A stretch of DNA of 62,271 bases, counting the filler. It is 6 parts of 6 records of this genome, joined end to end, with 100 filler letters (N's around TTAATTAATTAA, not from the genome) between each part and the next. Parts side by side here need not be neighbours in the genome. Positions count along the whole stretch, not along the records: positions 1 to 16,406 come from SRR33789315_7; 5 more parts are not named here. One strand, 5' to 3'. Below are positions 1-62,271 of the stretch, piece by piece (position 1 is the stretch's first letter; the number at the start of each line of letters is the position of its first letter). The translations under genes and the position numbers were made by a program. The notes beneath the pieces were generated by a model. That model had not been told where the DNA came from and did not search any database. It worked only from the letters and a program-made list of their open reading frames with translations.

Positions 1-6
1 ATTTAA

Positions 7-391
7 AATATCACTCCGAACTTATGGGGGGCTAAACTAGAAGACCCTTTACAACCTATTAAAATTAAAAATCTCATTATAGCTTTTAATCTCTTTCCCA
101 ATAGCGGAAGTTGGTATGTCAATAAAGCGAGTTATGAATTTGAGTTTATGAAAAATGATTTTTACTTAATCAAAGCAAAGACCAATTCGTTTAACCGAAG
201 CACGCATGATTTTGAAGAATACAATTATGATTTTTTGAATAAGACCTGGACATTCACAAAAGAAAAATGATAACTCAGAAAAAACAACAAATAAAACCGA
301 AAATCATCGCTTCTCTGAAATTAAATTAAAAACTTTTAAGACCCTTAAATCCCCCTATTCTTGGGAAGTAACGCAAGATAACTATTTGTGA
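7..391 (+). pseudogene. 3' part of a hypothetical Bacteroidota protein, apparently frameshifted
   Basis: Frame 1 reads ...SGSWYVNKASYEFEF...TNSFNRSTHDFEEYNYDF... to TGA 268-270. A second frame continues protein-like (..KTFKTLKSPYSWEVTQDNYL*) to TGA 389-391. There is an in-frame TAA at 4-6. Could be sequencing error. Confidence 0.35.
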
Positions 392-428
392 TTTAAGACT
401 AAAAAAGGCCTCCTAATAGGAAATATTA

Positions 429-496
429 TTTACATATAATAACATTTTAGTAACCTTCTCGACACACACGCTAATGATTAGCACAATACCTTAATA
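429..496 (+). promoter_or_regulatory. Candidate Pho-box-like direct repeat array upstream of pstS
   Basis: TTTACA (429), TAACA (440), TAACC (451), TAATG (472), TAATA (492) recur at roughly 10-11 bp multiples, similar to PhoP/PhoB-type TT(A/T)ACA tandem sites, directly before the pst operon. Confidence 0.4.
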
Positions 497-514
497 CTGG
501 TAAAATGCATATAG

Positions 515-1396
515 ATGAAAGGATGGGTGATTGTCTGTTTCTTTCTTATTTCCTGTAGCAATCGCAAGATTGAATCAGTCGTGGTAAGGGGTTCAGATAC
601 CGAGGTGAATTTAGTGCTGCAATTGGCAGAGACGTATATGAATGCCCACGATAACGTATCTGTCGCTGTCACGGGCGGTGGTTCGGGTACAGGAATTGCT
701 TCCTTACTCAACAAAAAAACGAATATTGCCAATTCTTCCCGCGCTTTTAATGATTACGAACTGGATCTTGCCAAGGAACGCGATGTAGATGTGCGACCCT
801 TTATTTTTGCCGTTGATGCCCTAACCTTTATCGCCAACAAAAACCTGAATGTTGATGCGCTTTCTCTGGATCAAATAAAAGATATCTATACGGGAAAATT
901 TACCAACTGGTCTGCCGTGGGCGGTCCTGATATGCCTATTTCCTTATACGGTCGTCAGGGCAATTCGGGCACATTTGTTTTTATTCAGGAAAATATTCTT
1001 AAAGGCGATTATTCCCAAAACATGAAACAGATGAACGGCACTTCACAAATAGTTGAAGGCATAAAAAACGATCCGGCAGGCATCGGGTATGTGGGTGTAG
1101 GATATCTTATAAATTCAGAAGGCAACTTGATTGACGGTATAAAGGTTATCAATCTCATCACCAAGGCGGGCAATCCGGCCGTTTCACCTTTGGTAAAAAC
1201 AAATATTCTCGATGGCACCTATCCAGTTGTGAGGCCGCTATATCAATATTTAGACGGAAAGCCTACCGGTAGTTTAAGGGACTTTTTACTTTTTGAAACC
1301 AGTCCTGAAGGACAAAAAATCATATCCGATTTTGGGTATTTCCAGATTACCGATGCACATTCAAAAATAAATATAACGACTCTAAGCAATGAATAG
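515..1396 (+). CDS. pstS: Phosphate ABC transporter substrate-binding lipoprotein
   Basis: Lipobox LISC; GSDT, GGGSGTGI, SSR, GRQGNSGT and YPVVRPLY motifs; first gene of the pst operon. Confidence 0.95.
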   Translation: MKGWVIVCFFLISCSNRKIESVVVRGSDTEVNLVLQLAETYMNAHDNVSVAVTGGGSGTGIASLLNKKTNIANSSRAFNDYELDLAKERDVDVRPFIFAVDALTFIANKNLNVDALSLDQIKDIYTGKFTNWSAVGGPDMPISLYGRQGNSGTFVFIQENILKGDYSQNMKQMNGTSQIVEGIKNDPAGIGYVGVGYLINSEGNLIDGIKVINLITKAGNPAVSPLVKTNILDGTYPVVRPLYQYLDGKPTGSLRDFLLFETSPEGQKIISDFGYFQITDAHSKINITTLSNE

Positions 1397-2264
1397 AATT
1401 CAGGTTAACAGCACCTTTAAAGTTATTTTTCGCCTAGCTGGATTTACTACAGTGCTGTTTTTATTCGGAATATTCTTGATGCTTTTCATCAATGCAGCCT
1501 TGGCATTTAAAGATATTAGTATTATCGAATTTTTCACCTCTTCGACTTGGATGCCCAGTGCCTATGAAAATCCACATTATGGCATTCTATCGCTGGTGGT
1601 AAGTTCGATACTCATTACCGCTCTCGCCATGCTCATCGCCATACCTATTGGTGTAGGTGCTGCCGCTTATCTGGCAGAATTTGCTCCCAAGCGCGTTGCT
1701 AATTTTGTAAAACCTGCGATTGAGATGCTTGCTGCCATACCTTCGGTAACGATCGGGTTTTTGGGAATTGTACTCGTAGGGCCGGCATTGTCACACCTAT
1801 TTGGAATCACCAACGGACTCAATGCCTTAAATGGAGCCATATTGCTGGGCGTAATGGCACTTCCTACCATTATTTCTATTTCTGAAGATGCCATGTATGC
1901 CGTTCCGCAAGCTTATAAAGAGGCTTCAACTGCTTTGGGATCTAACAAATGGGAAACCTTAATACATGTGGTTATTCCTGCTTCCTCTTCGGGAATTATC
2001 GCGGCCATCATGCTGGGTATGGGCAGGGTTATTGGTGAAACGATGGCGGTATTGATGGCTACCGGAAACGCTGCTGCTATGCCCAATAGTATTTTTAGTT
2101 CTGTACAGCCTTTAACGGCTACCATTGCCATAGAAATGGGTGAAGTACCTTATAATACACCTCATTATTATGCTTTGTATGCTCTTGGTCTTATCCTTTT
2201 TCTCATCACCTTGATTATTAATTTACTTACAGATAAACTGAGTGCTAAATTTCAAAGAAGATGA
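1389..2264 (+). CDS. pstC: Phosphate ABC transporter permease PstC
   Basis: ELLAAIPSV-like segment (EMLAAIPSV), EAS-ALG EAA loop, GRVIGETMAV; overlaps the pstS stop. Confidence 0.95.
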   Translation: MNRIQVNSTFKVIFRLAGFTTVLFLFGIFLMLFINAALAFKDISIIEFFTSSTWMPSAYENPHYGILSLVVSSILITALAMLIAIPIGVGAAAYLAEFAPKRVANFVKPAIEMLAAIPSVTIGFLGIVLVGPALSHLFGITNGLNALNGAILLGVMALPTIISISEDAMYAVPQAYKEASTALGSNKWETLIHVVIPASSSGIIAAIMLGMGRVIGETMAVLMATGNAAAMPNSIFSSVQPLTATIAIEMGEVPYNTPHYYALYALGLILFLITLIINLLTDKLSAKFQRR

Positions 2265-3112
2265 AAACAGCGAAGCGCATTACCTACAATCTGGGACTGG
2301 GATTCATCATCTTATGTACGTTGATTAGCCTTGCGGCGCTATTTATCGTCTTGTATGATATATTTGAAAAAGGACTGCCTAACCTCTCTTGGGATTTCAT
2401 TTTTCAAAATCCCAAGAACGGAATGACCGAAGGCGGTATCTGGCCGGCCGTTATGGGTACTATCCTCGTTACGCTCATTACCGCTATTTTTTCAATTCCG
2501 TTAGGTATTGCAGCTGCGATATATTTAAATGAATATGCCAGAAATAATTGGAGTACCCGCCTGATCAAAGCCTCGATACGCAATTTGGCCGGTGTTCCTT
2601 CCATCGTATTTGGATTATTTGGGGTTGCTCTTTTTGTGCAGGCTTTACATATGGGCACTTCCCTATTGGCTTCTGGATTTACGTTGGGCATTATGTCGCT
2701 ACCGTATATCATTACCGCAACCGAAGAAGCGCTTAAAACGGTTCCTGAGAGCATGAAAGAAGGTTCTATGGCATTGGGAGCAACCAAATGGGAAACCATT
2801 TATAAAGTCATTCTGCCTATGGCCGTTCCCGGAACGGTCACGGGTATCATTCTTGCCTTATCCCGAGCGGCTGGTGAGACGGCTCCCATCTTATTTACCG
2901 GCGTATTTTTTTACCAACGCTATTTACCTACTTCGGTATTAGATGAATTTATGGCACTGCCCTACCATCTGTTTATTCTCTCAACCCAACATCACGATAT
3001 AGAAGGCGTAAGGCCGCTTGCTTATAGTACGGCGTTAGTCTTGCTGTTGTTGGTATTTTCGATGAATCTGGTGGCTTTTTTTATTAGAGCCAAATACAGA
3101 AAACGCTTTTAG
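2261..3112 (+). CDS. pstA: Phosphate ABC transporter permease PstA
   Basis: NLAGVPSIVFGLFG, EGSMALGATKW, SRAAGETAP; ATGA overlap with pstC. Confidence 0.95.
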   Translation: MKTAKRITYNLGLGFIILCTLISLAALFIVLYDIFEKGLPNLSWDFIFQNPKNGMTEGGIWPAVMGTILVTLITAIFSIPLGIAAAIYLNEYARNNWSTRLIKASIRNLAGVPSIVFGLFGVALFVQALHMGTSLLASGFTLGIMSLPYIITATEEALKTVPESMKEGSMALGATKWETIYKVILPMAVPGTVTGIILALSRAAGETAPILFTGVFFYQRYLPTSVLDEFMALPYHLFILSTQHHDIEGVRPLAYSTALVLLLLVFSMNLVAFFIRAKYRKRF

Positions 3113-3131
3113 TTGTTTAAACGATATCCCT

Positions 3132-3884
3132 ATGTCTAAAATAAAGATTGAAAATATTTCGTTGTGGTTTGGTAAAAAGGAAGTGCTTAAAGACATCAGC
3201 CTTCATATACAACCCAACTCAATTACGGCCTTAATTGGGCCATCGGGGAGCGGAAAATCTACCTTATTGCGCTGCATCAACCGCATGCATGATCAGAATG
3301 ATGAAGTAAAGATTTCTGGTCATATTTTTAAGGATGAAAAGGATATATATGCGCCCGAGATAAATGTCAACGAAATACGTAGAGAGATCGGGATGGTGTT
3401 TCAGAAACCCAATCCCTTTCCTAAAACTATTTACAACAACATTGCCTACGGACTGAAAATAAACGGCATCAAAGACAAGAAAAACATTCAACAGAAGGTG
3501 GAAGAAAGTCTAAAAGACAGCTACCTCTGGGACGAAGTGAACGATTCGTTGAACAAATCGGCACTTTCCCTTTCTGGCGGACAACAACAGCGGCTTTGCA
3601 TCGCACGCTGCCTAGCTATCGAACCCGAGGTGATCCTGATGGACGAACCTACTTCGGCACTGGACCCTTTAGCCACTAAAGAAATTGAAAAGCTCATTCT
3701 TAAGCTAAAAAAAAAGTATACCATCATCATCGTTACTCATAATATGCAACAAGCACAACGCATTGCCGATAAAATCGCTATGCTTTATATGGGCAGCCTG
3801 ATTGAATATAGTGATACCAAAGAGTTCTTTGATAATCCGCAACATAAGCTCGCTAAGCAGTATGTAAAAGGAAAATTTGGATAA
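3132..3884 (+). CDS. pstB: Phosphate ABC transporter ATPase
   Basis: Walker A GPSGSGKS, GMVFQKPNPFPK, LSGGQQQRLCIAR, DEPTSALDP, YVKGKFG end. Confidence 0.97.
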   Translation: MSKIKIENISLWFGKKEVLKDISLHIQPNSITALIGPSGSGKSTLLRCINRMHDQNDEVKISGHIFKDEKDIYAPEINVNEIRREIGMVFQKPNPFPKTIYNNIAYGLKINGIKDKKNIQQKVEESLKDSYLWDEVNDSLNKSALSLSGGQQQRLCIARCLAIEPEVILMDEPTSALDPLATKEIEKLILKLKKKYTIIIVTHNMQQAQRIADKIAMLYMGSLIEYSDTKEFFDNPQHKLAKQYVKGKFG

Positions 3885-4016
3885 TCGCTTATCACGCTGA
3901 AATCCCAATTGCTTTCCAAAAAAAACCTAGCTGTTTAAAAAATATACTATCACGGCGTTTTCGATTAATTTAGTGTCTTATAACTGCAAGTAACGTCTTC
4001 GCAGAAAAGTCATTTT

Positions 4017-4526
4017 ATGAATGAACGCTTAAAAAGCCTTTTAATCTATGCAGCCAAATGCGTTGTAGGTACGATAATCATTTTATCTATTTCCCATCTA
4101 TCTACTAAGCTGACCTATTCTGACACGATCTGGAGTTTATTCTCTGTGTTGTTAATCCTTTCTCCAGACGGAAAGGATTCTTTCTCGCTGGCGGTTAATC
4201 GAATCAAAGCCAATTTATTAGGAGCAGGAATTGGTCTTGCGTTTATCACTCTTTTTCCGAATAACCTGAGTATCTTTATTATCTGTTTTGCGCTTGTTTG
4301 TACATTAGCATTGGGATATTATTTTAAACTCGATAGCGGTATTCGTTCGGCATTAGTCGCCACGATTATTGTAATTATGCCGCAAAGTGCCATCCAGACG
4401 TGGAGTACTCCTATCGCCAGGGTAATTTCGGTAATTGCAGGTTGCGTATTGGGCATCCTTATTACTTATATATTTCATTTTAAGGAAAAAAATATTTTGG
4501 GAAAGAATAAAAGTGAAGAAGCATAA
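4017..4526 (+). CDS. FUSC/aromatic acid exporter-like small membrane protein
   Basis: Hydrophobic 169 aa; RIKANLLGAGIG and R..SV..GCVLG patterns typical of FUSC-family membrane domains. Confidence 0.65.
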   Translation: MNERLKSLLIYAAKCVVGTIIILSISHLSTKLTYSDTIWSLFSVLLILSPDGKDSFSLAVNRIKANLLGAGIGLAFITLFPNNLSIFIICFALVCTLALGYYFKLDSGIRSALVATIIVIMPQSAIQTWSTPIARVISVIAGCVLGILITYIFHFKEKNILGKNKSEEA

Positions 4527-4547
4527 GATAAGTTATCGTGTTCCTGT

Positions 4548-5546
4548 TTAGTGTGTAATTTCATTTTCACAACGCTCTCCTTTTGTAAAAAGAATTAAAT
4601 CGTTAATACTTCTTGCTACCATACTATACACGGCTTCTTCAGTATAAAAGGCCAAATGCTGTGTCATAATTACATTAGGAAATTGCCTCAAATAAGCCAT
4701 ATGTCTGTTGCTTATAATATCAGTTCTTCTGTCTTTATGATAAATACCATTTTCATTCTCAAACACATCTAGCGCCAGGGCTCCAATTTTTTCGTTTTCA
4801 ACCGCTTCAATCACATCTACAACGTTCATCAATTCGCCACGGGAACAATTTACCAATACTACACCTTTTTTCATTATGCTTAAACTCTCTTTATTCACCA
4901 TATAATGCGTCTCTGCCGTAATGGGAATATGAAAAGTAATAATATCTGCTTCCTTGTATAAATCTGCTAAACTAACATAGGTTACTTTTCCTTTTAGCGC
5001 TCTATTTTCAGAATAACTGGTTGCGATAATTTTACACCCAAACCCCGATAAATCTTCTGCAACACGAGTACCAATATGACCGGTTCCTACAATCCCTACA
5101 GTTAAATTCTTCAGTTCTTTTCCCTGAAGTCCATTTAAAGTATAATCATTCACATTTGCCCGAAAATAGGCTTGCTTAAATTTTCTTAGTGCCATAAGCA
5201 TAAGCATTACCGTATAGTCTGCAACACCATCAGGGCCATAATTAGAATTGGCTACCTGAATCCCCAAACTTTTAGCCGACTTGAGATCAATATGTTCATA
5301 ACCTATAGTACGTGTCGCAATACAATGTATTCCTAATTCTTTTATCTGAAGTAAGAGTTTCTTATCAATTGTACTTCTTCCTGAAATAGTTATGGCTTGA
5401 CTTTTTTTACTAAGACGAAGCGTTTTTTTACATAACATTTCAGGTGAATACACTATTTTAATTTTCTGCGCTCTAGCTATTTTTTTAAATACTTCTTTTT
5501 CGTCCTCTCGCACTTCGTAAGCTGTAAGCTGCATGATTTTTTTCAT
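4548..5546 (-). CDS. D-isomer-specific 2-hydroxyacid dehydrogenase (D-lactate dehydrogenase/VanH-like)
   Basis: TRTIGYEHID, Rossmann GIVGTGHIG, VNCSRG, ALDVFENE, TQHLAFYT. Confidence 0.9.
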   Translation of the reverse strand: MKKIMQLTAYEVREDEKEVFKKIARAQKIKIVYSPEMLCKKTLRLSKKSQAITISGRSTIDKKLLLQIKELGIHCIATRTIGYEHIDLKSAKSLGIQVANSNYGPDGVADYTVMLMLMALRKFKQAYFRANVNDYTLNGLQGKELKNLTVGIVGTGHIGTRVAEDLSGFGCKIIATSYSENRALKGKVTYVSLADLYKEADIITFHIPITAETHYMVNKESLSIMKKGVVLVNCSRGELMNVVDVIEAVENEKIGALALDVFENENGIYHKDRRTDIISNRHMAYLRQFPNVIMTQHLAFYTEEAVYSMVARSINDLILFTKGERCENEITH

Positions 5547-5831
5547 AGTTTTAAAGTATTTGACACAAAGTTAAGATGAATTAGCTGGTATGGGCCTTTG
5601 TAGGCAATCTCAATTGTTTTCAATTGAAGAAGATACATCATGCTGTATTATAAGGTGGCATTTTCCAACTGCTATAGTGGTTATAAACTATATTTTTTTC
5701 CGTGGGCATCATAAAATTATTGTATCCCACATTTGAGATTCTTTTTGTTAGTGCTTTTTTACTAAATTAGAAGAAAAATATGCAAGTCACCTAACCAGAG
5801 CAATTTACATTAATTTATAATCCTCGATAAA

Positions 5832-6767
5832 ATGAAAAAGCTATATTTAATTTCAATAATTATGATTTTTTTATTTACATCTTGTAGGTATGATATGGAT
5901 GATAGGGGTGATAGATTAGATACCAATAATCCAAATCAAGATACCATTAACAATCAATTTGTAACACAAGATGGGATAGTTTATTTCACGGGTTTGATTG
6001 AATGTTCAGGCACAGGGGAATATGGTTTTGACGAAAATAAGGTCCTAGATAGTCTAACTATTCCAGTTGATTTACCTGAAAATTTTGATTTGTCAGTCTT
6101 TTTACCACCTATTGGCAACCAAGGCAAACAAGGTTCTTGTACCTCATGGGCTACAACGTATTATCTAAAATCCTTACAGGAAAGAATAGAGTCTGGCGTG
6201 CCTTATGATTCTTCTAAGATTATGAGTCCTGCTTATACTTATAATCAAATAACCCAAGGGATTTGTGAAGGCACAACTTTTGAGAGTACAATAAATATTT
6301 TGAAAGAAAAAGGAACTACTTCAATTGAATCTTTTCCCTATTTTGATCATACCTGCACTATTCAACCTAGTCAAGCTCAGGATATAGAGGCTGAAACAAA
6401 TAGAGTAAGCGATTACAAGTACCTAAGCGGTGAAAATATGGTTCTAGAAATGAAAACTTTAATTAATGACCAGATGCCTATTTTAATCGCTACACTCTTA
6501 ACTTCTGAATTTGGCAAAAAGGATAATTTAGGCTTAACTTCATATAGAGAACATTTTATAGATTATAGCTTGCCTAGTGGTTGTCATGCCATGTTAGTTG
6601 TAGGTTATTCAGACCCGTATAATGCTTTTAAAGTTGTTAACTCCTGGGGAGAAGATTGGGGCGATGTGGGTTATGTGTGGATTGATTATGCTGCATTCAA
6701 CAATGTGTTAGACGAAACGGCTGAATTTAGAGTAATAAATAGTGCTATTATTGTATATGATTTATAG
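5832..6767 (+). CDS. Papain-like (C1) cysteine peptidase lipoprotein
   Basis: Lipobox FTSC; QGKQGSCTSW (catalytic Cys), GCHAMLVVGY (His), VNSWGEDWG (Asn). Confidence 0.9.
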   Translation: MKKLYLISIIMIFLFTSCRYDMDDRGDRLDTNNPNQDTINNQFVTQDGIVYFTGLIECSGTGEYGFDENKVLDSLTIPVDLPENFDLSVFLPPIGNQGKQGSCTSWATTYYLKSLQERIESGVPYDSSKIMSPAYTYNQITQGICEGTTFESTINILKEKGTTSIESFPYFDHTCTIQPSQAQDIEAETNRVSDYKYLSGENMVLEMKTLINDQMPILIATLLTSEFGKKDNLGLTSYREHFIDYSLPSGCHAMLVVGYSDPYNAFKVVNSWGEDWGDVGYVWIDYAAFNNVLDETAEFRVINSAIIVYDL

Positions 6768-7469
6768 TTATTACCCACTTAAAGCAAATTCTGCGGCGGC
6801 TCCCGTAAAATCAAAAATTAGGGTATAACTCTATTTCCTTTATAGCTTTTTCCTAAAATATTTTCCTTCATCGCCCTGATCTTGTCCAGTCCCAAATATT
6901 ATATATCCTACTGGTTCTATAGAGAAACTCATCTTTAAACCTTAACCTTAATAGAAATATATCTTTCCATAAAATACTCTGTACTAAATTATGAAGTATC
7001 CTACCCTTAATCTGTTCTTTGTTCTTTCTGATTTTTACTTACTATCCATTTAAAGAGAATCAACCTTGAGACGTGTAATTAAATGCTTTAGTATAGCTAT
7101 TCACTAAAGTATTTTAAACCGCTCTAAAATGTCATATGTAGAGCAGTCAAATCAAACATGACTTGCAGTATTAAACAAGTATTTAAGATTTTCTCTCCCC
7201 CTTAAAAATTAACTTCTTTAAAAACAAAAATTATAAGTTTTTAGTTAATAGTATATTAACTAAAAATACCCATTAATGGGTATTGCATCGCTGGTTTTTT
7301 ACTTTTACTTTTAAACAGCTAAAATTCAACAAGTTAATAAAATTGAATATGATGCAATTAAAAGTACAATTAAGAACAGCCTTAAAATACGTAGTACTTA
7401 ACATGCCATTTTGGGCATAAATGTGTGTATTGATTGCGCATATAAACAAGTTAGCAAACATTAAAATAA

Positions 7470-7901
7470 ATGTCGAAAAAAAATTCTATTTTAAATTGTC
7501 CAAGATGCTTAGGTAAAGGTTTTGTTAACGAGTCAGATATTCTTAGACTAGACAGGTATGTTGAATGGGTTGCAGGCCTTTGTGGTTATTGTGAAGGTTT
7601 AGGAAAGATAAACCCTGAGGAATTTAAAACCACAGAAGTTAACGATATTTATCTATCTTCTGATTTAACAAGAGAGGAAAGAAAGCAATATTTAAATAAA
7701 AACAAAAATGCACTTGAAAGAGCTGCCCAATATCAAATTGATCTAGATATAACTAAAAGTTTAGTGATAAAGTTCCATTTCAAAGAGAAAAAAACTATTG
7801 AAGAAATTCTTGAAATATTTCAATTACCAAAAGAAATTGGTGATTCAAGTAGAGAAAATTTTAAGGCTTTCATATCTAGAGTGATAAGTAAAAGCACATA
7901 A
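7470..7901 (+). CDS. Hypothetical protein with DnaJ-type zinc-finger motifs (cassette 1)
   Basis: CPRCLGKG and CGYCEGLG (CxxCxGxG x2); starts 20 nt after the GTT crossover site. Confidence 0.7.
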   Translation: MSKKNSILNCPRCLGKGFVNESDILRLDRYVEWVAGLCGYCEGLGKINPEEFKTTEVNDIYLSSDLTREERKQYLNKNKNALERAAQYQIDLDITKSLVIKFHFKEKKTIEEILEIFQLPKEIGDSSRENFKAFISRVISKST

Positions 7902-7910
7902 AATCTGATT

Positions 7911-8915
7911 ATGCAGTATTCTAATAAAAGATATGCAATAGTAAACAAAGTAACTCCTGAAATAGCTTTATATTTTGATGGTGTTTTTTGCTTAGATGGC
8001 AGTACAAAAAGTGTTTTCCCAACAGGGAATAATTTTTATTTACCAGAAATTGGAAGAGAAGTTCCAAACTTAACATTGGATACAAATAAAACTGCAGGAA
8101 TAGATAATTGGATTTTCAAGAAAGTCATTTCCATACAGGCTGCACATCTTTTCAACATACACTTTTCTGGCAAAGCAAGAATTGATATTGATAAAGTAGC
8201 AGATTACGTTCAAATTCGAAAACTACAATATTTCAGTGACTTCAAAGAGGTTATAATTAATGAATCAATTGAATATTCAGACGATGATATAATTTTTTAT
8301 TTCAAAAATTTTCTGATAATGGCCACAACAAACATATTTAGAAAAACTGGAAGATATATTACACCAGTATTCCAAGACTTTAATAATAAAGAATGGTTTA
8401 ATTCTAGCAACTTCACTACACCAAATCTTCAAAATGGAATAGAACTGTCATTGTTGAATTTATCAATTATTGACAGCAACAAACTAGAATGGTTACACGT
8501 GAAGGAGGTCAGAGAAGATGTTGAATCGATAAAAAAGCTTAGAAATCTTCGTCTTTTCCTAGAAGATATCGATAGTTCAAAAGGGCAAGATTATGTTGAG
8601 GATATTATTCTGCAAAAAATTGAAAGCTATGAAATAGCCGCAAAAAAACACGGTTTTAACCTAAAAAAAGATATTATTAATGCTTTTTTAGACCTTGAAC
8701 ACATTCCAAATATTATAGCATTAACAGTTTTATCTATTTTTAATCAATCAATAGCTCCAGCAGCAGCCGTAATTGGGTTAACAGAAATCATTGGTGCTGC
8801 AAAAGAAATTGGGAAAACCACAGTAGAAATAAAAAATAAAAATATTTCTAAAGGACTGGATCCAAGTCATCAAGACGTAGAGTATTTAATGAGTATAAAG
8901 GAAAAATTAGAATAA
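7911..8915 (+). CDS. Hypothetical protein (cassette 1, second gene)
   Basis: 334-aa AT-rich ORF 9 nt after the previous stop; hydrophobic C-terminal segment; the stop abuts an attC-like site. Confidence 0.7.
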   Translation: MQYSNKRYAIVNKVTPEIALYFDGVFCLDGSTKSVFPTGNNFYLPEIGREVPNLTLDTNKTAGIDNWIFKKVISIQAAHLFNIHFSGKARIDIDKVADYVQIRKLQYFSDFKEVIINESIEYSDDDIIFYFKNFLIMATTNIFRKTGRYITPVFQDFNNKEWFNSSNFTTPNLQNGIELSLLNLSIIDSNKLEWLHVKEVREDVESIKKLRNLRLFLEDIDSSKGQDYVEDIILQKIESYEIAAKKHGFNLKKDIINAFLDLEHIPNIIALTVLSIFNQSIAPAAAVIGLTEIIGAAKEIGKTTVEIKNKNISKGLDPSHQDVEYLMSIKEKLE

Positions 8916-8919
8916 TAAC

Positions 8920-9054
8920 GTTTGCTAACAACGTGTATAATTAATTGCTGTAGCTGTTTAAGACGACGATCTTTGCGTACTTTAACTATATTGTTTTGCG
9001 GAATATGAATCGTGTACTTTTACGCAACTAACCATACACGAACACGTTACCTGC
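8920..9054 (+). repeat. attC-like recombination site 1
   Basis: GCTAAC...GTT boundaries; inner arms CGTGTATAATTAATTGC (from 8932) and GCAACTAACCATACACG (to 9040) form an imperfect hairpin; about 130 bp. Confidence 0.7.
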
Positions 9055-9156
9055 AAGCCTAAAATACGACACAGCAAGAATGAACGACAGATTAAAATAT
9101 AAACAAGTGACTGGACAAATGAACCATCAGACAGCCGACCCGAAAGCCAACGCTTC

Positions 9157-9276
9157 TGTATTTTTATTTTTCCCCACCGCACGTTTTTTAAAAACAATTT
9201 TAGCCAGCCGCACAAATGGCACATGTGCTTTTGCCCTGACACACAAAACCGCTCCTTTGGTAAAAGCAAAAGAGCC
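9157..9276 (+). repeat. Left structured leader of cassette 2 (IR arms A and B plus hairpin)
   Basis: TGTATTTTTATTTTT 9157-9171 and TAAAAACAATTTT 9189-9201 are perfect reverse complements of 15996-16010 and 15961-15973. Hairpin GGC-ACATG-TGCTTTTGCC..GGTAAAAGCA-AAAGA-GCC at 9218-9276. Confidence 0.7.
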
Positions 9277-9321
9277 TTTTTTGGCAACCTCCTCTATTTC
9301 AAAACATAATAACTTTACATC

Positions 9322-10995
9322 ATGAGAAAATCAAAAACAACAAACGGACTCACAGTTAATGCTATTGCTGGCTCCTATGCCGTTATCCTAGGTTTCGATA
9401 TGGAACCGAACAACTGTGAGGGATTACTAGGGTTTTCAATTCACAGGACAGATCATTCTGAAAACGAATCATATTATATGAAGGGTGTGAAAACCTTTGA
9501 GGAGACAGACCCTCAATTTCCATCAGGTTCACAATATTCGACTAAAGACCACCCTTGGCAGAGTTTTCAGTGGGCAGACTATTCTGCAAAGCCCGGACAA
9601 GTTTACACTTATACTATTTCGGCATTAAAAGGAAAGCCGACAAAATTGATCCCGTTTGCAACAACCACGATAAAAGTTACAACGGAAACAGAAGAAAATG
9701 AAGTTCACAATGTCTATTTCAACAGAGGCATATCAGCCGTTCAAGAATATGTTCGAAGATTTGGTAATGAAAAGCCCGCAGAGGATGATGCACCTGATAG
9801 TCCAAAATTTAAATGGCTATCTAGAGGACTTTATGAGGCCCTGGAAGATTTCGTTGGTTCATGTATACCAGGCAGACACAGCTTGAGAATTTCAGCTTAT
9901 GAATTCAATTATCGTCCATTTCTCAGACTTTTAAAGAGTTGTATTGAAAATGGGGTTGACATTAAAATTATTTATGATGCCAGAAAAGATTCGCCTAAAA
10001 TTAAAAATGAAGAAAGGATAATTGAATGTGGGTTAGAAGATTACTGCTTTCCACGTAAAGAAGGTAAATCATACATATCTCACAATAAGTTCATTATTAA
10101 ACTTGAAAATGACACACCAATTAGTGTTTGGACTGGCGGAACAAATTTTTCAGTTGGAGGAATCTTTGGTCATTCAAATGTAGCACATGTAATTAGAGAA
10201 GAAAAAACTGCTATGAAATTTATGGAATATTGGAACGAATTAAGTCAAGATAAGAAGACAGCAGTTATTAAAAATGATGTAGAAAGAATATCACCTACAC
10301 CATTTATCCCAATAATGATTGGAGAACAATGTGTTTTTAGTCCAAGAAAGAATCTGGATGCATTGAATTTATACAGTGACTTAGCCTTATCAGCTAAAAA
10401 TGGATTATTTATAACGTTTGCGTTTGGCATAAACGACCTATTTAAAAATGTTTACCAAAATAGTAATGCCACTCTAAGGTTTGCCCTTTTAGAAAAGAAA
10501 ACACGACCAATGAAAAAAGACTCACCTGAAAGAAAGGCAGAAGAGGATGCTATTGACCAACTAAGATTTAAAGCTGAAAATATTTTTGCAATTGGTGACT
10601 TTATAAAGACAAATAAATTTGACGGTTGGGTTAAAGAGACACTTTCAGGTTTAAATCACAATGTACAGTACGTTCACAATAAATTTATGCTGATTGATCC
10701 ATTGAGTGTAAATCCTATTGTAATTACAGGTTCAGCAAATTTCAGTGAAGCTTCTACTACTAAAAATGATGAGAACATGGTAATTATTTGTGGAGATACA
10801 AGAGTTGCTGATATTTATTTAGGAGAATACATGAGATTATGGAATCATCATGCCTTTAGAGAATTTCTCAATAAATCAAATAATATAATTGCTGGATTTA
10901 AACCCAATCATCTTAGAACAGATGATTGGTGGAGGGATTACTATAAAAACAACGATAAGGCAGCAAGAAGAAAATATTTTTCAAATACCAAATAA
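9322..10995 (+). CDS. Phospholipase D-superfamily (Nuc-like) protein with two HKD-type motifs
   Basis: SHNKFIIK..VWTGGTNFS and VHNKFMLID..ITGSANFS..NDEN; N-terminal beta-rich region (WADYSAKPGQVYTYTI). Confidence 0.85.
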   Translation: MRKSKTTNGLTVNAIAGSYAVILGFDMEPNNCEGLLGFSIHRTDHSENESYYMKGVKTFEETDPQFPSGSQYSTKDHPWQSFQWADYSAKPGQVYTYTISALKGKPTKLIPFATTTIKVTTETEENEVHNVYFNRGISAVQEYVRRFGNEKPAEDDAPDSPKFKWLSRGLYEALEDFVGSCIPGRHSLRISAYEFNYRPFLRLLKSCIENGVDIKIIYDARKDSPKIKNEERIIECGLEDYCFPRKEGKSYISHNKFIIKLENDTPISVWTGGTNFSVGGIFGHSNVAHVIREEKTAMKFMEYWNELSQDKKTAVIKNDVERISPTPFIPIMIGEQCVFSPRKNLDALNLYSDLALSAKNGLFITFAFGINDLFKNVYQNSNATLRFALLEKKTRPMKKDSPERKAEEDAIDQLRFKAENIFAIGDFIKTNKFDGWVKETLSGLNHNVQYVHNKFMLIDPLSVNPIVITGSANFSEASTTKNDENMVIICGDTRVADIYLGEYMRLWNHHAFREFLNKSNNIIAGFKPNHLRTDDWWRDYYKNNDKAARRKYFSNTK

Positions 10996-11002
10996 AGGAC
11001 AC

Positions 11003-11353
11003 ATGAGAACAACTAAAGAAGTTTGGGAGCATCATTGCATCGCTTTTGCTAATGCAAATATTGATGATTTAATGTTTGATTTTGCAGATGATGCAATCTA
11101 TGTAACAACAAATAATGTTATTAAAGGCAAAGACAACATTCGTAAACAATATGATAACCACTTTAAATCCCTCGAAACAGGTTCAACATCAAAAATAATC
11201 AGTGAGACTATTGAGGGTGAAATAGTATTCTTTGAATGGACTGCCGATACACCTTCAATCTATATCCATGATGGTGTTGATACTTTCGTAATTAGAAATG
11301 GTTTTATTGTTGCACAAACTGTAAGAGGAACAGTAATTAGCAAAGCAAAATAA
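11003..11353 (+). CDS. SnoaL/NTF2-like protein
   Basis: Likely start is ATG 11003 (7 nt after the PLD stop) rather than 10889; HH..AF..ANIDDLM.DFADDA, DGVDTFVIRNG.IVAQT. Confidence 0.8.
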   Translation: MRTTKEVWEHHCIAFANANIDDLMFDFADDAIYVTTNNVIKGKDNIRKQYDNHFKSLETGSTSKIISETIEGEIVFFEWTADTPSIYIHDGVDTFVIRNGFIVAQTVRGTVISKAK

Positions 11354-11365
11354 TATTTTAAAATT

Positions 11366-13879
11366 ATGCATAAAAACATTCTTTCTTTTTGGCAACATTT
11401 AGAGTCTTTGCCTAAAGGTCATTCCGACAGATTAACTCCAAGAGTATGCACACTTTTGCAAGATACTTTTGAAAAATGGCATTCTAAACCCAAGTGGGTA
11501 GGCTTTGCTGAAATGGGTCATTTATTTGACTATTATAAAAATGAGGAGCTATCTAAGATCAAGTCTCTTTCAGTAGCTGAAAGGAAAGGATTAGCTGTAA
11601 AAAAACTATTTGAATTTATTTCAGACCCAATTAATAGAGAATCTAAAGGGGCAATGGAAATTAATCCTATGGAATTAATTGTTGGTACACTTCCACCATA
11701 TTCAGTTGGTCAAGGAAAAGAGCTTATTAGATATTTAACTGAGGATGAAAGACTTTATTGGGAATTAAGATATTATAATGAGTGGTCGCCTTTTGGTCAC
11801 ATAGTACCAGATCACGATATAATTTTAAAAAAGGGAATTTTAGGGATAATTACGGACTGCCAAGAAAAACTAAATCACTTAATACCTAATCAGTTAAAGC
11901 AGAAACAATTCTACCAATCAGTTATCAATTCTTTAGAAGGGGTGCTATTTTATATAAATGCCTATTCAGACTTCATTTTAGAATATTCTAATTCATTTCA
12001 TCCAAATGATGAAAGGGCGATTAATCTTAAATCTATCTCTGAAAGATTACGAGAATACCCTGCAAAACCTTCTGAAACATTTACAGATGCTTTGCAGTCG
12101 ATTCATATCATGCATTGTGCCCTTCATTGGTCGGGCGAAATTGTGCCAATTGGTCGCCTTGACCAATTGCTCAATGAATTTTATGTTAAAGATTTGGAGA
12201 AAGGCATCATTACTAAAGAAAAGGCACAGGAGACTCTTGATTGCTTTTGGATTAAACTAGACGAAAAGGTTGTACACAACAGAAGATTTATCGAAGACAG
12301 ATTTACTTCGTCAGATGGTGCTTTACTAGGCACAGGTGGTCCCAGTAATTTCGACCAAGGGGCATTGGTTAATCAGTGGATGCAACAGGTAACTATTGGA
12401 GGAGTAATTGCTAATAATAACGATGAAGCAACAGATGCAGTAAATGAAATCACATTTATGTGTATGGATTCAGCAAGGCGATTACCTCTAAATAGCCCAA
12501 CGCTTGATTTAAGAGTTCATGCAAAAAGTGATAGTAAATTATTTGAAGCTGCCGCAAAAACTATTTTAAGTGGTGGTGCTCACCCCATCTTAATGAATGA
12601 TGATAAAATTATTCCTGCATTACAGCATAAAACCGGAGGTTATGTCGAACTTAAAAGTGCAAGAAACTATGCATGTGACGGCTGTTACGAAACACTATTC
12701 GCAGGTGAAACTGAGTTTAGTTTTGGATTTGTTGGAGCGCTTGATGTTTTGGAAAAGACTCTGAACAGTGGAGCTGGATTTGCCTTCTCAGGTAGTACAT
12801 TTTTGAGGGGAAGCAAGGCTAGTTTACGAACCAAACAAGCTAAAGACCTTTCCACATTTGATGAATTCTGGTCGATATTTGAACAGCATCTTTTACTCGG
12901 CTGTCACAAATTTTTACACGGGATTCTTTCTGCTTATGGAAGTAAAGAGAATGTTTCCCCTTCTCCATTATTATCAGCAATGATTAATGGCTGTATTGAT
13001 ACTGGAAGAGATTTAGCTGGCGGTGGTTCAAGATACCATCTATTTTCACCTTTAATGACAGGAATCAGCACAGCAACAGATTCATTATACGTAATTAAGA
13101 AACTAGTATTTAATGACAACCTATTTTCACTTGAGGAATTGGTTTCATGTTTGAGAACAAATTGGGGAAGAAACAAAGAAGTAGTAGGTCTTAAAATATC
13201 TGATGAAAGGATAAATGATATTAGAAATCTGTGTATAAGTCAACCTAAATTCGGTCAGGGACATAAATATGTTGATGAACTTGCTTACGAATTAATCAAC
13301 TCATTTTACGATTCACTTCAAATAGCGAGAAAAGATAAAGTGCATGAAGAAAATTGGAAGCGACTTCAAAATCAATACGACATAGATGGACGTAAATTTG
13401 AAATTTTAATTGCTCCAGGTGTAGGCACTTTTGAGCAGTACAATTTTTCAGGCTCTTTTGTCGGGGCAACTCCAGACGGAAGATACGCCTTTGATTCTAT
13501 TGCTTCGGATTTATCCCCTTCTCCTTATCATTCAGATCAATCAATTCCTCAAGTCCCAGCAATAAAATTTATAGATGGATTGGAAAGTTATTCCGATTAC
13601 TCCATAAATCTGCTTTCCGATGGTGCACCGCCTGATTTTAATATCAAAGAAGACTTTGATGAGGTTGCTTTAACCAAAATAATAAAAGCCTTTGCTGAAG
13701 GTCATGGAGGCAATATGCTTACTATAACAGTAAGTGATCCTGAATCTTTTAAAAATGCCCAAGATAATCCAGATGATTACAATTTGCTCAGAGTAAGGAT
13801 GGGAGGATGGACAGAGTTTTTTATTTCATTGTTTCCAGCCCTACAAGAACAGCATAAAAGAAGGCCATTGTTTAAATAA
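11366..13879 (+). CDS. Glycyl radical enzyme (PFL2/diol dehydratase-like superfamily) with divergent Gly loop
   Basis: ELIVG, GHIVPD, GRLDQ, QQVTIGG, Cys loop YACDGCYE, GATPDGR, C-terminal AQDNPDDYNLLRVRMGGWTEFF (canonical RVxG[YF]). Confidence 0.9.
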   Translation: MHKNILSFWQHLESLPKGHSDRLTPRVCTLLQDTFEKWHSKPKWVGFAEMGHLFDYYKNEELSKIKSLSVAERKGLAVKKLFEFISDPINRESKGAMEINPMELIVGTLPPYSVGQGKELIRYLTEDERLYWELRYYNEWSPFGHIVPDHDIILKKGILGIITDCQEKLNHLIPNQLKQKQFYQSVINSLEGVLFYINAYSDFILEYSNSFHPNDERAINLKSISERLREYPAKPSETFTDALQSIHIMHCALHWSGEIVPIGRLDQLLNEFYVKDLEKGIITKEKAQETLDCFWIKLDEKVVHNRRFIEDRFTSSDGALLGTGGPSNFDQGALVNQWMQQVTIGGVIANNNDEATDAVNEITFMCMDSARRLPLNSPTLDLRVHAKSDSKLFEAAAKTILSGGAHPILMNDDKIIPALQHKTGGYVELKSARNYACDGCYETLFAGETEFSFGFVGALDVLEKTLNSGAGFAFSGSTFLRGSKASLRTKQAKDLSTFDEFWSIFEQHLLLGCHKFLHGILSAYGSKENVSPSPLLSAMINGCIDTGRDLAGGGSRYHLFSPLMTGISTATDSLYVIKKLVFNDNLFSLEELVSCLRTNWGRNKEVVGLKISDERINDIRNLCISQPKFGQGHKYVDELAYELINSFYDSLQIARKDKVHEENWKRLQNQYDIDGRKFEILIAPGVGTFEQYNFSGSFVGATPDGRYAFDSIASDLSPSPYHSDQSIPQVPAIKFIDGLESYSDYSINLLSDGAPPDFNIKEDFDEVALTKIIKAFAEGHGGNMLTITVSDPESFKNAQDNPDDYNLLRVRMGGWTEFFISLFPALQEQHKRRPLFK

Positions 13880-13888
13880 TATTATATC

Positions 13889-15871
13889 ATGGAAAAAAAG
13901 ACATACATACCAAGACCGCTTCCAATATTAGATAGTCCTTATCAAAGTGGTATTTCTGATCCCCAGTTTCCTTTGCTTCCTTCTACTTTTGAATTGGAGA
14001 ATGATAAAGACTATGAATTGTTCCGCGGTCGTGTAGATAAACAAGGTTATGCAGCAATTTTGAAGGCAAACATTGCAACTAAAAATAAATTAGAGCTAAA
14101 AATTTTACTTCAATTATTATCAGATTTAGCCTACTATGAAATGACTCGAACACCGCAATCTGATAAAAAAGAAGATTTGGCAAGAATTCCAGATTCATTG
14201 GCGCAAATACCTGAATCTTGGCGAGTGTCATTCACCATTGCGTTCGGCCATTCTCTATTTGTTGATAAATTTGGTAATGATAGATTTGGTTTAAGTTTTA
14301 GAAAACCCAAAAACTTAAAAATTATTCCAAAATTTCCTGGTGACGAATTTGACCCATTAAATTCAGTTTCTGACATATTGATATTAGTCGCTAGCGATCA
14401 TCCTTATGTTAACCTAGCAATTACCAGAACCCTTGCCGAATATGTAAACAAGAAATTTGCAGCTAAACAAAATAAAAACAAAGTAGAGAATGTTTTTCAA
14501 GTTATAAGTGTTCAACAAGGATTTGGTCGTCCCGATTCGAAGGAGTTTTTAAAGTTTAATGACGGAATAGACAATCTTAGAGCAAATATCGACTTAGAAA
14601 AATTAGTTTATGTTGATGAAAATTGTAATGAACCTGAATGGTGTATTGGAGGTTCGTACTTGGTTTATAAAAAGATTAGAGAAATGATGCCAGTTTGGGA
14701 GGCATTTTCAAAATCAACCCAAGAAGGTATTATCGGCAGAGAAAAAGCTAGTAGCTTACCACTTTCTAATAATAAAGAAGGGATAAATAACTTAACACCT
14801 GTTTATCCTGACCCCACAGACCCTAAAGATGGTCCATTAAATGCACACATCAGAAAGGTACAACCAAGGAGACCTAATCCTGACTTATTTGGTGAAAATG
14901 ATTTGAATAGAAGATTTTTAAGAAGACCATATCCATTTTTTGATGGAGTTGATGAAAATGGAAAGTCAATCAATGGTCTTCATTTCATTGCATTTATGAA
15001 AAGTATTCAAAATCAATTTGAGCATGTAACGAATATGTGGCAAATGAATCCAAATTTTCCAATTGAAGGTACTGGCATTGACGCTTTATATGCGAAAGAA
15101 GTTTTAAAAAGTATAGATGGAGGTTACTATTTCTGTCCACCTGCGAGAAAAACAAAAGATGATTTCATTGGGTCTGGGTTGTTTGAAGAATATGTAAAAG
15201 CTCCTTACAAAATTCCACAACATATTTATGGCTATGGGATAACATTTGTTGATATTGACGAAACAATTTTCAATACTATCGCTACTATCAAAGTAATAAA
15301 AGGAGGTATTGTAATAAAATCATTAGACAATAAAGAGTTTAATGATTACAATTTGCAAGAGGGCGAATCTTATGATTTTGGCGAGTTCAGAGATTCAGAA
15401 ACCTTTCTAAACACATCCAAACCCATAGTTTCAATAGTTTCCGAGATAAAAAAAATACTAAATATAATTTCTTCTAATTCAGAAGGGAGCAGGATTGTAT
15501 TTCTAACTGCACGAAGTGATTTTGATAACAAGGAAAGGTTTTTAAATACTTTTCGAAAGTATGGTATAGACATAGATTCTTCTAGAATGTATGTTGAAAG
15601 ATCAGGAAATCTCCAGACAGGAACTGTTGCTGAAAAAAAGAAGAAAATCGTATTGGAGTACTTGAAGGATGGTAAATATAGAAGGGTTAGACTAATTGAT
15701 GATAATCAAGTCAATCTTGATGAATTCCTAACTATTAAAAGGTCATTAGATTCGGGCATTATTGAACTAATCAAAAAAAATCATTTTTTGGATGACTTAA
15801 CCGATCCAATTGAATTCTATGCTTATCATGTAAACCATGAAGGAGAAATGAAATTGATAGGAAAAGAATAA
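13889..15871 (+). CDS. DyP-type heme peroxidase fused to C-terminal HAD-superfamily phosphatase
   Basis: DyP: FNDGIDN (distal Asp), GGSYLVYKKI, AHIRKVQPR (proximal His), RRPYPF (distal Arg), GLHFIAF, GGYYFCPP. HAD: FVDIDETIF, LTARSD, KKK, LIDDN. Confidence 0.85.
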   Translation: MEKKTYIPRPLPILDSPYQSGISDPQFPLLPSTFELENDKDYELFRGRVDKQGYAAILKANIATKNKLELKILLQLLSDLAYYEMTRTPQSDKKEDLARIPDSLAQIPESWRVSFTIAFGHSLFVDKFGNDRFGLSFRKPKNLKIIPKFPGDEFDPLNSVSDILILVASDHPYVNLAITRTLAEYVNKKFAAKQNKNKVENVFQVISVQQGFGRPDSKEFLKFNDGIDNLRANIDLEKLVYVDENCNEPEWCIGGSYLVYKKIREMMPVWEAFSKSTQEGIIGREKASSLPLSNNKEGINNLTPVYPDPTDPKDGPLNAHIRKVQPRRPNPDLFGENDLNRRFLRRPYPFFDGVDENGKSINGLHFIAFMKSIQNQFEHVTNMWQMNPNFPIEGTGIDALYAKEVLKSIDGGYYFCPPARKTKDDFIGSGLFEEYVKAPYKIPQHIYGYGITFVDIDETIFNTIATIKVIKGGIVIKSLDNKEFNDYNLQEGESYDFGEFRDSETFLNTSKPIVSIVSEIKKILNIISSNSEGSRIVFLTARSDFDNKERFLNTFRKYGIDIDSSRMYVERSGNLQTGTVAEKKKKIVLEYLKDGKYRRVRLIDDNQVNLDEFLTIKRSLDSGIIELIKKNHFLDDLTDPIEFYAYHVNHEGEMKLIGKE

Positions 15872-15881
15872 GCCAACCCTA

Positions 15882-16010
15882 AAAGCAAGCACATTTGCAA
15901 TTCGCACAAGCCAATGCACAAACCGAAAATTGCAAAAGAGCTTGCTTTGCCAACGCTTCAAAAATTGTTTTTATAAAATTTGCCAACTTTTCAAAAAAAA
16001 TAAAAATACA
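15882..16010 (+). repeat. Right structured trailer of cassette 2 (hairpin plus IR arms B' and A')
   Basis: Hairpin AAAGCAAGC-ACATT-TGCAATT..AATTGCA-AAAGA-GCTTGCTTT 15882-15948; GCCAACGCTTC 15949-15959 is a direct repeat of 9146-9156; IR arms at 15961-15973 and 15996-16010. Confidence 0.7.
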
Positions 16011-16097
16011 CCGACATACAGCCCGACAAACACAGCAGACAATGACAGAGAAACTCAATATTGACAATGTTACAGCGACACGAAAGAAGGAAGGCCA

Positions 16098-16300
16098 GCA
16101 GGTAACAATGTATATAAAACATAGCTATTATAGGCTTTAACAAAGGTTTTCGTGTGTTTGCGAAGACCGCCAAATTTTTAAATTTGGCTTTTTGAGAAAT
16201 TTAAGATAAAAAGAAAATTTAAAAATTCGGCTCGTGTATAATCCGAAACCATAGCGTCTTTTTACACGCTACGTTTCATATACGGAGACGTTGGAGCACA
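16098..16300 (+). repeat. attC-like recombination site 2
   Basis: GCAGGTAAC..GTATATAAAACATAGC pairs with GCTACGTTTCATATAC..CGTT; inner arms GCCAAATTTTTAAATTT/AAATTTAAAAATTCGGC; about 200 bp imperfect palindrome. Confidence 0.7.
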
Positions 16301-16406
16301 TTCAGCTAAAGCTGACCAAAGTTGCTACACAACTACGTTGTTCCCGCCCCTTTGGTTATGTGCTCCAACGCCCCGCTATACCAAATCACATATAACTTTC
16401 TCTATA

Positions 16407-16506
16407 NNNNNNNNNNNNNNNNNNNNNNNNNNNNNNNNNNNNNNNNNNNNTTAATTAATTAANNNNNNNNNNNNNNNNNNNNNNNNNNNNNNNNNNNNNN
16501 NNNNNN
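16407..16506. other. Artificial contig linker
   Basis: 44 N + TTAATTAATTAA (stop codons in all six frames) + 44 N. Confidence 0.98.
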
Positions 16507-17381
16507 TGAATCACACCGCCATTATAGGCATAGACCCAATAGCTTTTCTCGCAAACTGTGACCGAATTTTTTTCAATATGGAACTTTCCTGGAAGCATTT
16601 TTAAATACTTCATCAGATTTCTAATGCCGTCATATGTTTGGTCAATAAGTTCAGGTTGAAAAGCATGGGGATTACCAATCTCAATGGTAATACAGTGAAT
16701 GCCCATACCATTGGCCCAGGCCCTTAGCGTTCCCTGTTCATCATATTTATTGACAATAATTTGTGAATTTTGAAGTAGGGCCATCTTTCTAGTGACATGG
16801 TTGTCTAAGTCAGCCCTAACATAAAGAGAGTTAATGCGACCAAAGCTAGCAGTATGAAGATCACAAAGATAATCAAACTTGTTAATGATTCGATTGACTA
16901 AGTTATAACAATACATCTCCGACGCCGTTCCATACTCTTTGCCTGGAAATAATCTATTAAGATCTTTTTTGTCGGTGAACTCACGTTGTTTGGCAAGAAA
17001 GCCAGGAACGTTAACGACAGGAATAGCTACGAGTGTGCCTTTAAGCTTCGTCACATCAATGGTGTTAAAAAGTTTAAAAATTGTTGGAAGACCATTAAGC
17101 TCATTACCGTGAAGGGCGGCAGTGATGCCAAGAACTGGGCCGTCTTCGACGCCTCTGGCCACAAGAACCGGAACACGCCAATTGACTCCTAGTGGGCTTT
17201 TTTGGATATCGATATTGATACGGTGAATCTCGCCTTTGCGTAAGCGCTTGATATTGAGAGACTCAAAGTCTTTAAGATGAATTTTTTGCGCCAGTTTTGT
17301 ATTGTCGACTGGAATAGTCGTTTCTTTATGACGAGTCGACTTTTTAACGGTCTTTTTTTTAGTTACCTTAGTCTTAGCCAT
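16507..17381 (-). CDS. Succinylglutamate desuccinylase/aspartoacylase (M14-like) family protein, 3' truncated by contig end
   Basis: AALHGNELNG, DLNRLFPG, DLHTAS, ITIEIG; divergent from rimK. Confidence 0.88.
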
Positions 17382-17439
17382 CGTCCTTACCTCGCATTAT
17401 GATATTTACAATATTACCCTAGATGGAATGGTTTGAAAC

Positions 17440-18348
17440 GTGAAAGTCGCAATTTTAACAATCCTGCCTGACACCTACTCTGTAAAAAGCCTTAGCGAAG
17501 AAGGCGTCAAGAGGGGTCATGAAATAAAAGTCATCAATTATCTAAAATGCTCGATGCAAGTTCGTGCAGACCAGTCGACTCTTTCTTACGAAGGGGAAGA
17601 CCTTAAAGATGTAGATGCAGTTATTGCAAGAATCAGTTCAGGTTATACATTTATTGGTTGCTCTGTTGTAAGACAGTTTGAGGCGATGGGTGTTTACTGT
17701 GTAAATGGATCGCTTGGAATTGCCAGGTCAAAAGATAAACTTCGAAGCCTTCAAATTATGGCAAGAAAGGGAATGAGAATTCCTCCGACATCTTTTTCGC
17801 ATTCAACACCTGACATTAATGGCCTAATCAATAGTGTAGGTGGAGCTCCTGTTATCGTAAAACTTATTGAAGGAACTCAAGGTATTGGTGTCGTTAAAGC
17901 TGACACAAAACAAGCCGCTGAATCTGTGCTTGAAGCCTTTAGAGGTCTAAACGCAAATATGATAGTTCAAGAATATATTGGGGAAAGTGAAGGGGCGGAT
18001 ATTAGAGCTTTTGTCGTGGGAGAAAAAGTGATCGCCTCAATGATTCGAAAAGCTGCCGAAGGCGAATTCAGGGCCAACCTCCATCGTGGCGGCACAGCGG
18101 AAAAAATAAAAATTACCTCTGAGGAGCGTGCACTGGCGATCCAGGCAGCAAAAGAAATGAAGTTATCAGTTGCCGGAGTCGATATCATTCGCTCAAAATC
18201 AGGACCTATGATATTAGAGGTTAACTCTTCGCCAGGACTTGAGGGGATCTCAGGTTCAACCGGAGTGAATGTTGCTGGAGCAATATTTGATTTCATAGAA
18301 AAAGATCTTGTCAAAACTGGTAATAAAACGGCAAAAGTGACGATCTAA
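17440..18348 (+). CDS. rimK: RimK-family alpha-L-glutamate ligase
   Basis: DKLRSLQ, KLIEGTQGIGVV, QEYIGESEGADIR, FRANLHRGG, EVNSSPGLEGI. Confidence 0.92.
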   Translation: MKVAILTILPDTYSVKSLSEEGVKRGHEIKVINYLKCSMQVRADQSTLSYEGEDLKDVDAVIARISSGYTFIGCSVVRQFEAMGVYCVNGSLGIARSKDKLRSLQIMARKGMRIPPTSFSHSTPDINGLINSVGGAPVIVKLIEGTQGIGVVKADTKQAAESVLEAFRGLNANMIVQEYIGESEGADIRAFVVGEKVIASMIRKAAEGEFRANLHRGGTAEKIKITSEERALAIQAAKEMKLSVAGVDIIRSKSGPMILEVNSSPGLEGISGSTGVNVAGAIFDFIEKDLVKTGNKTAKVTI

Positions 18349-18365
18349 ACTTTAAGGAAAAACAT

Positions 18366-19343
18366 ATGGGCAATCTTTCTACATTTATGCGCGAACACTA
18401 CCGTCACTTTAATGCGGCGGCGATGATGGATGCTGCTGAAGATTATAAAAAACATCTCGCCGGTGGTGGCAAAATGATGATCACCTTAGCTGGTGCCATG
18501 TCGACTGCTGAACTTGGCAGATCTTTAGCAGAAATGATTCGCCAAGGAAAAGTCGATGCCATTACTTGTACTGGTGCTAACCTTGAAGAAGATATCTTTA
18601 ACTTAGTTGCTCATAATGAATATAAAAGAGTTCCACACTGGAGAAACTTAACTCCACAAGATGAGGCTGACTTACTTGCTGGCGGATTCAATCGTGTGAC
18701 TGACACTTGTATTCCAGAAGAGCAGGCGATGAGAAAGATCGAAACGGCCATCACTCGACAGTGGCAAGAGGCTGATGAAAAAAATGAAACAATGGCTCCC
18801 TATCAATTCTTTTGGAAATTATTAGATGATCCAGAGATTAAGGCCTCGTTTCAGATTCCTGAGAAAAACTCATGGATGATTGCAGCTAAGGAAAAAAATA
18901 TTCCAATTTTCACTCCAGGTTGGGAAGATTCAACTCTTGGTAATATGTACGCTGCGGCCAATATAGAAGGACGTATCAAAAACGTTTCAACTGTTGAGCA
19001 CGGTATTCAGACCATGATGAGACTAGCTAATTGGTATACAGAAGTTACTCGCTCTTCAAAAAAGAGTGTAGGCTTTTTTCAAATAGGTGGCGGTATTGCA
19101 GGGGATTTTCCTATTTGTGTCGTTCCCATGATTCATCAAGACCTTCAGCGCGAAGACGTTCCTTTATGGGGTTACTTTTGCCAAATTTCAGATTCAACGA
19201 CGAGTTATGGTTCTTACTCTGGAGCAACGCCAAGTGAGAAGATCACTTGGGGTAAACTTGGGGTTGATACACCAATGCACGTTGTAGAGAGTGATGCCAC
19301 TATTGTTGCGCCACTTATGTTTGGGTATATTCTAGATTGGTAG
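18366..19343 (+). CDS. Deoxyhypusine synthase-like protein (bacterial homospermidine synthase-type)
   Basis: LAGAMSTAELG, TGANLEED, IGGGIAGDFPIC, SYGSYSGATPSEKITWGK, ESDATIVAPL. Confidence 0.9.
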   Translation: MGNLSTFMREHYRHFNAAAMMDAAEDYKKHLAGGGKMMITLAGAMSTAELGRSLAEMIRQGKVDAITCTGANLEEDIFNLVAHNEYKRVPHWRNLTPQDEADLLAGGFNRVTDTCIPEEQAMRKIETAITRQWQEADEKNETMAPYQFFWKLLDDPEIKASFQIPEKNSWMIAAKEKNIPIFTPGWEDSTLGNMYAAANIEGRIKNVSTVEHGIQTMMRLANWYTEVTRSSKKSVGFFQIGGGIAGDFPICVVPMIHQDLQREDVPLWGYFCQISDSTTSYGSYSGATPSEKITWGKLGVDTPMHVVESDATIVAPLMFGYILDW

Positions 19344-19366
19344 TTCAAAACAATATCTTCAAAGAA

Positions 19367-20977
19367 ATGGCAAAGTCTATTAATGCTGCTTTGCCATTCT
19401 TATTTCTAGTTCTTTGTTGGTCGACACCTTTACTAGCTTATTGGTTAGTTGAAGCGGACTATCCAATATTCTTTCTGCACAAACTTAGTCCAGATGAATT
19501 TCAATATTGGCAGGAGATTGATTCACTTCAATTATTAATAAGCCAATCCGATTTTTTTAATTTTATATTTTTTAAAGAAAAATTTGGATATGGAACGTTA
19601 TATTGGCAGACCTACGCCTTTTTTAGTTATCCTTTTCGTGCTTTATCATTGGCAAATGATGGTCATTTCATTTTAGTTTTAAGATCGATAAATTTGTTTT
19701 TTCAGTTATTAACAGCTTACCTACTAGTTAAAACTCATAATAAATGGTCGACAAATCTTCGTAGTCTTTGGACGTTTGTATTAACAATCGCCTTTATGCC
19801 TGGTCTTCTCATTATGTGGAAGGGCTATTCTCCTGACTATCTTTGTGCTTGTTTTTTAGCTGCCTCAATTTATTTTGCTAGTTGCTATCTTGAAAATCCC
19901 AAGAGTTCTAAAAAACCTATCTACGTAGCAGCTCTATTTATTGGTCTTTCTATTTCAATAAAAATCTATATGGCTTTATTTATGGGGGTTTTTGTTTTAC
20001 TGGCCTTCACATTAATGAGCACACAACAAGTTAAGATCAAACATAAACGTTTCAAATTATTATTAGTCGGCCTTCTTTTTTCTTTCTTAGGACTCTTACT
20101 AGGTAATTTAAGATTACTATCTGACCCTTCGTCATTTATGACCCTAATATCTGTCTTTTCCAACGTTGTTAATAGCAATGATTATGTCAATGCAATGCCT
20201 TTTAGCGATAGTTATCTTGCACGATTATTAACATGGTTTAGTAACTCGTATTCATCATCATACATTTCGATGAGTAGTGTCGGAGTACTTCGCGAATTTT
20301 TTGGCCTTCCTGCTTTTGTTATAATTTGCTTTGGAGCTTTATCTTCTATTTTAGAGCTTCGTTTATCGAAAGAATTAAGTGATATTAAACGATTTGTTTT
20401 TCTTTTATTTTTTTCAAGTTTAATTGTCTTCTTTGTTACTATCCTCATTACAAATAGAGTCTGGTCTTGGTATTTAATAAATCCTGTTTTGATATTGGTC
20501 TTAACAACCAATTGGATTATCTGGAATTCTAAAAAACTATTCAAGAATGATAAACACAAAAAAATATTCTACGTCTTCCTTTTTATTACTCACGTTATAT
20601 CGATGGGATTTTTTTCTCTCAAACAATACCAGCAAAAGATGGACGAAACTAAGAGACAATTGACGCTAATCAATGCTGAGTATAAATCTTGTGTCATGCC
20701 ATTTCTTAAGAAGACAAATTTTTTCCAAAATGGGGTTGAATATCAATCATACGGTTTTCCCATTAAGGTATTGTATATTCCTTATGGATTTCCCATTTCT
20801 GTAAATCAGTACGTAAATGTTTACACTCATGATGTCGATACGGTGAATATCTTTAGTACTGCAAAGTATATTTTCTTGAAAGGTGATCTTATTACAAAAA
20901 TTTCGAATTTTGAGCAAGACTTTAAGGTTTCGCGCTGTCTTGATGGTGTTTATTATCTTGAACGAAAAGATCTCTAA
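19367..20977 (+). CDS. Multi-pass membrane protein, probable GT-C (ArnT/PMT-like) glycosyltransferase
   Basis: About 11 hydrophobic segments; first-loop SPDE motif; SPDY and GLSISIK patterns; AT-rich; ATG 19367 is the probable start. Confidence 0.5.
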   Translation: MAKSINAALPFLFLVLCWSTPLLAYWLVEADYPIFFLHKLSPDEFQYWQEIDSLQLLISQSDFFNFIFFKEKFGYGTLYWQTYAFFSYPFRALSLANDGHFILVLRSINLFFQLLTAYLLVKTHNKWSTNLRSLWTFVLTIAFMPGLLIMWKGYSPDYLCACFLAASIYFASCYLENPKSSKKPIYVAALFIGLSISIKIYMALFMGVFVLLAFTLMSTQQVKIKHKRFKLLLVGLLFSFLGLLLGNLRLLSDPSSFMTLISVFSNVVNSNDYVNAMPFSDSYLARLLTWFSNSYSSSYISMSSVGVLREFFGLPAFVIICFGALSSILELRLSKELSDIKRFVFLLFFSSLIVFFVTILITNRVWSWYLINPVLILVLTTNWIIWNSKKLFKNDKHKKIFYVFLFITHVISMGFFSLKQYQQKMDETKRQLTLINAEYKSCVMPFLKKTNFFQNGVEYQSYGFPIKVLYIPYGFPISVNQYVNVYTHDVDTVNIFSTAKYIFLKGDLITKISNFEQDFKVSRCLDGVYYLERKDL

Positions 20978-21756
20978 TCTCTGTTAATATGAACAACTTT
21001 AGGAAGTGATATCTCTACGTTGTTATTTTTAAATGCAGTAATCATTCGGCCATAGAATTCATTTTTAGTTTTTAAAAAATTATCTCTATGAATCCAAAAA
21101 GAAAATTGAGCATCAAGCCTTGATTCTCGTATACCTTGAACAATAAAAATTGGTTTTGGTTCATCTAAGCATTGTCCTGAATCTTCTGCTAAATCTCTTA
21201 AAATTCTTTCGACTTGAACTAAGTCTGCCTCAAAAGAAAGTGGGATTTGAAGATCGGCCCTTCTAATAGGAAAGTGAGTGACGTTGGTAATTTCACTCTT
21301 CATTAAAGTTTCATTAGGTACTCGAACGAGTAGATTATCTAAAGTTCTAAGTCTAGTTGAAAATAAATTAATCGCCATGACGACACCAGTTTTATCACCA
21401 ATGGTAATAACATCTCCTTTTTTAAAGGGCTTTTCTCCTATGAGAAATAGTCCGCTAATTAAATTAGAGGCAGATGTTTGGGAGGCAAAACCAATCGCTA
21501 CGGTAAATACTCCGGCAGCACCAAGAAGAAGTTTAAGTTGAACTCCTGCAAAGTCTAAAACAAGAAGCATAATGATACAGTTTAGCAAATAGGTTGAAAG
21601 CTTGTTAAAAATAAAGAGCTTGTTCTCATCTAAGGCCTTCGCTAAAAGAAGACAAGTCGCTCTAACCGCTATTCGAACAGCAATAAAACCAATCAAGCCA
21701 AGCATCGCGGCTTCAAGCCACAGTTTAATATTTTCTGGGTTTAGTATCTTGTACAT
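20974..21756 (-). CDS. MscS small-conductance mechanosensitive channel
   Basis: GAAGVFTVAIGFASQTSASNLISG, EKPFKKGD, VRVPNE. Confidence 0.9.
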   Translation of the reverse strand: MYKILNPENIKLWLEAAMLGLIGFIAVRIAVRATCLLLAKALDENKLFIFNKLSTYLLNCIIMLLVLDFAGVQLKLLLGAAGVFTVAIGFASQTSASNLISGLFLIGEKPFKKGDVITIGDKTGVVMAINLFSTRLRTLDNLLVRVPNETLMKSEITNVTHFPIRRADLQIPLSFEADLVQVERILRDLAEDSGQCLDEPKPIFIVQGIRESRLDAQFSFWIHRDNFLKTKNEFYGRMITAFKNNNVEISLPKVVHINRD

Positions 21757-21761
21757 TTTAG

Positions 21762-22547
21762 TTATCCAATCAATGTATTAAACGCTTTAAGAAAAATATT
21801 TTTAAGAATTGGCTGTCTTGGCATTGCGATTTTAACAGGTGAGCCAAATTCAGTTTCGTTCGGTGAATTAATCTTCATTTTCATTTCAGAAACATCATCT
21901 TCTTTTACTATAGTAATCGTTTCGGTTAACAGACCTGCTTGATCTGACTTATAAAGCGACAGATTGTTAACAGGAACTTTGATTCGTTCTAGGAAAAGTT
22001 GCTGGGTATGATTATTTTTTAAAATTATTTTTGTTACAGCTCGGTATTGAATAAGTGTTAAGTCTTCAAAACGAAGCTTAGCTTTTGTTCTGGCGGCATA
22101 ACAAAGTTCACCCTCTGTTGGATCTGGCCCAAACCACGAGTCGGATAGCCTAAGGATTGGAAGCGAGAGTAATTTTCTTGAACGTGGCTCGACAGTAATA
22201 TTTATCCAAAGAGGAGTTGAAACAAATATTGTTACCTCTTCACCTGAAGGAAGATAAAAAGGCATCTCTGGTCTAATCACGACAGGTCTATCGGCAAGAG
22301 CTGGTGTAAAACGAACGGTTGCCTCCGTCTCCTTACCACCAAAGCGATTATTATCTAGATTTTCAGGCAATGCCCCTTGATAAGGAGTTTCAATTTCTAT
22401 TTGCCTGTCTTCTGGATCATGACTTGATGTATTTGCAATACGCCATTCATTTTTAAATCGTGTAATCCACAAATGCAAAGGGCCAATTTTCCAATGGCCC
22501 GATGCTTGAGAATCAATTTCAAATTCATTCCAAATCTTCATTTCCAT
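21762..22547 (-). CDS. DUF432-like hypothetical protein co-transcribed with MscS
   Basis: PALADRPVVIRP, LSDSWFGP..EGELCY motifs; lies directly upstream of mscS. Confidence 0.55.
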   Translation of the reverse strand: MEMKIWNEFEIDSQASGHWKIGPLHLWITRFKNEWRIANTSSHDPEDRQIEIETPYQGALPENLDNNRFGGKETEATVRFTPALADRPVVIRPEMPFYLPSGEEVTIFVSTPLWINITVEPRSRKLLSLPILRLSDSWFGPDPTEGELCYAARTKAKLRFEDLTLIQYRAVTKIILKNNHTQQLFLERIKVPVNNLSLYKSDQAGLLTETITIVKEDDVSEMKMKINSPNETEFGSPVKIAMPRQPILKNIFLKAFNTLIG

Positions 22548-22577
22548 ACTTCATAGTATAGAACCTAAAGCAGGAAT

Positions 22578-22769
22578 TTAGTAGTCAGAACCTTCGTCAT
22601 ATACTGGCATTTCTTCTTCTCCAGCTGCATCTTCTTTAGCCATTGGCGTTGCTTCAGCAGGAATAGATGACTCTTCACTCCAAGTTTCATCAGCCATGTC
22701 GTCTTGAGCGTGAACAAGATTCATTTGTACTAGTAAAGACAATGCTAAAAATAGTTTCAAAAATTTCAT
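22578..22769 (-). CDS. Small secreted acidic protein
   Basis: Signal peptide (MKFLK..VHA) followed by a D/E-rich tail; GAGGAG RBS upstream on the minus strand. Confidence 0.65.
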   Translation of the reverse strand: MKFLKLFLALSLLVQMNLVHAQDDMADETWSEESSIPAEATPMAKEDAAGEEEMPVYDEGSDY

Positions 22770-23095
22770 AATAATCTCCTCGGATTAATTAGTGGGATCA
22801 AAAATAAAATGGATTCAGTAGATAGAGCTCTAGATAATAAAACAGAAAATAGTTTGGTGATGCCGGCGGTACTCATGACAACGTTAACTAGTGTTTCTGT
22901 TCCTTTGCAGTCTTGTTGATTTTCTGCTTCTACAGAATATTCCTGTCTGAGTTTGACTGCAAGCACAATTTTAATCTTTTTTTAGAGGGTGTATAAACTA
23001 AATCCAGTACTTATCCTTAGCTAACAATTTTGGTCTTTTTTTTAAATCGTTTAGCAGTGATAATCCTATCTTGTATTGGCAATAAGGAATTAGCT

Positions 23096-24532
23096 ATGAG
23101 CCGGTTAGTCAGAATTGTTAAACCTGGTCAATTTGAGCCTGAAGAGCATTTCTATCCAAAAGCTCTTAACGCTCAAATTCATCCAATGGTGGCCCATTTC
23201 TTTAACCTTGATCACGATAGAATTGTTCAACGCTACGCTTACCTAAACCCTAAAGTTGATGGAAAAGCCTTGGGCCAATTACTTAATCGATCGACTAAGT
23301 TTTTCCATTGGGGTGGAGCTGACTTGTTTTACGTCACCACGGAACAGGGAAATCGCCAAATGGTAGTACTTGAAACAAACTCTTGTCCGTCCGGTCAAAA
23401 ATCGATGCCGCCCAAGTCTGATGGTGACGAGCACAGGGGATACCGTAGTCTGATCGAAGATAGCTTCCTGAGTTTGATTAAAGGTAAGCGTTTACCCAAA
23501 GGTGTCCTTGCAGTTATTTATGACAAAAACCCTATGGAAGTTACAGGATATGCTGCGACTCTTGCCGATTTAACAGGGGAAGATGTTTGGCTGGTTCCTT
23601 GTTTTGATCAAGAAGAAAATCCGGTTGTTAATCGAGATGGAGTTCTTCATTTCGTAAATGAGGAAAATCAGGAAGTCCCAATTAGGGCATGCTTAAGATA
23701 TGTTACGCAAAAGCCTTGGAATCGATTGCCCGTCGTGACTAAGACTTTTGTTTATAACTCAACTCTAGTTTGTTTGGCGGGGGGACGTAATAAACTCGTA
23801 GCTAGTAAGGCTTACGATCTTTTTAATGCTTCGATAAAAAAACAAGGCTTAAAAATTAATACTCCTGAAACTGTCGAGGGTGTAGGTAAATTGGAAATTC
23901 CAATGTGGGTCGATCGCTTTGGTGGTTTTGCCGTTATCAAAAACCCATACTCAAACGCTGGTCAAGGAGTCTATACCATTACCAACAGTGATGAACTCGA
24001 AGAGTTTATGCAAGGGGAGTATGATTACGACCAATTTATTGTTCAGTCTTTAATCGGTCACGCCAAGTGGAGCTCCCAAACGGAACAAGGAAAGTATTAT
24101 CATATTGGCACTGTACCAAATAAAAAAGGCGAAATTTACGTCGCTGATTTAAGAATGATGGTTTACGCCACACCGACAGGCTTTAGACCTGCAGCTCTCT
24201 ATGCGAGAAAGAGTCGGTCACCTCTTAAAGAAGTTCTTGATCCAGGACAATCATCTTGGGATGTTTTAGGAACAAATCTATCGATTAAAAAAGGTAAAGA
24301 TCAGTGGGACTCAGACACGCACCGATTGATGCTCATGGATCGAAAAGATTTTAATAATCTAGGACTTGGCTTAGATGATCTGATTGAAGCCTATATTCAA
24401 GCTGTTCTTTCTGTCTCAGCGATTGATGAAATGGCAGAAAAGCTTATTTCGGCGAAAGGGGGCTTTAGAATGAAATTATTTAAATCACTTAACCACGATC
24501 AAACTTTATGCAGTGAAGTTTTAGCCAAGTAG
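23096..24532 (+). CDS. Uncharacterised ATP-grasp-like amide/peptide ligase
   Basis: GADLF, VLETNSCPSG, GGRNKLVA, VIKNPYSNAGQGVY, FIVQSLI, DLRMMV; AAGGA RBS before ATG 23096 (track start 23030). Confidence 0.65.
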   Translation: MSRLVRIVKPGQFEPEEHFYPKALNAQIHPMVAHFFNLDHDRIVQRYAYLNPKVDGKALGQLLNRSTKFFHWGGADLFYVTTEQGNRQMVVLETNSCPSGQKSMPPKSDGDEHRGYRSLIEDSFLSLIKGKRLPKGVLAVIYDKNPMEVTGYAATLADLTGEDVWLVPCFDQEENPVVNRDGVLHFVNEENQEVPIRACLRYVTQKPWNRLPVVTKTFVYNSTLVCLAGGRNKLVASKAYDLFNASIKKQGLKINTPETVEGVGKLEIPMWVDRFGGFAVIKNPYSNAGQGVYTITNSDELEEFMQGEYDYDQFIVQSLIGHAKWSSQTEQGKYYHIGTVPNKKGEIYVADLRMMVYATPTGFRPAALYARKSRSPLKEVLDPGQSSWDVLGTNLSIKKGKDQWDSDTHRLMLMDRKDFNNLGLGLDDLIEAYIQAVLSVSAIDEMAEKLISAKGGFRMKLFKSLNHDQTLCSEVLAK

Positions 24533-24533
24533 T

Positions 24534-25316
24534 TTAGCGCTGGAAAAAGAGAAAGCTCGTATCATCAAAAAGTTCTTCATGACGCTTACTTGATTTTAAA
24601 GAAGTTTGTTCTAAAAGAGCTGTAAGTGTTTCATCAAAGTTTCCATTTGGCAGTGCAAACTCATAGGTACAATTTTTAGAAAACATACCGTCTGAAGCGA
24701 TCATAACGACATCGCCCTTAGATATTTTTAAAGATGGACTTACTTCTACAAAATAATCATCAAGACCTACAACATTTGAAACAAAATGATCTTGCTCTTT
24801 TTGCATAATTGTTTTTTCTGCAAATAGACCACTCTTAAGCGCAAAGTCTTTTGGAGAGTGCAAATTGCTCTGATAGAGAATCTCACCTGTTGAAGATAAA
24901 AGTAGAGCAGGAGAATCACCGATTGAATAAAAACGAACTGTTTTTTCTCCAACTTCAGCTACTGATAAAGTGGTACCAGCATCATCCCAATTACGTTGAA
25001 TTTTTTTATGAACAGCATCAATAGCTTCAATGATGGAAGATATTGGTCCGACTTCCTTTGCATTTTTTAACTCATTAATAATGCCTTGAATGACGGCCTT
25101 GGAGGCTTTTTCACCTTCACTGTGGCCACCCATTCCATCAGCTAATAATAAAATTGTCGTCTGGCTTTCAGGGTCGTGGAAATAGCCAATACTATCTTGA
25201 TTGACTTCAGCATAAGGAGTAGTAAAAAAAGCTACCTTATTTTTATCAAGTTCTAAGAGTTGAACTTCGTCGTGACGAGTATTAAAAAATTGATCGCTTT
25301 TAATGAGGTTTGGCAT
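24534..25316 (-). CDS. PP2C-family Ser/Thr phosphatase
   Basis: NQDS, LADGMGGH, AGTT, IGDSP, ASDG, DDTS motifs. Confidence 0.88.
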   Translation of the reverse strand: MPNLIKSDQFFNTRHDEVQLLELDKNKVAFFTTPYAEVNQDSIGYFHDPESQTTILLLADGMGGHSEGEKASKAVIQGIINELKNAKEVGPISSIIEAIDAVHKKIQRNWDDAGTTLSVAEVGEKTVRFYSIGDSPALLLSSTGEILYQSNLHSPKDFALKSGLFAEKTIMQKEQDHFVSNVVGLDDYFVEVSPSLKISKGDVVMIASDGMFSKNCTYEFALPNGNFDETLTALLEQTSLKSSKRHEELFDDTSFLFFQR

Positions 25317-26048
25317 TTACAGAACTTCCAAGTGCATATGTTCAAGATAAATTCTTAAATGTCCTGCAGTTTTGAATTTTTTTCTAATCATATTCTTCTT
25401 AAGGCCACAAACAATTTCTTTAACTTCAGGCGGCTGCGATGAATATGTTTTTGCTCCACCCAAGGCATCATAAAAAATACGAATCATATCGATAACATCA
25501 TCTTGGATTGAACCCTTTGTGGCTCTTCCCCATTGGAATACATCTATGAGTTTAACGGAGAACTCAAGACCAAATTTAGTAACGATTACGTTATCAGTAT
25601 GAAGGTCGCCGTGATATTCTTTAAGATGGTGGATTTCTTCAACACCTTTAGCGATGGCATGAAGAAGGTGTAGACCCTGAAACGCAGTTAATCTTTTTCT
25701 TGGTCTCGAATTTAAAAATGTTGATAGAGTTTTTCCTTCAACGAATTCAGAGATCAGGTAAGTAATCTCTTCATCTTCATGAATAATTATTTCTTGGGAT
25801 AAATACTTAATAAGTGCGTGACAACTATGAAGCTTGTGTAGCTTTTTAGCGTAAAAGTTTACTGTTTTATTTTTTAAATTTCTTTGAGGATAAAAAAACT
25901 TAGCAGCACGCAGAATGTCAGTACCAGCTTCTTTGACGAGGTAGACTTCACCTTCCCAGCCGCCGCCAAGTCTAGAGACCACTTCATACTTGCGAGAAAG
26001 TTTCATTCCTTCAGGAAAATCGAATGCATCTATTTTTGATAAAGCCAT
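25317..26048 (-). CDS. Minimal Ser/Thr protein kinase
   Basis: LGGGWEGEVY, AAK, SEFVEG, YHGDLHTDNV, LIDVF; abuts the PP2C gene. Confidence 0.85.
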   Translation of the reverse strand: MALSKIDAFDFPEGMKLSRKYEVVSRLGGGWEGEVYLVKEAGTDILRAAKFFYPQRNLKNKTVNFYAKKLHKLHSCHALIKYLSQEIIIHEDEEITYLISEFVEGKTLSTFLNSRPRKRLTAFQGLHLLHAIAKGVEEIHHLKEYHGDLHTDNVIVTKFGLEFSVKLIDVFQWGRATKGSIQDDVIDMIRIFYDALGGAKTYSSQPPEVKEIVCGLKKNMIRKKFKTAGHLRIYLEHMHLEVL

Positions 26049-26195
26049 AACTTATTCTATGTCCAAGTCCGAACCAATAAAAGCCAATAATACTATATGT
26101 TTGGAAAACTATATAGATGTTAATTATATAGATTGTTGAAATAAAATAATATTATTTTATAAAGATTGAGACGATTATAGCCGTAGGAGGATTAT

Positions 26196-26903
26196 ATGCA
26201 GCTATCAACAGTTCTACACCCTAGTTACGAAAGAGGTCACGTTAAGATGGATTGGCTAGAAAGCCATCATAGCTTTAGCTTCGCTAGTTACTATGATCCA
26301 AAAAAAATGGGTTTTGGTGCTCTTAGGGTTATTAACGATGACATCATTGAAGGCCATCAAGGCTTTGGCACCCATCCTCATCAGGATATGGAGATCATCA
26401 CCATTCCCTTACAAGGTAGTGTTCTTCATCAAGATAGCCTTGGTACAAAAGGTACAGTCAATGTTGGTGAAGTTCAGCTGATGGCAGCTGGTACTGGCAT
26501 AAGGCATTCCGAGCATAACCCAGAGGCTATTGATCTAAAGCTGTTTCAAATTTGGATCATGCCTAACCAAAATGGTCTTAAACCTAGTTACCAACAGATG
26601 AGTTATGAAGCTTCTGCTGGAAAAGTCACTTGGCTAGTGGCTCCTAGTGATCAGCACGAAGGGGATAAAACTCTAGTGATTAATCAGGATGCTTATGTAG
26701 GAATTGCTGAACTTGATGGAAGCGATCTAGAACTTCAATCTCCTAAAGAAGGTTTGGGGACTTATATTCTCGTGGTTGAAGGACAGCTCGAGGTTAATGG
26801 GACTAAACTAGATGCAAGAGATGCGCTTGGACACTGGGAATCTAAAAGTCTACTTAAAGGCAGTGAAGGCTCAAAAGTAATTATCTTCCACGTGCCAAGA
26901 TAA
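26196..26903 (+). CDS. Pirin family protein (YhhW-like)
   Basis: SHHSFSFASYYDP, GFGTHPHQDMEI, AGTGIRHSEHN, FQIWI. Confidence 0.93.
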   Translation: MQLSTVLHPSYERGHVKMDWLESHHSFSFASYYDPKKMGFGALRVINDDIIEGHQGFGTHPHQDMEIITIPLQGSVLHQDSLGTKGTVNVGEVQLMAAGTGIRHSEHNPEAIDLKLFQIWIMPNQNGLKPSYQQMSYEASAGKVTWLVAPSDQHEGDKTLVINQDAYVGIAELDGSDLELQSPKEGLGTYILVVEGQLEVNGTKLDARDALGHWESKSLLKGSEGSKVIIFHVPR

Positions 26904-27001
26904 TAAGGCGTTAAAATCCTTTGTTAGGCAACTTAAGTGCTTGATATTTGTATGCTTCTTATTCACGGGTATACTCAACTTAACCGAATAAAGAGGTGCC
27001 C

Positions 27002-27172
27002 GTGGAAATCAAAACTTGGTTTAAAACTTTCTTAGTAGTCTGTCTAATGGTGACAAATGTAGCCATTGAAAAGCAGTTCGAGCAAATGGATAATGGAAAC
27101 GTTAAAGTAAGCTGGGATTTTTCAGTGAACTATAATGATTCTTATGCTTTAGAACAAGCAATGGAATTTTAG
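27002..27172 (+). CDS. Small 56-aa ORF not in the ORF track (N-terminal hydrophobic segment)
   Basis: GTG start after AGAGG; VEIKTWFKTFLVVCLMVTNVAIEKQFEQMDNGNVKVSWDFSVNYNDSYALEQAMEF*. Confidence 0.5.
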   Translation: MEIKTWFKTFLVVCLMVTNVAIEKQFEQMDNGNVKVSWDFSVNYNDSYALEQAMEF

Positions 27173-27212
27173 TTTTCCTGTAATCTTTTGCATTAATATT
27201 TAAGCGACAAGG

Positions 27213-28883
27213 ATGTTGCCAGTGCTTTTAAGATTTTTAATTTTAGTTTTGTGTTTGTCCGCTTGTAAAAAAAGCGAACAAACGCAACCAGTCTCGCCGC
27301 TACCTTCATCATCCTCTAAAACAAGTAACTTTAGCTGTATTGGAAAAGTAAAAAATGTTGAAGTCCAATATGAAGCTCGCTACATCATTTTAGAATCTGC
27401 CATACCACGAAACTCAGATGGATCGAGAAACGATCTTTATTTCAATAATGTTTTTTATTATGGATCAATGTTTCTTCCTTTTAGCTTTGATTTTATTAAT
27501 GAATCATCTGGGGCAAAATATATGTCTCTTTATCCAGAGACAGCCACGTGGAAGGATATAGAGGTAAGTGATGCCACTTATCCATATGACGTTAATCAAA
27601 TTACCGTACTTGATGAAGACCTAAGGTTTTTTCCCAAAACGATGATTGATTATTATAAGAATTTTCAAAAAACAGGTGCAAAAAAAGGAGATAAAGCCGT
27701 AGCAATAAAAGCGAAGGTAAGTCTTAAAGCGTTCTTTTGTATGGATGGTAGTGCTCCACCTCTAAACTCTGATCAAATTAAATTTTATATGCCGATTGAT
27801 CCACAAACCGCTTTTGAGGTCATACCAAAAAATGAATGGAGAGAAATATCTCATGCTCGAAATGGTAAAAAATTTGTTAGTAATCCCTGTATCGATCCTG
27901 AGGGCGTTGCCGTTTCTGAAACAAGATCACATATGTATAATAATCTCTATTATTATTTTTGGCATCCAACTCACAAAGGAATGGATACAGCAAATAAACC
28001 ATTTGATTGTAGTGATTGGTACAAAGAAGGGGTTCATTATCAAGTTCTCAAAGTAAATGTTTTTGATAATGAAGAGATAAAGAGCAAGAAGTTGCCTTTC
28101 AAAGAAATTGTAGCCCAAAAAAAACCTGTCGATATAATGATAGCTCTTGGCTTTACAAAAAATCCTCATATCAAAATCAATGCAGAATGGTTTAAGTCTG
28201 TATTTAATAAAATTTTTACTGCGCAGAAAAAAGAATTCGACCAATTGTTACCGCGCTTTGATGAAGAAAGTACGCAGGATCTATCAATTGATAAATTAAT
28301 GATTTTGTTATGGCGTTTAAAAGATCAACTACTTATTGAAAAAAATGATCTTGTTGTAGATGGCGATATTATCCAAATAAAAATAAGCGGAAAGTTTAAG
28401 CTCAGTAAGTTACCTATAAATCTTACGCTATTTCTTGGTACTATTAAAAATGACATGCCCAGATTTAATGAAACAAGAGTCGCATTCGCGAATGGGATGA
28501 TTGGAAGCGATATATTTATTTATAATGGTCATGCAAGCTTTGGGGAATCACTGAGTCCAAATACGTTGGACTTAAAAACAATGGTTGATAACTATAAGGG
28601 TGAAGTCCCTATGAAACAAATTATTGCTTTATTTTCATGCCAGGCTTTTTTTAGCTATGAACCAGGTAAATTCTCGGCTTTACCGTCAATTGAGACGAGA
28701 GGTTGGATACACTCGCTTGGAAATTATAAAGAGATCAGCTCAAACGGCACATTAGGTGTCTTAGCAAGCCTAGACCAAGCTGCTTTAAATGGTAATTACG
28801 TTGCGTTTGATAAATGGACGAAAGTTTTTGCTAATGATAATTTTTTGATGCGAACAGTGATTGAAAATGAGCCTAAGCCTTGA
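27213..28883 (+). CDS. Large hypothetical lipoprotein, possible C-terminal caspase/CHAT-like His-Cys domain
   Basis: Lipobox LSAC; DIFIYNGHASFG and IIALFSCQA near the C-terminus. Confidence 0.6.
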   Translation: MLPVLLRFLILVLCLSACKKSEQTQPVSPLPSSSSKTSNFSCIGKVKNVEVQYEARYIILESAIPRNSDGSRNDLYFNNVFYYGSMFLPFSFDFINESSGAKYMSLYPETATWKDIEVSDATYPYDVNQITVLDEDLRFFPKTMIDYYKNFQKTGAKKGDKAVAIKAKVSLKAFFCMDGSAPPLNSDQIKFYMPIDPQTAFEVIPKNEWREISHARNGKKFVSNPCIDPEGVAVSETRSHMYNNLYYYFWHPTHKGMDTANKPFDCSDWYKEGVHYQVLKVNVFDNEEIKSKKLPFKEIVAQKKPVDIMIALGFTKNPHIKINAEWFKSVFNKIFTAQKKEFDQLLPRFDEESTQDLSIDKLMILLWRLKDQLLIEKNDLVVDGDIIQIKISGKFKLSKLPINLTLFLGTIKNDMPRFNETRVAFANGMIGSDIFIYNGHASFGESLSPNTLDLKTMVDNYKGEVPMKQIIALFSCQAFFSYEPGKFSALPSIETRGWIHSLGNYKEISSNGTLGVLASLDQAALNGNYVAFDKWTKVFANDNFLMRTVIENEPKP

Positions 28884-28905
28884 CTTTGACAAGAGTTAAA
28901 GGCAT

Positions 28906-29433
28906 TTGTTCTCTATGATTACACAGCAACAAATCGATATCATTACCGAGCAACTAGGGCGTAAGCCTGTTGGAGCTCTTGAAGTCATGGCCTTTGATCG
29001 CGATCAGCAGCCAGCCGTTTTAAAGGTTGATCCACTGGCAGAAGGGAAGCCTTTTCCTTCAATGTATTGGCTTACAAGCCCACTCATTCATAAAGCTATT
29101 TCAAATATCGAGCGAACAGCTTGGATTAAAGATCTTGAAAATAATATTATACCAAATGATGAAGCCTTAATTGCCAAGTTAAAAGCCGATAATGAAAATT
29201 ATAAAAAGCTACGTTGGGAACTTTTTTTATCGCTTCACAGTCAAGATGAAATAGAAGATAGCTTTCTCAAAGTCATTAAAGATACAGGTATTGGTGGGAT
29301 TCAAGACTTTAGTCGCGTTCGATGCCTACACATGCATTATGCCTATCATATTGTTCATGGTGGCTTTGTTGGAGATCTTCTAGACAAGCAGTTCCAATTG
29401 AACGAATTAGTCTATAGTAGCTCTAAGGAGTAA
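28906..29433 (+). CDS. DUF501 family protein
   Basis: QLGRKP, GKPFPSMYWLTSP, GIGG, VRCLHMHYA. Confidence 0.85.
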   Translation: MFSMITQQQIDIITEQLGRKPVGALEVMAFDRDQQPAVLKVDPLAEGKPFPSMYWLTSPLIHKAISNIERTAWIKDLENNIIPNDEALIAKLKADNENYKKLRWELFLSLHSQDEIEDSFLKVIKDTGIGGIQDFSRVRCLHMHYAYHIVHGGFVGDLLDKQFQLNELVYSSSKE

Positions 29434-29435
29434 CG

Positions 29436-29954
29436 ATGAAATTTTTAGCCTTATTAATAATGATCCCATCTATATGCTTTGCTAATCCTTTTTTTGTGAA
29501 TGAACAGCTGGATGCACCTAGAGGCAAGTCTATTGATTTTGGAAGTGGTCCAGTTCTCGTTGTTAATATTGCAACCCAATGTGGTTATACTCCCCAGCTA
29601 GATGCTTTAGAAAAGTTGAATAAAGAGTATAAAGGCAAAGGTCTAACTATTATTGGAGTTCCGAGCAACGACTTTGGTGGACAGACTCCAGAGTCAGACG
29701 AAGAAGTGGCAAAATTTTGTAAACTTAATTATGGTGCGACTTTTCAGATATCAAAAAAGAAAACAGTTGTTGGTACTGAGAAAGATCAACTTATTACCAA
29801 GCTCATCAAAGCATCTAATAATGAGAAAGAAATTAAGTGGAACTTTGAGAAGTTTTTAATTTCTAAAGATGGCAAAGTTGTGCAGCGTTTCTCATCAAAT
29901 ATCACTCCTGATTCCAAAGAGTTTATAAGCAAAATTGATGCATCTCTCAAATAG
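29436..29954 (+). CDS. Glutathione peroxidase family protein (secreted)
   Basis: VVNIATQCGYTPQ, GVPSNDFGGQ, KWNFEKFLI; signal peptide. Confidence 0.93.
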   Translation: MKFLALLIMIPSICFANPFFVNEQLDAPRGKSIDFGSGPVLVVNIATQCGYTPQLDALEKLNKEYKGKGLTIIGVPSNDFGGQTPESDEEVAKFCKLNYGATFQISKKKTVVGTEKDQLITKLIKASNNEKEIKWNFEKFLISKDGKVVQRFSSNITPDSKEFISKIDASLK

Positions 29955-30028
29955 TTTAGTGCATTTAACCATGACGCTTCGCCATTTAAACGTTAGTCTA
30001 CTCGCGTCTTAAATTAAACGGAGAACTC

Positions 30029-30877
30029 ATGGAACAATCAATTCCTGAATTGATGAAACTCAACGATATTTTACCTCAGCTTCAAGAGCAAGCAATTGCC
30101 TATGCTCCTAAGATACTTCTTGCGCTAATAACTTTATTTGTAGGTCTTCGTTTCATTAAGATCTTAGATAAAGCATTTAATAAAATAATGGTTCTTAAGA
30201 ACTATGACGCCTCTTTAAGATCATTTTTAATTTCACTATTTGATCTAGTATCAAAAGTTGCTTTAGTTATTTCTGTCGTCAGTGTGATAGGTGTTGAAAC
30301 AAGCTCTTTCTTAGCCATTTTAGGCTCAGCTGGCTTAGCTGTTGGCCTTGCTCTTCAAGGATCGTTGTCAAATTTTGCTGGTGGAGTCATGTTATTAATT
30401 TTTCAACCTTTTCGTGAAGGTGATTATATTCAAGCACAAGGCTTTGAAGGCTCAGTGAAGGAATTAACAGTCTTTCATACCATCATTCATACTGTTGATA
30501 ACAAGAGGGTGATTCTTCCAAATGGCGCAGTAGCAAACGGCCCGATTACAAACTTTACTATTACAGGCACTAGAAGATGCGACATGATGTTTGGTATCGG
30601 CTATGGAGATGACCTTAAAAAAGCTAAAGAAATTCTCTCTTCGATGATCAAAGCAGATAAACGTGTTCTTAGTGATCCAGCTCCACAAGTTTATGTTCAT
30701 TCTCTTGGCGACAGCTCTGTTAATCTGCAAATTAGAGTATGGACAACAACGGAAAATTATTGGGAATTCTACTTTGAGACGCAAGAAAAGGTGAAGTTAA
30801 CCTTTGATGAAAAAGGAATAAGTATTCCATTTCCTCAAAGAGATTTGCATATTAAACAGATGCCGGTTCAAGCCTAA
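30029..30877 (+). CDS. mscS: MscS mechanosensitive channel
   Basis: GSAGLAVGLALQGSLSNFAGG, PFREGD, IPFPQRDLH. Confidence 0.93.
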   Translation: MEQSIPELMKLNDILPQLQEQAIAYAPKILLALITLFVGLRFIKILDKAFNKIMVLKNYDASLRSFLISLFDLVSKVALVISVVSVIGVETSSFLAILGSAGLAVGLALQGSLSNFAGGVMLLIFQPFREGDYIQAQGFEGSVKELTVFHTIIHTVDNKRVILPNGAVANGPITNFTITGTRRCDMMFGIGYGDDLKKAKEILSSMIKADKRVLSDPAPQVYVHSLGDSSVNLQIRVWTTTENYWEFYFETQEKVKLTFDEKGISIPFPQRDLHIKQMPVQA

Positions 30878-31401
30878 TGGAAGGAATTTCACAGCTCTTT
30901 GATAATTTTAATACCAATTTCGACGGATTAGATGAAATTCGAAAAGCTCAAGTGCTTCTTTACTCACAAGCAATTAAGCTTTCAAAGTTTAATGAATTTA
31001 AGCTTAAGGATAAAAAAGCATTTGATATGGTGAAGAATCTTTTTATTCTTCCAGGTAAATTTAACAAAGAACAACTTGAACTCTTTAGCGCTTCGTTTAT
31101 TCAAAACACTCAATCATGCATGGTCGAACTTGAAAAAGGTGGGACTGAACCTCAAGTTCGCGATATGGAAAATAAATTATTTGCCAGTCTCTTGTGGGCC
31201 TTAACTTTTGGTAGTTGTAGTGATGGAACTCATAAAGAAGATCTCGAACGTATTTGGAATGAGCTTCTTAAGTGTCACAAGAATTTAGCGAAAGCATTTG
31301 TCGACTGTACCAAAGGTCTAAATTTAGATCCTGATAAATTAAAGCTTATGGAGAAGGCATCAAAGCAAAGTGTTGATGAGATGCTACCAGTCCTTTCTTA
31401 G
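30877..31401 (+). CDS. Hypothetical protein
   Basis: 174-aa ORF coupled to mscS (TAATG overlap); no recognisable motif. Confidence 0.6.
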   Translation: MEGISQLFDNFNTNFDGLDEIRKAQVLLYSQAIKLSKFNEFKLKDKKAFDMVKNLFILPGKFNKEQLELFSASFIQNTQSCMVELEKGGTEPQVRDMENKLFASLLWALTFGSCSDGTHKEDLERIWNELLKCHKNLAKAFVDCTKGLNLDPDKLKLMEKASKQSVDEMLPVLS

Positions 31402-32423
31402 TCGGTATAAATAGTACTGCTGGCAAAAGCTAGCGAAACCATCTTTTCGACAAGATCATCATATTTAATACCTTTATGCATGGCACTTTCTGCGAACTCA
31501 TCATCACGCCCGATATTAGGATTAGGGTTTGCTTCAATCACATAAATTTCATTATCAGGTGTAACTCGTAAATCTATTCTAGCGTATCCAGAAAGATGAA
31601 GAGCACGATAAGTTCTTTTGCAGATATCAATGACTTTCTTTTGTAATGCTGGAGTTAATTTGGCCGGACCAGACTTGATTCCTTTTCTTGCTCTATAGTC
31701 AGGGTTCCACTTCGCCATTCGAGTGTAAATTTCTTTTGAAGGATCATCTACCTTATTAAATAACACTTCCCACACTGGTAGGGTACTTAAACGTTGATGA
31801 CCATAAACTCCAACATAAAGTTCTCTGCCTTCAATAAATTCTTCAGCGATTGCATGATAGCCAAGCTTTTCATGAATCCATGTCACGCGGTCAATGAGCT
31901 TTTCCTTAGATCTCACAATACTGGATCTAGCTATACCTAATGAGGCTTCTTCCATTTGGCATTTCACAATACATGGATAGGGTAACTCTTTAGGAACTTT
32001 AACTGCTGTCCAGACTGGAAACTCTGCAAACCGAGGTGTTTTAATTCGATGATAAGTTAAGACTTTTTTGGTTAAGGCTTTATCTCTGGCGAGAATAAGT
32101 CCTCGCGGATTTGAGCCAGTATAGGGCTGTTTTAGTAGCTCAAGATAACTGACAACATTTTGATCAAAAAGTGCTTCACCATCAAACTCTTCTAGTAAAT
32201 TAAAAGTTGCATGGGGCTTAAACTCTTCAATGGCATCACGAATTGGTTTTAAATCGCCATAAATTCCAAGGGGCAAAACCTCATGACCACGTTTTTTTAG
32301 TGCAGTGATAACGTCTAGCTCAGTAATCCAAGGGCATTTATCAGGATCGATATCACTTCGTTTGACTCCATCTTTAGGAACCAAATCTTTGTGCATAAGC
32401 ACCATAAGGCGACTTTTTTTCAC
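31398..32423 (-). CDS. D-Ala-D-Ala ligase-like ATP-grasp protein
   Basis: PYTGS, DKALTK, YPCIVK..EEASLGI, EEFIEGRE, GYARIDLR, IEANPNP. Confidence 0.85.
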   Translation of the reverse strand: MKKSRLMVLMHKDLVPKDGVKRSDIDPDKCPWITELDVITALKKRGHEVLPLGIYGDLKPIRDAIEEFKPHATFNLLEEFDGEALFDQNVVSYLELLKQPYTGSNPRGLILARDKALTKKVLTYHRIKTPRFAEFPVWTAVKVPKELPYPCIVKCQMEEASLGIARSSIVRSKEKLIDRVTWIHEKLGYHAIAEEFIEGRELYVGVYGHQRLSTLPVWEVLFNKVDDPSKEIYTRMAKWNPDYRARKGIKSGPAKLTPALQKKVIDICKRTYRALHLSGYARIDLRVTPDNEIYVIEANPNPNIGRDDEFAESAMHKGIKYDDLVEKMVSLAFASSTIYTD

Positions 32424-33253
32424 ATTAAAATCCCAATATTCTCATTTATAAGCTTTTGCTTGGCTTGAATAAGGATATCAGGAGTTAGATTTTTTGGGGA
32501 TATTTTTTGAATTTTGGCCACTTTGGCAATTGTCTTTATTTGTTGTCTTTTGGATCGATCGATAAAATTTGATAATGATCCTTTGTAATCAGTAATTGGA
32601 TCAACAACAAATTTCTCATTATTAAGAGGTTTAGTTCCAGCAATTTCTTGCATAATAGAATCACAATATTCAAGTTTTGTTAAAGCGAGAGTATCCTTAT
32701 ATTTTTTTCTCCATGAGCGCGGGCTTGTAGATAACCACACGGCAAATGTTTCGGCCCAATCTTCATCGGGATGGGCTTGAGAATAGTGATCTTCTAGATG
32801 GTGGACGTAATCTGTGGAAGTTAAATTTGGTTTATAAATATTGGGGTATGGAGTAGTAGAGCTCCCAAACAATTTTTGTCTTTGCCTTTTTCTGCGAAGG
32901 CGCCAAGCATTTTCAATGGCGTGTCCAATTTCATGACGAATCAGCTTAAGTGCCTGGTTACGATTCGTTCCCTCTACGCTTAGTCCTGAACTTTTTATTA
33001 ATGAAACAAACGTTGGATGAAAAAGATAAAATGGAATAGCGATACCAGGGCAACCATCAGGGCAAAACCATTCATCAGAAACCCAAGTGTGAAAAAAGGG
33101 TTTGATATTTTTTTGGCGCAGTTCTTCTTTGACGATTTCGATACATTCCCAGACCCAATGTTTTTTAAGATCGAATTTAATCATTTCCAAAGGCATGGAA
33201 AGCCATTGCTCTGAGTTTAAATAGGAAAGTTGGGTAGGAGAGTACTTTTTCAT
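32420..33253 (-). CDS. Putative zinc-binding metallopeptidase (zincin) paired with the ATP-grasp ligase
   Basis: SDEWFCPDG..GIAIPFYL, RHEIGHA (HExxH), YSQAHPDEDWAETFAVWL. Confidence 0.85.
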   Translation of the reverse strand: MKKYSPTQLSYLNSEQWLSMPLEMIKFDLKKHWVWECIEIVKEELRQKNIKPFFHTWVSDEWFCPDGCPGIAIPFYLFHPTFVSLIKSSGLSVEGTNRNQALKLIRHEIGHAIENAWRLRRKRQRQKLFGSSTTPYPNIYKPNLTSTDYVHHLEDHYSQAHPDEDWAETFAVWLSTSPRSWRKKYKDTLALTKLEYCDSIMQEIAGTKPLNNEKFVVDPITDYKGSLSNFIDRSKRQQIKTIAKVAKIQKISPKNLTPDILIQAKQKLINENIGILM

Positions 33254-33379
33254 TACTCGATGTATAACCCGGTGCGCCTAAAATGTCTTTGTATATGTAA
33301 TGATTTCTTGGCTTTAGAGAATTTAGTTGGACCTTACTGAACGTTATTTTAAGGGCTTTTCACTGCATTAAGGGTTAAT

Positions 33380-33413
33380 TAGGAAAATCCTACTGGCCCT
33401 TAGGAATATCCTT
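33380..33413. promoter_or_regulatory. Tandem palindromic operator candidates
   Basis: TAGGAAAATCCTA 33380-33392 and TAGGAATATCCTT 33401-33413, 21 bp apart, upstream of the 33451 gene. Confidence 0.4.
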
Positions 33414-33450
33414 TAGGAGAATAGCTTATTCAATTTTTAAGGAGTCACGG

Positions 33451-34467
33451 ATGCGCCTTTTAGTAATTATGAGCACTTTAGTGCTTAGTTCTACTGCTTA
33501 TGGATCTTGGGGTGTGCCTGAGACAGATCTTTCTGGTAGCCAAGAAAAGCGAGTTTTATTTAGTTCAAACTTTGTTATGCCAGATCAAGTTGAGAGCTCA
33601 GTTTCAAGAAATGGTCAAACAACTGCCTCAATGGTCATCGTTAAAGGTGATGAGAAAATCGTACTAGACTTGCCAGAGTTTAATCTTGAATCAAAGTGTA
33701 AAAATGGAGAGGAGAGTTTTCGCGTTTACGCAAAAGCGCAAACATCAAGATTCAGTATTCAAGACAGAGATATTTATGAGTTTGGATTTGAAGGAAAATG
33801 TGGCCATTCGCATATCTTGATTTATGACGAAAAATCTCCAGCGGGAGAGCTTGCAGGTGTTTGGAATATAGCCAAAAAAGCTGAAGTAAAAATGACTGAC
33901 GCAGGAATTATCAATTTATGGAAGCGAAATGTTTCGATTATCTTCCCAGCCAATGGTGATTACTATAGCGGTGACAGAGTTCGCGTGACTAAGGGATATC
34001 AGTGGGACGTTGTTGGTCATGAGCTAGGACATGCAATTTATGATCAATCAAAGATGGGATCGTTCGGAGGAGGATCTCACCGAATTGATGAGTGTTACTC
34101 TGAAGCATTAGCATTGTCAGAGGGTTGGGCCTCATATTTTTCTGCTTGGTTAAAAATTGATCGCAGCGATGCTGATGCTAAGTTTGAATATATGGTTCCA
34201 AGACGCGCACCACTTCATATTGAAACAATTCCTGCAGACGTATGTCAGGGGCCAAGAAATGAGTGGAGAGTTACAGGTTTTCTTTGGGATATTTTAGATC
34301 TTAATGATGATGAAGAACAAGTTGACCAAAGCTTTGCAAAAATTTGGCAAGCAACAGCGGAAAAAAGAAGTAAAAATATAAGTCAGATGAAAGATCACCT
34401 TATTTCATCTGGAATGAATGCAGAACAAATTAATGCTCTATGGGAGAAGAATTTCTTCGATAGATAG
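33451..34467 (+). CDS. Secreted zinc metalloprotease-like protein
   Basis: Signal peptide; GHELGHA (HExxH) and downstream ALSEGWASY (gluzincin third ligand); FLWDILD. Confidence 0.7.
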   Translation: MRLLVIMSTLVLSSTAYGSWGVPETDLSGSQEKRVLFSSNFVMPDQVESSVSRNGQTTASMVIVKGDEKIVLDLPEFNLESKCKNGEESFRVYAKAQTSRFSIQDRDIYEFGFEGKCGHSHILIYDEKSPAGELAGVWNIAKKAEVKMTDAGIINLWKRNVSIIFPANGDYYSGDRVRVTKGYQWDVVGHELGHAIYDQSKMGSFGGGSHRIDECYSEALALSEGWASYFSAWLKIDRSDADAKFEYMVPRRAPLHIETIPADVCQGPRNEWRVTGFLWDILDLNDDEEQVDQSFAKIWQATAEKRSKNISQMKDHLISSGMNAEQINALWEKNFFDR

Positions 34468-34495
34468 AATCTATGGCGGCATAGAATACTATAAT
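34460..34495 (+). promoter_or_regulatory. Candidate OxyR binding site upstream of dps
   Basis: ATAGATAGAATCTAT 34460-34474 fits ATAGnTnnnAnCTAT; followed after 6 nt by ATAG-N7-TAAT. Confidence 0.5.
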
Positions 34496-34558
34496 TGGAA
34501 CTTATTACAAGAAAGCCGTAAAGTAGTAATAAGAAAGACTTAATAAAGGAGCTTGATT

Positions 34559-34993
34559 ATGTCGAATACAGAAACTATTAAAAAACTTAATAACATTCTT
34601 GCTGATTCAAATGTGATGTACACGAAACTTCATAACTATCACTGGAACGTCAAAGGGATGCAGTTTTACGGCCTTCACGCTAAAACTGAAGAGTTTTACC
34701 TAGCTTTTGGAACAATCTATGACGATGTTGCTGAGAGAATTTTACAACTAGGTGGCAAGCCACTTGTGACTTTAAAGCAGATTCTTGCTTCAACGCGCAT
34801 TAAGGAAGAAGAGAAAACTGACTTTAATAGTAGTGAAATTGTTAGTGGACTATTGGAGGACTTTAAGTTTTTCCACGGAGAGTTTAAGTCACTTTCGGAG
34901 TCTTCTGATGCTATTACAACTGCCTATGCAGATGAAAAGGTTGGAATGCTAGAAAAAGAAATTTGGATGCTGCGCTCTATGCTCGGTGAGTAA
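34559..34993 (+). CDS. dps: Dps DNA-protection ferritin-like protein
   Basis: KLHNYHWNVKG, LHAKTEE, DDVAERI, EKEIWML; AAGGAG RBS. Confidence 0.93.
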   Translation: MSNTETIKKLNNILADSNVMYTKLHNYHWNVKGMQFYGLHAKTEEFYLAFGTIYDDVAERILQLGGKPLVTLKQILASTRIKEEEKTDFNSSEIVSGLLEDFKFFHGEFKSLSESSDAITTAYADEKVGMLEKEIWMLRSMLGE

Positions 34994-35008
34994 AAACCGA
35001 CTTTAAAG

Positions 35009-35034
35009 AGCGGCCTTCGGGCCGCTTTTTTTTT
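35009..35034 (+). terminator. Rho-independent terminator after dps
   Basis: AGCGGCC-TTCG-GGCCGCT followed by a T run. Confidence 0.9.
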
Positions 35035-35115
35035 AACCTTTTGCATGGTCGCAAATGCTCAATAAAGTGTTATTATGCTAAAGCTAAAAAGAGAACTGAT
35101 AAGGAGGTTCGTCTC

Positions 35116-35751
35116 ATGGGTAACCATCAAACAATTAATGCTACTAAGCGTAGCCTTAACCAAGCTCAAAGCTTGAAACAAATTAGAAAAGGTCTTCAGA
35201 TTCCTGGTGTTATTTTTGCTCGTGGATTAAATCCATCAACACCAATTTTTCTTGGAAGAAAAGAAGCTAACGTCATTCTTGCCACCGGCGAGCGTGTTTT
35301 AGATATGGTTATTGACGGTAAAAAAGAAATGGTTAATTTGACTGAAGTTCAAAGAGAACCATCTTCTGGCAAACTTGTTCATATGTCATTTCACCTTCTT
35401 AAAGCTGGTGAGAAAACTCATGCTTCAATTCCTGTTCATGTGATTGGTAAAGCAATCGGTGAAAAAACTGGTGGACTAGTACAACTTGTGTTGAAAGAAA
35501 TCGATATTAAGGCACTACCAAAAGATCTTCCTGAATTTATCGAAATCGATGTTTCTGGACTTGATGTTGGTGACCATCTTGAGCTTAAAGATATTAAGCT
35601 TCCTGCTGGTGTAGTGCTTTATAATATGAAGCCTGAGACAAATGTTGTTGCTTGTAAGCCACCTGCTAAAGAAGAGCCAGTTGCTGAAGTCGCTGCTGAT
35701 GCAAATGCAGAGCCAGAAATAATTGGTAAAGAAAAAGCTAAAGAAGAATAA
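35116..35751 (+). CDS. rplY: 50S ribosomal protein L25/Ctc
   Basis: IPGVIF, EVQREP, HMSF, IPVHVIGKAIGEKTGG, LPEFIEIDVSGLDVGD; AAGGAGG RBS before ATG 35116. Confidence 0.9.
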   Translation: MGNHQTINATKRSLNQAQSLKQIRKGLQIPGVIFARGLNPSTPIFLGRKEANVILATGERVLDMVIDGKKEMVNLTEVQREPSSGKLVHMSFHLLKAGEKTHASIPVHVIGKAIGEKTGGLVQLVLKEIDIKALPKDLPEFIEIDVSGLDVGDHLELKDIKLPAGVVLYNMKPETNVVACKPPAKEEPVAEVAADANAEPEIIGKEKAKEE

Positions 35752-35774
35752 TATTTCGTTTATTGAATTGAAAG

Positions 35775-35804
35775 AAGGGCTTCCGATTGGAAGCCCTTTT
35801 TTTT
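35775..35804. terminator. Probable bidirectional terminator between rplY and the PqqD-like gene
   Basis: AAGGGCTTCC-GATT-GGAAGCCCTT, T run on the right, A-rich on the left. Confidence 0.85.
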
Positions 35805-36051
35805 AGCCTACGAGATCGACTTCTTTTAAACCTGAAATAATTTCTAAAACGAGACCTTCCATCTTTGGAGCCTCAATTTCAGCAATAGTTCCAATTTTAT
35901 TAGCGATAGTTTTAACTTCAGTACGGCCATCAAGCATATTCCAAACCATATGAGCAGTATGACTAATTTGAAATTGATGACCCTCTGGATTGATCAGAAT
36001 GATATTTTCATTTCTATTTGATTTAAGTTGGCTTCCATGTTTTTCGAGCAT
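35803..36051 (-). CDS. Stand-alone PqqD/RRE-like protein
   Basis: 82 aa; beta-strands then TAHMVWNMLDG..V..I and a C-terminal ISGLKEVDLV helix; GGAGG RBS. Confidence 0.7.
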   Translation of the reverse strand: MLEKHGSQLKSNRNENIILINPEGHQFQISHTAHMVWNMLDGRTEVKTIANKIGTIAEIEAPKMEGLVLEIISGLKEVDLVG

Positions 36052-36181
36052 TTTTCCTCCAGTATGCTCTCTATTATCGCAAAACCTTGAATTTACATAA
36101 AGAATTAGATCACCATATTAGGTCATCCCTAATATTGGTTTGAGCTTTTTGTTGCTATGATAGTGAGTATTAGAGGTAAAA

Positions 36182-37051
36182 ATGATGAAAACAAATGATC
36201 TCATCGTCACTGTCGGTGATGTTGTAGAGAAGATTGCTGGTGCAACCATTCAGCACGGCGAATTCAATGATCGTATTTATTTAATGAAAATGAATGATGA
36301 TATATCCGCTAAGCAAGTAATCAAATCAATTGAGGATCTTGCCAGTGAGAATAATTACGGGAAAATTTTCGTTAAAACTCCTCAGTCTAGATATTTGGCT
36401 TTTCTAGAAAATGGTTATGAAATAGAAGCAACAATTCCTGGATTTTATAAAGGAATTGAGCAAGCAATCTTTATGGTTAAATATTTAGATATTGAAAGAA
36501 GAGAGCTTGAAAAGCCAACACTTGTCCAAGAAGTGATTGAAGTTTCTCAAGACAAAGATACTATTCATGCTCAGGGCTTACCTCCTAAATATGTGATGAG
36601 AGAATTAAGCCTAGAAGATACTGAGGAAATGGCCGCTATTTATGCAGAAATTTTTCCTACTTATCCATTTCCAATTCATCAGTCTGAATATTTAAAAAGT
36701 GTTATGACAGATTATGTTCGAAGTTTTGGTGTTTATAATCCAGAAGGTAAGCTCGTTTCAGTGGCTGCCTGTGAAATCGATAAGAATGGTCTAAATGTTG
36801 AAATGACCGATTTTGCAACATTAGCAGATTATAGAGGGCAAGGACTGGCCCATGAAATCTTATATTTTATGGAAGCACAGATGAAAAAAAGTGGGATTAA
36901 AACTGCTTATACAATCGCTAGAGCGAGATCATTTGGTATGAATATCACTTTTTCTAAAGCAGGATATGAATTTGCAGGGATGTTAAAAAATAATACCAAT
37001 ATCTCTGGTAGTATTCAGTCGATGAATGTCTGGTACAAAGTCTTAAGTTAA
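36182..37051 (+). CDS. ablB: Putative beta-lysine N-acetyltransferase (AblB/YodP-like GNAT)
   Basis: NDRIYLMK, YGKIFVK, FPTYPFPI, NVEMTDFATL..YRGQG, AYTIARARSFGMNITF, NNTNISG.IQSMNVWYK. Confidence 0.8.
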   Translation: MMKTNDLIVTVGDVVEKIAGATIQHGEFNDRIYLMKMNDDISAKQVIKSIEDLASENNYGKIFVKTPQSRYLAFLENGYEIEATIPGFYKGIEQAIFMVKYLDIERRELEKPTLVQEVIEVSQDKDTIHAQGLPPKYVMRELSLEDTEEMAAIYAEIFPTYPFPIHQSEYLKSVMTDYVRSFGVYNPEGKLVSVAACEIDKNGLNVEMTDFATLADYRGQGLAHEILYFMEAQMKKSGIKTAYTIARARSFGMNITFSKAGYEFAGMLKNNTNISGSIQSMNVWYKVLS

Positions 37052-38064
37052 AGAAAGCCTTTTAAAAAGCTTTTAACATTCGGACCAAGATCCTTCGTAT
37101 GATATCCGCCTTCTTGTAAAATAACAGTTGGAATATCTAAATCAAAGATTTGACGACCAAGTTTTTGGTAGTCATCAGTTTCAAGTTCAAACTTACCTAT
37201 AGGGTCTAGCTTGTAAGTATCAAATCCAGCCGAAACTATAAGATGTTCAGGCTCAAATGCTTTGATGGTTGGAAAGACATGTTTTTTCAATGCTTGTTCA
37301 TAAGCTTTCAGCTTTGTACCTGTTGGTAAAATAATATTGTGATTAAAACCAGCCCCAGCACCTGCTCCAACTTCGGTAGAAAATCCTATTAGGTATGGAA
37401 AATAGTCACGAGGATCTCCGTGGATACTTATAACTAAGACATCTGGGTCCTCGTAGAATATTTCTTGCGATCCATTGCCATGGTGAAAGTCGATATCAAG
37501 AATGACAACTCTACCTTTCTTTTTTAGCGCTCTCGCTGAAATGGCAGCGTTGTTAAAATAGCAATAACCACCGTAAGTATCAAAGGAAGCATGGTGTCCA
37601 GGTGGCCTTGAAAGAGCATAGGCATACTTAGATTTACCGCTTGCGACCATTTTTGTTGCTTCAAGAGCACACGCTGCAGACCAACCTGCGGCCGAAAGAG
37701 TCTTATTATTTAAAGGTGTGCCTGAATCAAAACAATAGTATCCAGCATGATTGAGATTGGCCGGATTTGGCTCTATGCCTGAGCGTTGTAAAAAAACACT
37801 TGGATAATATTCTTTGTCATCTGGTAGGTGAGTTGCGGCATTGTACAACGTCCAAAGTTGGAAGTTATGTACATCTCGAATGGCTGATAAAGGAATTTTT
37901 TTGGGTTCTATAATTTCAAAACTTTGATCTTTTGATAAAGATTTAAAAATTGACTCAGCTCTTTTGGTACTTTCTGGATGTTTGATCTTATTACCTAAAG
38001 CCCACTCGTACTTAGGAGCAAACTCAAGCTGTAGCTGATTAAAAAATACTGGCATCTTATCCAT
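37048..38064 (-). CDS. Histone deacetylase-family amidohydrolase (acetylpolyamine amidohydrolase-like)
   Basis: HPES, RPPGHHA, GGYCYFNN, LDIDFHHGNGSQ, SAGFDT, QEGGY. Confidence 0.9.
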   Translation of the reverse strand: MDKMPVFFNQLQLEFAPKYEWALGNKIKHPESTKRAESIFKSLSKDQSFEIIEPKKIPLSAIRDVHNFQLWTLYNAATHLPDDKEYYPSVFLQRSGIEPNPANLNHAGYYCFDSGTPLNNKTLSAAGWSAACALEATKMVASGKSKYAYALSRPPGHHASFDTYGGYCYFNNAAISARALKKKGRVVILDIDFHHGNGSQEIFYEDPDVLVISIHGDPRDYFPYLIGFSTEVGAGAGAGFNHNIILPTGTKLKAYEQALKKHVFPTIKAFEPEHLIVSAGFDTYKLDPIGKFELETDDYQKLGRQIFDLDIPTVILQEGGYHTKDLGPNVKSFLKGFL

Positions 38065-38072
38065 AACAATCC

Positions 38073-38804
38073 TTAAGAAATAACAGACTTTAAAAATTCT
38101 TGCGTACGTGGGTTCTTAGGGGAATCTAGAAGCTGAGATGGAGAACCCTCTTCAAGAATTTTTCCTTCATGTAAAAAACAAATTCGATCAGCAACTGCAC
38201 GAGCAAAACTAATTTCATGAGTTACAATTATCATCGTCATTCCATCATTCACAAGCTGCTTCATCACACTTAAAACACTTTCAACAGTTTCTGGATCTAG
38301 AGCTGAAGTGGGTTCATCAAAAAGCATAAGCTTTGGATCCATCGCGAGAGCTCTTGCGATAGCGACTCTTTGTTTTTGACCACCGGATAATCTTGCAGGG
38401 TATTCCCTCGCTTTATCACTTAACCCTACTTTTTCAAGTAAACGATTGGCGATATGGATTGCATCCGTTTTTTTTAATTTATGTACTCGTAGTGGTGCTT
38501 CTATGACATTTTCTAATACTGTCATATGAGGAAATAGATTAAAGTGTTGAAAAACCATTCCCATTGTTGATCGAACTTGATTCAAGTTTGTAAGCTTTGG
38601 ATCTATGCGAGTGCCCTGGTAATGAATTGACCCATCGGTTGGTATTTCTAAGTAATTTAAGCATCTAAGGAATGTACTTTTTCCGGAACCAGAAGCACCG
38701 ATTAGACAAATCACTTCGCCAGTTTGAACCTCTAAATTGATACCTTTAAGAACTTCTAGTGGTCCAAAATGTTTATGAATATTTTGAGCGCTAATTAATG
38801 CCAT
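38073..38804 (-). CDS. Polar amino acid ABC transporter ATPase
   Basis: GASGSGKS, GMVFQHFNLFPH, LSGGQKQRVAIARAL, FDEPTSALDPE. Confidence 0.95.
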   Translation of the reverse strand: MALISAQNIHKHFGPLEVLKGINLEVQTGEVICLIGASGSGKSTFLRCLNYLEIPTDGSIHYQGTRIDPKLTNLNQVRSTMGMVFQHFNLFPHMTVLENVIEAPLRVHKLKKTDAIHIANRLLEKVGLSDKAREYPARLSGGQKQRVAIARALAMDPKLMLFDEPTSALDPETVESVLSVMKQLVNDGMTMIIVTHEISFARAVADRICFLHEGKILEEGSPSQLLDSPKNPRTQEFLKSVIS

Positions 38805-39472
38805 TAGGTCGCTCCAGATTTTTTAAGTCGAGTTTCTATTTTTCCAACGAGAAAGCTTAAAATCATCACCATGACAAGATAGTAGAAAGCGACAATTATT
38901 AAATAAGTCATTTGATCAAAATTATTAGATCCTTGAGTTGTCGCTATATTAAAAAGTTCATCCATTGATATAAAAGCTGCAAGTGAAGAATCTTTAAGAG
39001 CAATGATAAACTGGTTACCTAGAGAAGGAATGGCACGAAGAAATGCCTGTGGCAGAATGATTCTTTTGTAGGTAAGAATACTATTCATTCCAAGACTTTT
39101 AGCAGCTTCATACTGGCCATGATCAATACTTTGAATAGCACCTCTGAAAATTTCTGAAATATAGGCACCATTGTGAAATGCAAGCGCTAACGTGGCTGCC
39201 ATGAAGCTCGACATCTTTATTAGGTCTGTTAAGCCAAAATAGAGAACAAATATCTGAACGATAAGAGGCGTTCCTCTTACAATCGTAATATATAAGGTTG
39301 AGATTGCATTTAATGACGTTGATTTTGATAATGATAAAAAAGCAAAAAATAATCCAATGACGAGGCCAATGAGAAGTGACGTCGCTGAAAGTTCAAGCGT
39401 AAGCAATGCACCTTTAAGAAATAGAGGTATTGATTTTATAAAGACATCAAGAAGATGTTGTAAGTTAGGCAA
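38804..39472 (-). CDS. Polar amino acid ABC transporter permease
   Basis: RGTPLIVQ, AYISEIFRG, GQYEAA.SLGM, LKDSSL. Confidence 0.95.
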   Translation of the reverse strand: MPNLQHLLDVFIKSIPLFLKGALLTLELSATSLLIGLVIGLFFAFLSLSKSTSLNAISTLYITIVRGTPLIVQIFVLYFGLTDLIKMSSFMAATLALAFHNGAYISEIFRGAIQSIDHGQYEAAKSLGMNSILTYKRIILPQAFLRAIPSLGNQFIIALKDSSLAAFISMDELFNIATTQGSNNFDQMTYLIIVAFYYLVMVMILSFLVGKIETRLKKSGAT

Positions 39473-39482
39473 TGCGTTTAGC

Positions 39483-40226
39483 TCACTTCGAAATAGAATT
39501 ACTAGGTCTTGAAATATCTTTGTTAAAGTATTTTATCCCTAAGTCTTTCAATGTTCCATCTTCAATCATCACTTTTAGGAATTTATTTATTCTTTGAAGT
39601 AGATCTTTATTTTCTAGAGAAACTGAAATCCCTTGACGACTCTCACCTAGAACTTGATGTCCATAGATTTTAAGCCCTCTTTTCATGGCCATCGCTCCGG
39701 TGATGGCGTCAGTAATGACATAATCATGTCGACCATTTTGAAGTGCTTCAAGTGCTGTTATATCTGAATCATAAATACTTAAGTCTTCAGTAAAGACGTT
39801 GGCATTTTGTATATAAGTTGAACCTTTAGAAACAGCAATATTCTTTTTTGTAAGGTCTCGTTCAATGTTAGGAGCTTTCTTTTCTCTTGAAAAAACTTGT
39901 GGTCCTGAATAGTAATAGGGAATAGTGAAAGCGACATGTTTTTTACGTTCTTCAGTAATTGTCTGACTAGCTACACCTGCATCAAATCTTCCTGTCTTTA
40001 CGCCTTCGACAATACCGGTAAATTTATACTTAACAGGCTTAGGGGCTTTATTCATTCTTTTGGCTAGCTCAATACCTACTTCGATATCGTAACCTTTGAG
40101 CTCGCCATTATCGTCGGTAAAGCTAAAAGGTCTAAATTCGCCTGAAGAGGCGAAAGAAAAAGTATTTTCGTCTTTGTTTTGGCACGAACTTAATAGAGAA
40201 AGACTGATGAATAGAATTTTTAACAT
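39483..40226 (-). CDS. Amino acid ABC transporter substrate-binding lipoprotein
   Basis: Lipobox LSSC; SGEFRPFSF, GYDIEVG, TITEERKK, PYYYSG. Confidence 0.9.
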   Translation of the reverse strand: MLKILFISLSLLSSCQNKDENTFSFASSGEFRPFSFTDDNGELKGYDIEVGIELAKRMNKAPKPVKYKFTGIVEGVKTGRFDAGVASQTITEERKKHVAFTIPYYYSGPQVFSREKKAPNIERDLTKKNIAVSKGSTYIQNANVFTEDLSIYDSDITALEALQNGRHDYVITDAITGAMAMKRGLKIYGHQVLGESRQGISVSLENKDLLQRINKFLKVMIEDGTLKDLGIKYFNKDISRPSNSISK

Positions 40227-40289
40227 TGTAGCTCCTAAGAGCTAAATCCTAGCACTTCAAGCTAGTTGAATAAACCTCAAGGCATCATA

Positions 40290-40304
40290 TTCGGAAAATA
40301 CGAA
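40290..40304. promoter_or_regulatory. Candidate LysR box between the ABC operon and the LysR gene
   Basis: TTCG-GAAAATA-CGAA palindrome containing T-N11-A, in the divergent intergenic region. Confidence 0.45.
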
Positions 40305-40401
40305 TTATTATCGCTCTTACTTACTGAAATTACGTCTGGTTTTGCATCATTTGCAAATATTTGCTACAACACAAATTCGGTTAATGAATATGAGGAGTTA
40401 A

Positions 40402-41364
40402 ATGATGAAAAGACTTAAAGATATTAATTGGAATCATCTTTATTGTTTTTACGAAGTCGCGAAAGCACAATCATTAAAGAGTGCTGCCGTTGTTATTGGC
40501 GTAGCATCCTCAACAATCTCAGAACAATTAAAAAAACTTGAGCAGAGTCTTGGATTAAAACTCTTTATTAGAAGTTCGAAAGGTTTATTCTTAACGAAAG
40601 ATGGCGAGCGGCTTTATGAACATGCTAGAGAAATGTTTGAAGCCGGAAGTAAACTTTTAGACAATGTATCTCAAAGTGATGTTGGAGGTTATCCAGTTAC
40701 TGTTGGAATTGAAGAAACGATATCCTTTGATGTTGCCACTGAGTTTGTATCTCAATACTGGGATGTCTTTACTCCGTTTGGAACTGTTAACACCTCAAGA
40801 CAAATGGAACATGATTCACTCGTTGAAAATTTATTAAGCGGCCAACTTGATTGGGGTATTTCTTTAAAAAACTCTGCAAGAAAAAATATTGAATCCGAAA
40901 AAATTGGCTCCTTTCAGTTAACTTTTTTATGTGCCAGTGAGCTGTATTCAAAGTTCATTGAACCAAAAGATATTATTCGTAATATTCCTTTGGCCCAAAG
41001 CTCTTGGGATGTAGGTCTTAATAAAGCCATTGAAAATTATCTTAAAAAACAAGATGTTTATCCGAAAGAGACTATTGCCAGTGACCACTTCTCTTATGTG
41101 AAGAAACTCTGTGCTAGAGGTCGTTGTATTATTTATGTCGCAGAAAACCCGCTCGATGACTATGAAGGCCTTAGGAAGTTCCAAGTCGCTGAACCGCTAC
41201 AAATAGAATTGTTCGCATTGTGGAAGAAGACTAACGAGAATATGCTTAGTATTAAAAAACTTAGAGAGCTCATAAAGTCTAAGCTTTCACATGTACCAAA
41301 TCGATATACAGACCTAGATCTTCAAATTGAAGTTTCAGAAGTATCGGATGAATTACTTCGCTGA
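40402..41364 (+). CDS. LysR-family regulator (NhaR-like)
   Basis: NWNHLYCFYEVAK, STISEQLKKLEQSLG..LF.R, LTKDG. Confidence 0.85.
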   Translation: MMKRLKDINWNHLYCFYEVAKAQSLKSAAVVIGVASSTISEQLKKLEQSLGLKLFIRSSKGLFLTKDGERLYEHAREMFEAGSKLLDNVSQSDVGGYPVTVGIEETISFDVATEFVSQYWDVFTPFGTVNTSRQMEHDSLVENLLSGQLDWGISLKNSARKNIESEKIGSFQLTFLCASELYSKFIEPKDIIRNIPLAQSSWDVGLNKAIENYLKKQDVYPKETIASDHFSYVKKLCARGRCIIYVAENPLDDYEGLRKFQVAEPLQIELFALWKKTNENMLSIKKLRELIKSKLSHVPNRYTDLDLQIEVSEVSDELLR

Positions 41365-41633
41365 TCGATCCAGGTAACTAAATTTGCAGACTCAAGCTTC
41401 TTAATGGCAGAGATTAAAACTTGTTTAATTTCACTTTTTGAAGCTTGTGCATCTTTAGTGAGATGATTCGTAATAACATCTAAACTCATTTCACCATCCA
41501 ACAAAAACCAAATCTTTGAAAGGTCGCTATTAATCGCAAAAGCTTTATCTTCTTTGTTAATTAGAACAAGATTACCTTTTTCATCTTTGGCCATTTTTCC
41601 TTGGCGTTGTGGAATGTTTGTTTGGTTACTCAT
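41322..41633 (-). CDS. Stand-alone PqqD/RRE-like protein
   Basis: LVLIN..FAIN..SKIWFLLDGEMSL..I and IKKLESANLV resemble the 35803 ORF; AAGGAGG RBS; 3' end overlaps the LysR gene. Confidence 0.65.
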   Translation of the reverse strand: MSNQTNIPQRQGKMAKDEKGNLVLINKEDKAFAINSDLSKIWFLLDGEMSLDVITNHLTKDAQASKSEIKQVLISAIKKLESANLVTWIDQRSNSSDTSETSI

Positions 41634-41714
41634 AAACCCTCCTTAGAATCATTATGCTTAATGAAAAGGGTAGTATCCAGAGCAAAGGGCAGGGATTAGG
41701 TTCTTACGAATCTA

Positions 41715-42989
41715 CTATGGGGAAGTAAGTGATTTTTCTAAGAATTCGACTAAATCGTCTTTCTCGCTGGACGTTAAACGTAAGCCATTTCGTAGAAAAG
41801 GTTGAATGATATTATCTTCAATATCTTCAAGGATTTGAGGATCTTTCTCGATTTCAAGCTCGACAGAATAAGCACTTAGGCGTTCGGGATCAATTGTAAA
41901 GTTTCTTAAATGTGGAATGACTTGATCATAGTGATCAACGACTTCACGAATTGTTGAGTAGACACCGTTGTGCATATAAGGAGCACTCTTTGCAATATTT
42001 CTAAGCCCAGGTGTTTTAAAGGCATATCGATTTCTATAGCCACGATCAATACCGCTACCTTTAACCTGTAGTGGAGGAACTCCAACATTCATAAGCATAT
42101 TATTGGTAAGAAGTGGTCCGTGGTGGCAAACAGCACAGCGACCTTTATTCATAAAAATGTTTAAACCATTTTTTTCCTTAAGACTTAGGGCTTGATTATC
42201 CCCAGCGAGATATCGATCTAGCGGAGTATCATTAACTTGAAATCTCCAAGCGATAAAACTTTCCATCGCCTTTGCTGCATGGCCAATATTGTGCTTTTCA
42301 TTAGGGAAAACTGTATTAAACATCTCAGTATACATTTTTCCATTGGGAGCTTTTGAAATTTTCAATTTTTCAATAATAGCGTCCCAAACTTCAATAGATC
42401 CATTTAGGTTTGCCAATGGATTTGAACCCGGCTTTCCTAGCATTTCTTCATGAGAAAGAAGTGGAAAGATAACTTGTGCAGCTAAAGCTGATGTCAAATT
42501 CTTCGTTATTTCTGGATGATTATCAAGCTTTGGCTCAGGAGTAATAAGCTTGTTTGTTGCCCTATCGATACGAACTCTGGCATCCCAAAACATTTCTTTT
42601 TGATCAATATGACCTAAGTTCCAAAGAGGTGGTGAATGCCGCTTAACAACCTCACCACTTGCTTGAGTTCTAGAACCTTGTCTCGAAAGGCCACCTTCAC
42701 CGATAGCAAGAGAGAGATTATCGCCAGTTCCAATCATTGGGTGATGGCAATCATGACATGAAATATTGTTATTACCGGAAAGTTGCTTATCTCTGAAAAG
42801 TTCGTGACCAAGAACTAAAAGCTCTTGATTTGGACGTTCAATTTTAGTTGGTGTTGTGATGAGAAAATGATTGAGCTGAGATCTAAGATAGACGTCCAAG
42901 TCTTGAGCCTGAAGTGAAGTCGAAAGCAGTAATAGACTTAGGTAGAATTTCATGGAACTGAGTTTCGGTAAAAGTGTTTTATACGTCAA
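41715..42989 (-). CDS. Di-heme cytochrome c peroxidase (CCP/MauG family)
   Basis: ISCHDCH and RCAVCH heme motifs, MFWDAR, FKTPGLRNIAKSAPYMHNG. Confidence 0.92.
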   Translation of the reverse strand: MTYKTLLPKLSSMKFYLSLLLLSTSLQAQDLDVYLRSQLNHFLITTPTKIERPNQELLVLGHELFRDKQLSGNNNISCHDCHHPMIGTGDNLSLAIGEGGLSRQGSRTQASGEVVKRHSPPLWNLGHIDQKEMFWDARVRIDRATNKLITPEPKLDNHPEITKNLTSALAAQVIFPLLSHEEMLGKPGSNPLANLNGSIEVWDAIIEKLKISKAPNGKMYTEMFNTVFPNEKHNIGHAAKAMESFIAWRFQVNDTPLDRYLAGDNQALSLKEKNGLNIFMNKGRCAVCHHGPLLTNNMLMNVGVPPLQVKGSGIDRGYRNRYAFKTPGLRNIAKSAPYMHNGVYSTIREVVDHYDQVIPHLRNFTIDPERLSAYSVELEIEKDPQILEDIEDNIIQPFLRNGLRLTSSEKDDLVEFLEKSLTSP

Positions 42990-42995
42990 ACTTTT

Positions 42996-43952
42996 TTAAC
43001 CATCAATATCAATCACTCGTAATTTCTTAGACTTAAGGCTCAGAATTTCATTTGGCATTGACGATATGATTTCATTTTGCATTGCTTCAATAATGTTCTC
43101 TTTAAGAAAACTTCTTGAATGAACAAGGCTAACTTCTCTACTAGGTGCAGGTGATTGAAAAGGCCTGAGCATATTTTTCTTTTCACTCGATGATAACGCA
43201 AGGGTCGCCAAGTGAGGCAAGAACGTTGAGCCGCCTTGAGTTCTAACCATATTCTTTAACGTTTCCAGGTTACCACTTTGAAAACGAACATTTTTAATCA
43301 CGTTTGGAGCTTTACCAGATAAAGAACAAAACTTGATAACTTGATTTCGAAAGCAATGACCTTCATCTAAAAGCCAAACATCATTTTCACTTAAGTCTGA
43401 TTCCTTCACAACTTTTCGTTTGGTGATGGGTGAGTTAGCGTTGGCATAAAGATAGAATGGTTCATAAAAAAGTACTCGCTCAATAATATTATTATTTTTA
43501 AGTGGAGTAACCAAAAGACCAGCATCAATCTTATCTCTAGCAAGTAACTCTATAATTTCATCTGTCTGATGCTCTTCAATTGTTAATTGAATCTCAGGAT
43601 ATTTCTTGGCAAACTGGTGAAGAAATAGTGGGATTACGTATGGAGATAAAGTCGGAATAACGGCTAATTTAAATTCCCCGCGCAGACCAGCGTCCTTATT
43701 AAGAGCAATCAAAGCTAACTTTTTATATTCGTTGATGACAACTTTAGCTTGTTCAATAATGAGCTTACCTTGCTCTGTCGCCATTATCGGTTTTTTAGAA
43801 CGATCAAAAATTATAATACCTAGCTCTTCTTCAAGCTTTTGCAGTTGCATTGATAAGGATGGTTGTGTGACATTACACTCACTCGCAGCCTTGCCAAAAT
43901 GACGATGACGATCGACAGCTAGCATATATTCTAATTGTGTAATGGATGACAT
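42996..43952 (-). CDS. oxyR: H2O2-sensing LysR regulator OxyR
   Basis: HRHFGKAASECNVTQPSLSMQ; LDEGHCFRNQVIKFC has the two redox cysteines; SGNLETL. Confidence 0.9.
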   Translation of the reverse strand: MSSITQLEYMLAVDRHRHFGKAASECNVTQPSLSMQLQKLEEELGIIIFDRSKKPIMATEQGKLIIEQAKVVINEYKKLALIALNKDAGLRGEFKLAVIPTLSPYVIPLFLHQFAKKYPEIQLTIEEHQTDEIIELLARDKIDAGLLVTPLKNNNIIERVLFYEPFYLYANANSPITKRKVVKESDLSENDVWLLDEGHCFRNQVIKFCSLSGKAPNVIKNVRFQSGNLETLKNMVRTQGGSTFLPHLATLALSSSEKKNMLRPFQSPAPSREVSLVHSRSFLKENIIEAMQNEIISSMPNEILSLKSKKLRVIDIDG

Positions 43953-44006
43953 CTAAACCTCGATAGTATTATCTTATGGTTTTTTAATTATGGTTGTTTG
44001 GATTTA

Positions 44007-45161
44007 TTATGTCAAAAGCTTCGAAAAACTCTCTTCGTAGATGGGCCTAGTTCCGTGTCCTTCAAACAAAATAAAACGGTCTATTTGGCTTTTTAGGTTA
44101 AAAGATTGATCAAACCAAGTATTAATCTCTCCATCGGTTGGAATATTGCCGCGAGTTCTAGCGATAGTCCAATGAGGTGTATAGGCTTTAAAGTCGAGGG
44201 GAATTCCTAGGTTTTTTAGTGTCTGTCTGATTCTTCGGGCTAGTTCTAAAAGCTCAGGGGATGGCTCAGGTTTAATCCATAAAACAGAAGGATTCTCTTT
44301 GCTGTCAAAGGCATCAATTGAAGTGAAAGTAAGATCAAATTTTGTGTATTCCAGCTCATTTAATGCTTCAACTAATTTTTCTTTTTGAGATCTTCTAAGT
44401 CTGCCAATAAAGCATAATGTTAGATGGTAGTTCGCATCGATCACCCAGTCGTATTCAGGTCTTTCTTTTTGAAACTCTTTAATGAAATCAGGATTCAAGC
44501 CTAGTCTAATCCCTACAAAGAGTCTTGGTGTTAATGGATCCGGATTGCCGTTGTCGTATTTGTCTACACCTCTGGCCATTGCGTGGGCATGATCCATGGC
44601 CGCTAGACTGACCATTAAGTCCTTTTCAACCTGCTCGCCTTCAAGATCACCGAGTGCTCTGGCTATAGCCTCAAACGTGCATAGTCGGCCTTCAGCGACT
44701 TGGCGTCTAAGGCGATAAAGAGAAGGGGATGCTGCTGCTAGCTTAACAGCTTGAACATTTTGAAGGGCAGGCTCTCTTTTTGCCACCCGCTTTGCTTGTC
44801 CCCACGAACCATCTGGTACGATTAAATGAGCCGGTCTTCCTGCTAAATACTCATTAAGCTCATTCGAACCAATTGCTAAGGCATCATCAGATGGAAATAA
44901 TACGAGCGGAACACTCTGCTCATCTAGTGTGAGTTCATCTGAGGCTGATTGATCCTTCATTCCTCGTAAAATTATTTTGCAATTTTTTAAAACTCGATTA
45001 GCAACTACCGCAGTGTTGCTAGTTAAAAAACGCTCGCGACGATGCATGATAATGCTGACTTTTGTTTTATTGTCGACATGAATGAGTCGCCCGCAGTAAC
45101 AAAGTTCTTTTGGAACTTGGCATTGATCACAGCGATTAAGTCCTCTTCCTATTTTAACCAT
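44007..45161 (-). CDS. DTW-domain tRNA aminocarboxypropyltransferase (TapT-like) fused to 2H phosphoesterase (ThpR/LigT-like)
   Basis: RCDQC..LCYC, TSNT, PDGSWGQAK, LCTFEAIA; then RLFVGI, YHLTLCFIG and PHWTIAR (two HxT motifs). Confidence 0.85.
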   Translation of the reverse strand: MVKIGRGLNRCDQCQVPKELCYCGRLIHVDNKTKVSIIMHRRERFLTSNTAVVANRVLKNCKIILRGMKDQSASDELTLDEQSVPLVLFPSDDALAIGSNELNEYLAGRPAHLIVPDGSWGQAKRVAKREPALQNVQAVKLAAASPSLYRLRRQVAEGRLCTFEAIARALGDLEGEQVEKDLMVSLAAMDHAHAMARGVDKYDNGNPDPLTPRLFVGIRLGLNPDFIKEFQKERPEYDWVIDANYHLTLCFIGRLRRSQKEKLVEALNELEYTKFDLTFTSIDAFDSKENPSVLWIKPEPSPELLELARRIRQTLKNLGIPLDFKAYTPHWTIARTRGNIPTDGEINTWFDQSFNLKSQIDRFILFEGHGTRPIYEESFSKLLT

Positions 45162-45163
45162 GA

Positions 45164-45958
45164 TTAACTCGAAGCCGATTCATATCGAATACGGGCTTTC
45201 TCCCAACTAAAATGAAGTAAAAAGGCAAACAGTAAGACAGCTAAAATCAGTCCAAGAATGTAGTGCCATTTAGTGTGATCAAAAAGAAAATGCATCGGCG
45301 CACTTCCAACCAGTAAAACAGGAAGGAGAGTCATTAAAACCTTCTTCGCGATACCTCTATAAATAAGATCAGGCCATCTAGATAATGACTGAAGCTGTAG
45401 TCGTATAAAGTTAATACCAACACCTTCAGTTGTCCAAAACATCAATAGGGCGATCGACATTTCTAAAATAAAGCGAAGTGAGATGGATAGAAACAGAAGA
45501 AAGGGCAAGGCTATGTAGTCAATAAATGTAAAATCTAGTTTATCTGCAAAATAAAACAAAAGAACGATATCAATAATTAATGAAATAATACTTGATGGTC
45601 TTAAATATCTAAAAAACATTGGCAGGAAAGAGTGAACTGGTTTTAGAAAAGTAAAATCTAAGTTACCCGCCTTAAGATCAGTTGAAAGCATCCAGAAGTT
45701 TGAGGACAGGACCAATCCCTGGAAATCGTCGATAATAAGCATAAAAACGAGAAAGAACTGCAATTGATCTCTGTTCCAGTTTCCAAGCGCAGGTATATGA
45801 TCAAAGAGGATATAAGTCGTTCCAAGAGCACTTAGAGTAAATATTGCATCGACAACTAAAAGCAAAAAGAAATTAAGTCTAAACGATAGCTCTTCAGTTA
45901 GCGAACAGCTGACAAAATTGCGATAAATATTGAAGTAGTTTAGTACTGTCTTCATCAC
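45164..45958 (-). CDS. ABC-2-type (DUF990-like) transporter permease
   Basis: Hydrophobic; FRLNF, GNLDFTFLKPV, RWP..IY, C-terminal RYESASS. Confidence 0.85.
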   Translation of the reverse strand: MMKTVLNYFNIYRNFVSCSLTEELSFRLNFFLLLVVDAIFTLSALGTTYILFDHIPALGNWNRDQLQFFLVFMLIIDDFQGLVLSSNFWMLSTDLKAGNLDFTFLKPVHSFLPMFFRYLRPSSIISLIIDIVLLFYFADKLDFTFIDYIALPFLLFLSISLRFILEMSIALLMFWTTEGVGINFIRLQLQSLSRWPDLIYRGIAKKVLMTLLPVLLVGSAPMHFLFDHTKWHYILGLILAVLLFAFLLHFSWEKARIRYESASS

Positions 45959-46129
45959 ATTCCTGCTGCGGTAAAGAGCCTAAGACCTCTACGCCAGATA
46001 TAGGTATTAATGAAAAACATAGCAAGTATCGAGATCGTGATGGTGATCAACCCTTGTTGTAATCCCTGCATATTTCCCATAAATAAATTGATTGGTGTGT
46101 ATGTTAAAGATGGAAAGGGAGTGTACTGT
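45955..46129 (-). CDS. 3' end of a partner ABC-2-type permease (5' truncated)
   Basis: Minus strand reads ..YTPFPSLTYTPINLFMG..WRRGLRLFTAAGM*, with the stop overlapping the next start. Confidence 0.75.
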
Positions 46130-46229
46130 NNNNNNNNNNNNNNNNNNNNNNNNNNNNNNNNNNNNNNNNNNNNTTAATTAATTAANNNNNNNNNNNNNNN
46201 NNNNNNNNNNNNNNNNNNNNNNNNNNNNN
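46130..46229. other. Artificial contig linker
   Basis: N44-TTAATTAATTAA-N44. Confidence 0.98.
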
Positions 46230-46613
46230 AGCCAATTCCAACATGCGTTTTTCAATTTTGATTAAATCAGCTTCATTTAACGGCGTGTCCAAATCAACGT
46301 CGTAATAAAAACCATTGTCAATAACCGGTCCAATCGCCATTTTGACATTAGGGTAAAGCTGCTTAATTGCATGTCCAATTAGGTGCGCACAAGAATGTCG
46401 AATAATTTCAATCCCTTCTTGGTCTTTTGCGGTAATAATCTGCAAGGTGGCATCTTGTTCAATCAAATCACAGGCATCAACTAAGACACCATTAACTTTA
46501 CCAGCAATGGTCGCTTTAGCTAGACCGGGGCCTATATCGAGCGCCACATCTAAGGTTGAAACAGAATTATCGAATTGACGTTGACTACCGTCGGGAAGTG
46601 TAATTATGGGCAT
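46230..46613 (-). CDS. thrS: Threonyl-tRNA synthetase, N-terminal part (truncated)
   Basis: [42 protein letters not shown]. Confidence 0.97.
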
Positions 46614-46632
46614 ATTAGTTCCTTACGCAGTG

Positions 46633-46653
46633 GTGACACCTACCAAGCGCCAC
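46633..46653 (-). promoter_or_regulatory. thrS translational operator (tRNA-Thr anticodon-arm mimic)
   Basis: Minus strand GTGGCGC-TTGGTAG-GTGTCAC hairpin presents the Thr anticodon GGU, followed by CACTGC..TAAGGA RBS, as in the gammaproteobacterial thrS leader. Confidence 0.75.
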
Positions 46654-46729
46654 TTGCAAGTTAAAATGCATAGAGCCAAGCTCAAATTGCAATTCATAAA
46701 AAAACACCCATAACGGGTGTTAAGATAGC

Positions 46730-47428
46730 ATGCTCTGTTACCATCAGAGCATGGCGGCGATTATACAAAGAAGAAGACATCCGATGCAATGCACAATATC
46801 GTTTAACAGCAAGATAGCGCTGTTGCTGTTACATTTAACAATCTCTTTTAACGCGCAAAGTGCAGAATGGATAATAGAAAAATCTAGCGCGCAAGTTGAA
46901 GTAAAGAGCCGTCAAATAGTCAACAATGGCATCACACTAGCTGATAAAGAAATTTCAGCTAAAACGGTAGTTAATACATCTCTGCTATCATTATTGCGCT
47001 TACTTGATGATACGACTCAAGCTTCATCTTGGATTGAAAAATGTATTGAAGTAAAGCTAATTGAAGGTACTGCATCTCATACAAAATTAGTTCAAACTAC
47101 ATTTTCAGCACCTTGGCCCATGCAAAATAGAGATATGGTGACAAAATCTATTACTCACATTGAGGATAATACGATATCAATTGATGTATATGATGCTGGC
47201 CAGCAATTGCCGAAACAAAAAAACACCGTGCGCATGACCAATATTCGAGGAACCTGGACAGCAATAAAATTATCCGATGGTCTAACAGAGATACATTATC
47301 AGGGTAGCGGCAATGCCTCAGGAAATGTACCCATGTGGCTAGCAAACAAAGTTCTTATCGATTCCACTTATGCCACATTTTTACAATTAAGTGAAGTTAT
47401 CACACAAGACAAATATCAAGTCCCTTAA
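46730..47428 (+). CDS. START/SRPBCC lipid-binding domain protein
   Basis: Signal-like segment, APWPMQNRDMVT, VRM..IRGTW, GNVPMWLAN; true start probably near 46784. Confidence 0.8.
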   Translation: MLCYHQSMAAIIQRRRHPMQCTISFNSKIALLLLHLTISFNAQSAEWIIEKSSAQVEVKSRQIVNNGITLADKEISAKTVVNTSLLSLLRLLDDTTQASSWIEKCIEVKLIEGTASHTKLVQTTFSAPWPMQNRDMVTKSITHIEDNTISIDVYDAGQQLPKQKNTVRMTNIRGTWTAIKLSDGLTEIHYQGSGNASGNVPMWLANKVLIDSTYATFLQLSEVITQDKYQVP

Positions 47429-47530
47429 TTACGCCTTAATATAAAAAATCCACTTTAAATAGCATAATCGAACATACAAAAACTCAAGCTCTACCATAAT
47501 TAGGCAAATACGTAATTGGCGGATCAAGGT

Positions 47531-48391
47531 ATGTGGCAATTTATTAGTGAAGAAATATCAAAAAATCTGGACATAGATTTTATATGTGACGACATTAGAC
47601 CAATAAAAACTGAAAGCTCACATCAAACCTTTAGAATAACGGATGGTCGCCAACGTTTTTTTGTTAAAACTAATGAAGCTCACTACTTAACAAATTTCAA
47701 AGCTGAAAGTGATGGCCTTGAACATCTTCAAAAAGCCAAAATATTTAAGGTTCCAACAGTCATTTGTTCAGGTGTTGTTGAGCAAAAAGCATTTTTAGTC
47801 TTAGAGTTTCTTACACTTACTGAAGGTAATGCGGAAAACTGGTACCAATTTGGACATTTATTGGCACAGCAACACAAAAACCAAACTCAAAATATGTATG
47901 GATGGCAGGAAGATAACTTCATTGGTTTGAGCCCTCAACCTAATCAATGGCAAAAAAAATGGTGTCATTTTTTTGCAGAGCAACGAATTGGTTTTATGTT
48001 GCAATTGCTCGCAGAACAAGGCCAACATTTAGCCGATATTGATAAGGTAGTCAACACAGTAAAAAACTTACTTACCGGATATTTACCAACTTCAAGTATG
48101 TTGCACGGCGACTTATGGATCGGAAACTGCGGTTTTCATAAAAACAACCCCGCTATTTATGATCCCGCTTTATATTTTGGTGATCGCGAAACAGATATTG
48201 CTATGTCAGAATTATTTGGCCGGTTACCGGACTCGTTTTACCAAGGCTATCAAGATACCTGGCCGATGGATGTTGGCTACGAATATCGCAAACCCGTGTA
48301 TCAACTTTACCACTTACTTAATCATAGCTTGATGTTTGGAGGACACTACCTTCAATCAGCCTTAGCCACACTAAAAAACATGGAACGCTAA
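47531..48391 (+). CDS. Fructosamine kinase family protein (YniA-like)
   Basis: MWQFI, FFVKTN, YGW.EDNFIG..PQPN, LHGDLWIGN, YDPA.YFGDRETDIAMSELFG. Confidence 0.92.
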   Translation: MWQFISEEISKNLDIDFICDDIRPIKTESSHQTFRITDGRQRFFVKTNEAHYLTNFKAESDGLEHLQKAKIFKVPTVICSGVVEQKAFLVLEFLTLTEGNAENWYQFGHLLAQQHKNQTQNMYGWQEDNFIGLSPQPNQWQKKWCHFFAEQRIGFMLQLLAEQGQHLADIDKVVNTVKNLLTGYLPTSSMLHGDLWIGNCGFHKNNPAIYDPALYFGDRETDIAMSELFGRLPDSFYQGYQDTWPMDVGYEYRKPVYQLYHLLNHSLMFGGHYLQSALATLKNMER

Positions 48392-48458
48392 AATGACTTT
48401 CGCATTTAAAGCCTCTCACGTTATGCTTACTATTAATTAGCCAAAAATAGAAATATTA

Positions 48459-48815
48459 ATGAATCCTAAAGTTATGTTAGTTACCGGTGGAGCCAAACGA
48501 ATTGGTGCAACTACAGTGCAATACTTCCATCAATTGGGCTGGAATATCGTATTGCATTACAATCAATCTGAACAGCAAGCGAAGGACTTAAGTCATGCAT
48601 TAAATGCAGGAAGAGCCAACTCAGTTAAATTAATACAAGGCTCTTTATCCTCGATCAGTGCGACAAAAGAGATCGCCAAACAAGCTATAGGTGCATATGG
48701 AAAATTAGATGCACTTATCAATAATGCATCCGCATTTTACCCAACTCCCATCGGTACAATTACTGAAAATGACTGGATTAATTTAGTAGGTAGCAATATG
48801 CAAGCACCATTATTT
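48459..48815 (+). CDS. Pteridine reductase (FolM/PTR1-like SDR), truncated
   Basis: VTGGAKRIG, LHYNQS, LINNASAFYPT, N..APLF. Confidence 0.85.
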
Positions 48816-48915
48816 NNNNNNNNNNNNNNNNNNNNNNNNNNNNNNNNNNNNNNNNNNNNTTAATTAATTAANNNNNNNNNNNNNNNNNNNNNNNNNNNNN
48901 NNNNNNNNNNNNNNN
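48816..48915. other. Artificial contig linker
   Basis: N44-TTAATTAATTAA-N44. Confidence 0.98.
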
Positions 48916-49023
48916 GATATCAGTCATAAAAAGAGTTAAGCAGATTGGTTTATCTAAGATAGTATATTCTATTTTAGAATTAAAAAATAAGATGGATAAA
49001 CATTCTGAGTAAATAATTTTACA

Positions 49024-49031
49024 TACATTTG
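49024..49031 (+). promoter_or_regulatory. Bacteroidota -7 promoter element upstream of rpmH
   Basis: TACATTTG matches TAnnTTTG. Confidence 0.6.
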
Positions 49032-49075
49032 CCGTCCGAAAAATTTTAGCCAAACATTATTAAAACAATAGAGCT

Positions 49076-49237
49076 ATGTCAAAGAGAACTTTTCAACCAT
49101 CTGTAAGAAGAAGAAAGAATAAGCACGGATTTAGAGAGAGAATGAGTAGCGCAACTGGAAGAAAAGTACTTTCATCTCGTAGAAAGAAAGGTCGTAAAAG
49201 ACTTTCTGTTTCTCATGACGGTAGTCATAAGAGATAA
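49076..49237 (+). CDS. rpmH: 50S ribosomal protein L34 (missed by the ORF track)
   Basis: [53 protein letters not shown], 53 aa. Confidence 0.97.
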
Positions 49238-49268
49238 TTGAATTAGATATTCATTGATTTTTTTGATT

Positions 49269-50120
49269 TTACCCGAGGTCCTTTGATCTCGGGTTTTTTT
49301 GTTTGATGATGTCGGAAATTTCTGTAAAAGCATTTTTGCGGTAAATGTTATGTCCGGCTTTTATTTCCAGTATTTCAACCTGGTTCTTGGCTTTTTTTAT
49401 GCCATTTTTTAGCTCTTTAAGTCTTATGATGTTGTCGCGGTGACCTCTAATGATGTAACAATCTATTTTTTGTTGAATGTCGGAGAACTGATGTCTTAGT
49501 TTTCGTCCGCCAACATAGGTTTGGTAAATTATACGGCGTTGTTTTTGGTTGTTTATTTGGTCGAGTACAAATTTTTTAGAATTTTTTCCGAGTACACCAA
49601 AAATCTTTAACAAGCTGACCGTCCAGTTTACATAAAAATGGATGTAGATAAAGCTGTAAAACAAAAGTTGTATTATCCATAAATGGCACAAAATGTTTAC
49701 CAAAGCTCGGTCTTTAAACCCATCTGGCGCTAAAAGAAAAAAATGCTGTGGTAAGATGTTTTTATTTTCAGCTAAAGCGTTGATTAATAGTTTGCTGCCG
49801 TGGCTATAGCTTATGAAATCAAAATCTGTTATTTCTTCCTCTTCAAGTATTTTAATAATTAGTTCGCTCAGTTCATTTGCCGTAAAAGGATGCTTTATTG
49901 GGTAGTCGGAAAAATTTTTGTTGAGGTAGGGTAATTCAATAAATAGTAGGTTATAATTTTGGTTAAGTCCATTTACCGCAGTTGAGTTTAAAAGAAGCTC
50001 GGCACTTAAACCAAAACCATTCATGCCAATTAAAGTGGGTAATTCTTTGTTTTTGAAAGATTTAAGGTAAAGCCAATTGTGCTTATTGAGGGTTAGAATA
50101 TGTGGTTTTAAACTAGTCAA
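49269..50120 (-). CDS. Alpha/beta-fold hydrolase
   Basis: NGFG oxyanion region, ISYSHG nucleophile elbow, LLAPDG, GHRDNII, AGH. Confidence 0.7.
   Translation of the reverse strand: MTSLKPHILTLNKHNWLYLKSFKNKELPTLIGMNGFGLSAELLLNSTAVNGLNQNYNLLFIELPYLNKNFSDYPIKHPFTANELSELIIKILEEEEITDFDFISYSHGSKLLINALAENKNILPQHFFLLAPDGFKDRALVNILCHLWIIQLLFYSFIYIHFYVNWTVSLLKIFGVLGKNSKKFVLDQINNQKQRRIIYQTYVGGRKLRHQFSDIQQKIDCYIIRGHRDNIIRLKELKNGIKKAKNQVEILEIKAGHNIYRKNAFTEISDIIKQKNPRSKDLG
49271..49300 (+). terminator. Terminator after rpmH (overlaps the 3' end of the convergent hydrolase gene)
   Basis: ACCCGAGGTC-CTTT-GATCTCGGGT followed by a T run. Confidence 0.75.
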
Positions 50121-50193
50121 AAATCCAAGTTTTTTGATACAGTTATTCTATGTAAATTCGTCGCCCAATATACAAGCAAAAAATTCTTTTTGA

Positions 50194-52541
50194 ATGCCTA
50201 AAGATCAATCAATCAAATCCATCTTAATTATTGGTTCAGGTCCTATCGTTATCGGTCAGGCCTGCGAGTTCGATTATTCAGGTTCACAAGCGTCGCGTTC
50301 GTTGAGAGAAGAAGGGATAGAGGTAACTCTTATCAATTCTAATCCAGCTACAATTATGACCGACCCTGTGGTAGCCGATAATGTTTATTTAGAACCGCTA
50401 GAGCCAGAGTCGATTCGTAAAATATTGGAAAATCACGACATAGATGCCGTGTTGCCTACCATGGGTGGACAAACAGCACTTAACTTGTGTATTCAATGTG
50501 ATGAGTTAGGTATTTGGGAAGATTTTAACGTTCGTATAATTGGTGTAGATCTAGATGCTATTGAAATTACGGAAAACCGTGAGGCGTTTAGAAACCTAAT
50601 GGAGCAAATTGGGGTTGGTATGGCACCTCAAAAAACGGCTAAGTCTTTCTTAGAAGGAAAAGAAATTGCCCAAGAATTTGGTTTACCAATTTGTATTCGT
50701 CCATCATATACCTTAGGAGGTTCTGGAGCTGGTATTGTTTACGAACAAGAAGAGTTCGATGCCATGTTATCTAGAGGATTAGAGAAATCTCCTATACATG
50801 AGGTAATGTTGGATAAAGCCGTAATGGGATGGAAAGAATACGAGCTTGAATTATTGAGAGATAGCAACGATAACGTTGTAATTATATGTTCTATTGAGAA
50901 CATGGATCCTATGGGTATTCATACCGGAGATTCTATCACTGTAGCACCGGCAATGACTTTATCTGATTCTACTTATCAGAAAATGAGAGATATGGCCATT
51001 AAGATGATGCGCTCTATCGGTAATTTTGCTGGGGGATGTAACGTACAGTTTGCGGTAAGTAATGACGAAAAAGAAGAAATTATTGCCATTGAAATTAACC
51101 CAAGGGTTTCTCGTTCTTCGGCATTAGCTTCTAAAGCAACTGGTTACCCAATTGCTAAAATTGCATCTAAGTTGGCCATAGGTTACAACCTAGATGAATT
51201 ACAAAACCAAATTACCAAAACTACATCGGCGTTTTTTGAACCTACGTTAGACTACGTAATTGTAAAAATACCTCGTTGGAACTTCGATAAATTCCAAGGA
51301 TCTGATAGAAGATTAGGTCTTCAGATGAAATCGGTAGGTGAGGTAATGGGAATTGGTAGAAATTTCCAGGAAGCGCTACAAAAAGCTTGTCAATCTCTAG
51401 AAGTAAGACGAAACGGATTGGGGGCTGACGGAAGAGAATTAACTGATCAAGATAAAATTCTTAACAGTTTAGCAAATCCTAGTGGTAACCGCTTGTTCCA
51501 CTTATACGATGGTCTTAAATTGGGTATTCCAATTAAAACCATATATGAGAAAACCAAGATTGACATGTGGTTCTTGCGCCAGATAGAGGACTTGTTGAAA
51601 TTGGAGAAAAAGATTTCAAAGTTCTCTATTAAAGAGCTACCAAGAGAATTGTTGCTAGAGGCTAAGCAAAAAGGTTATGCCGATAGACAAATTGCTCACG
51701 TAGTAAGATGTTTAGAAAGCGAAGTACACGCTCGCAGACAAGAGCTAGATATTAAGCGTGTTTACAAATTAGTTGATACTTGTGCGGCAGAATTCGAAGC
51801 ACAAACCCCATATTACTACTCTACTTTTGAGTACGAAAACGAAAGCAAACAATCAGACAAGAAGAAAATAATAGTACTTGGATCGGGACCAAACAGAATT
51901 GGTCAGGGTATTGAGTTCGATTATTCTTGTGTACATGGTGTACTAGCTGCCAAAGAATGTGGCTACGAAACCATCATGATAAACTGTAACCCAGAAACGG
52001 TTTCTACCGATTTTGATACGGCCGATAAATTGTATTTCGAGCCAGTATTCTGGGAGCATATTTACGACATCATTCTTCACGAAAAGCCAGAAGGAGTTAT
52101 CGTTCAGTTAGGTGGACAGACTGCTCTTAAGCTAGCCGAGAAGTTAGATAGATATGGTATTAAGGTTATGGGTACCACTTATCAGTCGCTTGATTTAGCG
52201 GAGGATAGAGGTAGTTTCTCAAGCCTATTAAAAGATAATGATATTCCTTATCCAAAATTCGGTTCTGTAGAAACAGCCGAAGAAGCGGTAGAGTTATCAA
52301 AAGAATTAGGTTTCCCATTATTGGTTCGTCCGTCCTATGTATTAGGTGGTCAGAAAATGAAAATTGTTATCAATGAGCAAGAATTAGAGCATCATGTAGT
52401 GGATATTCTAAAAGACATGCCGGATAACAAAATTCTTTTAGATCATTTCTTAGGTGGAGCTATTGAGGCAGAAGCTGATGCAATTTGCGATGGAGAAAAT
52501 GTTTACATTATAGGTATTATGGAGCATGTAGAGCCTGCAGG
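50194..52541 (+). CDS. carB: Carbamoyl-phosphate synthase large subunit (3' truncated)
   Basis: IIGSGPIVIGQACEFDYSG, GIHTGDS, IEINPRVSRSSALASKATGYPIAK, GSGPNRIGQGIEFDY. Confidence 0.98.
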
Positions 52542-52641
52542 NNNNNNNNNNNNNNNNNNNNNNNNNNNNNNNNNNNNNNNNNNNNTTAATTAATTAANNN
52601 NNNNNNNNNNNNNNNNNNNNNNNNNNNNNNNNNNNNNNNNN
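52542..52641. other. Artificial contig linker
   Basis: N44-TTAATTAATTAA-N44. Confidence 0.98.
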
Positions 52642-53232
52642 GTACCACCAAGTTTGTTTCATACCAAAACGTTTGCCCGTAGACGGAATAAATTGCCACA
52701 TGCCAGCCGCGCGTCCATGAGAATACGCGAAGGGATCAAAGGCACTTTCTACAATGGGTAATAGAACAAGCTCAAGGGGCATGTTTTGTTGTTCTATTTC
52801 TTCAATAATAAGGTGTAAAAACGGTTTGGCACGTTTGGCAACTCGTTCCATATATGCGGGATGGCGTAAATACCAATCACGCTGCTCATCAACTCGCTGA
52901 TCATCAATAATTTCAAAGGTTAATTGGCTACGAACGCGTTGCCACAGATCTACAATTTCTTCGTCAGTGGTTTCAATTTCTTCTGTTGTTATCAACTCAT
53001 CAAGAATAACTTCTTCGTCAGGATGAGTAACAGGTATGGTGCCCGCTTCGGCTGAGTCACAATCAAATACTTCGGCTGCTTCTTCACCAGTATGCTGACA
53101 AGTGTGTCTAATTTGCTCCGCAATTTGATGTTCTTGGTCCAATTGGTGATCATCTGTTATGACGTTTGATGTCATTTGACATGCCGACAACAGCGTAGTT
53201 AAAAAAACGATAGTTAATACATTTACTCGCAC
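52642..53232 (-). CDS. mltD: Membrane-bound lytic murein transglycosylase D (3' truncated)
   Basis: Lipobox LSAC; LPIVESAFDPFAYSHGRAAGMWQF; directly downstream of gloB. Confidence 0.92.
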
Positions 53233-53313
53233 AGACAGTTTCCTCGTGAGGCTAAGTGCTACTGGTTACACAAAGAGTGGTAAACCCAGTCAGTTATTTG
53301 TTCATTCTACTGA

Positions 53314-54084
53314 TTAAAACTGATCTTTCCAACGTCTTAACGCTGCAAAAGCATCTTCATTTTTATCAAACGTGATTTGCCAGTGCTGAGAAAGTGCTTG
53401 GCGCACACTGTCTATTTCACAGCGCAAAAATGGATTGATGTTACGTTCGTTTTTTATTGAACTTGGCAACGTCGCTAGGTTAGCTGCTCGTTGCTGGTTT
53501 GCCCATTGGTGGTATTCGATTAGCGCTTTATTCATTGGTTCAACTGCTAATGCAAAATTTATATTAGCCAAGGTATATTCGTGGGTGCAATATACTAAAG
53601 TGTCTGTTGGTAAGGCGGCTAATTGATTGAGCGACTGATACATTTGGGCTGGGCTGCCTTCAAATAAACGCCCGCAACCTGCCGAAAATAAAGTATCGCC
53701 GCAAAACAAGCAACCTAAACCGTAATACGCTATATGGTCAAGGGTATGGCCGGGCACTTCAAATACCTTAAAGGTGAGAGCTAATTCGGGCAAAGTTACA
53801 CCATCACCTTGGCTTACACGTTTGTTGACTAGGGTGATACTGGGGTTGTGTGGACCATAAATAGGTATATCACCAAAAGTACTCACTAACTCTGCTAATC
53901 CATTAGTATGATCCCAATGATGGTGCGTAACTAAAATGCCACATAATTTAAGATTATTTATTTGGCAAAAAGTAATAACGGGCTCTGCGTCACCAGGGTC
54001 GACCACATAGCAGTGCGTGGTATTGTGCAAACACCAGATGTAGTTGTCTTGAAAAGCTTTAATTGGCGAAATCTGTACTGACAC
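53314..54084 (-). CDS. gloB: Hydroxyacylglutathione hydrolase (glyoxalase II)
   Basis: DNYIW, VDPGD, THHHWDHT, PGHTLDH, GDTLFSAGCGR, HEYT, NPFLR. Confidence 0.96.
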   Translation of the reverse strand: MSVQISPIKAFQDNYIWCLHNTTHCYVVDPGDAEPVITFCQINNLKLCGILVTHHHWDHTNGLAELVSTFGDIPIYGPHNPSITLVNKRVSQGDGVTLPELALTFKVFEVPGHTLDHIAYYGLGCLFCGDTLFSAGCGRLFEGSPAQMYQSLNQLAALPTDTLVYCTHEYTLANINFALAVEPMNKALIEYHQWANQQRAANLATLPSSIKNERNINPFLRCEIDSVRQALSQHWQITFDKNEDAFAALRRWKDQF

Positions 54085-54209
54085 CTTTATTCCTTTTTAT
54101 TCAACAGTATTTGTGCAAGAGGCAATATAAGCAACGATTAGCTGTGATTACGCTAAATGACAAAAAATTGCATAAAGATCTTATTACAAATCTAGGTTAC
54201 CATAAATTA

Positions 54210-54962
54210 ATGAAACCAGCGCTAACTCACTCAGCACCTCAATATCCCAAAACATGGCAAGATTTGCCCATGGGCGAGGCCTTGCGTGAAATAATTGAAA
54301 CGACTTTGGAAGACTCAAGTCGGCAGTTTTTTGGTTATCATTTATTACGTTTAGGTAATCTGAGTAGTGAAATCACCCTCGCGCAATGCCCAATTAAACA
54401 CAAGTTTAATTTAACGCGCCAAACGCATTCTTATAGCCATGTACTGGGAAAACCAGACGCCTTACCCTTTGCTGAAAATAGTCTTGATGCAGTTTTATTA
54501 GTGCATGAATTGGATTTTGCAAAAGATCCCCATCAAATTCTACGTGAAGTTGTCAGAACGATTATTCCAAATGGTCGTTTAGTGTTAGTGGGTTTTAATC
54601 CGTGGAGTCTGTGTGGTTTATTTCGATATTTGCCTTTTAAACGGCGTAATCTTCTGCATCAAGGGCGATTTTTCAGTATTATGCGGACTAAAGATTGGCT
54701 ACATTTATTAGGTTTTGAAGTGACCGCTGTGCGTCGAGCAGTGTTTTCTGAGTTATTTTTTGGTCGCCGCCTAGTGCCTGAATCTAGTTGGGTTAAGTGG
54801 TGTGAAAAATACTTAGGTTGGTTAAGTGCTATTTATATTATTGAAGCGCGTAAACGTGAAATTCCATTGAGTTTAATTAAACCGAAATGGAATACAAAGA
54901 CTCAATTTTCCCCGGTCGGCGCTACCACGTGGCGCACGGGCTCGATGAAAGTCGATAATTAG
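54210..54962 (+). CDS. yafS: Class I SAM-dependent methyltransferase (YafS-like)
   Basis: Start probably ATG 54210 (MKPAL); FFGYHLL, LPFAENSLD, DPHQILREV, GFNPWSL; divergent from gloB. Confidence 0.85.
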   Translation: MKPALTHSAPQYPKTWQDLPMGEALREIIETTLEDSSRQFFGYHLLRLGNLSSEITLAQCPIKHKFNLTRQTHSYSHVLGKPDALPFAENSLDAVLLVHELDFAKDPHQILREVVRTIIPNGRLVLVGFNPWSLCGLFRYLPFKRRNLLHQGRFFSIMRTKDWLHLLGFEVTAVRRAVFSELFFGRRLVPESSWVKWCEKYLGWLSAIYIIEARKREIPLSLIKPKWNTKTQFSPVGATTWRTGSMKVDN

Positions 54963-54979
54963 GGCGTTCACTTGTCGCC

Positions 54980-55657
54980 TTGATTTATCTTTATATGAAA
55001 CAAACTCATCTCGATAACCTCTACCCCCTATTACAGAGTGTGTGGGACTATCACCAACTTAAACATAATATTCAGCCCGCGGATTGCATGATCATTATGG
55101 GCAGTCATGATGTGTCTGCGGGGTGGCGAGCCATTGATTTGTATCATCAGGGCATAGCTGATTTACTTATTTTTACTGGCGGTTTCGGTAAAATAACGCA
55201 AGCACTATGGCAACAAAGTGAAGCTCAGGTATTTGCAGATCTAGCAGTACAAGCGGGTGTGCCACTGAAGAAAATGTTACTTGAAAATCACGCAACAAAT
55301 TGTGGTGACAATATCCGCTTGTCCATGGATTTGTTGCAATTAAATAAGCGTAGTCCCCAGAGTGTGATATTGGTGTGTAAACCCTATTTGGAACGCAGAG
55401 CTTATGCCACCTTTAAGCGCCAATATCCGCATATTGCGCTTAGTGTAACATCACACAAGGTAACATTAGCAGAATACCTAAGCTTAGTGCCCAATGTGGA
55501 ACAGTTTATCCATCTTATGGTGGGTGATGTGCAGCGAATATTACTTTACCCAGCTCAGGGATTTCAAATAGCGCAAGCCGTGCCTAAGTCAGTTCATGTT
55601 GCTTATGAAAAACTGGTATCCCTAGGCTTTAATCAGCAATTAATTATTCAATCTTGA
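54980..55657 (+). CDS. YdcF/DUF218 family protein
   Basis: VWDYH, MGSHD, FTGG.G, SEA, ENHATNCGDN, KPYLERRAYAT. Confidence 0.85.
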   Translation: MIYLYMKQTHLDNLYPLLQSVWDYHQLKHNIQPADCMIIMGSHDVSAGWRAIDLYHQGIADLLIFTGGFGKITQALWQQSEAQVFADLAVQAGVPLKKMLLENHATNCGDNIRLSMDLLQLNKRSPQSVILVCKPYLERRAYATFKRQYPHIALSVTSHKVTLAEYLSLVPNVEQFIHLMVGDVQRILLYPAQGFQIAQAVPKSVHVAYEKLVSLGFNQQLIIQS

Positions 55658-55658
55658 G

Positions 55659-56834
55659 TCACTGTGATTTTTTACTTTTTGAGTAGGCCAAAATAAGACA
55701 CAGAAATGAACATAATGCCTGTGCTAAAACGATAGATAGAACGCCCTCGGGCAGTAAGGTTGACGACGCGGAGATTAAACCGGCTACCGAAAATTGAGTT
55801 GCTCCCATTAACGCCGCTGCGGTGCCTCCATGTTTTTCAAAGAATTCCATATAACAGGCTTGGATGTTGGGTAATGTCGCGCCCATTATACCTATAGTCA
55901 TTACCATCGCCGCCACAAATAACCACAACTCTGGTTTCAATAGCGTGACACCTATTAAGGCAACAATACCAAGCCCTTGCAAAAGCAAACTCCACCTCAA
56001 AATTTGTGATGCTAGGTAGTGATTCAATAGGTAACGATTTGCCATGTTTGCAATTAACATCAGTACGACATTAGCAGAAAATAGCAGCGAAAAAGTACTT
56101 GGACTAACCTTGAAATGTGTTTGATAAATATAGGAAGAGTGAGCGATAAAAAGCATTAAGACAGAATATGAAAAAGCACCGATTAACACAAAACGCATGG
56201 CCGCACGGTTGACTATAACTTGCTGATAACGTCGAATTGCACTCACTTTTTCAGTCTTTACTTCAGCCACTTGATGTTTAAAAACGGTACGTAAAAGTAA
56301 TAACATGGCTATTAATGCATAGAGTGCTAGAAATACAAATATGTAATGCCATTCGGTCAATGTCAGAATTACACTGCCAATATTAGGGGCAAGAGCAGGG
56401 GCAAGTGCCATAAATAACCCAATCAAACCAAAAAATTTAGCTGCCTCTTTACCGGATAGCCTGTCCCGTATTAATGCGGGTATGGTAACGGTTGCTAAAC
56501 CCCCGCCAAATGCTTGAATGATCCGGAACGATAAAAAGGTACCTAAACTTGAAGAATAAGCTAATAAAGCACTGGCAATGGCGAAAATGCCCATGCCAAG
56601 TAACATGATTTTACTGCGACCATAACGATCAGAGAGCGGTCCACCAAAAAGTTGCCCTACGGCTAATACAAAAATATAAATTGAAATAGACAGGGATACT
56701 TGATGTACCGAAATATTGAGGCTTTGTGCAATGGCAGGAAAAGCAGGTAGGTAAGTGTCTAAGGCTAGAGGCCCTAAGGCCATTGTCATCGCCAGGATGG
56801 TTGCCGTTTTTAACGATAATGTATTTGATTGCAC
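55659..56834 (-). CDS. Bcr/CflA-family MFS efflux transporter
   Basis: PLALDTYLPAFP, GPLSDRYGR, APALAP, GTAAAL.G; 12-TM pattern. Confidence 0.92.
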   Translation of the reverse strand: MQSNTLSLKTATILAMTMALGPLALDTYLPAFPAIAQSLNISVHQVSLSISIYIFVLAVGQLFGGPLSDRYGRSKIMLLGMGIFAIASALLAYSSSLGTFLSFRIIQAFGGGLATVTIPALIRDRLSGKEAAKFFGLIGLFMALAPALAPNIGSVILTLTEWHYIFVFLALYALIAMLLLLRTVFKHQVAEVKTEKVSAIRRYQQVIVNRAAMRFVLIGAFSYSVLMLFIAHSSYIYQTHFKVSPSTFSLLFSANVVLMLIANMANRYLLNHYLASQILRWSLLLQGLGIVALIGVTLLKPELWLFVAAMVMTIGIMGATLPNIQACYMEFFEKHGGTAAALMGATQFSVAGLISASSTLLPEGVLSIVLAQALCSFLCLILAYSKSKKSQ

Positions 56835-56855
56835 GATAAATAGTCTCGATTAAAT

Positions 56856-57653
56856 TTAGAGTGGATTACGTTTTTTGTCTGCGCCAAAACGATCGGCATT
56901 CATGCCTTTTTTCCAATAGCCGGTTGCATGAATATTCATTCGCTCAAAACGTAATTCATCTAATAACAGATTTTTTATAGCACGTATTTCGCTGGCTTCA
57001 AGACCTAAAAACACTTCACTGTCTTTCGCTACGTCGGTTATTACACCTTGTACAAACTCAGTTAATGTTGCAGAGGTTTCATCTTCTATATGCCAATTAA
57101 CATTGAGGTGCATACCGGCATCCATAGCAATAATGTCGGCTCGGGTTGGCACCGTTACAATAGCCGTCAAATGGGCAGTGGGGGAGATAAACTTGGCATA
57201 ACCAAAGACCGCGTTAACCGAGGTAATATCCCCAATTAACAAATAACTAGATGCATCAAAGTGAGTTAACTTTGCTTCGCCAGGGCCTGCAATACCCAAA
57301 TAGTCACCCACTTTTGCATTTTTTGCCCAATCTGTTGCTGGGCCCTGATGGCGATTGACCACAAAGTCGAGTACTAAGTGTTTATTAACTGAATCAAATT
57401 CTTTGATGGTATAAGAGCGTTTAATTGCACTGTGTTTGTTGCCTTCATGCAAGGGTTTACCATCCGGCGAAAAGGCGGCTTTAATATGTAGGCCTTCTTT
57501 ATCTTGTGGAAAATCTTGTAGATCATCGCCTGTTAATACGATGCGTTTTAAGTGGGGACTCAACGTTATGACATCTGCTACGTAGCTAGCGCGAAATTTT
57601 CTGGTGGGACGTTGTTGCATATGTTTTACCTTTTTATTGTTACTGTCATTCAA
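56856..57653 (-). CDS. Siderophore-interacting protein (ViuB/YqjH-like ferric reductase)
   Basis: SPHLKRIVLTG, RSYTI, DFV..HQGPATDWA, IAGPG, TGYWKKG. Confidence 0.88.
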   Translation of the reverse strand: MNDSNNKKVKHMQQRPTRKFRASYVADVITLSPHLKRIVLTGDDLQDFPQDKEGLHIKAAFSPDGKPLHEGNKHSAIKRSYTIKEFDSVNKHLVLDFVVNRHQGPATDWAKNAKVGDYLGIAGPGEAKLTHFDASSYLLIGDITSVNAVFGYAKFISPTAHLTAIVTVPTRADIIAMDAGMHLNVNWHIEDETSATLTEFVQGVITDVAKDSEVFLGLEASEIRAIKNLLLDELRFERMNIHATGYWKKGMNADRFGADKKRNPL

Positions 57654-57689
57654 TTACAAATTAACAGACACTTGCAGGACAAGATATTA

Positions 57690-57731
57690 GTTGATAAAGT
57701 CAATTATATTTATAAGGTTGATAAAGTCAAC
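57690..57731. promoter_or_regulatory. Tandem MarR operator sites
   Basis: GTTGATAAAGTCAAT 57690-57704 and GTTGATAAAGTCAAC 57717-57731 (GTTGA-N5-TCAAC, MexR-type) between the divergent SIP and marR genes. Confidence 0.8.
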
Positions 57732-57753
57732 TAAATTGTTTGGGAAATAATCA

Positions 57754-58182
57754 ATGACACTACGTGAATACATTTTTAGTTTGTCTCAATTTTATCGAGT
57801 CAATATTAGATCAGCAGTTAATGCCAGTGAGTTAGGCTTAAACGGCATGCATGTACGCTGCATGTTTATTATTGGCAAAACCAAGGAATGTACTGCGAAT
57901 GATATGGTCAAGCAGATGGGGCGTGATAAGGCGCAGATTGCTCGACTAGTAAAAGAGATGCTTGAAAAGGGCTGGATAGTAAAGCAAGCCAGTGAGATAG
58001 ATAAACGCAGTCAAATATTGTCTTTGTCTAACACTGGGGCTGATTTACAACTAAAGATTAGTGTGCTTGAACAAAAACTAGAGAAACGCATTGTGGCAGG
58101 TTTGTCTACACAAGAAGTAAAAGAATTTCAGCGTATTTGTGCAAAAATGCTGGCCAATTTGGTTGAGCATAATGAGCCATAA
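57754..58182 (+). CDS. MarR-family regulator
   Basis: RDKAQIARLVKEM..KGWI, DKRSQILSL. Confidence 0.9.
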   Translation: MTLREYIFSLSQFYRVNIRSAVNASELGLNGMHVRCMFIIGKTKECTANDMVKQMGRDKAQIARLVKEMLEKGWIVKQASEIDKRSQILSLSNTGADLQLKISVLEQKLEKRIVAGLSTQEVKEFQRICAKMLANLVEHNEP

Positions 58183-58289
58183 GTGTTCGCTAGGACTACA
58201 AAGAATCTAGGCGTTTAGATTTTGATAATAAGTTTGGGCATTATATTATGTAGTTTGTATTGACCTTGCCACTATCACCAAAGAATTTA

Positions 58290-58319
58290 TAAAAGTTAAA
58301 AGTTAAAAGTTAAAAGTTA
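58290..58319. repeat. Heptamer tandem repeat (TAAAAGT)n at the contig end
   Basis: Four full copies plus TA run into the linker; likely cause of the assembly break. Confidence 0.8.
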
Positions 58320-58419
58320 NNNNNNNNNNNNNNNNNNNNNNNNNNNNNNNNNNNNNNNNNNNNTTAATTAATTAANNNNNNNNNNNNNNNNNNNNNNNNN
58401 NNNNNNNNNNNNNNNNNNN
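58320..58419. other. Artificial contig linker
   Basis: N44-TTAATTAATTAA-N44. Confidence 0.98.
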
Positions 58420-58433
58420 ACGCATAGCTACCA
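58420..58433 (+). tRNA. 3' end of tRNA-Met(CAT) or of an att duplicate (fragment)
   Basis: ACGCATAGCTACCA ends in CCA and is followed by a terminator. ACG completes the T-stem CGTGG-TTCAAAT-[CC]ACG begun at the other end of the contig. Confidence 0.7.
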
Positions 58434-58441
58434 TAAAAATC

Positions 58442-58474
58442 AAGGGCTTAGCAGAAATGCTAAGCCCTTTTTTT
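58442..58474 (+). terminator. Rho-independent terminator after the tRNA 3' end
   Basis: AAGGGCTTAGCA-GAAA-TGCTAAGCCCTT followed by a T run. Confidence 0.9.
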
Positions 58475-58771
58475 ATGAATTCCAATAACCTAAAAACAAT
58501 CCGTTCCCCCTTCCCACGCAGTTCTAGCGAAAAAAACTGTAATTACGATGTATTCAAGATTAGACTCCCGTCAATCTCCTAATTTCATACGGATGAAATG
58601 CATCCTTTTGGTGTCTTCTGGAATAAAGAAAAACTCAAAGCCAAATTCCAATCATCGTCTGAATAATAATTAAAACTGAAAATATTTACATTCAACCTAA
58701 AACTGCCGCTGGTCGCTGATAAGTGCTAGATTCACGAAAGCAACTAAATTTAAAAACGAGAAAATTTTCAT

Positions 58772-61700
58772 ATGCCACACATTACTGTCCTATCTGAAAT
58801 CTCATTTTTGGAAACACTTATAGCTGCCAATCTAGAACAACATAAACACGAGTCATTGACGAATATACGACTGGCCTTTTCCGATGTAATAGCCAGAATA
58901 GTTCCTACTAACGCTGGAGTTAAAGAAGATCTAGAACTATTTCTTCGCACTATGCCTGATAACGACAAGGAGTCTTCAAGATTAATAGGGACAATCCTAA
59001 TTAGGTATCTAAGTGTTGAAAGTGTAATTCCCAACAACTCCGAAAACAATGGAGTAGAATTTACAATTGTTAGTTTTTTAGAAAAAAACCTACCAGATTT
59101 TATGAAAAAATTTGGCGTTACAAACGCAAAACTATCATACGAAAAATTCAATATACTACGCGGCATCCACAACGAAATAGTACACCAATTTGACTCTTGG
59201 CTTACAATATCTCCAAATATAGAAGGACTGATTTCTAATAAAAATATATTTTTGAGAAGCATCAACTCACAAATACCTAAAGCATATCTAAGCGCGTTTG
59301 GAATCGGTAGAGTTTCATCGAGCGTAAACGAATTATTCGAACATTTGGAGATAGTTTCAAAAAAAGATGAGAATTTTCATGAAACTATTGAAAAGATAAA
59401 AACCATAACAGAGCTACAGAAGGATTATTTAAAAAATAATAGAAATTTTTTTAATGACACTTACTATTCTAGTTTCATACATAAAATTCAAGAAGCGACT
59501 AACAAACTTGAAAAAGAGTCTTTTGATATATTTAGATGCGACATTAGCCCAGTAAGCCAACAACCCTATATAGCTTCCAAAAAATATCCACTACAAGAAG
59601 TAGGAAGAGAGTTTTTAATAAGAATTCCATTACAAAATACAGGACCAGGACTAGCAAAAGACGTTGAAATTCATTTTTTCGAAGAAGAAAAATCAAGCAT
59701 TTCACTGAATTCGAAACAGAATATCGGTAACATTCGCGCGGGCCTTTTTGAGATTGCAATCGAAGCTCTAATTTTAGAACCATCAACAGAGGCTAGCTTT
59801 GGGTTCATAATATCGTGGCGACAACAGAATTCACCAACACGAAAAGAGAGAACAGAAACTTGCATAATACAAGCACAAAAATCAGATATAGACTGGAATG
59901 AGCTAGCCTACGAAGAACCATACAGCACAGAAGTAGCAGAAGGAGATGAGTTTATTGGTCGATCCACTAAACTTGAATCACTGTTATCACGGTTATTGAA
60001 GGCAAAAATGCAATCTACCTACATAACTGGACAAAAGAGAGTTGGGAAAACATCTCTCGCAAAAGCTACGATAAGTCGACTAGAGAACCACTCACGCGGA
60101 AGTAAAATATCATCTCATTACGTTGAATGGGGAGAAGTAGCGAAACCAGACCCACAATCCGCTGTACAATCCCTAGGACTCAATATTGCACGATTTCTTA
60201 AAGAGAATTCCGATATCGATATCGATTTGGGAAATTTTGACTTCACCGGTAGCATTTCTTCACTAAATGAAATCGCAACCAAAATCAAAAAACTACAACC
60301 AGAATTAAAATTTTTAATCGTAATCGATGAATTCGATGAGATACATCCAGAAATGTATCGATACGGTCTTATCGCTGAGACTTTTTTTTCGAATTTGCGC
60401 ACGCTTAGCTCAAAACCCAACATAGGATTCATGCTCGTTGGGGGTGAAAACATGCCATTTGTCCTAAATGCCCAAGGAGACCAACTAAATAGATTCGTGT
60501 CTGAATCTGTAGATTATTTCTCTGAACTTGAATATACAGACTACGAAGAGCTCGTAAGAAAACCAACAAATCACACCTTAACTTGGTCTAATGGGGCGCT
60601 TAGAGAGTTATTTTATATTACAAACGGACATCCTTTTTATACAAAAATTATTTGCTCCCAAGTATTTGATACAGCCGTGCAAGAACGAGATGCAGAAATT
60701 ACAGAGCGTGAAATTAGCTTAGCATGTACTAAACTGTCGGAGGATCTTGATGTTAATAGTTTTGCACACCTTTGGCGAGATAGCATACAAAAAACTGAAG
60801 CAGAAGCTGAAAGTATAATATTGAATCGCTGTAGATGCTTAGTTTCTATAGGTATTTGTTTGCGAGAAGGTGCTAGATTAACAGCATCAAATATATACGA
60901 AAAAAAGAAATTTCAATTAATGGACAAGATTGAATTGAACTCTCACCTGAATGACTTTGTTAGAAGAAACATCCTAGTTGAGAATGGGGGTGAATTTTCT
61001 TTTAAAGTTCCGTTATTTGGAAAGTGGTTAGTTAATAAAGGTATTAGAATATTGATTTCCGATTTTATCGGCGATGAAATGGCCTCGGCAAAAATACTTT
61101 CTGATGAGAGACTTCGCGTAACTGAATCAGAAATAGAAAAACTTGCTCGGAGCTGGCACCCCTACAGAGGGCAAGAAATATCTACTGAGAAAATACGACA
61201 CTGGATCTGTCAAGTCGACTCTATAGAAGATCAAAGACTCCTTTTTAAAATATTGAGCCATGTAAAATTTTATAGCGAAATAGACATTAGGCAAAAACTA
61301 AAGATAGTTAGCGAATTCTTGAAAACCAAGATTCCAGTGAAAGTAATGACCTCAAAGCAAATGCAAAGGTCAGATATAATTATTTCTTATGCAGACGGAG
61401 AAGGGAAAAGTGGACAATACTACGCTTCGAAGTACGCCGATGAAAGTCGGTCACCTGCTCGCTGCATTATTCCAGAGGAGAATTTCACTGAGCGTGCGAT
61501 TCGTCACGAGCTTAAAGATGATGTTACGGTAAACGCGATAGTTTTCATAGATGATATAGCAGCGACGGGAAACACTCTTAGTGAAAACATTAAGAGATTT
61601 GTAGAGAAAAATGAAGAGTTTATTAAACAAAGATCACTACTTGTTCTTGTAGTAGCTTTAGTGGCCACACCTAAAGGCGAACAAAATGTAAATCGAGAGA

Positions 61701-62011
61701 TTCAGCGCCAATTAAAAAATGGTTTTAGTATAGAACTAAGGATATGCGAGCTACTTTCTAGCTCCCACATTTCATTCGGAGAAGATAATAAAAATTTTTG
61801 GGATGATGAAACAGAAATGGCAAAAGCTAGATCTCTCTGCCTTAGAATTGGAAGTAGCATTGCGAGCAAAGCACCTCTAGGCTATCAAGACTCTGGACTA
61901 CTTGTAGTCTTTCCTGACAGGTGCCCGAACAACAGCCTTCCAGTACTACACTCAAAATCTACTAAAGAGAAATTTCTATGGACACCGCTTTTTGAACGTC
62001 CATTGAAATAG
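58772..62011 (+). CDS. STAND-like P-loop NTPase fused to a C-terminal phosphoribosyltransferase-like (PRTase-CE) domain; putative defence protein
   Basis: FIGR, Walker A GQKRVGKTS, Walker B IVIDEFDE, TNGHPF (GxP). C-terminal GKSG, VFIDDIAATGNT (PRPP-binding loop), PLGY...PNNSLPVL...WTPLFER. Ig-like segment IPLQNTGPGLAKDV. Confidence 0.8.
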   Translation: MPHITVLSEISFLETLIAANLEQHKHESLTNIRLAFSDVIARIVPTNAGVKEDLELFLRTMPDNDKESSRLIGTILIRYLSVESVIPNNSENNGVEFTIVSFLEKNLPDFMKKFGVTNAKLSYEKFNILRGIHNEIVHQFDSWLTISPNIEGLISNKNIFLRSINSQIPKAYLSAFGIGRVSSSVNELFEHLEIVSKKDENFHETIEKIKTITELQKDYLKNNRNFFNDTYYSSFIHKIQEATNKLEKESFDIFRCDISPVSQQPYIASKKYPLQEVGREFLIRIPLQNTGPGLAKDVEIHFFEEEKSSISLNSKQNIGNIRAGLFEIAIEALILEPSTEASFGFIISWRQQNSPTRKERTETCIIQAQKSDIDWNELAYEEPYSTEVAEGDEFIGRSTKLESLLSRLLKAKMQSTYITGQKRVGKTSLAKATISRLENHSRGSKISSHYVEWGEVAKPDPQSAVQSLGLNIARFLKENSDIDIDLGNFDFTGSISSLNEIATKIKKLQPELKFLIVIDEFDEIHPEMYRYGLIAETFFSNLRTLSSKPNIGFMLVGGENMPFVLNAQGDQLNRFVSESVDYFSELEYTDYEELVRKPTNHTLTWSNGALRELFYITNGHPFYTKIICSQVFDTAVQERDAEITEREISLACTKLSEDLDVNSFAHLWRDSIQKTEAEAESIILNRCRCLVSIGICLREGARLTASNIYEKKKFQLMDKIELNSHLNDFVRRNILVENGGEFSFKVPLFGKWLVNKGIRILISDFIGDEMASAKILSDERLRVTESEIEKLARSWHPYRGQEISTEKIRHWICQVDSIEDQRLLFKILSHVKFYSEIDIRQKLKIVSEFLKTKIPVKVMTSKQMQRSDIIISYADGEGKSGQYYASKYADESRSPARCIIPEENFTERAIRHELKDDVTVNAIVFIDDIAATGNTLSENIKRFVEKNEEFIKQRSLLVLVVALVATPKGEQNVNREIQRQLKNGFSIELRICELLSSSHISFGEDNKNFWDDETEMAKARSLCLRIGSSIASKAPLGYQDSGLLVVFPDRCPNNSLPVLHSKSTKEKFLWTPLFERPLK

Positions 62012-62241
62012 AAATAGTCTTTAAGCGCATAAAAACTCTTAAAGATGTGACTTTATCATTTGAACACAGCGCGAAGGTATTTAAGTTTTTAGAATTTACT
62101 TCCTTAATTCTTCTACTTGCACTTTCATAATCTATCAAACATTATGTAAATTGATTTTCAAAATTTAGAATTCAAAATAGGGAATAGTGAATCTTAATTT
62201 TGAACTTAAACAGATATGCTGTCTTCTGAGTTTCGATCGAA

Positions 62242-62271
62242 ATTCATAATGCTGGGGTCCGTGGTTCAAAT
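62242..62271 (+). mobile_element. tRNA-Met 3'-half duplicate (att-like direct repeat)
   Basis: ATTCATAATGCTGGGGTCCGTGGTTCAAAT = anticodon loop (CAT), variable loop and T-arm. The upstream sequence (TTTCGATCGA) is not a tRNA 5' half. Confidence 0.75.

Follow-up and report, generated by a model that had tools for sequence, protein, structure and literature searches.

Long complementary arms with twin hairpins enclose the cargo of a 7,061-bp gene cassette in an integron-like array

Analysis of the window (the whole 62,271-nucleotide stretch of DNA that was analysed, a stitched draft) shows that its long-range inverted repeats, together with its twin hairpins, make up the two conserved non-coding arms of a single 7,061-bp mobile gene cassette (positions 9046-16106) in an integron-like array. 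The nested pairs, the hairpins and the repeated GCCAACGCTTC box of the original prediction are all present at the positions given for them. In the literature and database searches, neither the arm architecture nor the hairpin family appears to have been described. The features of the cassette and its neighbours are as follows.

7450-8929, plus strand: upstream neighbour cassette, 1,480 bp, with ORFs at 7470-7901 and 7911-8915
8927-9048, plus strand: attC-like imperfect palindrome A, AAC-AA-CGTGTAT...ATACACG-AACAC-GTT
9046-9059, plus strand: left end box R' of the 7,061-bp cassette, GTTACCTGCAAGCC
9060-9156, plus strand: left linker, A-rich and T-poor, with CCGAC/CCAAC boxes, closing with GCCAACGCTTC (9146-9156)
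9157-9171, plus strand: left AT helix, outer arm, TGTATTTTTATTTTT, paired in the co-fold
9172-9183, plus strand: internal loop, left side, sequence-conserved, with a CCCACCGCAC core
9184-9201, plus strand: left AT helix, inner arm, TTTTTTAAAAACAATTTT, paired in the co-fold
9210-9284, plus strand: left hairpin, 48.9 bits with model R1 (E 1e-9), loop ACATG/AAAGA
9307-9314, plus strand: promoter-like box, TAACTTTA, a 7/8 match to TAnnTTTG, 7 nt ahead of the start codon
9322-15871, plus strand: cargo, comprising PLD-like (9322-10995), SnoaL-like (ends 11353) and pyruvate-formate-lyase-like (11366-13879) genes and a DyP-peroxidase/HAD fusion (13889-15871), with weak matches only in PADLOC
15880-15950, plus strand: right hairpin, 85.2 bits with model R1, loop ACATT/AAAGA
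15949-15959, plus strand: box GCCAACGCTTC, direct repeat of 9146-9156
15961-15978, plus strand: right AT helix, inner arm, paired in the co-fold
15979-15995, plus strand: internal loop, right side, TTTGCCAACTTTTC-type, TCCTTCCCTTC in relatives
15996-16010, plus strand: right AT helix, outer arm, paired in the co-fold
16011-16092, plus strand: right linker, A-rich and T-poor
16093-16106, plus strand: right end box R'', GGCCAGCAGGTAAC
16104-16292, plus strand: attC-like palindrome B, AAC-AA-TGTATAT...ATATAC-GGAGAC-GTT
16290-16372, plus strand: gene-less cassette of ~83 nt, GTTGGAGCACAT...ATGTGCTCCAAC, after which a further site begins before the contig ends

The window holds three consecutive units, the last identified by eye, each with a start complementary to its own end (7450/8929, 9046/16106 and 16290/16372), and between successive units lie imperfect palindromes of the form AAC...GTT, a layout common to G125, G126, G127, G489, G328, G209 and G317. 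The neighbour cassette starts with GTTAGCAAACATTA and ends with TAACGTTTGCTAAC (13/14 complementary); it has no AT helices and, in a search with the hairpin model, no hairpin. The outermost pair of the 7,061-bp cassette, GTTACCTGCAAGCC/GGCCAGCAGGTAAC, consists of the cassette's own two end boxes, an arrangement known from integron cassettes. GTTACCTGC has no exact copy beyond the one at 9046 and its complement at 16098. The left and right end boxes covary in G125, G489 and G317, and positions 5 and 14 of the end boxes change from C:G in the window to G:C in G125. The claim that ordinary attC sites do not explain the structure is therefore correct for the parts inside the end-box pair, which are new, and incorrect for the pair itself, which is ordinary integron-type anatomy. 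Palindrome A can close along its whole length, with the cleaner fold on the minus strand, yet no better than shuffles, and palindrome B is not closed end to end in its minimum-energy fold. End-stem position 11 is a conserved A.C mismatch, and palindrome A has three more; read on the opposite strand, all of these would be G.T wobbles, so the sites of recombination may fold on a strand other than the one for which the linkers seem designed.

The array shares with integron cassettes and attC sites, including those of integrase-less arrays (CALINs) and of chromosomal integrons that carry defence genes, its promoter-poor units, the AAC...GTT outer boxes of the palindromes between them, the complementarity of a unit's first bases to its own inner box, the occurrence of cassettes in different contexts with breaks exactly at the box, and cargo rich in defence genes. 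Excerpts of published work describe a CALIN with two methylase genes in a phage of Polaribacter (Bacteroidota) (PMC9892861) and defence cassettes in Vibrio integrons (preprint 10.1101/2024.07.02.601686). Unlike integron cassettes, whose median coding lengths are 362-575 bp (Loot et al. 2017, PMC5371416, in excerpt), the cassettes here span 5-8 kb and hold several genes. Unlike the case of integrons, no IntI was found: the contig that bears the cassette (it stops at 16406, 300 nt beyond the right flank) yielded no recombinase, and the sole neighbouring recombinase is a 294-aa Xer-like enzyme of G129, which falls below the integron-integrase cut-off and is without the middle part of that model. 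The site also differs from attC in its asymmetric inner loop (1-2 nt vs 4-6 nt), in the conserved A.C mismatch of its end stem and in the position of the homology break, which is at the AAC box and not at the canonical G|TT. Nothing corresponding to the arm helices or the hairpins appears in the portions of the integron literature examined.

Inside the end-box pair are two AT-only helices, split by a sequence-conserved internal loop; the two linkers are A-rich and T-poor and cannot pair with each other. Segments 9157-9171 and 15996-16010 are complementary over 15 nt without mismatch, and segments 9189-9201 and 15961-15973 form a perfect 13-nt complement that extends to 18 nt at one mismatch and to 23 nt at 87%. 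Allowing at most one mismatch, GCCAACGCTTC occurs in the window at 9146 and 15949 only (shuffles: mean 0.65, with 2 reached in 11/100). The flanks exceed their shuffles on both measures applied: reverse-complement local alignment scores 32, compared with 20.1 +/- 2.2 and a maximum of 28 in 200 mononucleotide shuffles, and when the arms are co-folded as DNA, the gain relative to folding each by itself is -19.4 kcal/mol, compared with -7.3 +/- 1.7, with 0/100 dinucleotide shuffles as good. The minimum-energy co-fold recovers all three nested helices. AT-rich 13-14-mers taken from the helix blocks have matches at unrelated positions of the window as well.

Three further long cassettes, of 5.4-8.0 kb, have the same arm design. 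One lies on a phage-like contig and the others in two Bacteroidota chromosomes, and all carry restriction-modification cargo unrelated to that of the window: type III restriction-modification genes in G125 cassette 2; an HTH protein, an AAA_15 ATPase and type III restriction-modification genes in G489; and an HTH protein, a methylase and a type IIG enzyme in G317. No homology to the window cargo was found in the cargo of any of the three, in G489 by direct check. The left linker (9060-9156) is homologous to the left arm of G125 cassette 2. On the right, the window arm aligns both with G125 cassette 2, which has different cargo, and with L001, whose cargo is 90% identical to the window's in protein; the alignments run to ...GTAAC / ...CTAAC, homology is gone from the next base, and it thus ends exactly past the right end box. 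Cargo has accordingly been swapped between conserved arms, as the original prediction had suggested looking for. The AT helix reads CAATTTT/AAAATTG in the window, CCATTTT/AAAATGG in G125 and a third version in G489 and G317, and the inner helix of G125 is paired at 20/20 positions. Co-fold gains for the four cassettes, window first, are -19.4, -29.7, -26.5 and -25.4 kcal/mol, compared with about -7 +/- 1.7 for shuffled arms (shuffles as good: 0/100, 0/100, 0/60 and 0/60), and cross pairs of window and G125 arms gain only -13.6 and -14.2 kcal/mol. We conclude that helix complementarity is kept in four long cassettes while helix sequences differ, through compensatory changes, although the four may share ancestry and so are not four independent events. 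The nested, ordered end helices that had been proposed are borne out, in cassettes with unrelated cargo.

These data bear on the improbable alternative that the arms are double-stranded DNA protein sites, like phage attP arms, with boxes and AT blocks bound by a recombinase, an accessory factor or a nucleoid protein, either for assembly of a recombination complex or for silencing of the cargo by looping. Each arm does carry 3-5 similar boxes (GCCAACGCA / CCACCGCAC / CCGAC) in one orientation, bracketing every hairpin; CCCACCGCAC of the internal loop, found also in G125, G489 and G317, and TCCTTCCCTTC are conserved as sequence; and the gene for the Xer-like enzyme of G129 lies 150 nt from a left arm. 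However, sequence changes in the AT helices and in both stems of the hairpins leave complementarity intact, which is the signature of pairing and not of a fixed protein site, and short cassettes in the same arrays move without such elements.

The twin hairpins (9218-9276 and 15882-15948) are the innermost elements of the arms, adjoining the cargo and bracketed by GCCAACGCA-type boxes, and exact GCACATKTGC and GCAAAAGAGC occur only at these two places. They belong to a family of motifs with a covarying stem, an invariant 5x5 internal loop and a second stem. Among 12 copies cut by hand, the share of paired cells is 89.6%, compared with 64.9% in shuffles, and both-sided changes occur in 11/16 pairs; in 52 distinct, model-aligned copies, 91.5% pair, compared with 62.8%, with both-sided changes in 15/16 pairs and slid controls at 29-45%. 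The internal loop is ACATT/AAAGA in 49 of the 52; the ACATG of the left window hairpin is a one-base variant, and position 9225 is T in every look-alike contig compared, from two metagenomes. The exact hairpin pattern gave 39 matches in 27 of 401 sampled Bacteroidota genomes and a reversed-pattern control gave 0, and no Rfam family matches the motif; the check for covariation and for presence in Rfam thus identified a covarying family absent from that database. Folded alone as DNA, the right hairpin reaches -16.4 kcal/mol (z -4.2), and the left hairpin -7.4 kcal/mol (z -0.6), no better than shuffles and with another structure as its minimum-energy fold. The predicted tie to large cargo appears as an association with cassette size: hairpins are present in 6/6 delimited cassettes of at least 2.8 kb vs 0/18 of at most 2.5 kb, and AT helices in 4/4 of at least 5.4 kb vs 0/2 of 2.8-2.9 kb, in counts for which cassettes were delimited partly by eye and long overlapping 12-of-14 pairs were dropped as chance.

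The proposal that the hairpins are a second, nested recombination site is not supported: no homology break is seen at the hairpins, the conserved arms continue to the end boxes, and copies are also found singly, so that the hairpins are not an obligate pair. IS200/IS605 elements carry same-strand imperfect hairpins near both ends of the mobile unit, recognised as folded single-stranded DNA, and the arms resemble them in general layout. It is nevertheless very unlikely that the hairpins are ends of such a transposon, or of another hairpin-bounded unit, that brought cargo into a pre-existing cassette. Similar subterminal hairpins on one strand at both cargo ends, adjoined by box-like direct repeats, would fit such an origin, but there is no Y1 transposase in the cargo of the window or its relatives, conservation between cassettes extends from the hairpins outward and stops at the end boxes, which are also the boundaries of the unit, the boxes beside the hairpins fit one family consensus in every copy and are not copy-specific duplications, and the hairpins here are 3-4 times longer.

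A serious rival, though one we consider unlikely, is RNA-level insulation. On this reading, proteins would recognise the hairpins as stem-loops that end or stabilise transcripts, the right copy ending the cargo message and the left copy blocking array read-through ahead of the cargo promoter, and the AT blocks would pair in read-through RNA, the stalk being cut in RNase III-like fashion to release the cargo message. The processing stems that surround rRNA genes, which act in RNA and are cut by RNase III, offer a parallel: in them, as would be so for the arms, complementary segments several kilobases apart pair in one strand around a long 'cargo'. TAnnTTTG is the Bacteroidota -7 promoter box, and it occurs perfectly between hairpin and start codon in 7/16 left-type copies. 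Right-type copies start within about 10 nt of a stop codon (the outer stem of the right window hairpin begins 10 nt past one), a same-strand ORF ends 15-20 nt ahead of GCACAT in about 18/44 copies, most copies lie in sense orientation to the gene beside them, and the sense strand is A/C-rich in hairpin loops and linkers. The circularly permuted copy in L142 keeps the internal loop, as protein-bound RNA motifs can. The layout of stem-loop and promoter recalls the PeSLs of T4-type phages, modules that flank swapped non-essential genes, are terminators with sigma-70-like promoters, and are exchanged through repeat recombination that can give small circles (Arbiol et al. 2010, PMC2839356, in excerpt). 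Unlike PeSLs, the hairpins here combine a large A/C-rich loop with an invariant 5x5 internal loop, lack a U-tract, and lie inside site-specific-recombination cassettes with long-range complementary helices. The lack of a U-tract past the stem, the loops of 21-26 nt and the internal loop are also unlike intrinsic terminators. Further, a perfect TAnnTTTG after the left hairpin would place the left arm upstream of the cargo's own promoter, and the left AT block would then be outside the cargo message.

The remaining evidence against RNA-level insulation points towards DNA. G.T wobbles and A.C mismatches are equally frequent in the hairpins (14 of each); in three reversed-cargo copies, hairpin orientation follows the end box and not the gene; and the helices nest coaxially with the recombination boxes, an arrangement that insulation leaves unexplained. 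Other observations run against a DNA reading: the hairpins just past stop codons, mostly sense to the gene, resemble transcript-end elements; the A-rich, T-poor bias sits on the coding strand; the left hairpin of the window is, alone, no more stable than shuffles; predicted helix pair probabilities are equal on both strands; and folding across 5-8 kb needs long single-stranded DNA. The one candidate joint (9064 to 16091), on one contig with 21 nt on its shorter side at a likeness threshold of 80, is too weak to add support.

We infer that a DNA-level role of the arms, which we favour, is likely, and our leading, still tentative, account is that the arms fold in single-stranded DNA and zip the ends of the long cassette together. 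The hairpins would be protein-recognised elements that delimit the arm fold. Once the cassette is excised as a circle, the arms would lengthen the recombination hairpin outward by some 35 base pairs. For a cassette still in the array, several times the ordinary length, pairing of the arms would place its two crossover points close to each other.

The window is a concatenation of draft contigs, in which N44-TTAATTAATTAA-N44 linkers (16407-16506 and four more) separate six contigs. The structures analyzed here lie in contig 1 (1-16406), and their right flank stops 300 nt short of the contig break; the contig breaks inside the cassette array, which repetition of the sites elsewhere in the genome would lead one to expect. 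We infer Bacteroidota as the host phylum solely from where the hairpin motif and the shared arms of the long cassettes occur elsewhere. Contig 1 contains units in a row, each starting with the reverse complement of its own end.

Units, inter-unit palindromes, and hairpins in contig 1 of the window
7450/8929: unit of 1.5 kb with two ORFs
8927-9048: inter-unit palindrome A
9046/16106: unit of 7,061 bp, the cassette under study
9210-9284: left hairpin of the cassette
15880-15950: right hairpin of the cassette
16104-16292: inter-unit palindrome B
16290/16372: unit of 83 nt, gene-free (read by eye)

The inter-unit palindromes are imperfect and have the form AAC-(1-2 nt)-stem...stem-(4-6 nt)-GTT, and palindromic sites with AAC...GTT outer boxes and an inner stem are also present in two of the records compared, G126 and G328. 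The site at another compared locus (L029) folds end to end (z -3.3); palindrome A of the window folds no better than shuffles. The end boxes of a unit are complementary at 12-13 of 14 positions in more than 20 units, the pairs are cassette-specific, and compensatory changes are seen between cassettes. The array layout recurs in G125 (a phage-like 65-kb contig with a YqaJ recombinase, a DnaB helicase, a DNA polymerase III beta subunit, and a CRISPR array), in G126 and G127, and in the Bacteroidota chromosomes G489, G328, G209, and G317. Judged by sequence, the layout of units and palindromes is integron-cassette anatomy, and the array is of a known, integron/CALIN-like kind. The "R-box pair" that the original prediction placed outermost is a real complementary pair, but is nothing beyond the cassette's own end boxes, the neighboring units having theirs. 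An invertible segment or TIR transposon, first suggested by GTTACCTGC...GCAGGTAAC, was rejected because neighboring units each show complementary ends with a palindrome between them. A Polaribacter phage is reported to carry a CALIN with two methylase genes (PMC9892861), Bacteroidota appear in a list of taxa with detected integrons (PMC8618304), and one preprint counts them among clades previously found without integrons (10.1101/2024.07.02.601686).

Several further features of the arrays were observed. Ahead of the first cassette, window positions 6768-7470 comprise 700 nt without a gene, within which GTTAATAGTATATTAAC (about 7245-7262) forms a minimal end-box pair and is followed by a perfect palindrome, ATACCCATTAATGGGTAT; the stretch may be what is left of cassettes that have decayed, or else the array's docking end. 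At position 11 of the 14-nt end stem, the left end has A and the right end has C in 21 of 22 pairs read by eye (window 7450/8929 and 9046/16106; loci L034, L048, L049, and L140-L146), so that the position reads as an A.C mismatch in the coding strand and as a G.T wobble in its complement, an asymmetry that apparently gives polarity to an otherwise near-symmetric site. Small cassettes of the phage-like contig have ORFs antisense to this polarity. The same contig carries, between cassettes, a CRISPR-like array (L048, 10400-10880; six or seven copies of ~37-nt repeats), and next to it an AT-rich block of ~300 nt, copies of which precede both long cassettes.

The repeats and twin hairpins that had been predicted inside the end boxes were all found in the window, and exact copies of the repeated 11-mer and of the two hairpin-core 10-mers are confined, within its 62 kb, to the two intergenic regions that hold these structures. 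Reverse-complement alignment of the flanks scored 32, compared with a maximum of 28 among 200 shuffles. Co-folding of the arms as DNA gave a gain of -19.4 kcal/mol, vs. -7.3 +/- 1.7 kcal/mol for 100 dinucleotide shuffles, and the predicted co-fold holds all three nested helices. AT-rich 13-14-mers like those of the helices match elsewhere in the window by chance; a chance origin of the nested pairing is ruled out by the shuffle tests together with conservation in other cassettes. Between the window and the phage-like contig, the end boxes show two double changes with pairing kept. At least three sequence versions of the AT helices are seen, and in every one the two arms complement each other, with 20 of 20 positions paired in the inner helix of the phage-like contig and 16 of 16 in the outer helix of G317. 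Own-partner co-folds gain -19 to -30 kcal/mol, with no shuffle close, vs. approximately -14 kcal/mol for cross-partners between the window and the phage-like contig. AT-only complementarity is partly cheap (T runs against A runs), the informative positions being the interspersed bases, which do match. We conclude that the nested helices covary, in a sample of four cassettes possibly of shared descent. The loop between the two AT helices is conserved in sequence (CCCACCGCAC at left, a TCCTTCCCTTC-like run at right), and in both arms the linkers from helix to end box are rich in A and poor in T on the same strand, and thus unable to pair with each other.

The hairpin consists of two stems around a 5x5 internal loop, ACATT/AAAGA. 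A pattern scan of viral contigs returned 13 loci, eight of them true members by eye, and a looser scan of these contigs returned no further members; among 401 sampled Bacteroidota genomes there were 39 exact hits in 27 genomes, and none with the reversed pattern. In 12 hand-cut copies, 89.6% of cells were paired, vs. 64.9% for shuffles and 30-46% for slid controls, with two-sided changes in 11 of 16 pairs. In 52 distinct model-aligned copies, a set in which the alignment model favors structure and in which one reverse-strand and two weak hits were retained, the values were 91.5%, vs. 62.8% and 29-45%, with two-sided changes in 15 of 16 pairs. The internal loop and its closing pairs are nearly invariant (49 of 52), and A and C make up 76% of the terminal loop. 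Between the window and L001, a locus with closely related cargo, 0 of 42 stem and internal-loop positions differ and 6 of 25 terminal-loop positions differ. The left window hairpin alone is not unusually stable. The hairpin is not an already described Rfam family: the whole window gave no match at gathering score, and both flanks at permissive settings gave chance-level matches only (E >=0.15), which rules out a known RNA family, Flavobacteria-associated motifs included. Neither the arm architecture nor the hairpin family was found described in Rfam or in the open-access main text of the integron, attC, and Bacteroidota literature. We conclude that, whatever its mechanism, the hairpin is a genuine structured motif, widespread and with strong covariation. 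Two variant copies were observed: a right hairpin in G126 (L050, 6446-6517) in which AAAGA is replaced by AATGT, closing the internal loop into a perfect 15-bp stem (GGCACATTTGGCATT / AATGCCAAATGTGCC), and a circularly permuted hairpin in G209 (L142, 9720-9800) with its 3' half first, which keeps both stems and the ACATT/AAAGA loop, the usual outer stem being loop-capped and the usual inner stem closing the structure.

Presence of the arm elements goes with cassette length. The counts below omit long overlapping 12-of-14 pairs, taken as chance, and one 3.5-kb cassette of G126 with only a variant right hairpin.

Hairpins and AT helices in delimited cassettes, by cassette length
At least 2.8 kb (six cassettes, 2,834-8,036 bp): hairpins in 6/6; AT helices in 4/4 at 5.4 kb or more and in 0/2 at 2.8-2.9 kb
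At most 2.5 kb (18 cassettes, 103-2,459 bp): hairpins in 0/18; no AT helices

Comparison of loci shows exchange of cargo between conserved arms, the check that had been proposed. The cargo of L001 is 90% identical to that of the window, and its right arm aligns as far as GGCCAGCAGGTAAC, with homology lost at once thereafter. Cassette 2 of the phage-like contig (5,439 bp) has both arms homologous to those of the window and carries a type III restriction-modification system; the same arm plan is found in a G489 cassette (8,036 bp; HTH protein, AAA_15 ATPase, and type III system) and a G317 cassette (5,456 bp; HTH protein, methylase, and type IIG enzyme). The G489 and window cargoes have proteins of like sizes, and no homology was found between them. 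At two loci whose PLD homologues show 80% identity (L006, L007), a cupin gene sits immediately upstream and the arm is absent, and at a Pedobacter locus (L003) the SnoaL/PFL/DyP trio is in a non-cassette context. By sequence comparison, the cassette appears to be mobile, with the arms as a shared chassis.

The window left flank was not found in G001, and searches of 61 relatives of G001 with the right arm by BLAST gave low-complexity matches only; pattern searches of its class and phylum (the same 124 genomes both times) returned G001 as the sole match. Because both copies in G001 sit on short contigs, its placement says little about the host. Among sequencing runs, small shares of the window were found in two metagenomes only, with depth on the flanks 10-80x that on the genes, a sign only of flank-like sequence on many contigs there. 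One metagenome contig (run X2) joins 9046-9064 to 16091-16106, skipping 7,026 nt, with 21 nt on its shorter side at a likeness threshold of 80. This joint could come from an empty relative of the cassette or from a repeat artefact, and is too weak to be taken for an empty or excised form.

The array shares with integrons and CALINs the palindromic AAC...GTT sites and cassette-specific end pairs, but no IntI was found beside it. IntI integrases are tyrosine recombinases with an IntI-specific extra domain. No recombinase was found among ORFs of at least 100 aa on contig 1 (1-16406, where the contig is cut), and PF00589 was absent from four of five viral records searched (G125-G128). The fifth, G129, encodes a 294-aa Xer-like recombinase 150 nt from a left arm and divergently transcribed, which scores 133.9 bits on TIGR02249 (cut-off, 265) in two pieces with the middle of the model missing. 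The CALIN label allows for an array without IntI. In canonical integrons, crossover occurs at G|TT of the outer box, and the cassette carries the site downstream of its gene. Here, in comparisons of related right arms, homology is lost after AAC, where the downstream site begins, which would fit crossover at AA|C on this strand or replacement of the site.

A nested, hairpin-ended transposon of the IS200/IS605 type fits less well and is highly improbable. The hairpins are bracketed in every copy by GCCAACGCA-type boxes, which follow one consensus in all copies and so are not target duplications. IS200/IS605 elements have a Y1 (HUH) transposase and ends set by hairpins, but a Y1 domain is absent from the cargo of the window and its relatives, and the conserved arms reach the end boxes, so unit ends are not set by subterminal hairpins. 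That the arms are protein sites in duplex DNA likewise fits less well, and is improbable.

The position of the hairpins bears on a reading at the RNA level. Among 44 copies, a same-strand ORF ends 15-20 nt before GCACAT in about 18, about a dozen sit 25-80 nt upstream of a same-strand start, and three have a convergent gene. A perfect TAnnTTTG, which we take to be the Bacteroidota -7 promoter box, lies between hairpin and start codon in 7 of 16 left-type copies, and the window has TAACTTTA; a scan for sigma-70 promoters and terminators gave counts equal to shuffles. The hairpins might be insulating transcript-end elements, with the AT helices as a processing stalk. The nearest precedent is the PeSL cassette (PMC2839356), in which a stem-loop terminator joined to a promoter flanks swapped genes; here, TAnnTTTG follows the left hairpin in 7 of 16 copies, and a U-tract is absent. 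We consider the RNA-level reading unlikely, but a serious alternative.

We tentatively favor, with somewhat less than even confidence, the reading that the arms act by single-strand DNA folding. The end-box stem and the AT helices would fold coaxially in single-stranded DNA, bringing the cassette ends together. The fold need not span 7 kb, because in an excised circle the arms would lie ~330-400 nt apart, one on each side of the site. In favor of the DNA fold, the helices share an axis with boxes that serve in recombination, the stems have no excess of wobbles (14 G.T vs. 14 A.C), the left arm would precede the cargo's promoter, hairpin orientation tracks the end box where cargo is reversed, and the arm elements go with cassette length; Loot et al., 2017 (PMC5371416) report lower excision of very large cassettes whose sites fold poorly. 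Against it, the hairpins come just after stop codons and in sense orientation, which looks transcript-related, the conserved A.C mismatch at position 11 would be a G.T wobble on the other strand, and predicted helix pair probabilities are equal on both strands, with no strand preference.

More doubtfully, the arms may constitute a dedicated Bacteroidota and phage chassis for long cassettes, in which a covarying, protein-recognized single-strand fold (end-box stem, two AT helices around a conserved loop, and twin hairpins) would beat the integron length limit, and by which an Xer-type system would move 5-8-kb defense operons between chromosomes and phages. The window cargo (9322-15871), which encodes PLD-like, SnoaL-like, pyruvate-formate-lyase-like, and DyP-peroxidase/HAD proteins, matched PADLOC systems only weakly (DrmC/PbeA). 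At the Pedobacter locus (L003, 4854-14483), the SnoaL/PFL/DyP trio stands downstream of genes for a trypsin-EAD1 protein, a STAND NTPase, and a trypsin-endonuclease fusion. The PLD/SnoaL/PFL-like/DyP operon is a candidate undescribed defense or conflict system, its chassis otherwise carrying restriction-modification.

The usual view is that integron-type systems are restricted to short cassettes, most of them with a single gene. Here, cassettes of 5-8 kb carry multi-gene restriction-modification operons and, in one case, a four-gene operon that is unexplained, and the long cassettes share a conserved folding architecture missing from their short neighbors in the arrays. Should the arms enable long cassettes to recombine, this would explain how whole defense systems are traded between Bacteroidota chromosomes and phages, and the hairpin model and arm layout would provide a sequence handle for finding such cargo.

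Follow-up and report, generated by a model that had tools for sequence, protein, structure and literature searches.

A PFL-like glycyl radical enzyme homologue paired with a DyP-type peroxidase: a possible peroxide-driven radical enzyme of aerobic bacteria

Glycyl radical enzymes (GREs) are oxygen-sensitive enzymes of anaerobes that normally rely on a dedicated iron-sulfur protein for their activation, and the locus described here raises the question of how a homologue of these enzymes, encoded next to a haem peroxidase, might acquire its radical. The window, that is the whole stretch of 62,271 nucleotides that was analysed, consists of six contigs joined by N44-TTAATTAATTAA-N44 linkers, and the first of these contigs (1-16406, 16.4 kb) carries a cassette of four genes on the + strand, 9322..15871, whose ORFs were called from the DNA (Table 1). 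Reading of the ORFs and of their junctions bears out the four co-oriented genes and the gaps of 7, 12 and 9 nt listed in a first-pass annotation: the PLD/SnoaL junction reads TAA-AGGACAC-ATG, the SnoaL/GRE junction TAA-TATTTTAAAATT-ATG and the GRE/DyP-HAD junction TAA-TATTATATC-ATG, the last gene (13889-15871) encoding 660 aa. For SnoaL the length given is counted from ATG, and the ORF listing extends to a TTG at 10889. The contig ends 535 nt beyond the cassette, and genes past 16507 lie on other contigs and are not its neighbours.

Table 1. Features of the cassette and of the end of its contig, in positions of the window
Feature	Position	Strand	Length or residues	Basis or remark
PLD-superfamily phosphodiesterase, nuclease-like	9322..10995	+	557 aa	Pfam PLDc_2, 3.5e-19
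SnoaL/NTF2-like small protein	11003..11353	+	116 aa	Pfam SnoaL_2, 31.7 bits vs 27
PFL-like GRE homologue, DyP-linked clade	11366..13879	+	837 aa	PF02901, 3e-109; tree
FGHIV loop	11792..11806	+	H145	alignment
Cys loop DGCYE	12677..12691	+	aa 438-442; C440 putative thiyl Cys, E442 putative general base	alignment
Gly loop RMGGW	13796..13810	+	aa 811-815; G814 putative radical glycine	alignment
DyP-type haem peroxidase domain, class A/I (EfeB/DtpA-like), without Tat signal	13889..15202	+	aa 1-438	Pfam, NCBIfam, alignment, fold
HAD phosphatase domain, fused to DyP	15227..15871	+	aa 447-660	motifs, fold
Artificial contig linker	16407..16506	.		closes the contig of the cassette

The GRE homologue and its DyP partner

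The GRE homologue scored 366.9 bits with the Pfam PFL-like family (PF02901; cut-off 24.3), and the ten-stranded PFL-like barrel is further indicated by 31 solved GREs that match it at E <= 1e-5, the best being CutC (9f3w, 1e-52) and glycerol dehydratase (1r8w). The Cys and Gly loops recognised earlier, GCYE and RMGGW, both fall on catalytic loops when aligned with solved GREs: in the choline TMA-lyase CutC and in glycerol dehydratase, DGCYE has its counterpart in GCVE, with the thiyl cysteine at the position of C440, and RMGGW in RVAGY, in keeping with the Gly-loop pattern RVxG[FYW]. Likewise, H145, invariant in 18/18 sequences, aligns with His164 of glycerol dehydratase and with the Asp of the GGGD of CutC. 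Among the 87 members of the clade described below, DGC[YF]E is present in all and VR[MT]GGW in 84, the other three being cut by contig ends. The Trp beside the Gly had tentatively been tied to the peroxidase, but it is not specific to DyP-linked GREs: DGCWE and RVGGW are found in L016, the closest relative that depends on an activase, and therefore no sequence feature marks an adaptation to DyP.

The N-terminal part of the neighboring protein displayed scores of 87.3 for Dyp_perox_C and 34.5 for Dyp_perox_N (both cut-offs about 20) and of 157.2 for the DyP family model TIGR01413 of NCBIfam (cut-off 100.5), and its predicted model resembles EfeB (24rq, Z 36.4) and DtpAa (Z 35.4). The distal D225, the proximal H320 and the distal R345 align with the EfeB residues, in agreement with the GxxDG, His and Arg expected of a DyP, and each is kept in 21/21 split DyPs; in fused DyPs, His and Arg are found in 36/36, with D (16) or E (20) as the distal acid. 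The model for the Tat-exported deferrochelatase-peroxidase EfeB, TIGR01412, was matched with 151 bits against a cut-off of 428, and no twin-arginine signal was seen on reading the DyP N-terminus MEKKTYIPRPLPIL.

A comparison of homologue neighbours and a placement of the GRE among its relatives, both suggested in the first-pass annotation, were made with 87 related loci, 8 of which are unreadable for the DyP partner. A DyP was found in 79/79 readable loci. In the 30 split loci it is the next gene in all 26 with a readable downstream region, and the 53 loci with fused forms comprise 50 full fusions, two that are cut at the 5' end and retain a DyP remnant, and one with an in-frame stop between the parts; Dyp_perox_C and the PFL-like domain were both present in 23/23 fused proteins sampled. 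In the tree, all 82 DyP-linked rows fall into a single clade (SH-aLRT 97) that excludes 17 canonical GREs, with the split and the fused GREs as sister subclades. The split-form DyP is EfeB/DtpA-like and the fused-form DyP is DypB/YfeX-like; since two DyP classes serve two subclades, the GRE seems to need a DyP regardless of class. No DyP was found at 20 canonical GRE loci examined, where flanks are short. The hosts of the DyP-linked clade are aerobic bacteria, and in each of four genomes tested the PFL-like gene is the only one. The cassette had been regarded as a self-contained unit of four genes; elsewhere the rest varies, and the conserved core is the GRE-DyP pair, with PLD, SnoaL and HAD as variable accessories. 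The cassette appears to be a variant of a two-component radical enzyme that is widespread, though rare, in aerobic bacteria and is made up of a PFL-like GRE homologue and a DyP.

Whether this barrel protein performs radical chemistry at all may be asked, as it could instead bind the substrate or act as a scaffold for the peroxidase, or use its Cys and Glu in non-radical catalysis, the Gly loop being structural. The Pfam Gly_radical score of 19.3 falls under the cut-off of 22.2, the score for TIGR01774 (PFL2/glycerol dehydratase family GRE) is 264 bits against 678.2, the hosts are aerobic, the branch to the other GREs is long (1.8), and the Gly loop has a pLDDT <50 when a fused member is modelled with AF2, all of which would agree with such a function. 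The NCBIfam equivalog models (CutC, HypD, HpsG and others) likewise scored far under their cut-offs. Nevertheless, G814 (R[MT]GGW), C440 and E442 (DGC[YF]E) and H145 are kept in sequences only 33-40% identical, and a mere scaffold is unlikely to conserve the residues of radical chemistry in this manner; we consider a non-radical function unlikely. The pTM of the AF2 models was 0.88 for a fused member and 0.68 for the loosely linked DyP-HAD, values that express the model's own confidence and are no measurement.

Possible activation without a recognisable activase

No CxxxCxxC motif occurs in any frame of at least 100 aa in the whole window, and the earlier statement that the contig holds no radical SAM gene is thus true, but it is weak alone because the contig is short and the cassette lies close to its end. 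A broader search was made with an activase HMM built from 17 activases, which displayed no match at the 87 clade loci against 19/20 canonical GRE loci, and TIGR02494 and TIGR02493 were over cut-off in 0/6 host genomes, several of which are drafts or MAGs; across these 87 loci and 6 genomes, a dedicated radical SAM activase was found neither adjacent nor elsewhere in the genome. NrdD is likewise missing from 5/5 host genomes. The best weak matches in the activase searches belong to other families, namely MoaA, QueE, RnfB, BoxA and an AmmeMemoRadiSam enzyme.

Two functions of the DyP had been envisaged in the first-pass annotation, replacement of the activase or protection of the radical. Protection has been put forward as a hypothesis for DyP-PFL fusions (PMC9719856, excerpt), and in this case the DyP would be a bodyguard that clears H2O2 and organic peroxides for a sensitive GRE, whose radical would come from a conventional or unrecognised activase elsewhere. 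In an aerobic fungus, peroxide does induce the fused gene, 3-fold with H2O2 and 18.5-fold with peracetic acid, and a putative PFL activase is reported in the fungus bearing the fusion (both from an excerpt of PMC5041501), which counts against an activase-free reading. However, plain scavenging of peroxide needs neither strict 1:1 adjacency or fusion throughout the clade nor two DyP classes, the canonical loci lack a DyP in the short flanks examined, and neither an activase over cut-off nor NrdD was found in the bacterial hosts. The lack of an activase and the constancy of the DyP, as judged from sequence, would fit replacement better than protection, and a bodyguard function is in our view improbable.

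We hypothesize, with a probability of roughly 45%, that the cassette encodes a radical enzyme driven by peroxide and independent of SAM, whose substrate is a small molecule derived from nucleotides, and in which the DyP may be the missing switch of an activase-less GRE. H2O2 would react with the DyP, and an oxidizing equivalent would be passed to the GRE subunit by hole hopping via Tyr or Trp, making or renewing a protein radical at G814 and then at C440 with no need for radical SAM chemistry. The GRE would then act on a small hydroxylated molecule by a 1,2-elimination that depends on Cys and Glu, as in dehydratases or lyases. In air, O2 normally cleaves the glycyl radical, which counts against such a peroxide-driven mechanism, as does the finding that no source of H2O2 is encoded in the cassette. 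The peroxide response of the fungal fused gene would also suit this mechanism. With regard to precedents, DyPs are described as forming Tyr/Trp radicals of about 1 V via hole hopping (PMC10646903, excerpt), and GlxA, a radical copper oxidase, is reported to need a class I DyP to mature (excerpts of PMC4736821 and PMC8197335).

Accessory genes and a possible nucleotide-derived substrate

The HAD domain that follows the DyP displays the motifs DIDET (I), LTARS (II), a K run at 582-586 (III) and IDDN (IV), by which the domain is recognised as a HAD. Its Pfam match is weak (Acid_phosphat_B, PF03767, 17.2 against 27) and a phmmer search against the PDB returned no match, but motifs and fold confirm the assignment: the AF2 model (pLDDT 86.9) is closest to the T4 Pnkp 3'-phosphatase (5uj0_B, Z 12.6, rmsd 2.6, 133 aligned), followed by Pnkp1 (4xrp, Z 12.3), T4 PNK (1ltq, Z 12.1) and AphA (Z 10.9). 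Stand-alone relatives number 495, of about 225 aa each, and the DyP-HAD fusion occurs in 8/30 split loci. The PLD protein (PLDc_2 69.4, cut-off 27) is a predicted nuclease, closest among solved structures to the Nuc endonuclease (1byr, 6e-9), MitoPLD/Zucchini and NucT; of its two HKD-type motifs (HxKx4D...GSxN), the second (HNKFMLID..GSANFS, aa 452-475) is canonical and the first (HNKFIIK..GGTNFS, aa 254-277) has K where D is expected. It carries an extra N-terminal domain of ~130 aa and no signal peptide. PLD genes are found in 18/30 split loci and SnoaL in 5/30, with an equal position in L001, L002, L036 and L038.

At other loci these accessories are exchanged for other nucleases, 5'-nucleotidases, a cytidine deaminase or HAD-VOC proteins, and the neighbour genes as a whole include PLD, EndoNS, S1/P1 nuclease, EEP, 5'-nucleotidase (4 loci), cytidine deaminase and amidohydrolase. 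These neighbours and the Pnkp-like fold of the HAD support the nucleotide or phosphoester substrate proposed earlier. Based on this genomic context, the substrate would come from the breakdown of nucleic acids or nucleotides and would be supplied by the PLD nuclease-like enzyme together with the Pnkp-like HAD 3'-phosphatase, and a reactive carbonyl product could be handled by SnoaL, or by VOC at other loci. The proposal rests on neighbours that are variable, and the fused genes have no conserved ones (any family is common to at most 4/52 loci), which counts against it, as do the signal peptides on nucleases and nucleotidases of several loci, given that GRE and DyP have none.

A set of nuclease, phosphatase and deaminase genes would also suit an anti-phage or inter-microbial conflict module in which the split cassette destroys nucleic acids or nucleotides, or generates a toxic derivative of a nucleoside, the chemical effector being GRE-DyP. 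One copy is on a Hymenobacter plasmid (annotated GRE, DyP, PLD, HAD, VOC), another lies beside T4SS genes (L043), others adjoin Ppl, Septu, a type IV restriction enzyme, a retron-type PRTase and STAND or NACHT NTPases, and the distribution is rare and patchy, 2/401 genomes in each of two phyla. Yet GRE, DyP-HAD and SnoaL had no match in PADLOC 2.0, where PLD displayed only a weak DrmC domain match (3e-7), and PADLOC matches are about as frequent near split loci (12/92 ORFs, 8/22 loci) as near the fused-locus control (10/108 ORFs, 6/16 loci), a result that gives no support to the anti-phage role first suggested. Moreover, only one locus was found among 2.9 million viral contigs, a pstSCAB-like phosphate transporter shares the contig of the cassette, and the nucleases or nucleotidases of L003, L041, L042, L050, L059 and L072 bear signal peptides, absent from GRE and DyP, which suggests scavenging. 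We judge a conflict function to be improbable.

Comparison with known systems

The canonical GRE 1,2-eliminases (CutC, B12-independent glycerol dehydratase, HypD and IslA) are the best PDB sequence matches (1e-52 to 1e-40) and have in common with the window GRE the barrel, the Gly loop, the GCxE Cys loop and the His at the position of His164, whereas the window clade has no activase, lives in aerobic hosts and stays under the TIGR01774 cut-off. In the alignment, H281, S282 and D447 of glycerol dehydratase, which we take to be substrate-contact positions, correspond to E258, I259 and S452. Class I ribonucleotide reductase also combines a barrel bearing a finger-loop thiyl Cys and a Glu base with an air-tolerant, separate metallo-subunit that makes the radical, which is passed over a long distance; this generator is a di-metal/Tyr protein using O2, and there is no Gly loop. 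It is a conceptual analogue only, in which a subunit of its own generates the radical for a barrel of the same fold: in the cassette, the radical transfer is our proposal, the generator would be a haem peroxidase with H2O2, and the Gly loop is kept. The HAD domain shares fold and DxDxT motif set with the 3'-phosphatase of T4 polynucleotide kinase-phosphatase and the class B acid phosphatase AphA, but it has no kinase domain, is fused to a peroxidase and falls under the PF03767 cut-off.

The closest relatives are the DyP-PFL fusions, described in 2016 as 'DyP B-PFL' of Chaetomium and proteobacteria (PMC5041501, excerpt) and in 2022 as subclass P2 (PMC9719856, excerpt), whose PFL-like part forms the clade sister to that of the window GRE. 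The combination had been thought to be undescribed, which does not hold since publications already mention the fusion as a hypothetical protein; a DyP as activator of a GRE was not found as a printed proposal in the literature. Both forms have the DGC[YF]E and R[MT]GGW loops and a DyP partner, but the window has two separate genes in place of a fusion, its DyP is of class A/I with a C-terminal HAD and not of class B/P, and the nuclease and phosphatase neighbours of the split form are missing from the fusions. A further parallel is the DtpA-GlxA system of Streptomyces lividans (PMC4736821 and PMC8197335, excerpts). GlxA is an extracellular copper radical oxidase, in contrast to a GRE homologue, and DtpA is a Tat substrate said to oxidise Cu+ (PMC8197335), unlike the signal-less proteins of the cassette; in both systems, nevertheless, a class A/I DyP with H2O2 activates a partner radical enzyme, as reported for GlxA and as proposed here for the cassette.

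Organization of the cassette and its contig

The four genes of the cassette are separated by gaps of 7, 12 and 9 nt, and both ORFs and junctions agree with the co-oriented arrangement described in the first-pass annotation. Matches to PLDc_2, SnoaL_2, the PFL-like family and the N- and C-terminal lobes of DyP all exceeded the curated cut-offs of Pfam and NCBIfam, and those to Gly_radical (19.3 vs a cut-off of 22.2) and to HAD (17.2 vs 27) stayed under them. No CxxxCxxC motif was found in any frame of at least 100 aa in the whole window. This agrees with the earlier statement that the cassette contig carries no radical SAM gene, a statement of little weight by itself for a contig of only 16,406 nt that ends 535 nt beyond the cassette. 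Since the six contigs were joined by linkers, gene order across the joins is artificial.

Positions of the cassette genes and of other features in the window
Feature	Positions	Strand	Basis or remark
Cassette contig	1-16406		
pstSCAB-like phosphate ABC transporter	515-3884		PBP_like_2, two permeases, ATPase
Three genes between transporter region and cassette	5832-8915		
PLD-type gene	9322-10995	+	ORF
SnoaL-type gene	11003-11353	+	ORF
GRE gene	11366-13879	+	ORF
DyP-HAD gene	13889-15871	+	ORF
Artificial linkers, N44-TTAATTAATTAA-N44	16407-16506, 46130-46229, 48816-48915, 52542-52641, 58320-58419		joins of six contigs

On the same contig, about 5.4 kb separate the cassette from the upstream pstSCAB-like transporter, which may point to a phosphate-scavenging setting. 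The three genes between the transporter region and the cassette encode products of 311, 143 and 334 aa, respectively a papain-family peptidase, a protein with a DnaJ-like CxxCxGxG zinc motif and one that matches no family. Relatives of these were found in none of the other loci.

The GRE-DyP pair and the absence of an activase

In the protein collection 477 relatives of the GRE were retrieved, the named ones from Flavobacterium, Pedobacter, Puia, Psychroserpens, Aureisphaera, Pyrinomonadaceae, other Acidobacteriota and Lacipirellula, together with one eukaryotic transcript. The neighbors of homologues were tabulated, as the first-pass annotation had proposed, in 87 loci of the DyP-linked clade (the window, five genome contigs, L015 and 80 metagenome contigs), which were scanned in six frames with profiles built for this analysis. 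Thirty of the 87 are split, with GRE and DyP in separate genes; their GREs comprise 835-925 aa and are at least 46% identical, and a co-oriented DyP gene follows directly in all 26 loci with readable downstream sequence, the other four ending at a contig edge. The remaining 57 loci (33-40% identical) form the fused group, with DyP and PFL in one chain: the N-terminal DyP domain is complete in 50 and persists as a remnant in two that are truncated at the 5' end, one locus (L088) contains an internal stop and four could not be judged. Likewise, Dyp_perox_C and PFL-like matches from Pfam were both present in 23 of 23 sampled fused proteins. Taken together, these counts place DyP with the GRE in 79/79 readable loci.

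In a maximum-likelihood tree of 99 rows, from which eight rows with short GRE parts and the duplicate L014 were left out, all 82 DyP-linked rows group together in a single clade (SH-aLRT 97), within which the 25 split and the 57 fused members are sister groups; the 17 activase-linked GREs of Bacteroidota are placed outside this clade. The family is rare, being detected in 2/401 sampled genomes of Bacteroidota and 2/401 of Pseudomonadota, the seeding centre genome counted in each; in the Protein Atlas the GRE retrieved generic GRE clusters only. The single in-frame stop of L088 (2-3925) lies between the DyP and PFL parts and may mark a recent split, a pseudogene or an error in sequencing. The copy in the Hymenobacter cellulosilyticus plasmid NZ_CP095048 (L124, 9088-15998) appears decayed, with PFL annotated in two pieces, a short DyP and a HAD-VOC module for which three small CDS are annotated.

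A profile built from 17 activases adjoining canonical GREs detected an activase in 19/20 canonical loci and in 0/87 DyP-linked loci, where the top score was 16 bits (E 0.002). Of radical SAM genes within 10 kb only one, in L050, is credible, and it encodes a YhhB-type peptide maturase. Six host genomes, several of them drafts, were also searched (Pedobacter psychrodurus, two Rheinheimera, a Porticoccaceae MAG and the genomes G263 and G757): TIGR02494 and TIGR02493, which exceeded their cut-offs in 3/14 reference genomes used as controls, remained under them in all six, with best scores of 37 and 59 bits vs 174 and 232. The top weak matches in these hosts were MoaA, QueE, RnfB, BoxA and an AmmeMemoRadiSam enzyme, each over its own cut-off. 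Exactly one PFL-like gene was present in each of four host genomes, and NrdD was absent from the five tested.

When the window GRE was compared by phmmer with the PDB, its segments 'rvrmggwteff' and 'cdgcye' aligned with 'rvagysayfv' and 'lmgcve', respectively, of choline TMA-lyase and glycerol dehydratase, so that the Cys and Gly loops noted earlier are indeed kept. Based on this alignment G814 is the putative radical glycine, C440 the putative thiyl cysteine and E442 the putative general base. DGC[YF]E is found in 87/87 clade members and VR[MT]GGW in 84/87, the other three being truncated. H145, aligned to His164 of glycerol dehydratase, is invariant, and together with C440 and E442 it gives the putative active site the make-up of 1,2-eliminases. 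H281, S282 and D447 of glycerol dehydratase, which contact its substrate, are replaced in the alignment by E258, I259 and S452, and for this reason the substrate is probably neither glycerol nor propanediol. Two further features were considered and set aside: a CxxC-like redox pair in CDGC, as C437 is not conserved and 16 members carry AADGCYE, and a DyP-specific C-terminal RRP tail, which corresponds to the canonical [RK]RT motif.

The nearest activase-dependent relative is the GRE of L016/L116, whose loops already read DGCWE and RVGGW. In L116 (G182:C74, 3186-15763) the operon of this GRE holds an activase gene of radical SAM type, together with genes for a HAD hydrolase, a patatin/DUF3376 phospholipase of 1163 aa, a sigma-54 activator and an Fe-alcohol dehydrogenase. 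The HAD hydrolase and patatin-like phospholipase beside this GRE leave room for a lipid head-group as an alternative substrate.

The DyP partner retains its own catalytic center. Aligned to EfeB, the window DyP has the distal Asp (FNDGID), proximal His (AHIR) and distal Arg (LRRP) in place, and each of these residues is conserved in 21/21 split DyPs. The split proteins are class A/I-like, both by sequence (EfeB match 3e-29) and by fold (Z 36.4 to EfeB vs about 27-28 to class B members). The fused domains are class B/P-like and match DypB, YfeX and encapsulin DyPs, with EfeB not among the matches listed; proximal His and distal Arg are found in 36/36, and the distal acid is Asp in 16/36 and Glu in 20/36, where the Asp of GxxDG is substituted (RFSENLNNP; the column of residue 146 in L109). 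Pairing, loss of the activase and conservation of both catalytic centers are thus common features of the clade.

An AF2 model of a fused member reached a pTM of 0.88, vs 0.68 for the loosely linked DyP-HAD, a measure of the model's own confidence only, which suggests that DyP and GRE may be held in a fixed arrangement within the fused protein. In this otherwise confident model, of the L109 protein (mc01415b14d1e, 8963-12478), pLDDT drops under 50 at residues 630-661 and 1145-1155, which make up the glycine loop and an insertion specific to the clade and close to the active site. A predicted complex of GRE 248-837 with DyP 30-436, for which the barrel was cut arbitrarily and the chains were modelled without alignments, scored 0.00, a value that weighs neither for nor against contact between the two.

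Accessory genes and genomic neighborhood

The conserved unit is not the four-gene set put forward in the first-pass annotation: of the 30 split loci, 18 contain PLD, eight the DyP-HAD fusion and five SnoaL (the window, L001, L002, L036 and L038). The corresponding places are taken elsewhere by a trypsin-EndoNS nuclease in L002, S1/P1 nucleases in L003, L050 and L072, 5'-nucleotidases in L003, L041, L042 and L059, an EEP enzyme and an amidohydrolase in L003, and a 590 aa cytidine deaminase in L102. In eight loci the gene immediately upstream of the GRE encodes a protein of about 400 aa whose C-terminus is of the VOC/glyoxalase type. Signal peptides are present on the secreted-type accessory enzymes and absent from GRE, DyP and PLD. 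The fused genes have no conserved neighbors, no family being common to more than 4/52 loci.

The closest solved structure to the window PLD is the Nuc endonuclease. In the AF2 model of the window DyP-HAD (pLDDT 86.9), the best fold for residues 447-650 is the 3'-phosphatase domain of T4 Pnkp (three entries, Z 12.6, 12.3 and 12.1), followed by AphA (Z 10.9) and other HADs (at most 10.8). By phmmer against the PDB, both this domain and the HAD-like N-terminus of a VOC protein gave chance matches only. The 'HAD' label of the VOC-fused module is based on DxDxN/DDD motifs and on the NCBI annotation of the Hymenobacter plasmid copy (PFL, DyP, PLD-like, HAD-like hydrolase, VOC); homology between this module and the window HAD was not supported (hhalign probability 0.7%).

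Trypsin-like peptidase genes recur beside split cassettes (L002 4854-9605, L043 13877-14878, L046 16463-18769, L049 14195-16597, L124 1932-8256), often with STAND or other NTPases and once fused to an EndoNS nuclease. A DUF2278 gene adjoins the fused gene in plasmids of Ralstonia solanacearum and Asticcacaulis (L125 8467-9198, L126 2362-3432), the latter also with an adjoining SUMF1/EgtB-like gene.

An anti-phage or conflict function had also been suggested. Some split cassettes do have defense genes nearby, among them Ppl, Septu, STAND or NACHT NTPases, a type IV restriction enzyme and a retron-type PRTase, and copies are also carried on a plasmid or adjoin T4SS genes. GRE, DyP and SnoaL matched no PADLOC family, and the frequency of PADLOC matches near split loci (12/92 ORFs, in 8/22 loci) is similar to that in the fused loci used as a control (10/108 ORFs, in 6/16 loci), so that enrichment in defense islands is not supported. 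Only one locus, a fused one, was found on a viral contig.

A candidate mechanism and its relation to known systems

The combination is not undescribed, as first thought. DyP-PFL fusions were recorded as hypothetical proteins (PMC5041501, PMC9719856), with a significance that 'remains elusive' and with horizontal transfer between proteobacteria and ascomycetes (PMC5041501); they were also assigned to subclass P2, the DyP being suggested to protect PFL and its activase from H2O2 (PMC9719856). PFL is not mentioned in the 2021 DyP review (PMC8197335), and a search of open-access article text retrieved no biochemical study of the pair and no proposal of DyP as an activator. Several findings appear to be new: the pair exists as a split operon whose DyP is of class A/I, activases are systematically missing from the clade, each subclade has its own DyP class, the accessory genes are of a nucleic-acid type, and the HAD domain is Pnkp-like. 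The earlier interpretation is partly supported. The missing activase stands, with DyP as the constant partner, and the idea of a nucleotide or phosphoester substrate agrees with the neighbors and with the Pnkp-like fold; the four-gene unit and the novelty of the combination do not stand, and an anti-phage role found no support.

We hypothesize, with a probability of about 0.3-0.45, that DyP is the radical initiator of the GRE: Compound I, made with H2O2, would oxidize the GRE subunit through aromatic relays and thereby create or renew its Gly/Cys radical. Against this proposal, the glycyl radical is oxygen-sensitive, no source of H2O2 is encoded in the cassette, several of the host genomes are drafts, and the GGW loop also occurs in the activase-dependent relative, so that the Trp next to the Gly is not an adaptation specific to DyP. 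A putative PFL activase reported in a fungus with the fused gene (PMC5041501) also weighs against it. There are precedents in the literature: DyPs are known to make oxidizing Tyr/Trp radicals by hole hopping (PMC10646903), the radical copper oxidase GlxA depends on the class I DyP DtpA to mature (PMC4736821; PMC8197335), and in Chaetomium cochliodes the fused gene responds to H2O2 with 3-fold and to peracetic acid with 18.5-fold induction (PMC5041501).

As a variant within the GRE superfamily, the GRE-DyP pair is uncharacterized and differs in its obligate partner. To our knowledge, all characterized GREs need a radical SAM activase and strict anoxia, which narrows where GRE chemistry is expected and how usable it is, and the natural roles of DyP peroxidases are largely unknown. 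A clade of GRE homologues in aerobes that kept the radical residues, lost the activase and is always paired with a haem peroxidase is a testable candidate for a second route by which a protein could acquire its glycyl or thiyl radical, and for GRE chemistry compatible with oxygen, and offers DyP peroxidases a physiological partner. Initiation by DyP, if true, would be a categorically new mode of GRE activation; if the idea fails, what is left is still a conserved pair of enzymes that has spread horizontally, is linked to the breakdown of nucleic acids and calls for an explanation.

The complete scheme, an air-working glycyl/thiyl radical enzyme initiated by a haem peroxidase whose split form dehydrates a ribonucleoside or nucleotide with the assistance of SnoaL/VOC, HAD and PLD, is considered less likely than not. 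The Pnkp-like HAD and PLD would supply the substrate, its dehydration would yield an unstable 3'-keto-deoxy product that sheds base and phosphate, and the SnoaL or VOC partner would handle the reactive enone. Such a dehydration would resemble the first half-reaction of ribonucleotide reductase, and the proposed enzyme would be a PFL-family counterpart of class I ribonucleotide reductase in which DyP and H2O2 replace the radical SAM activase.
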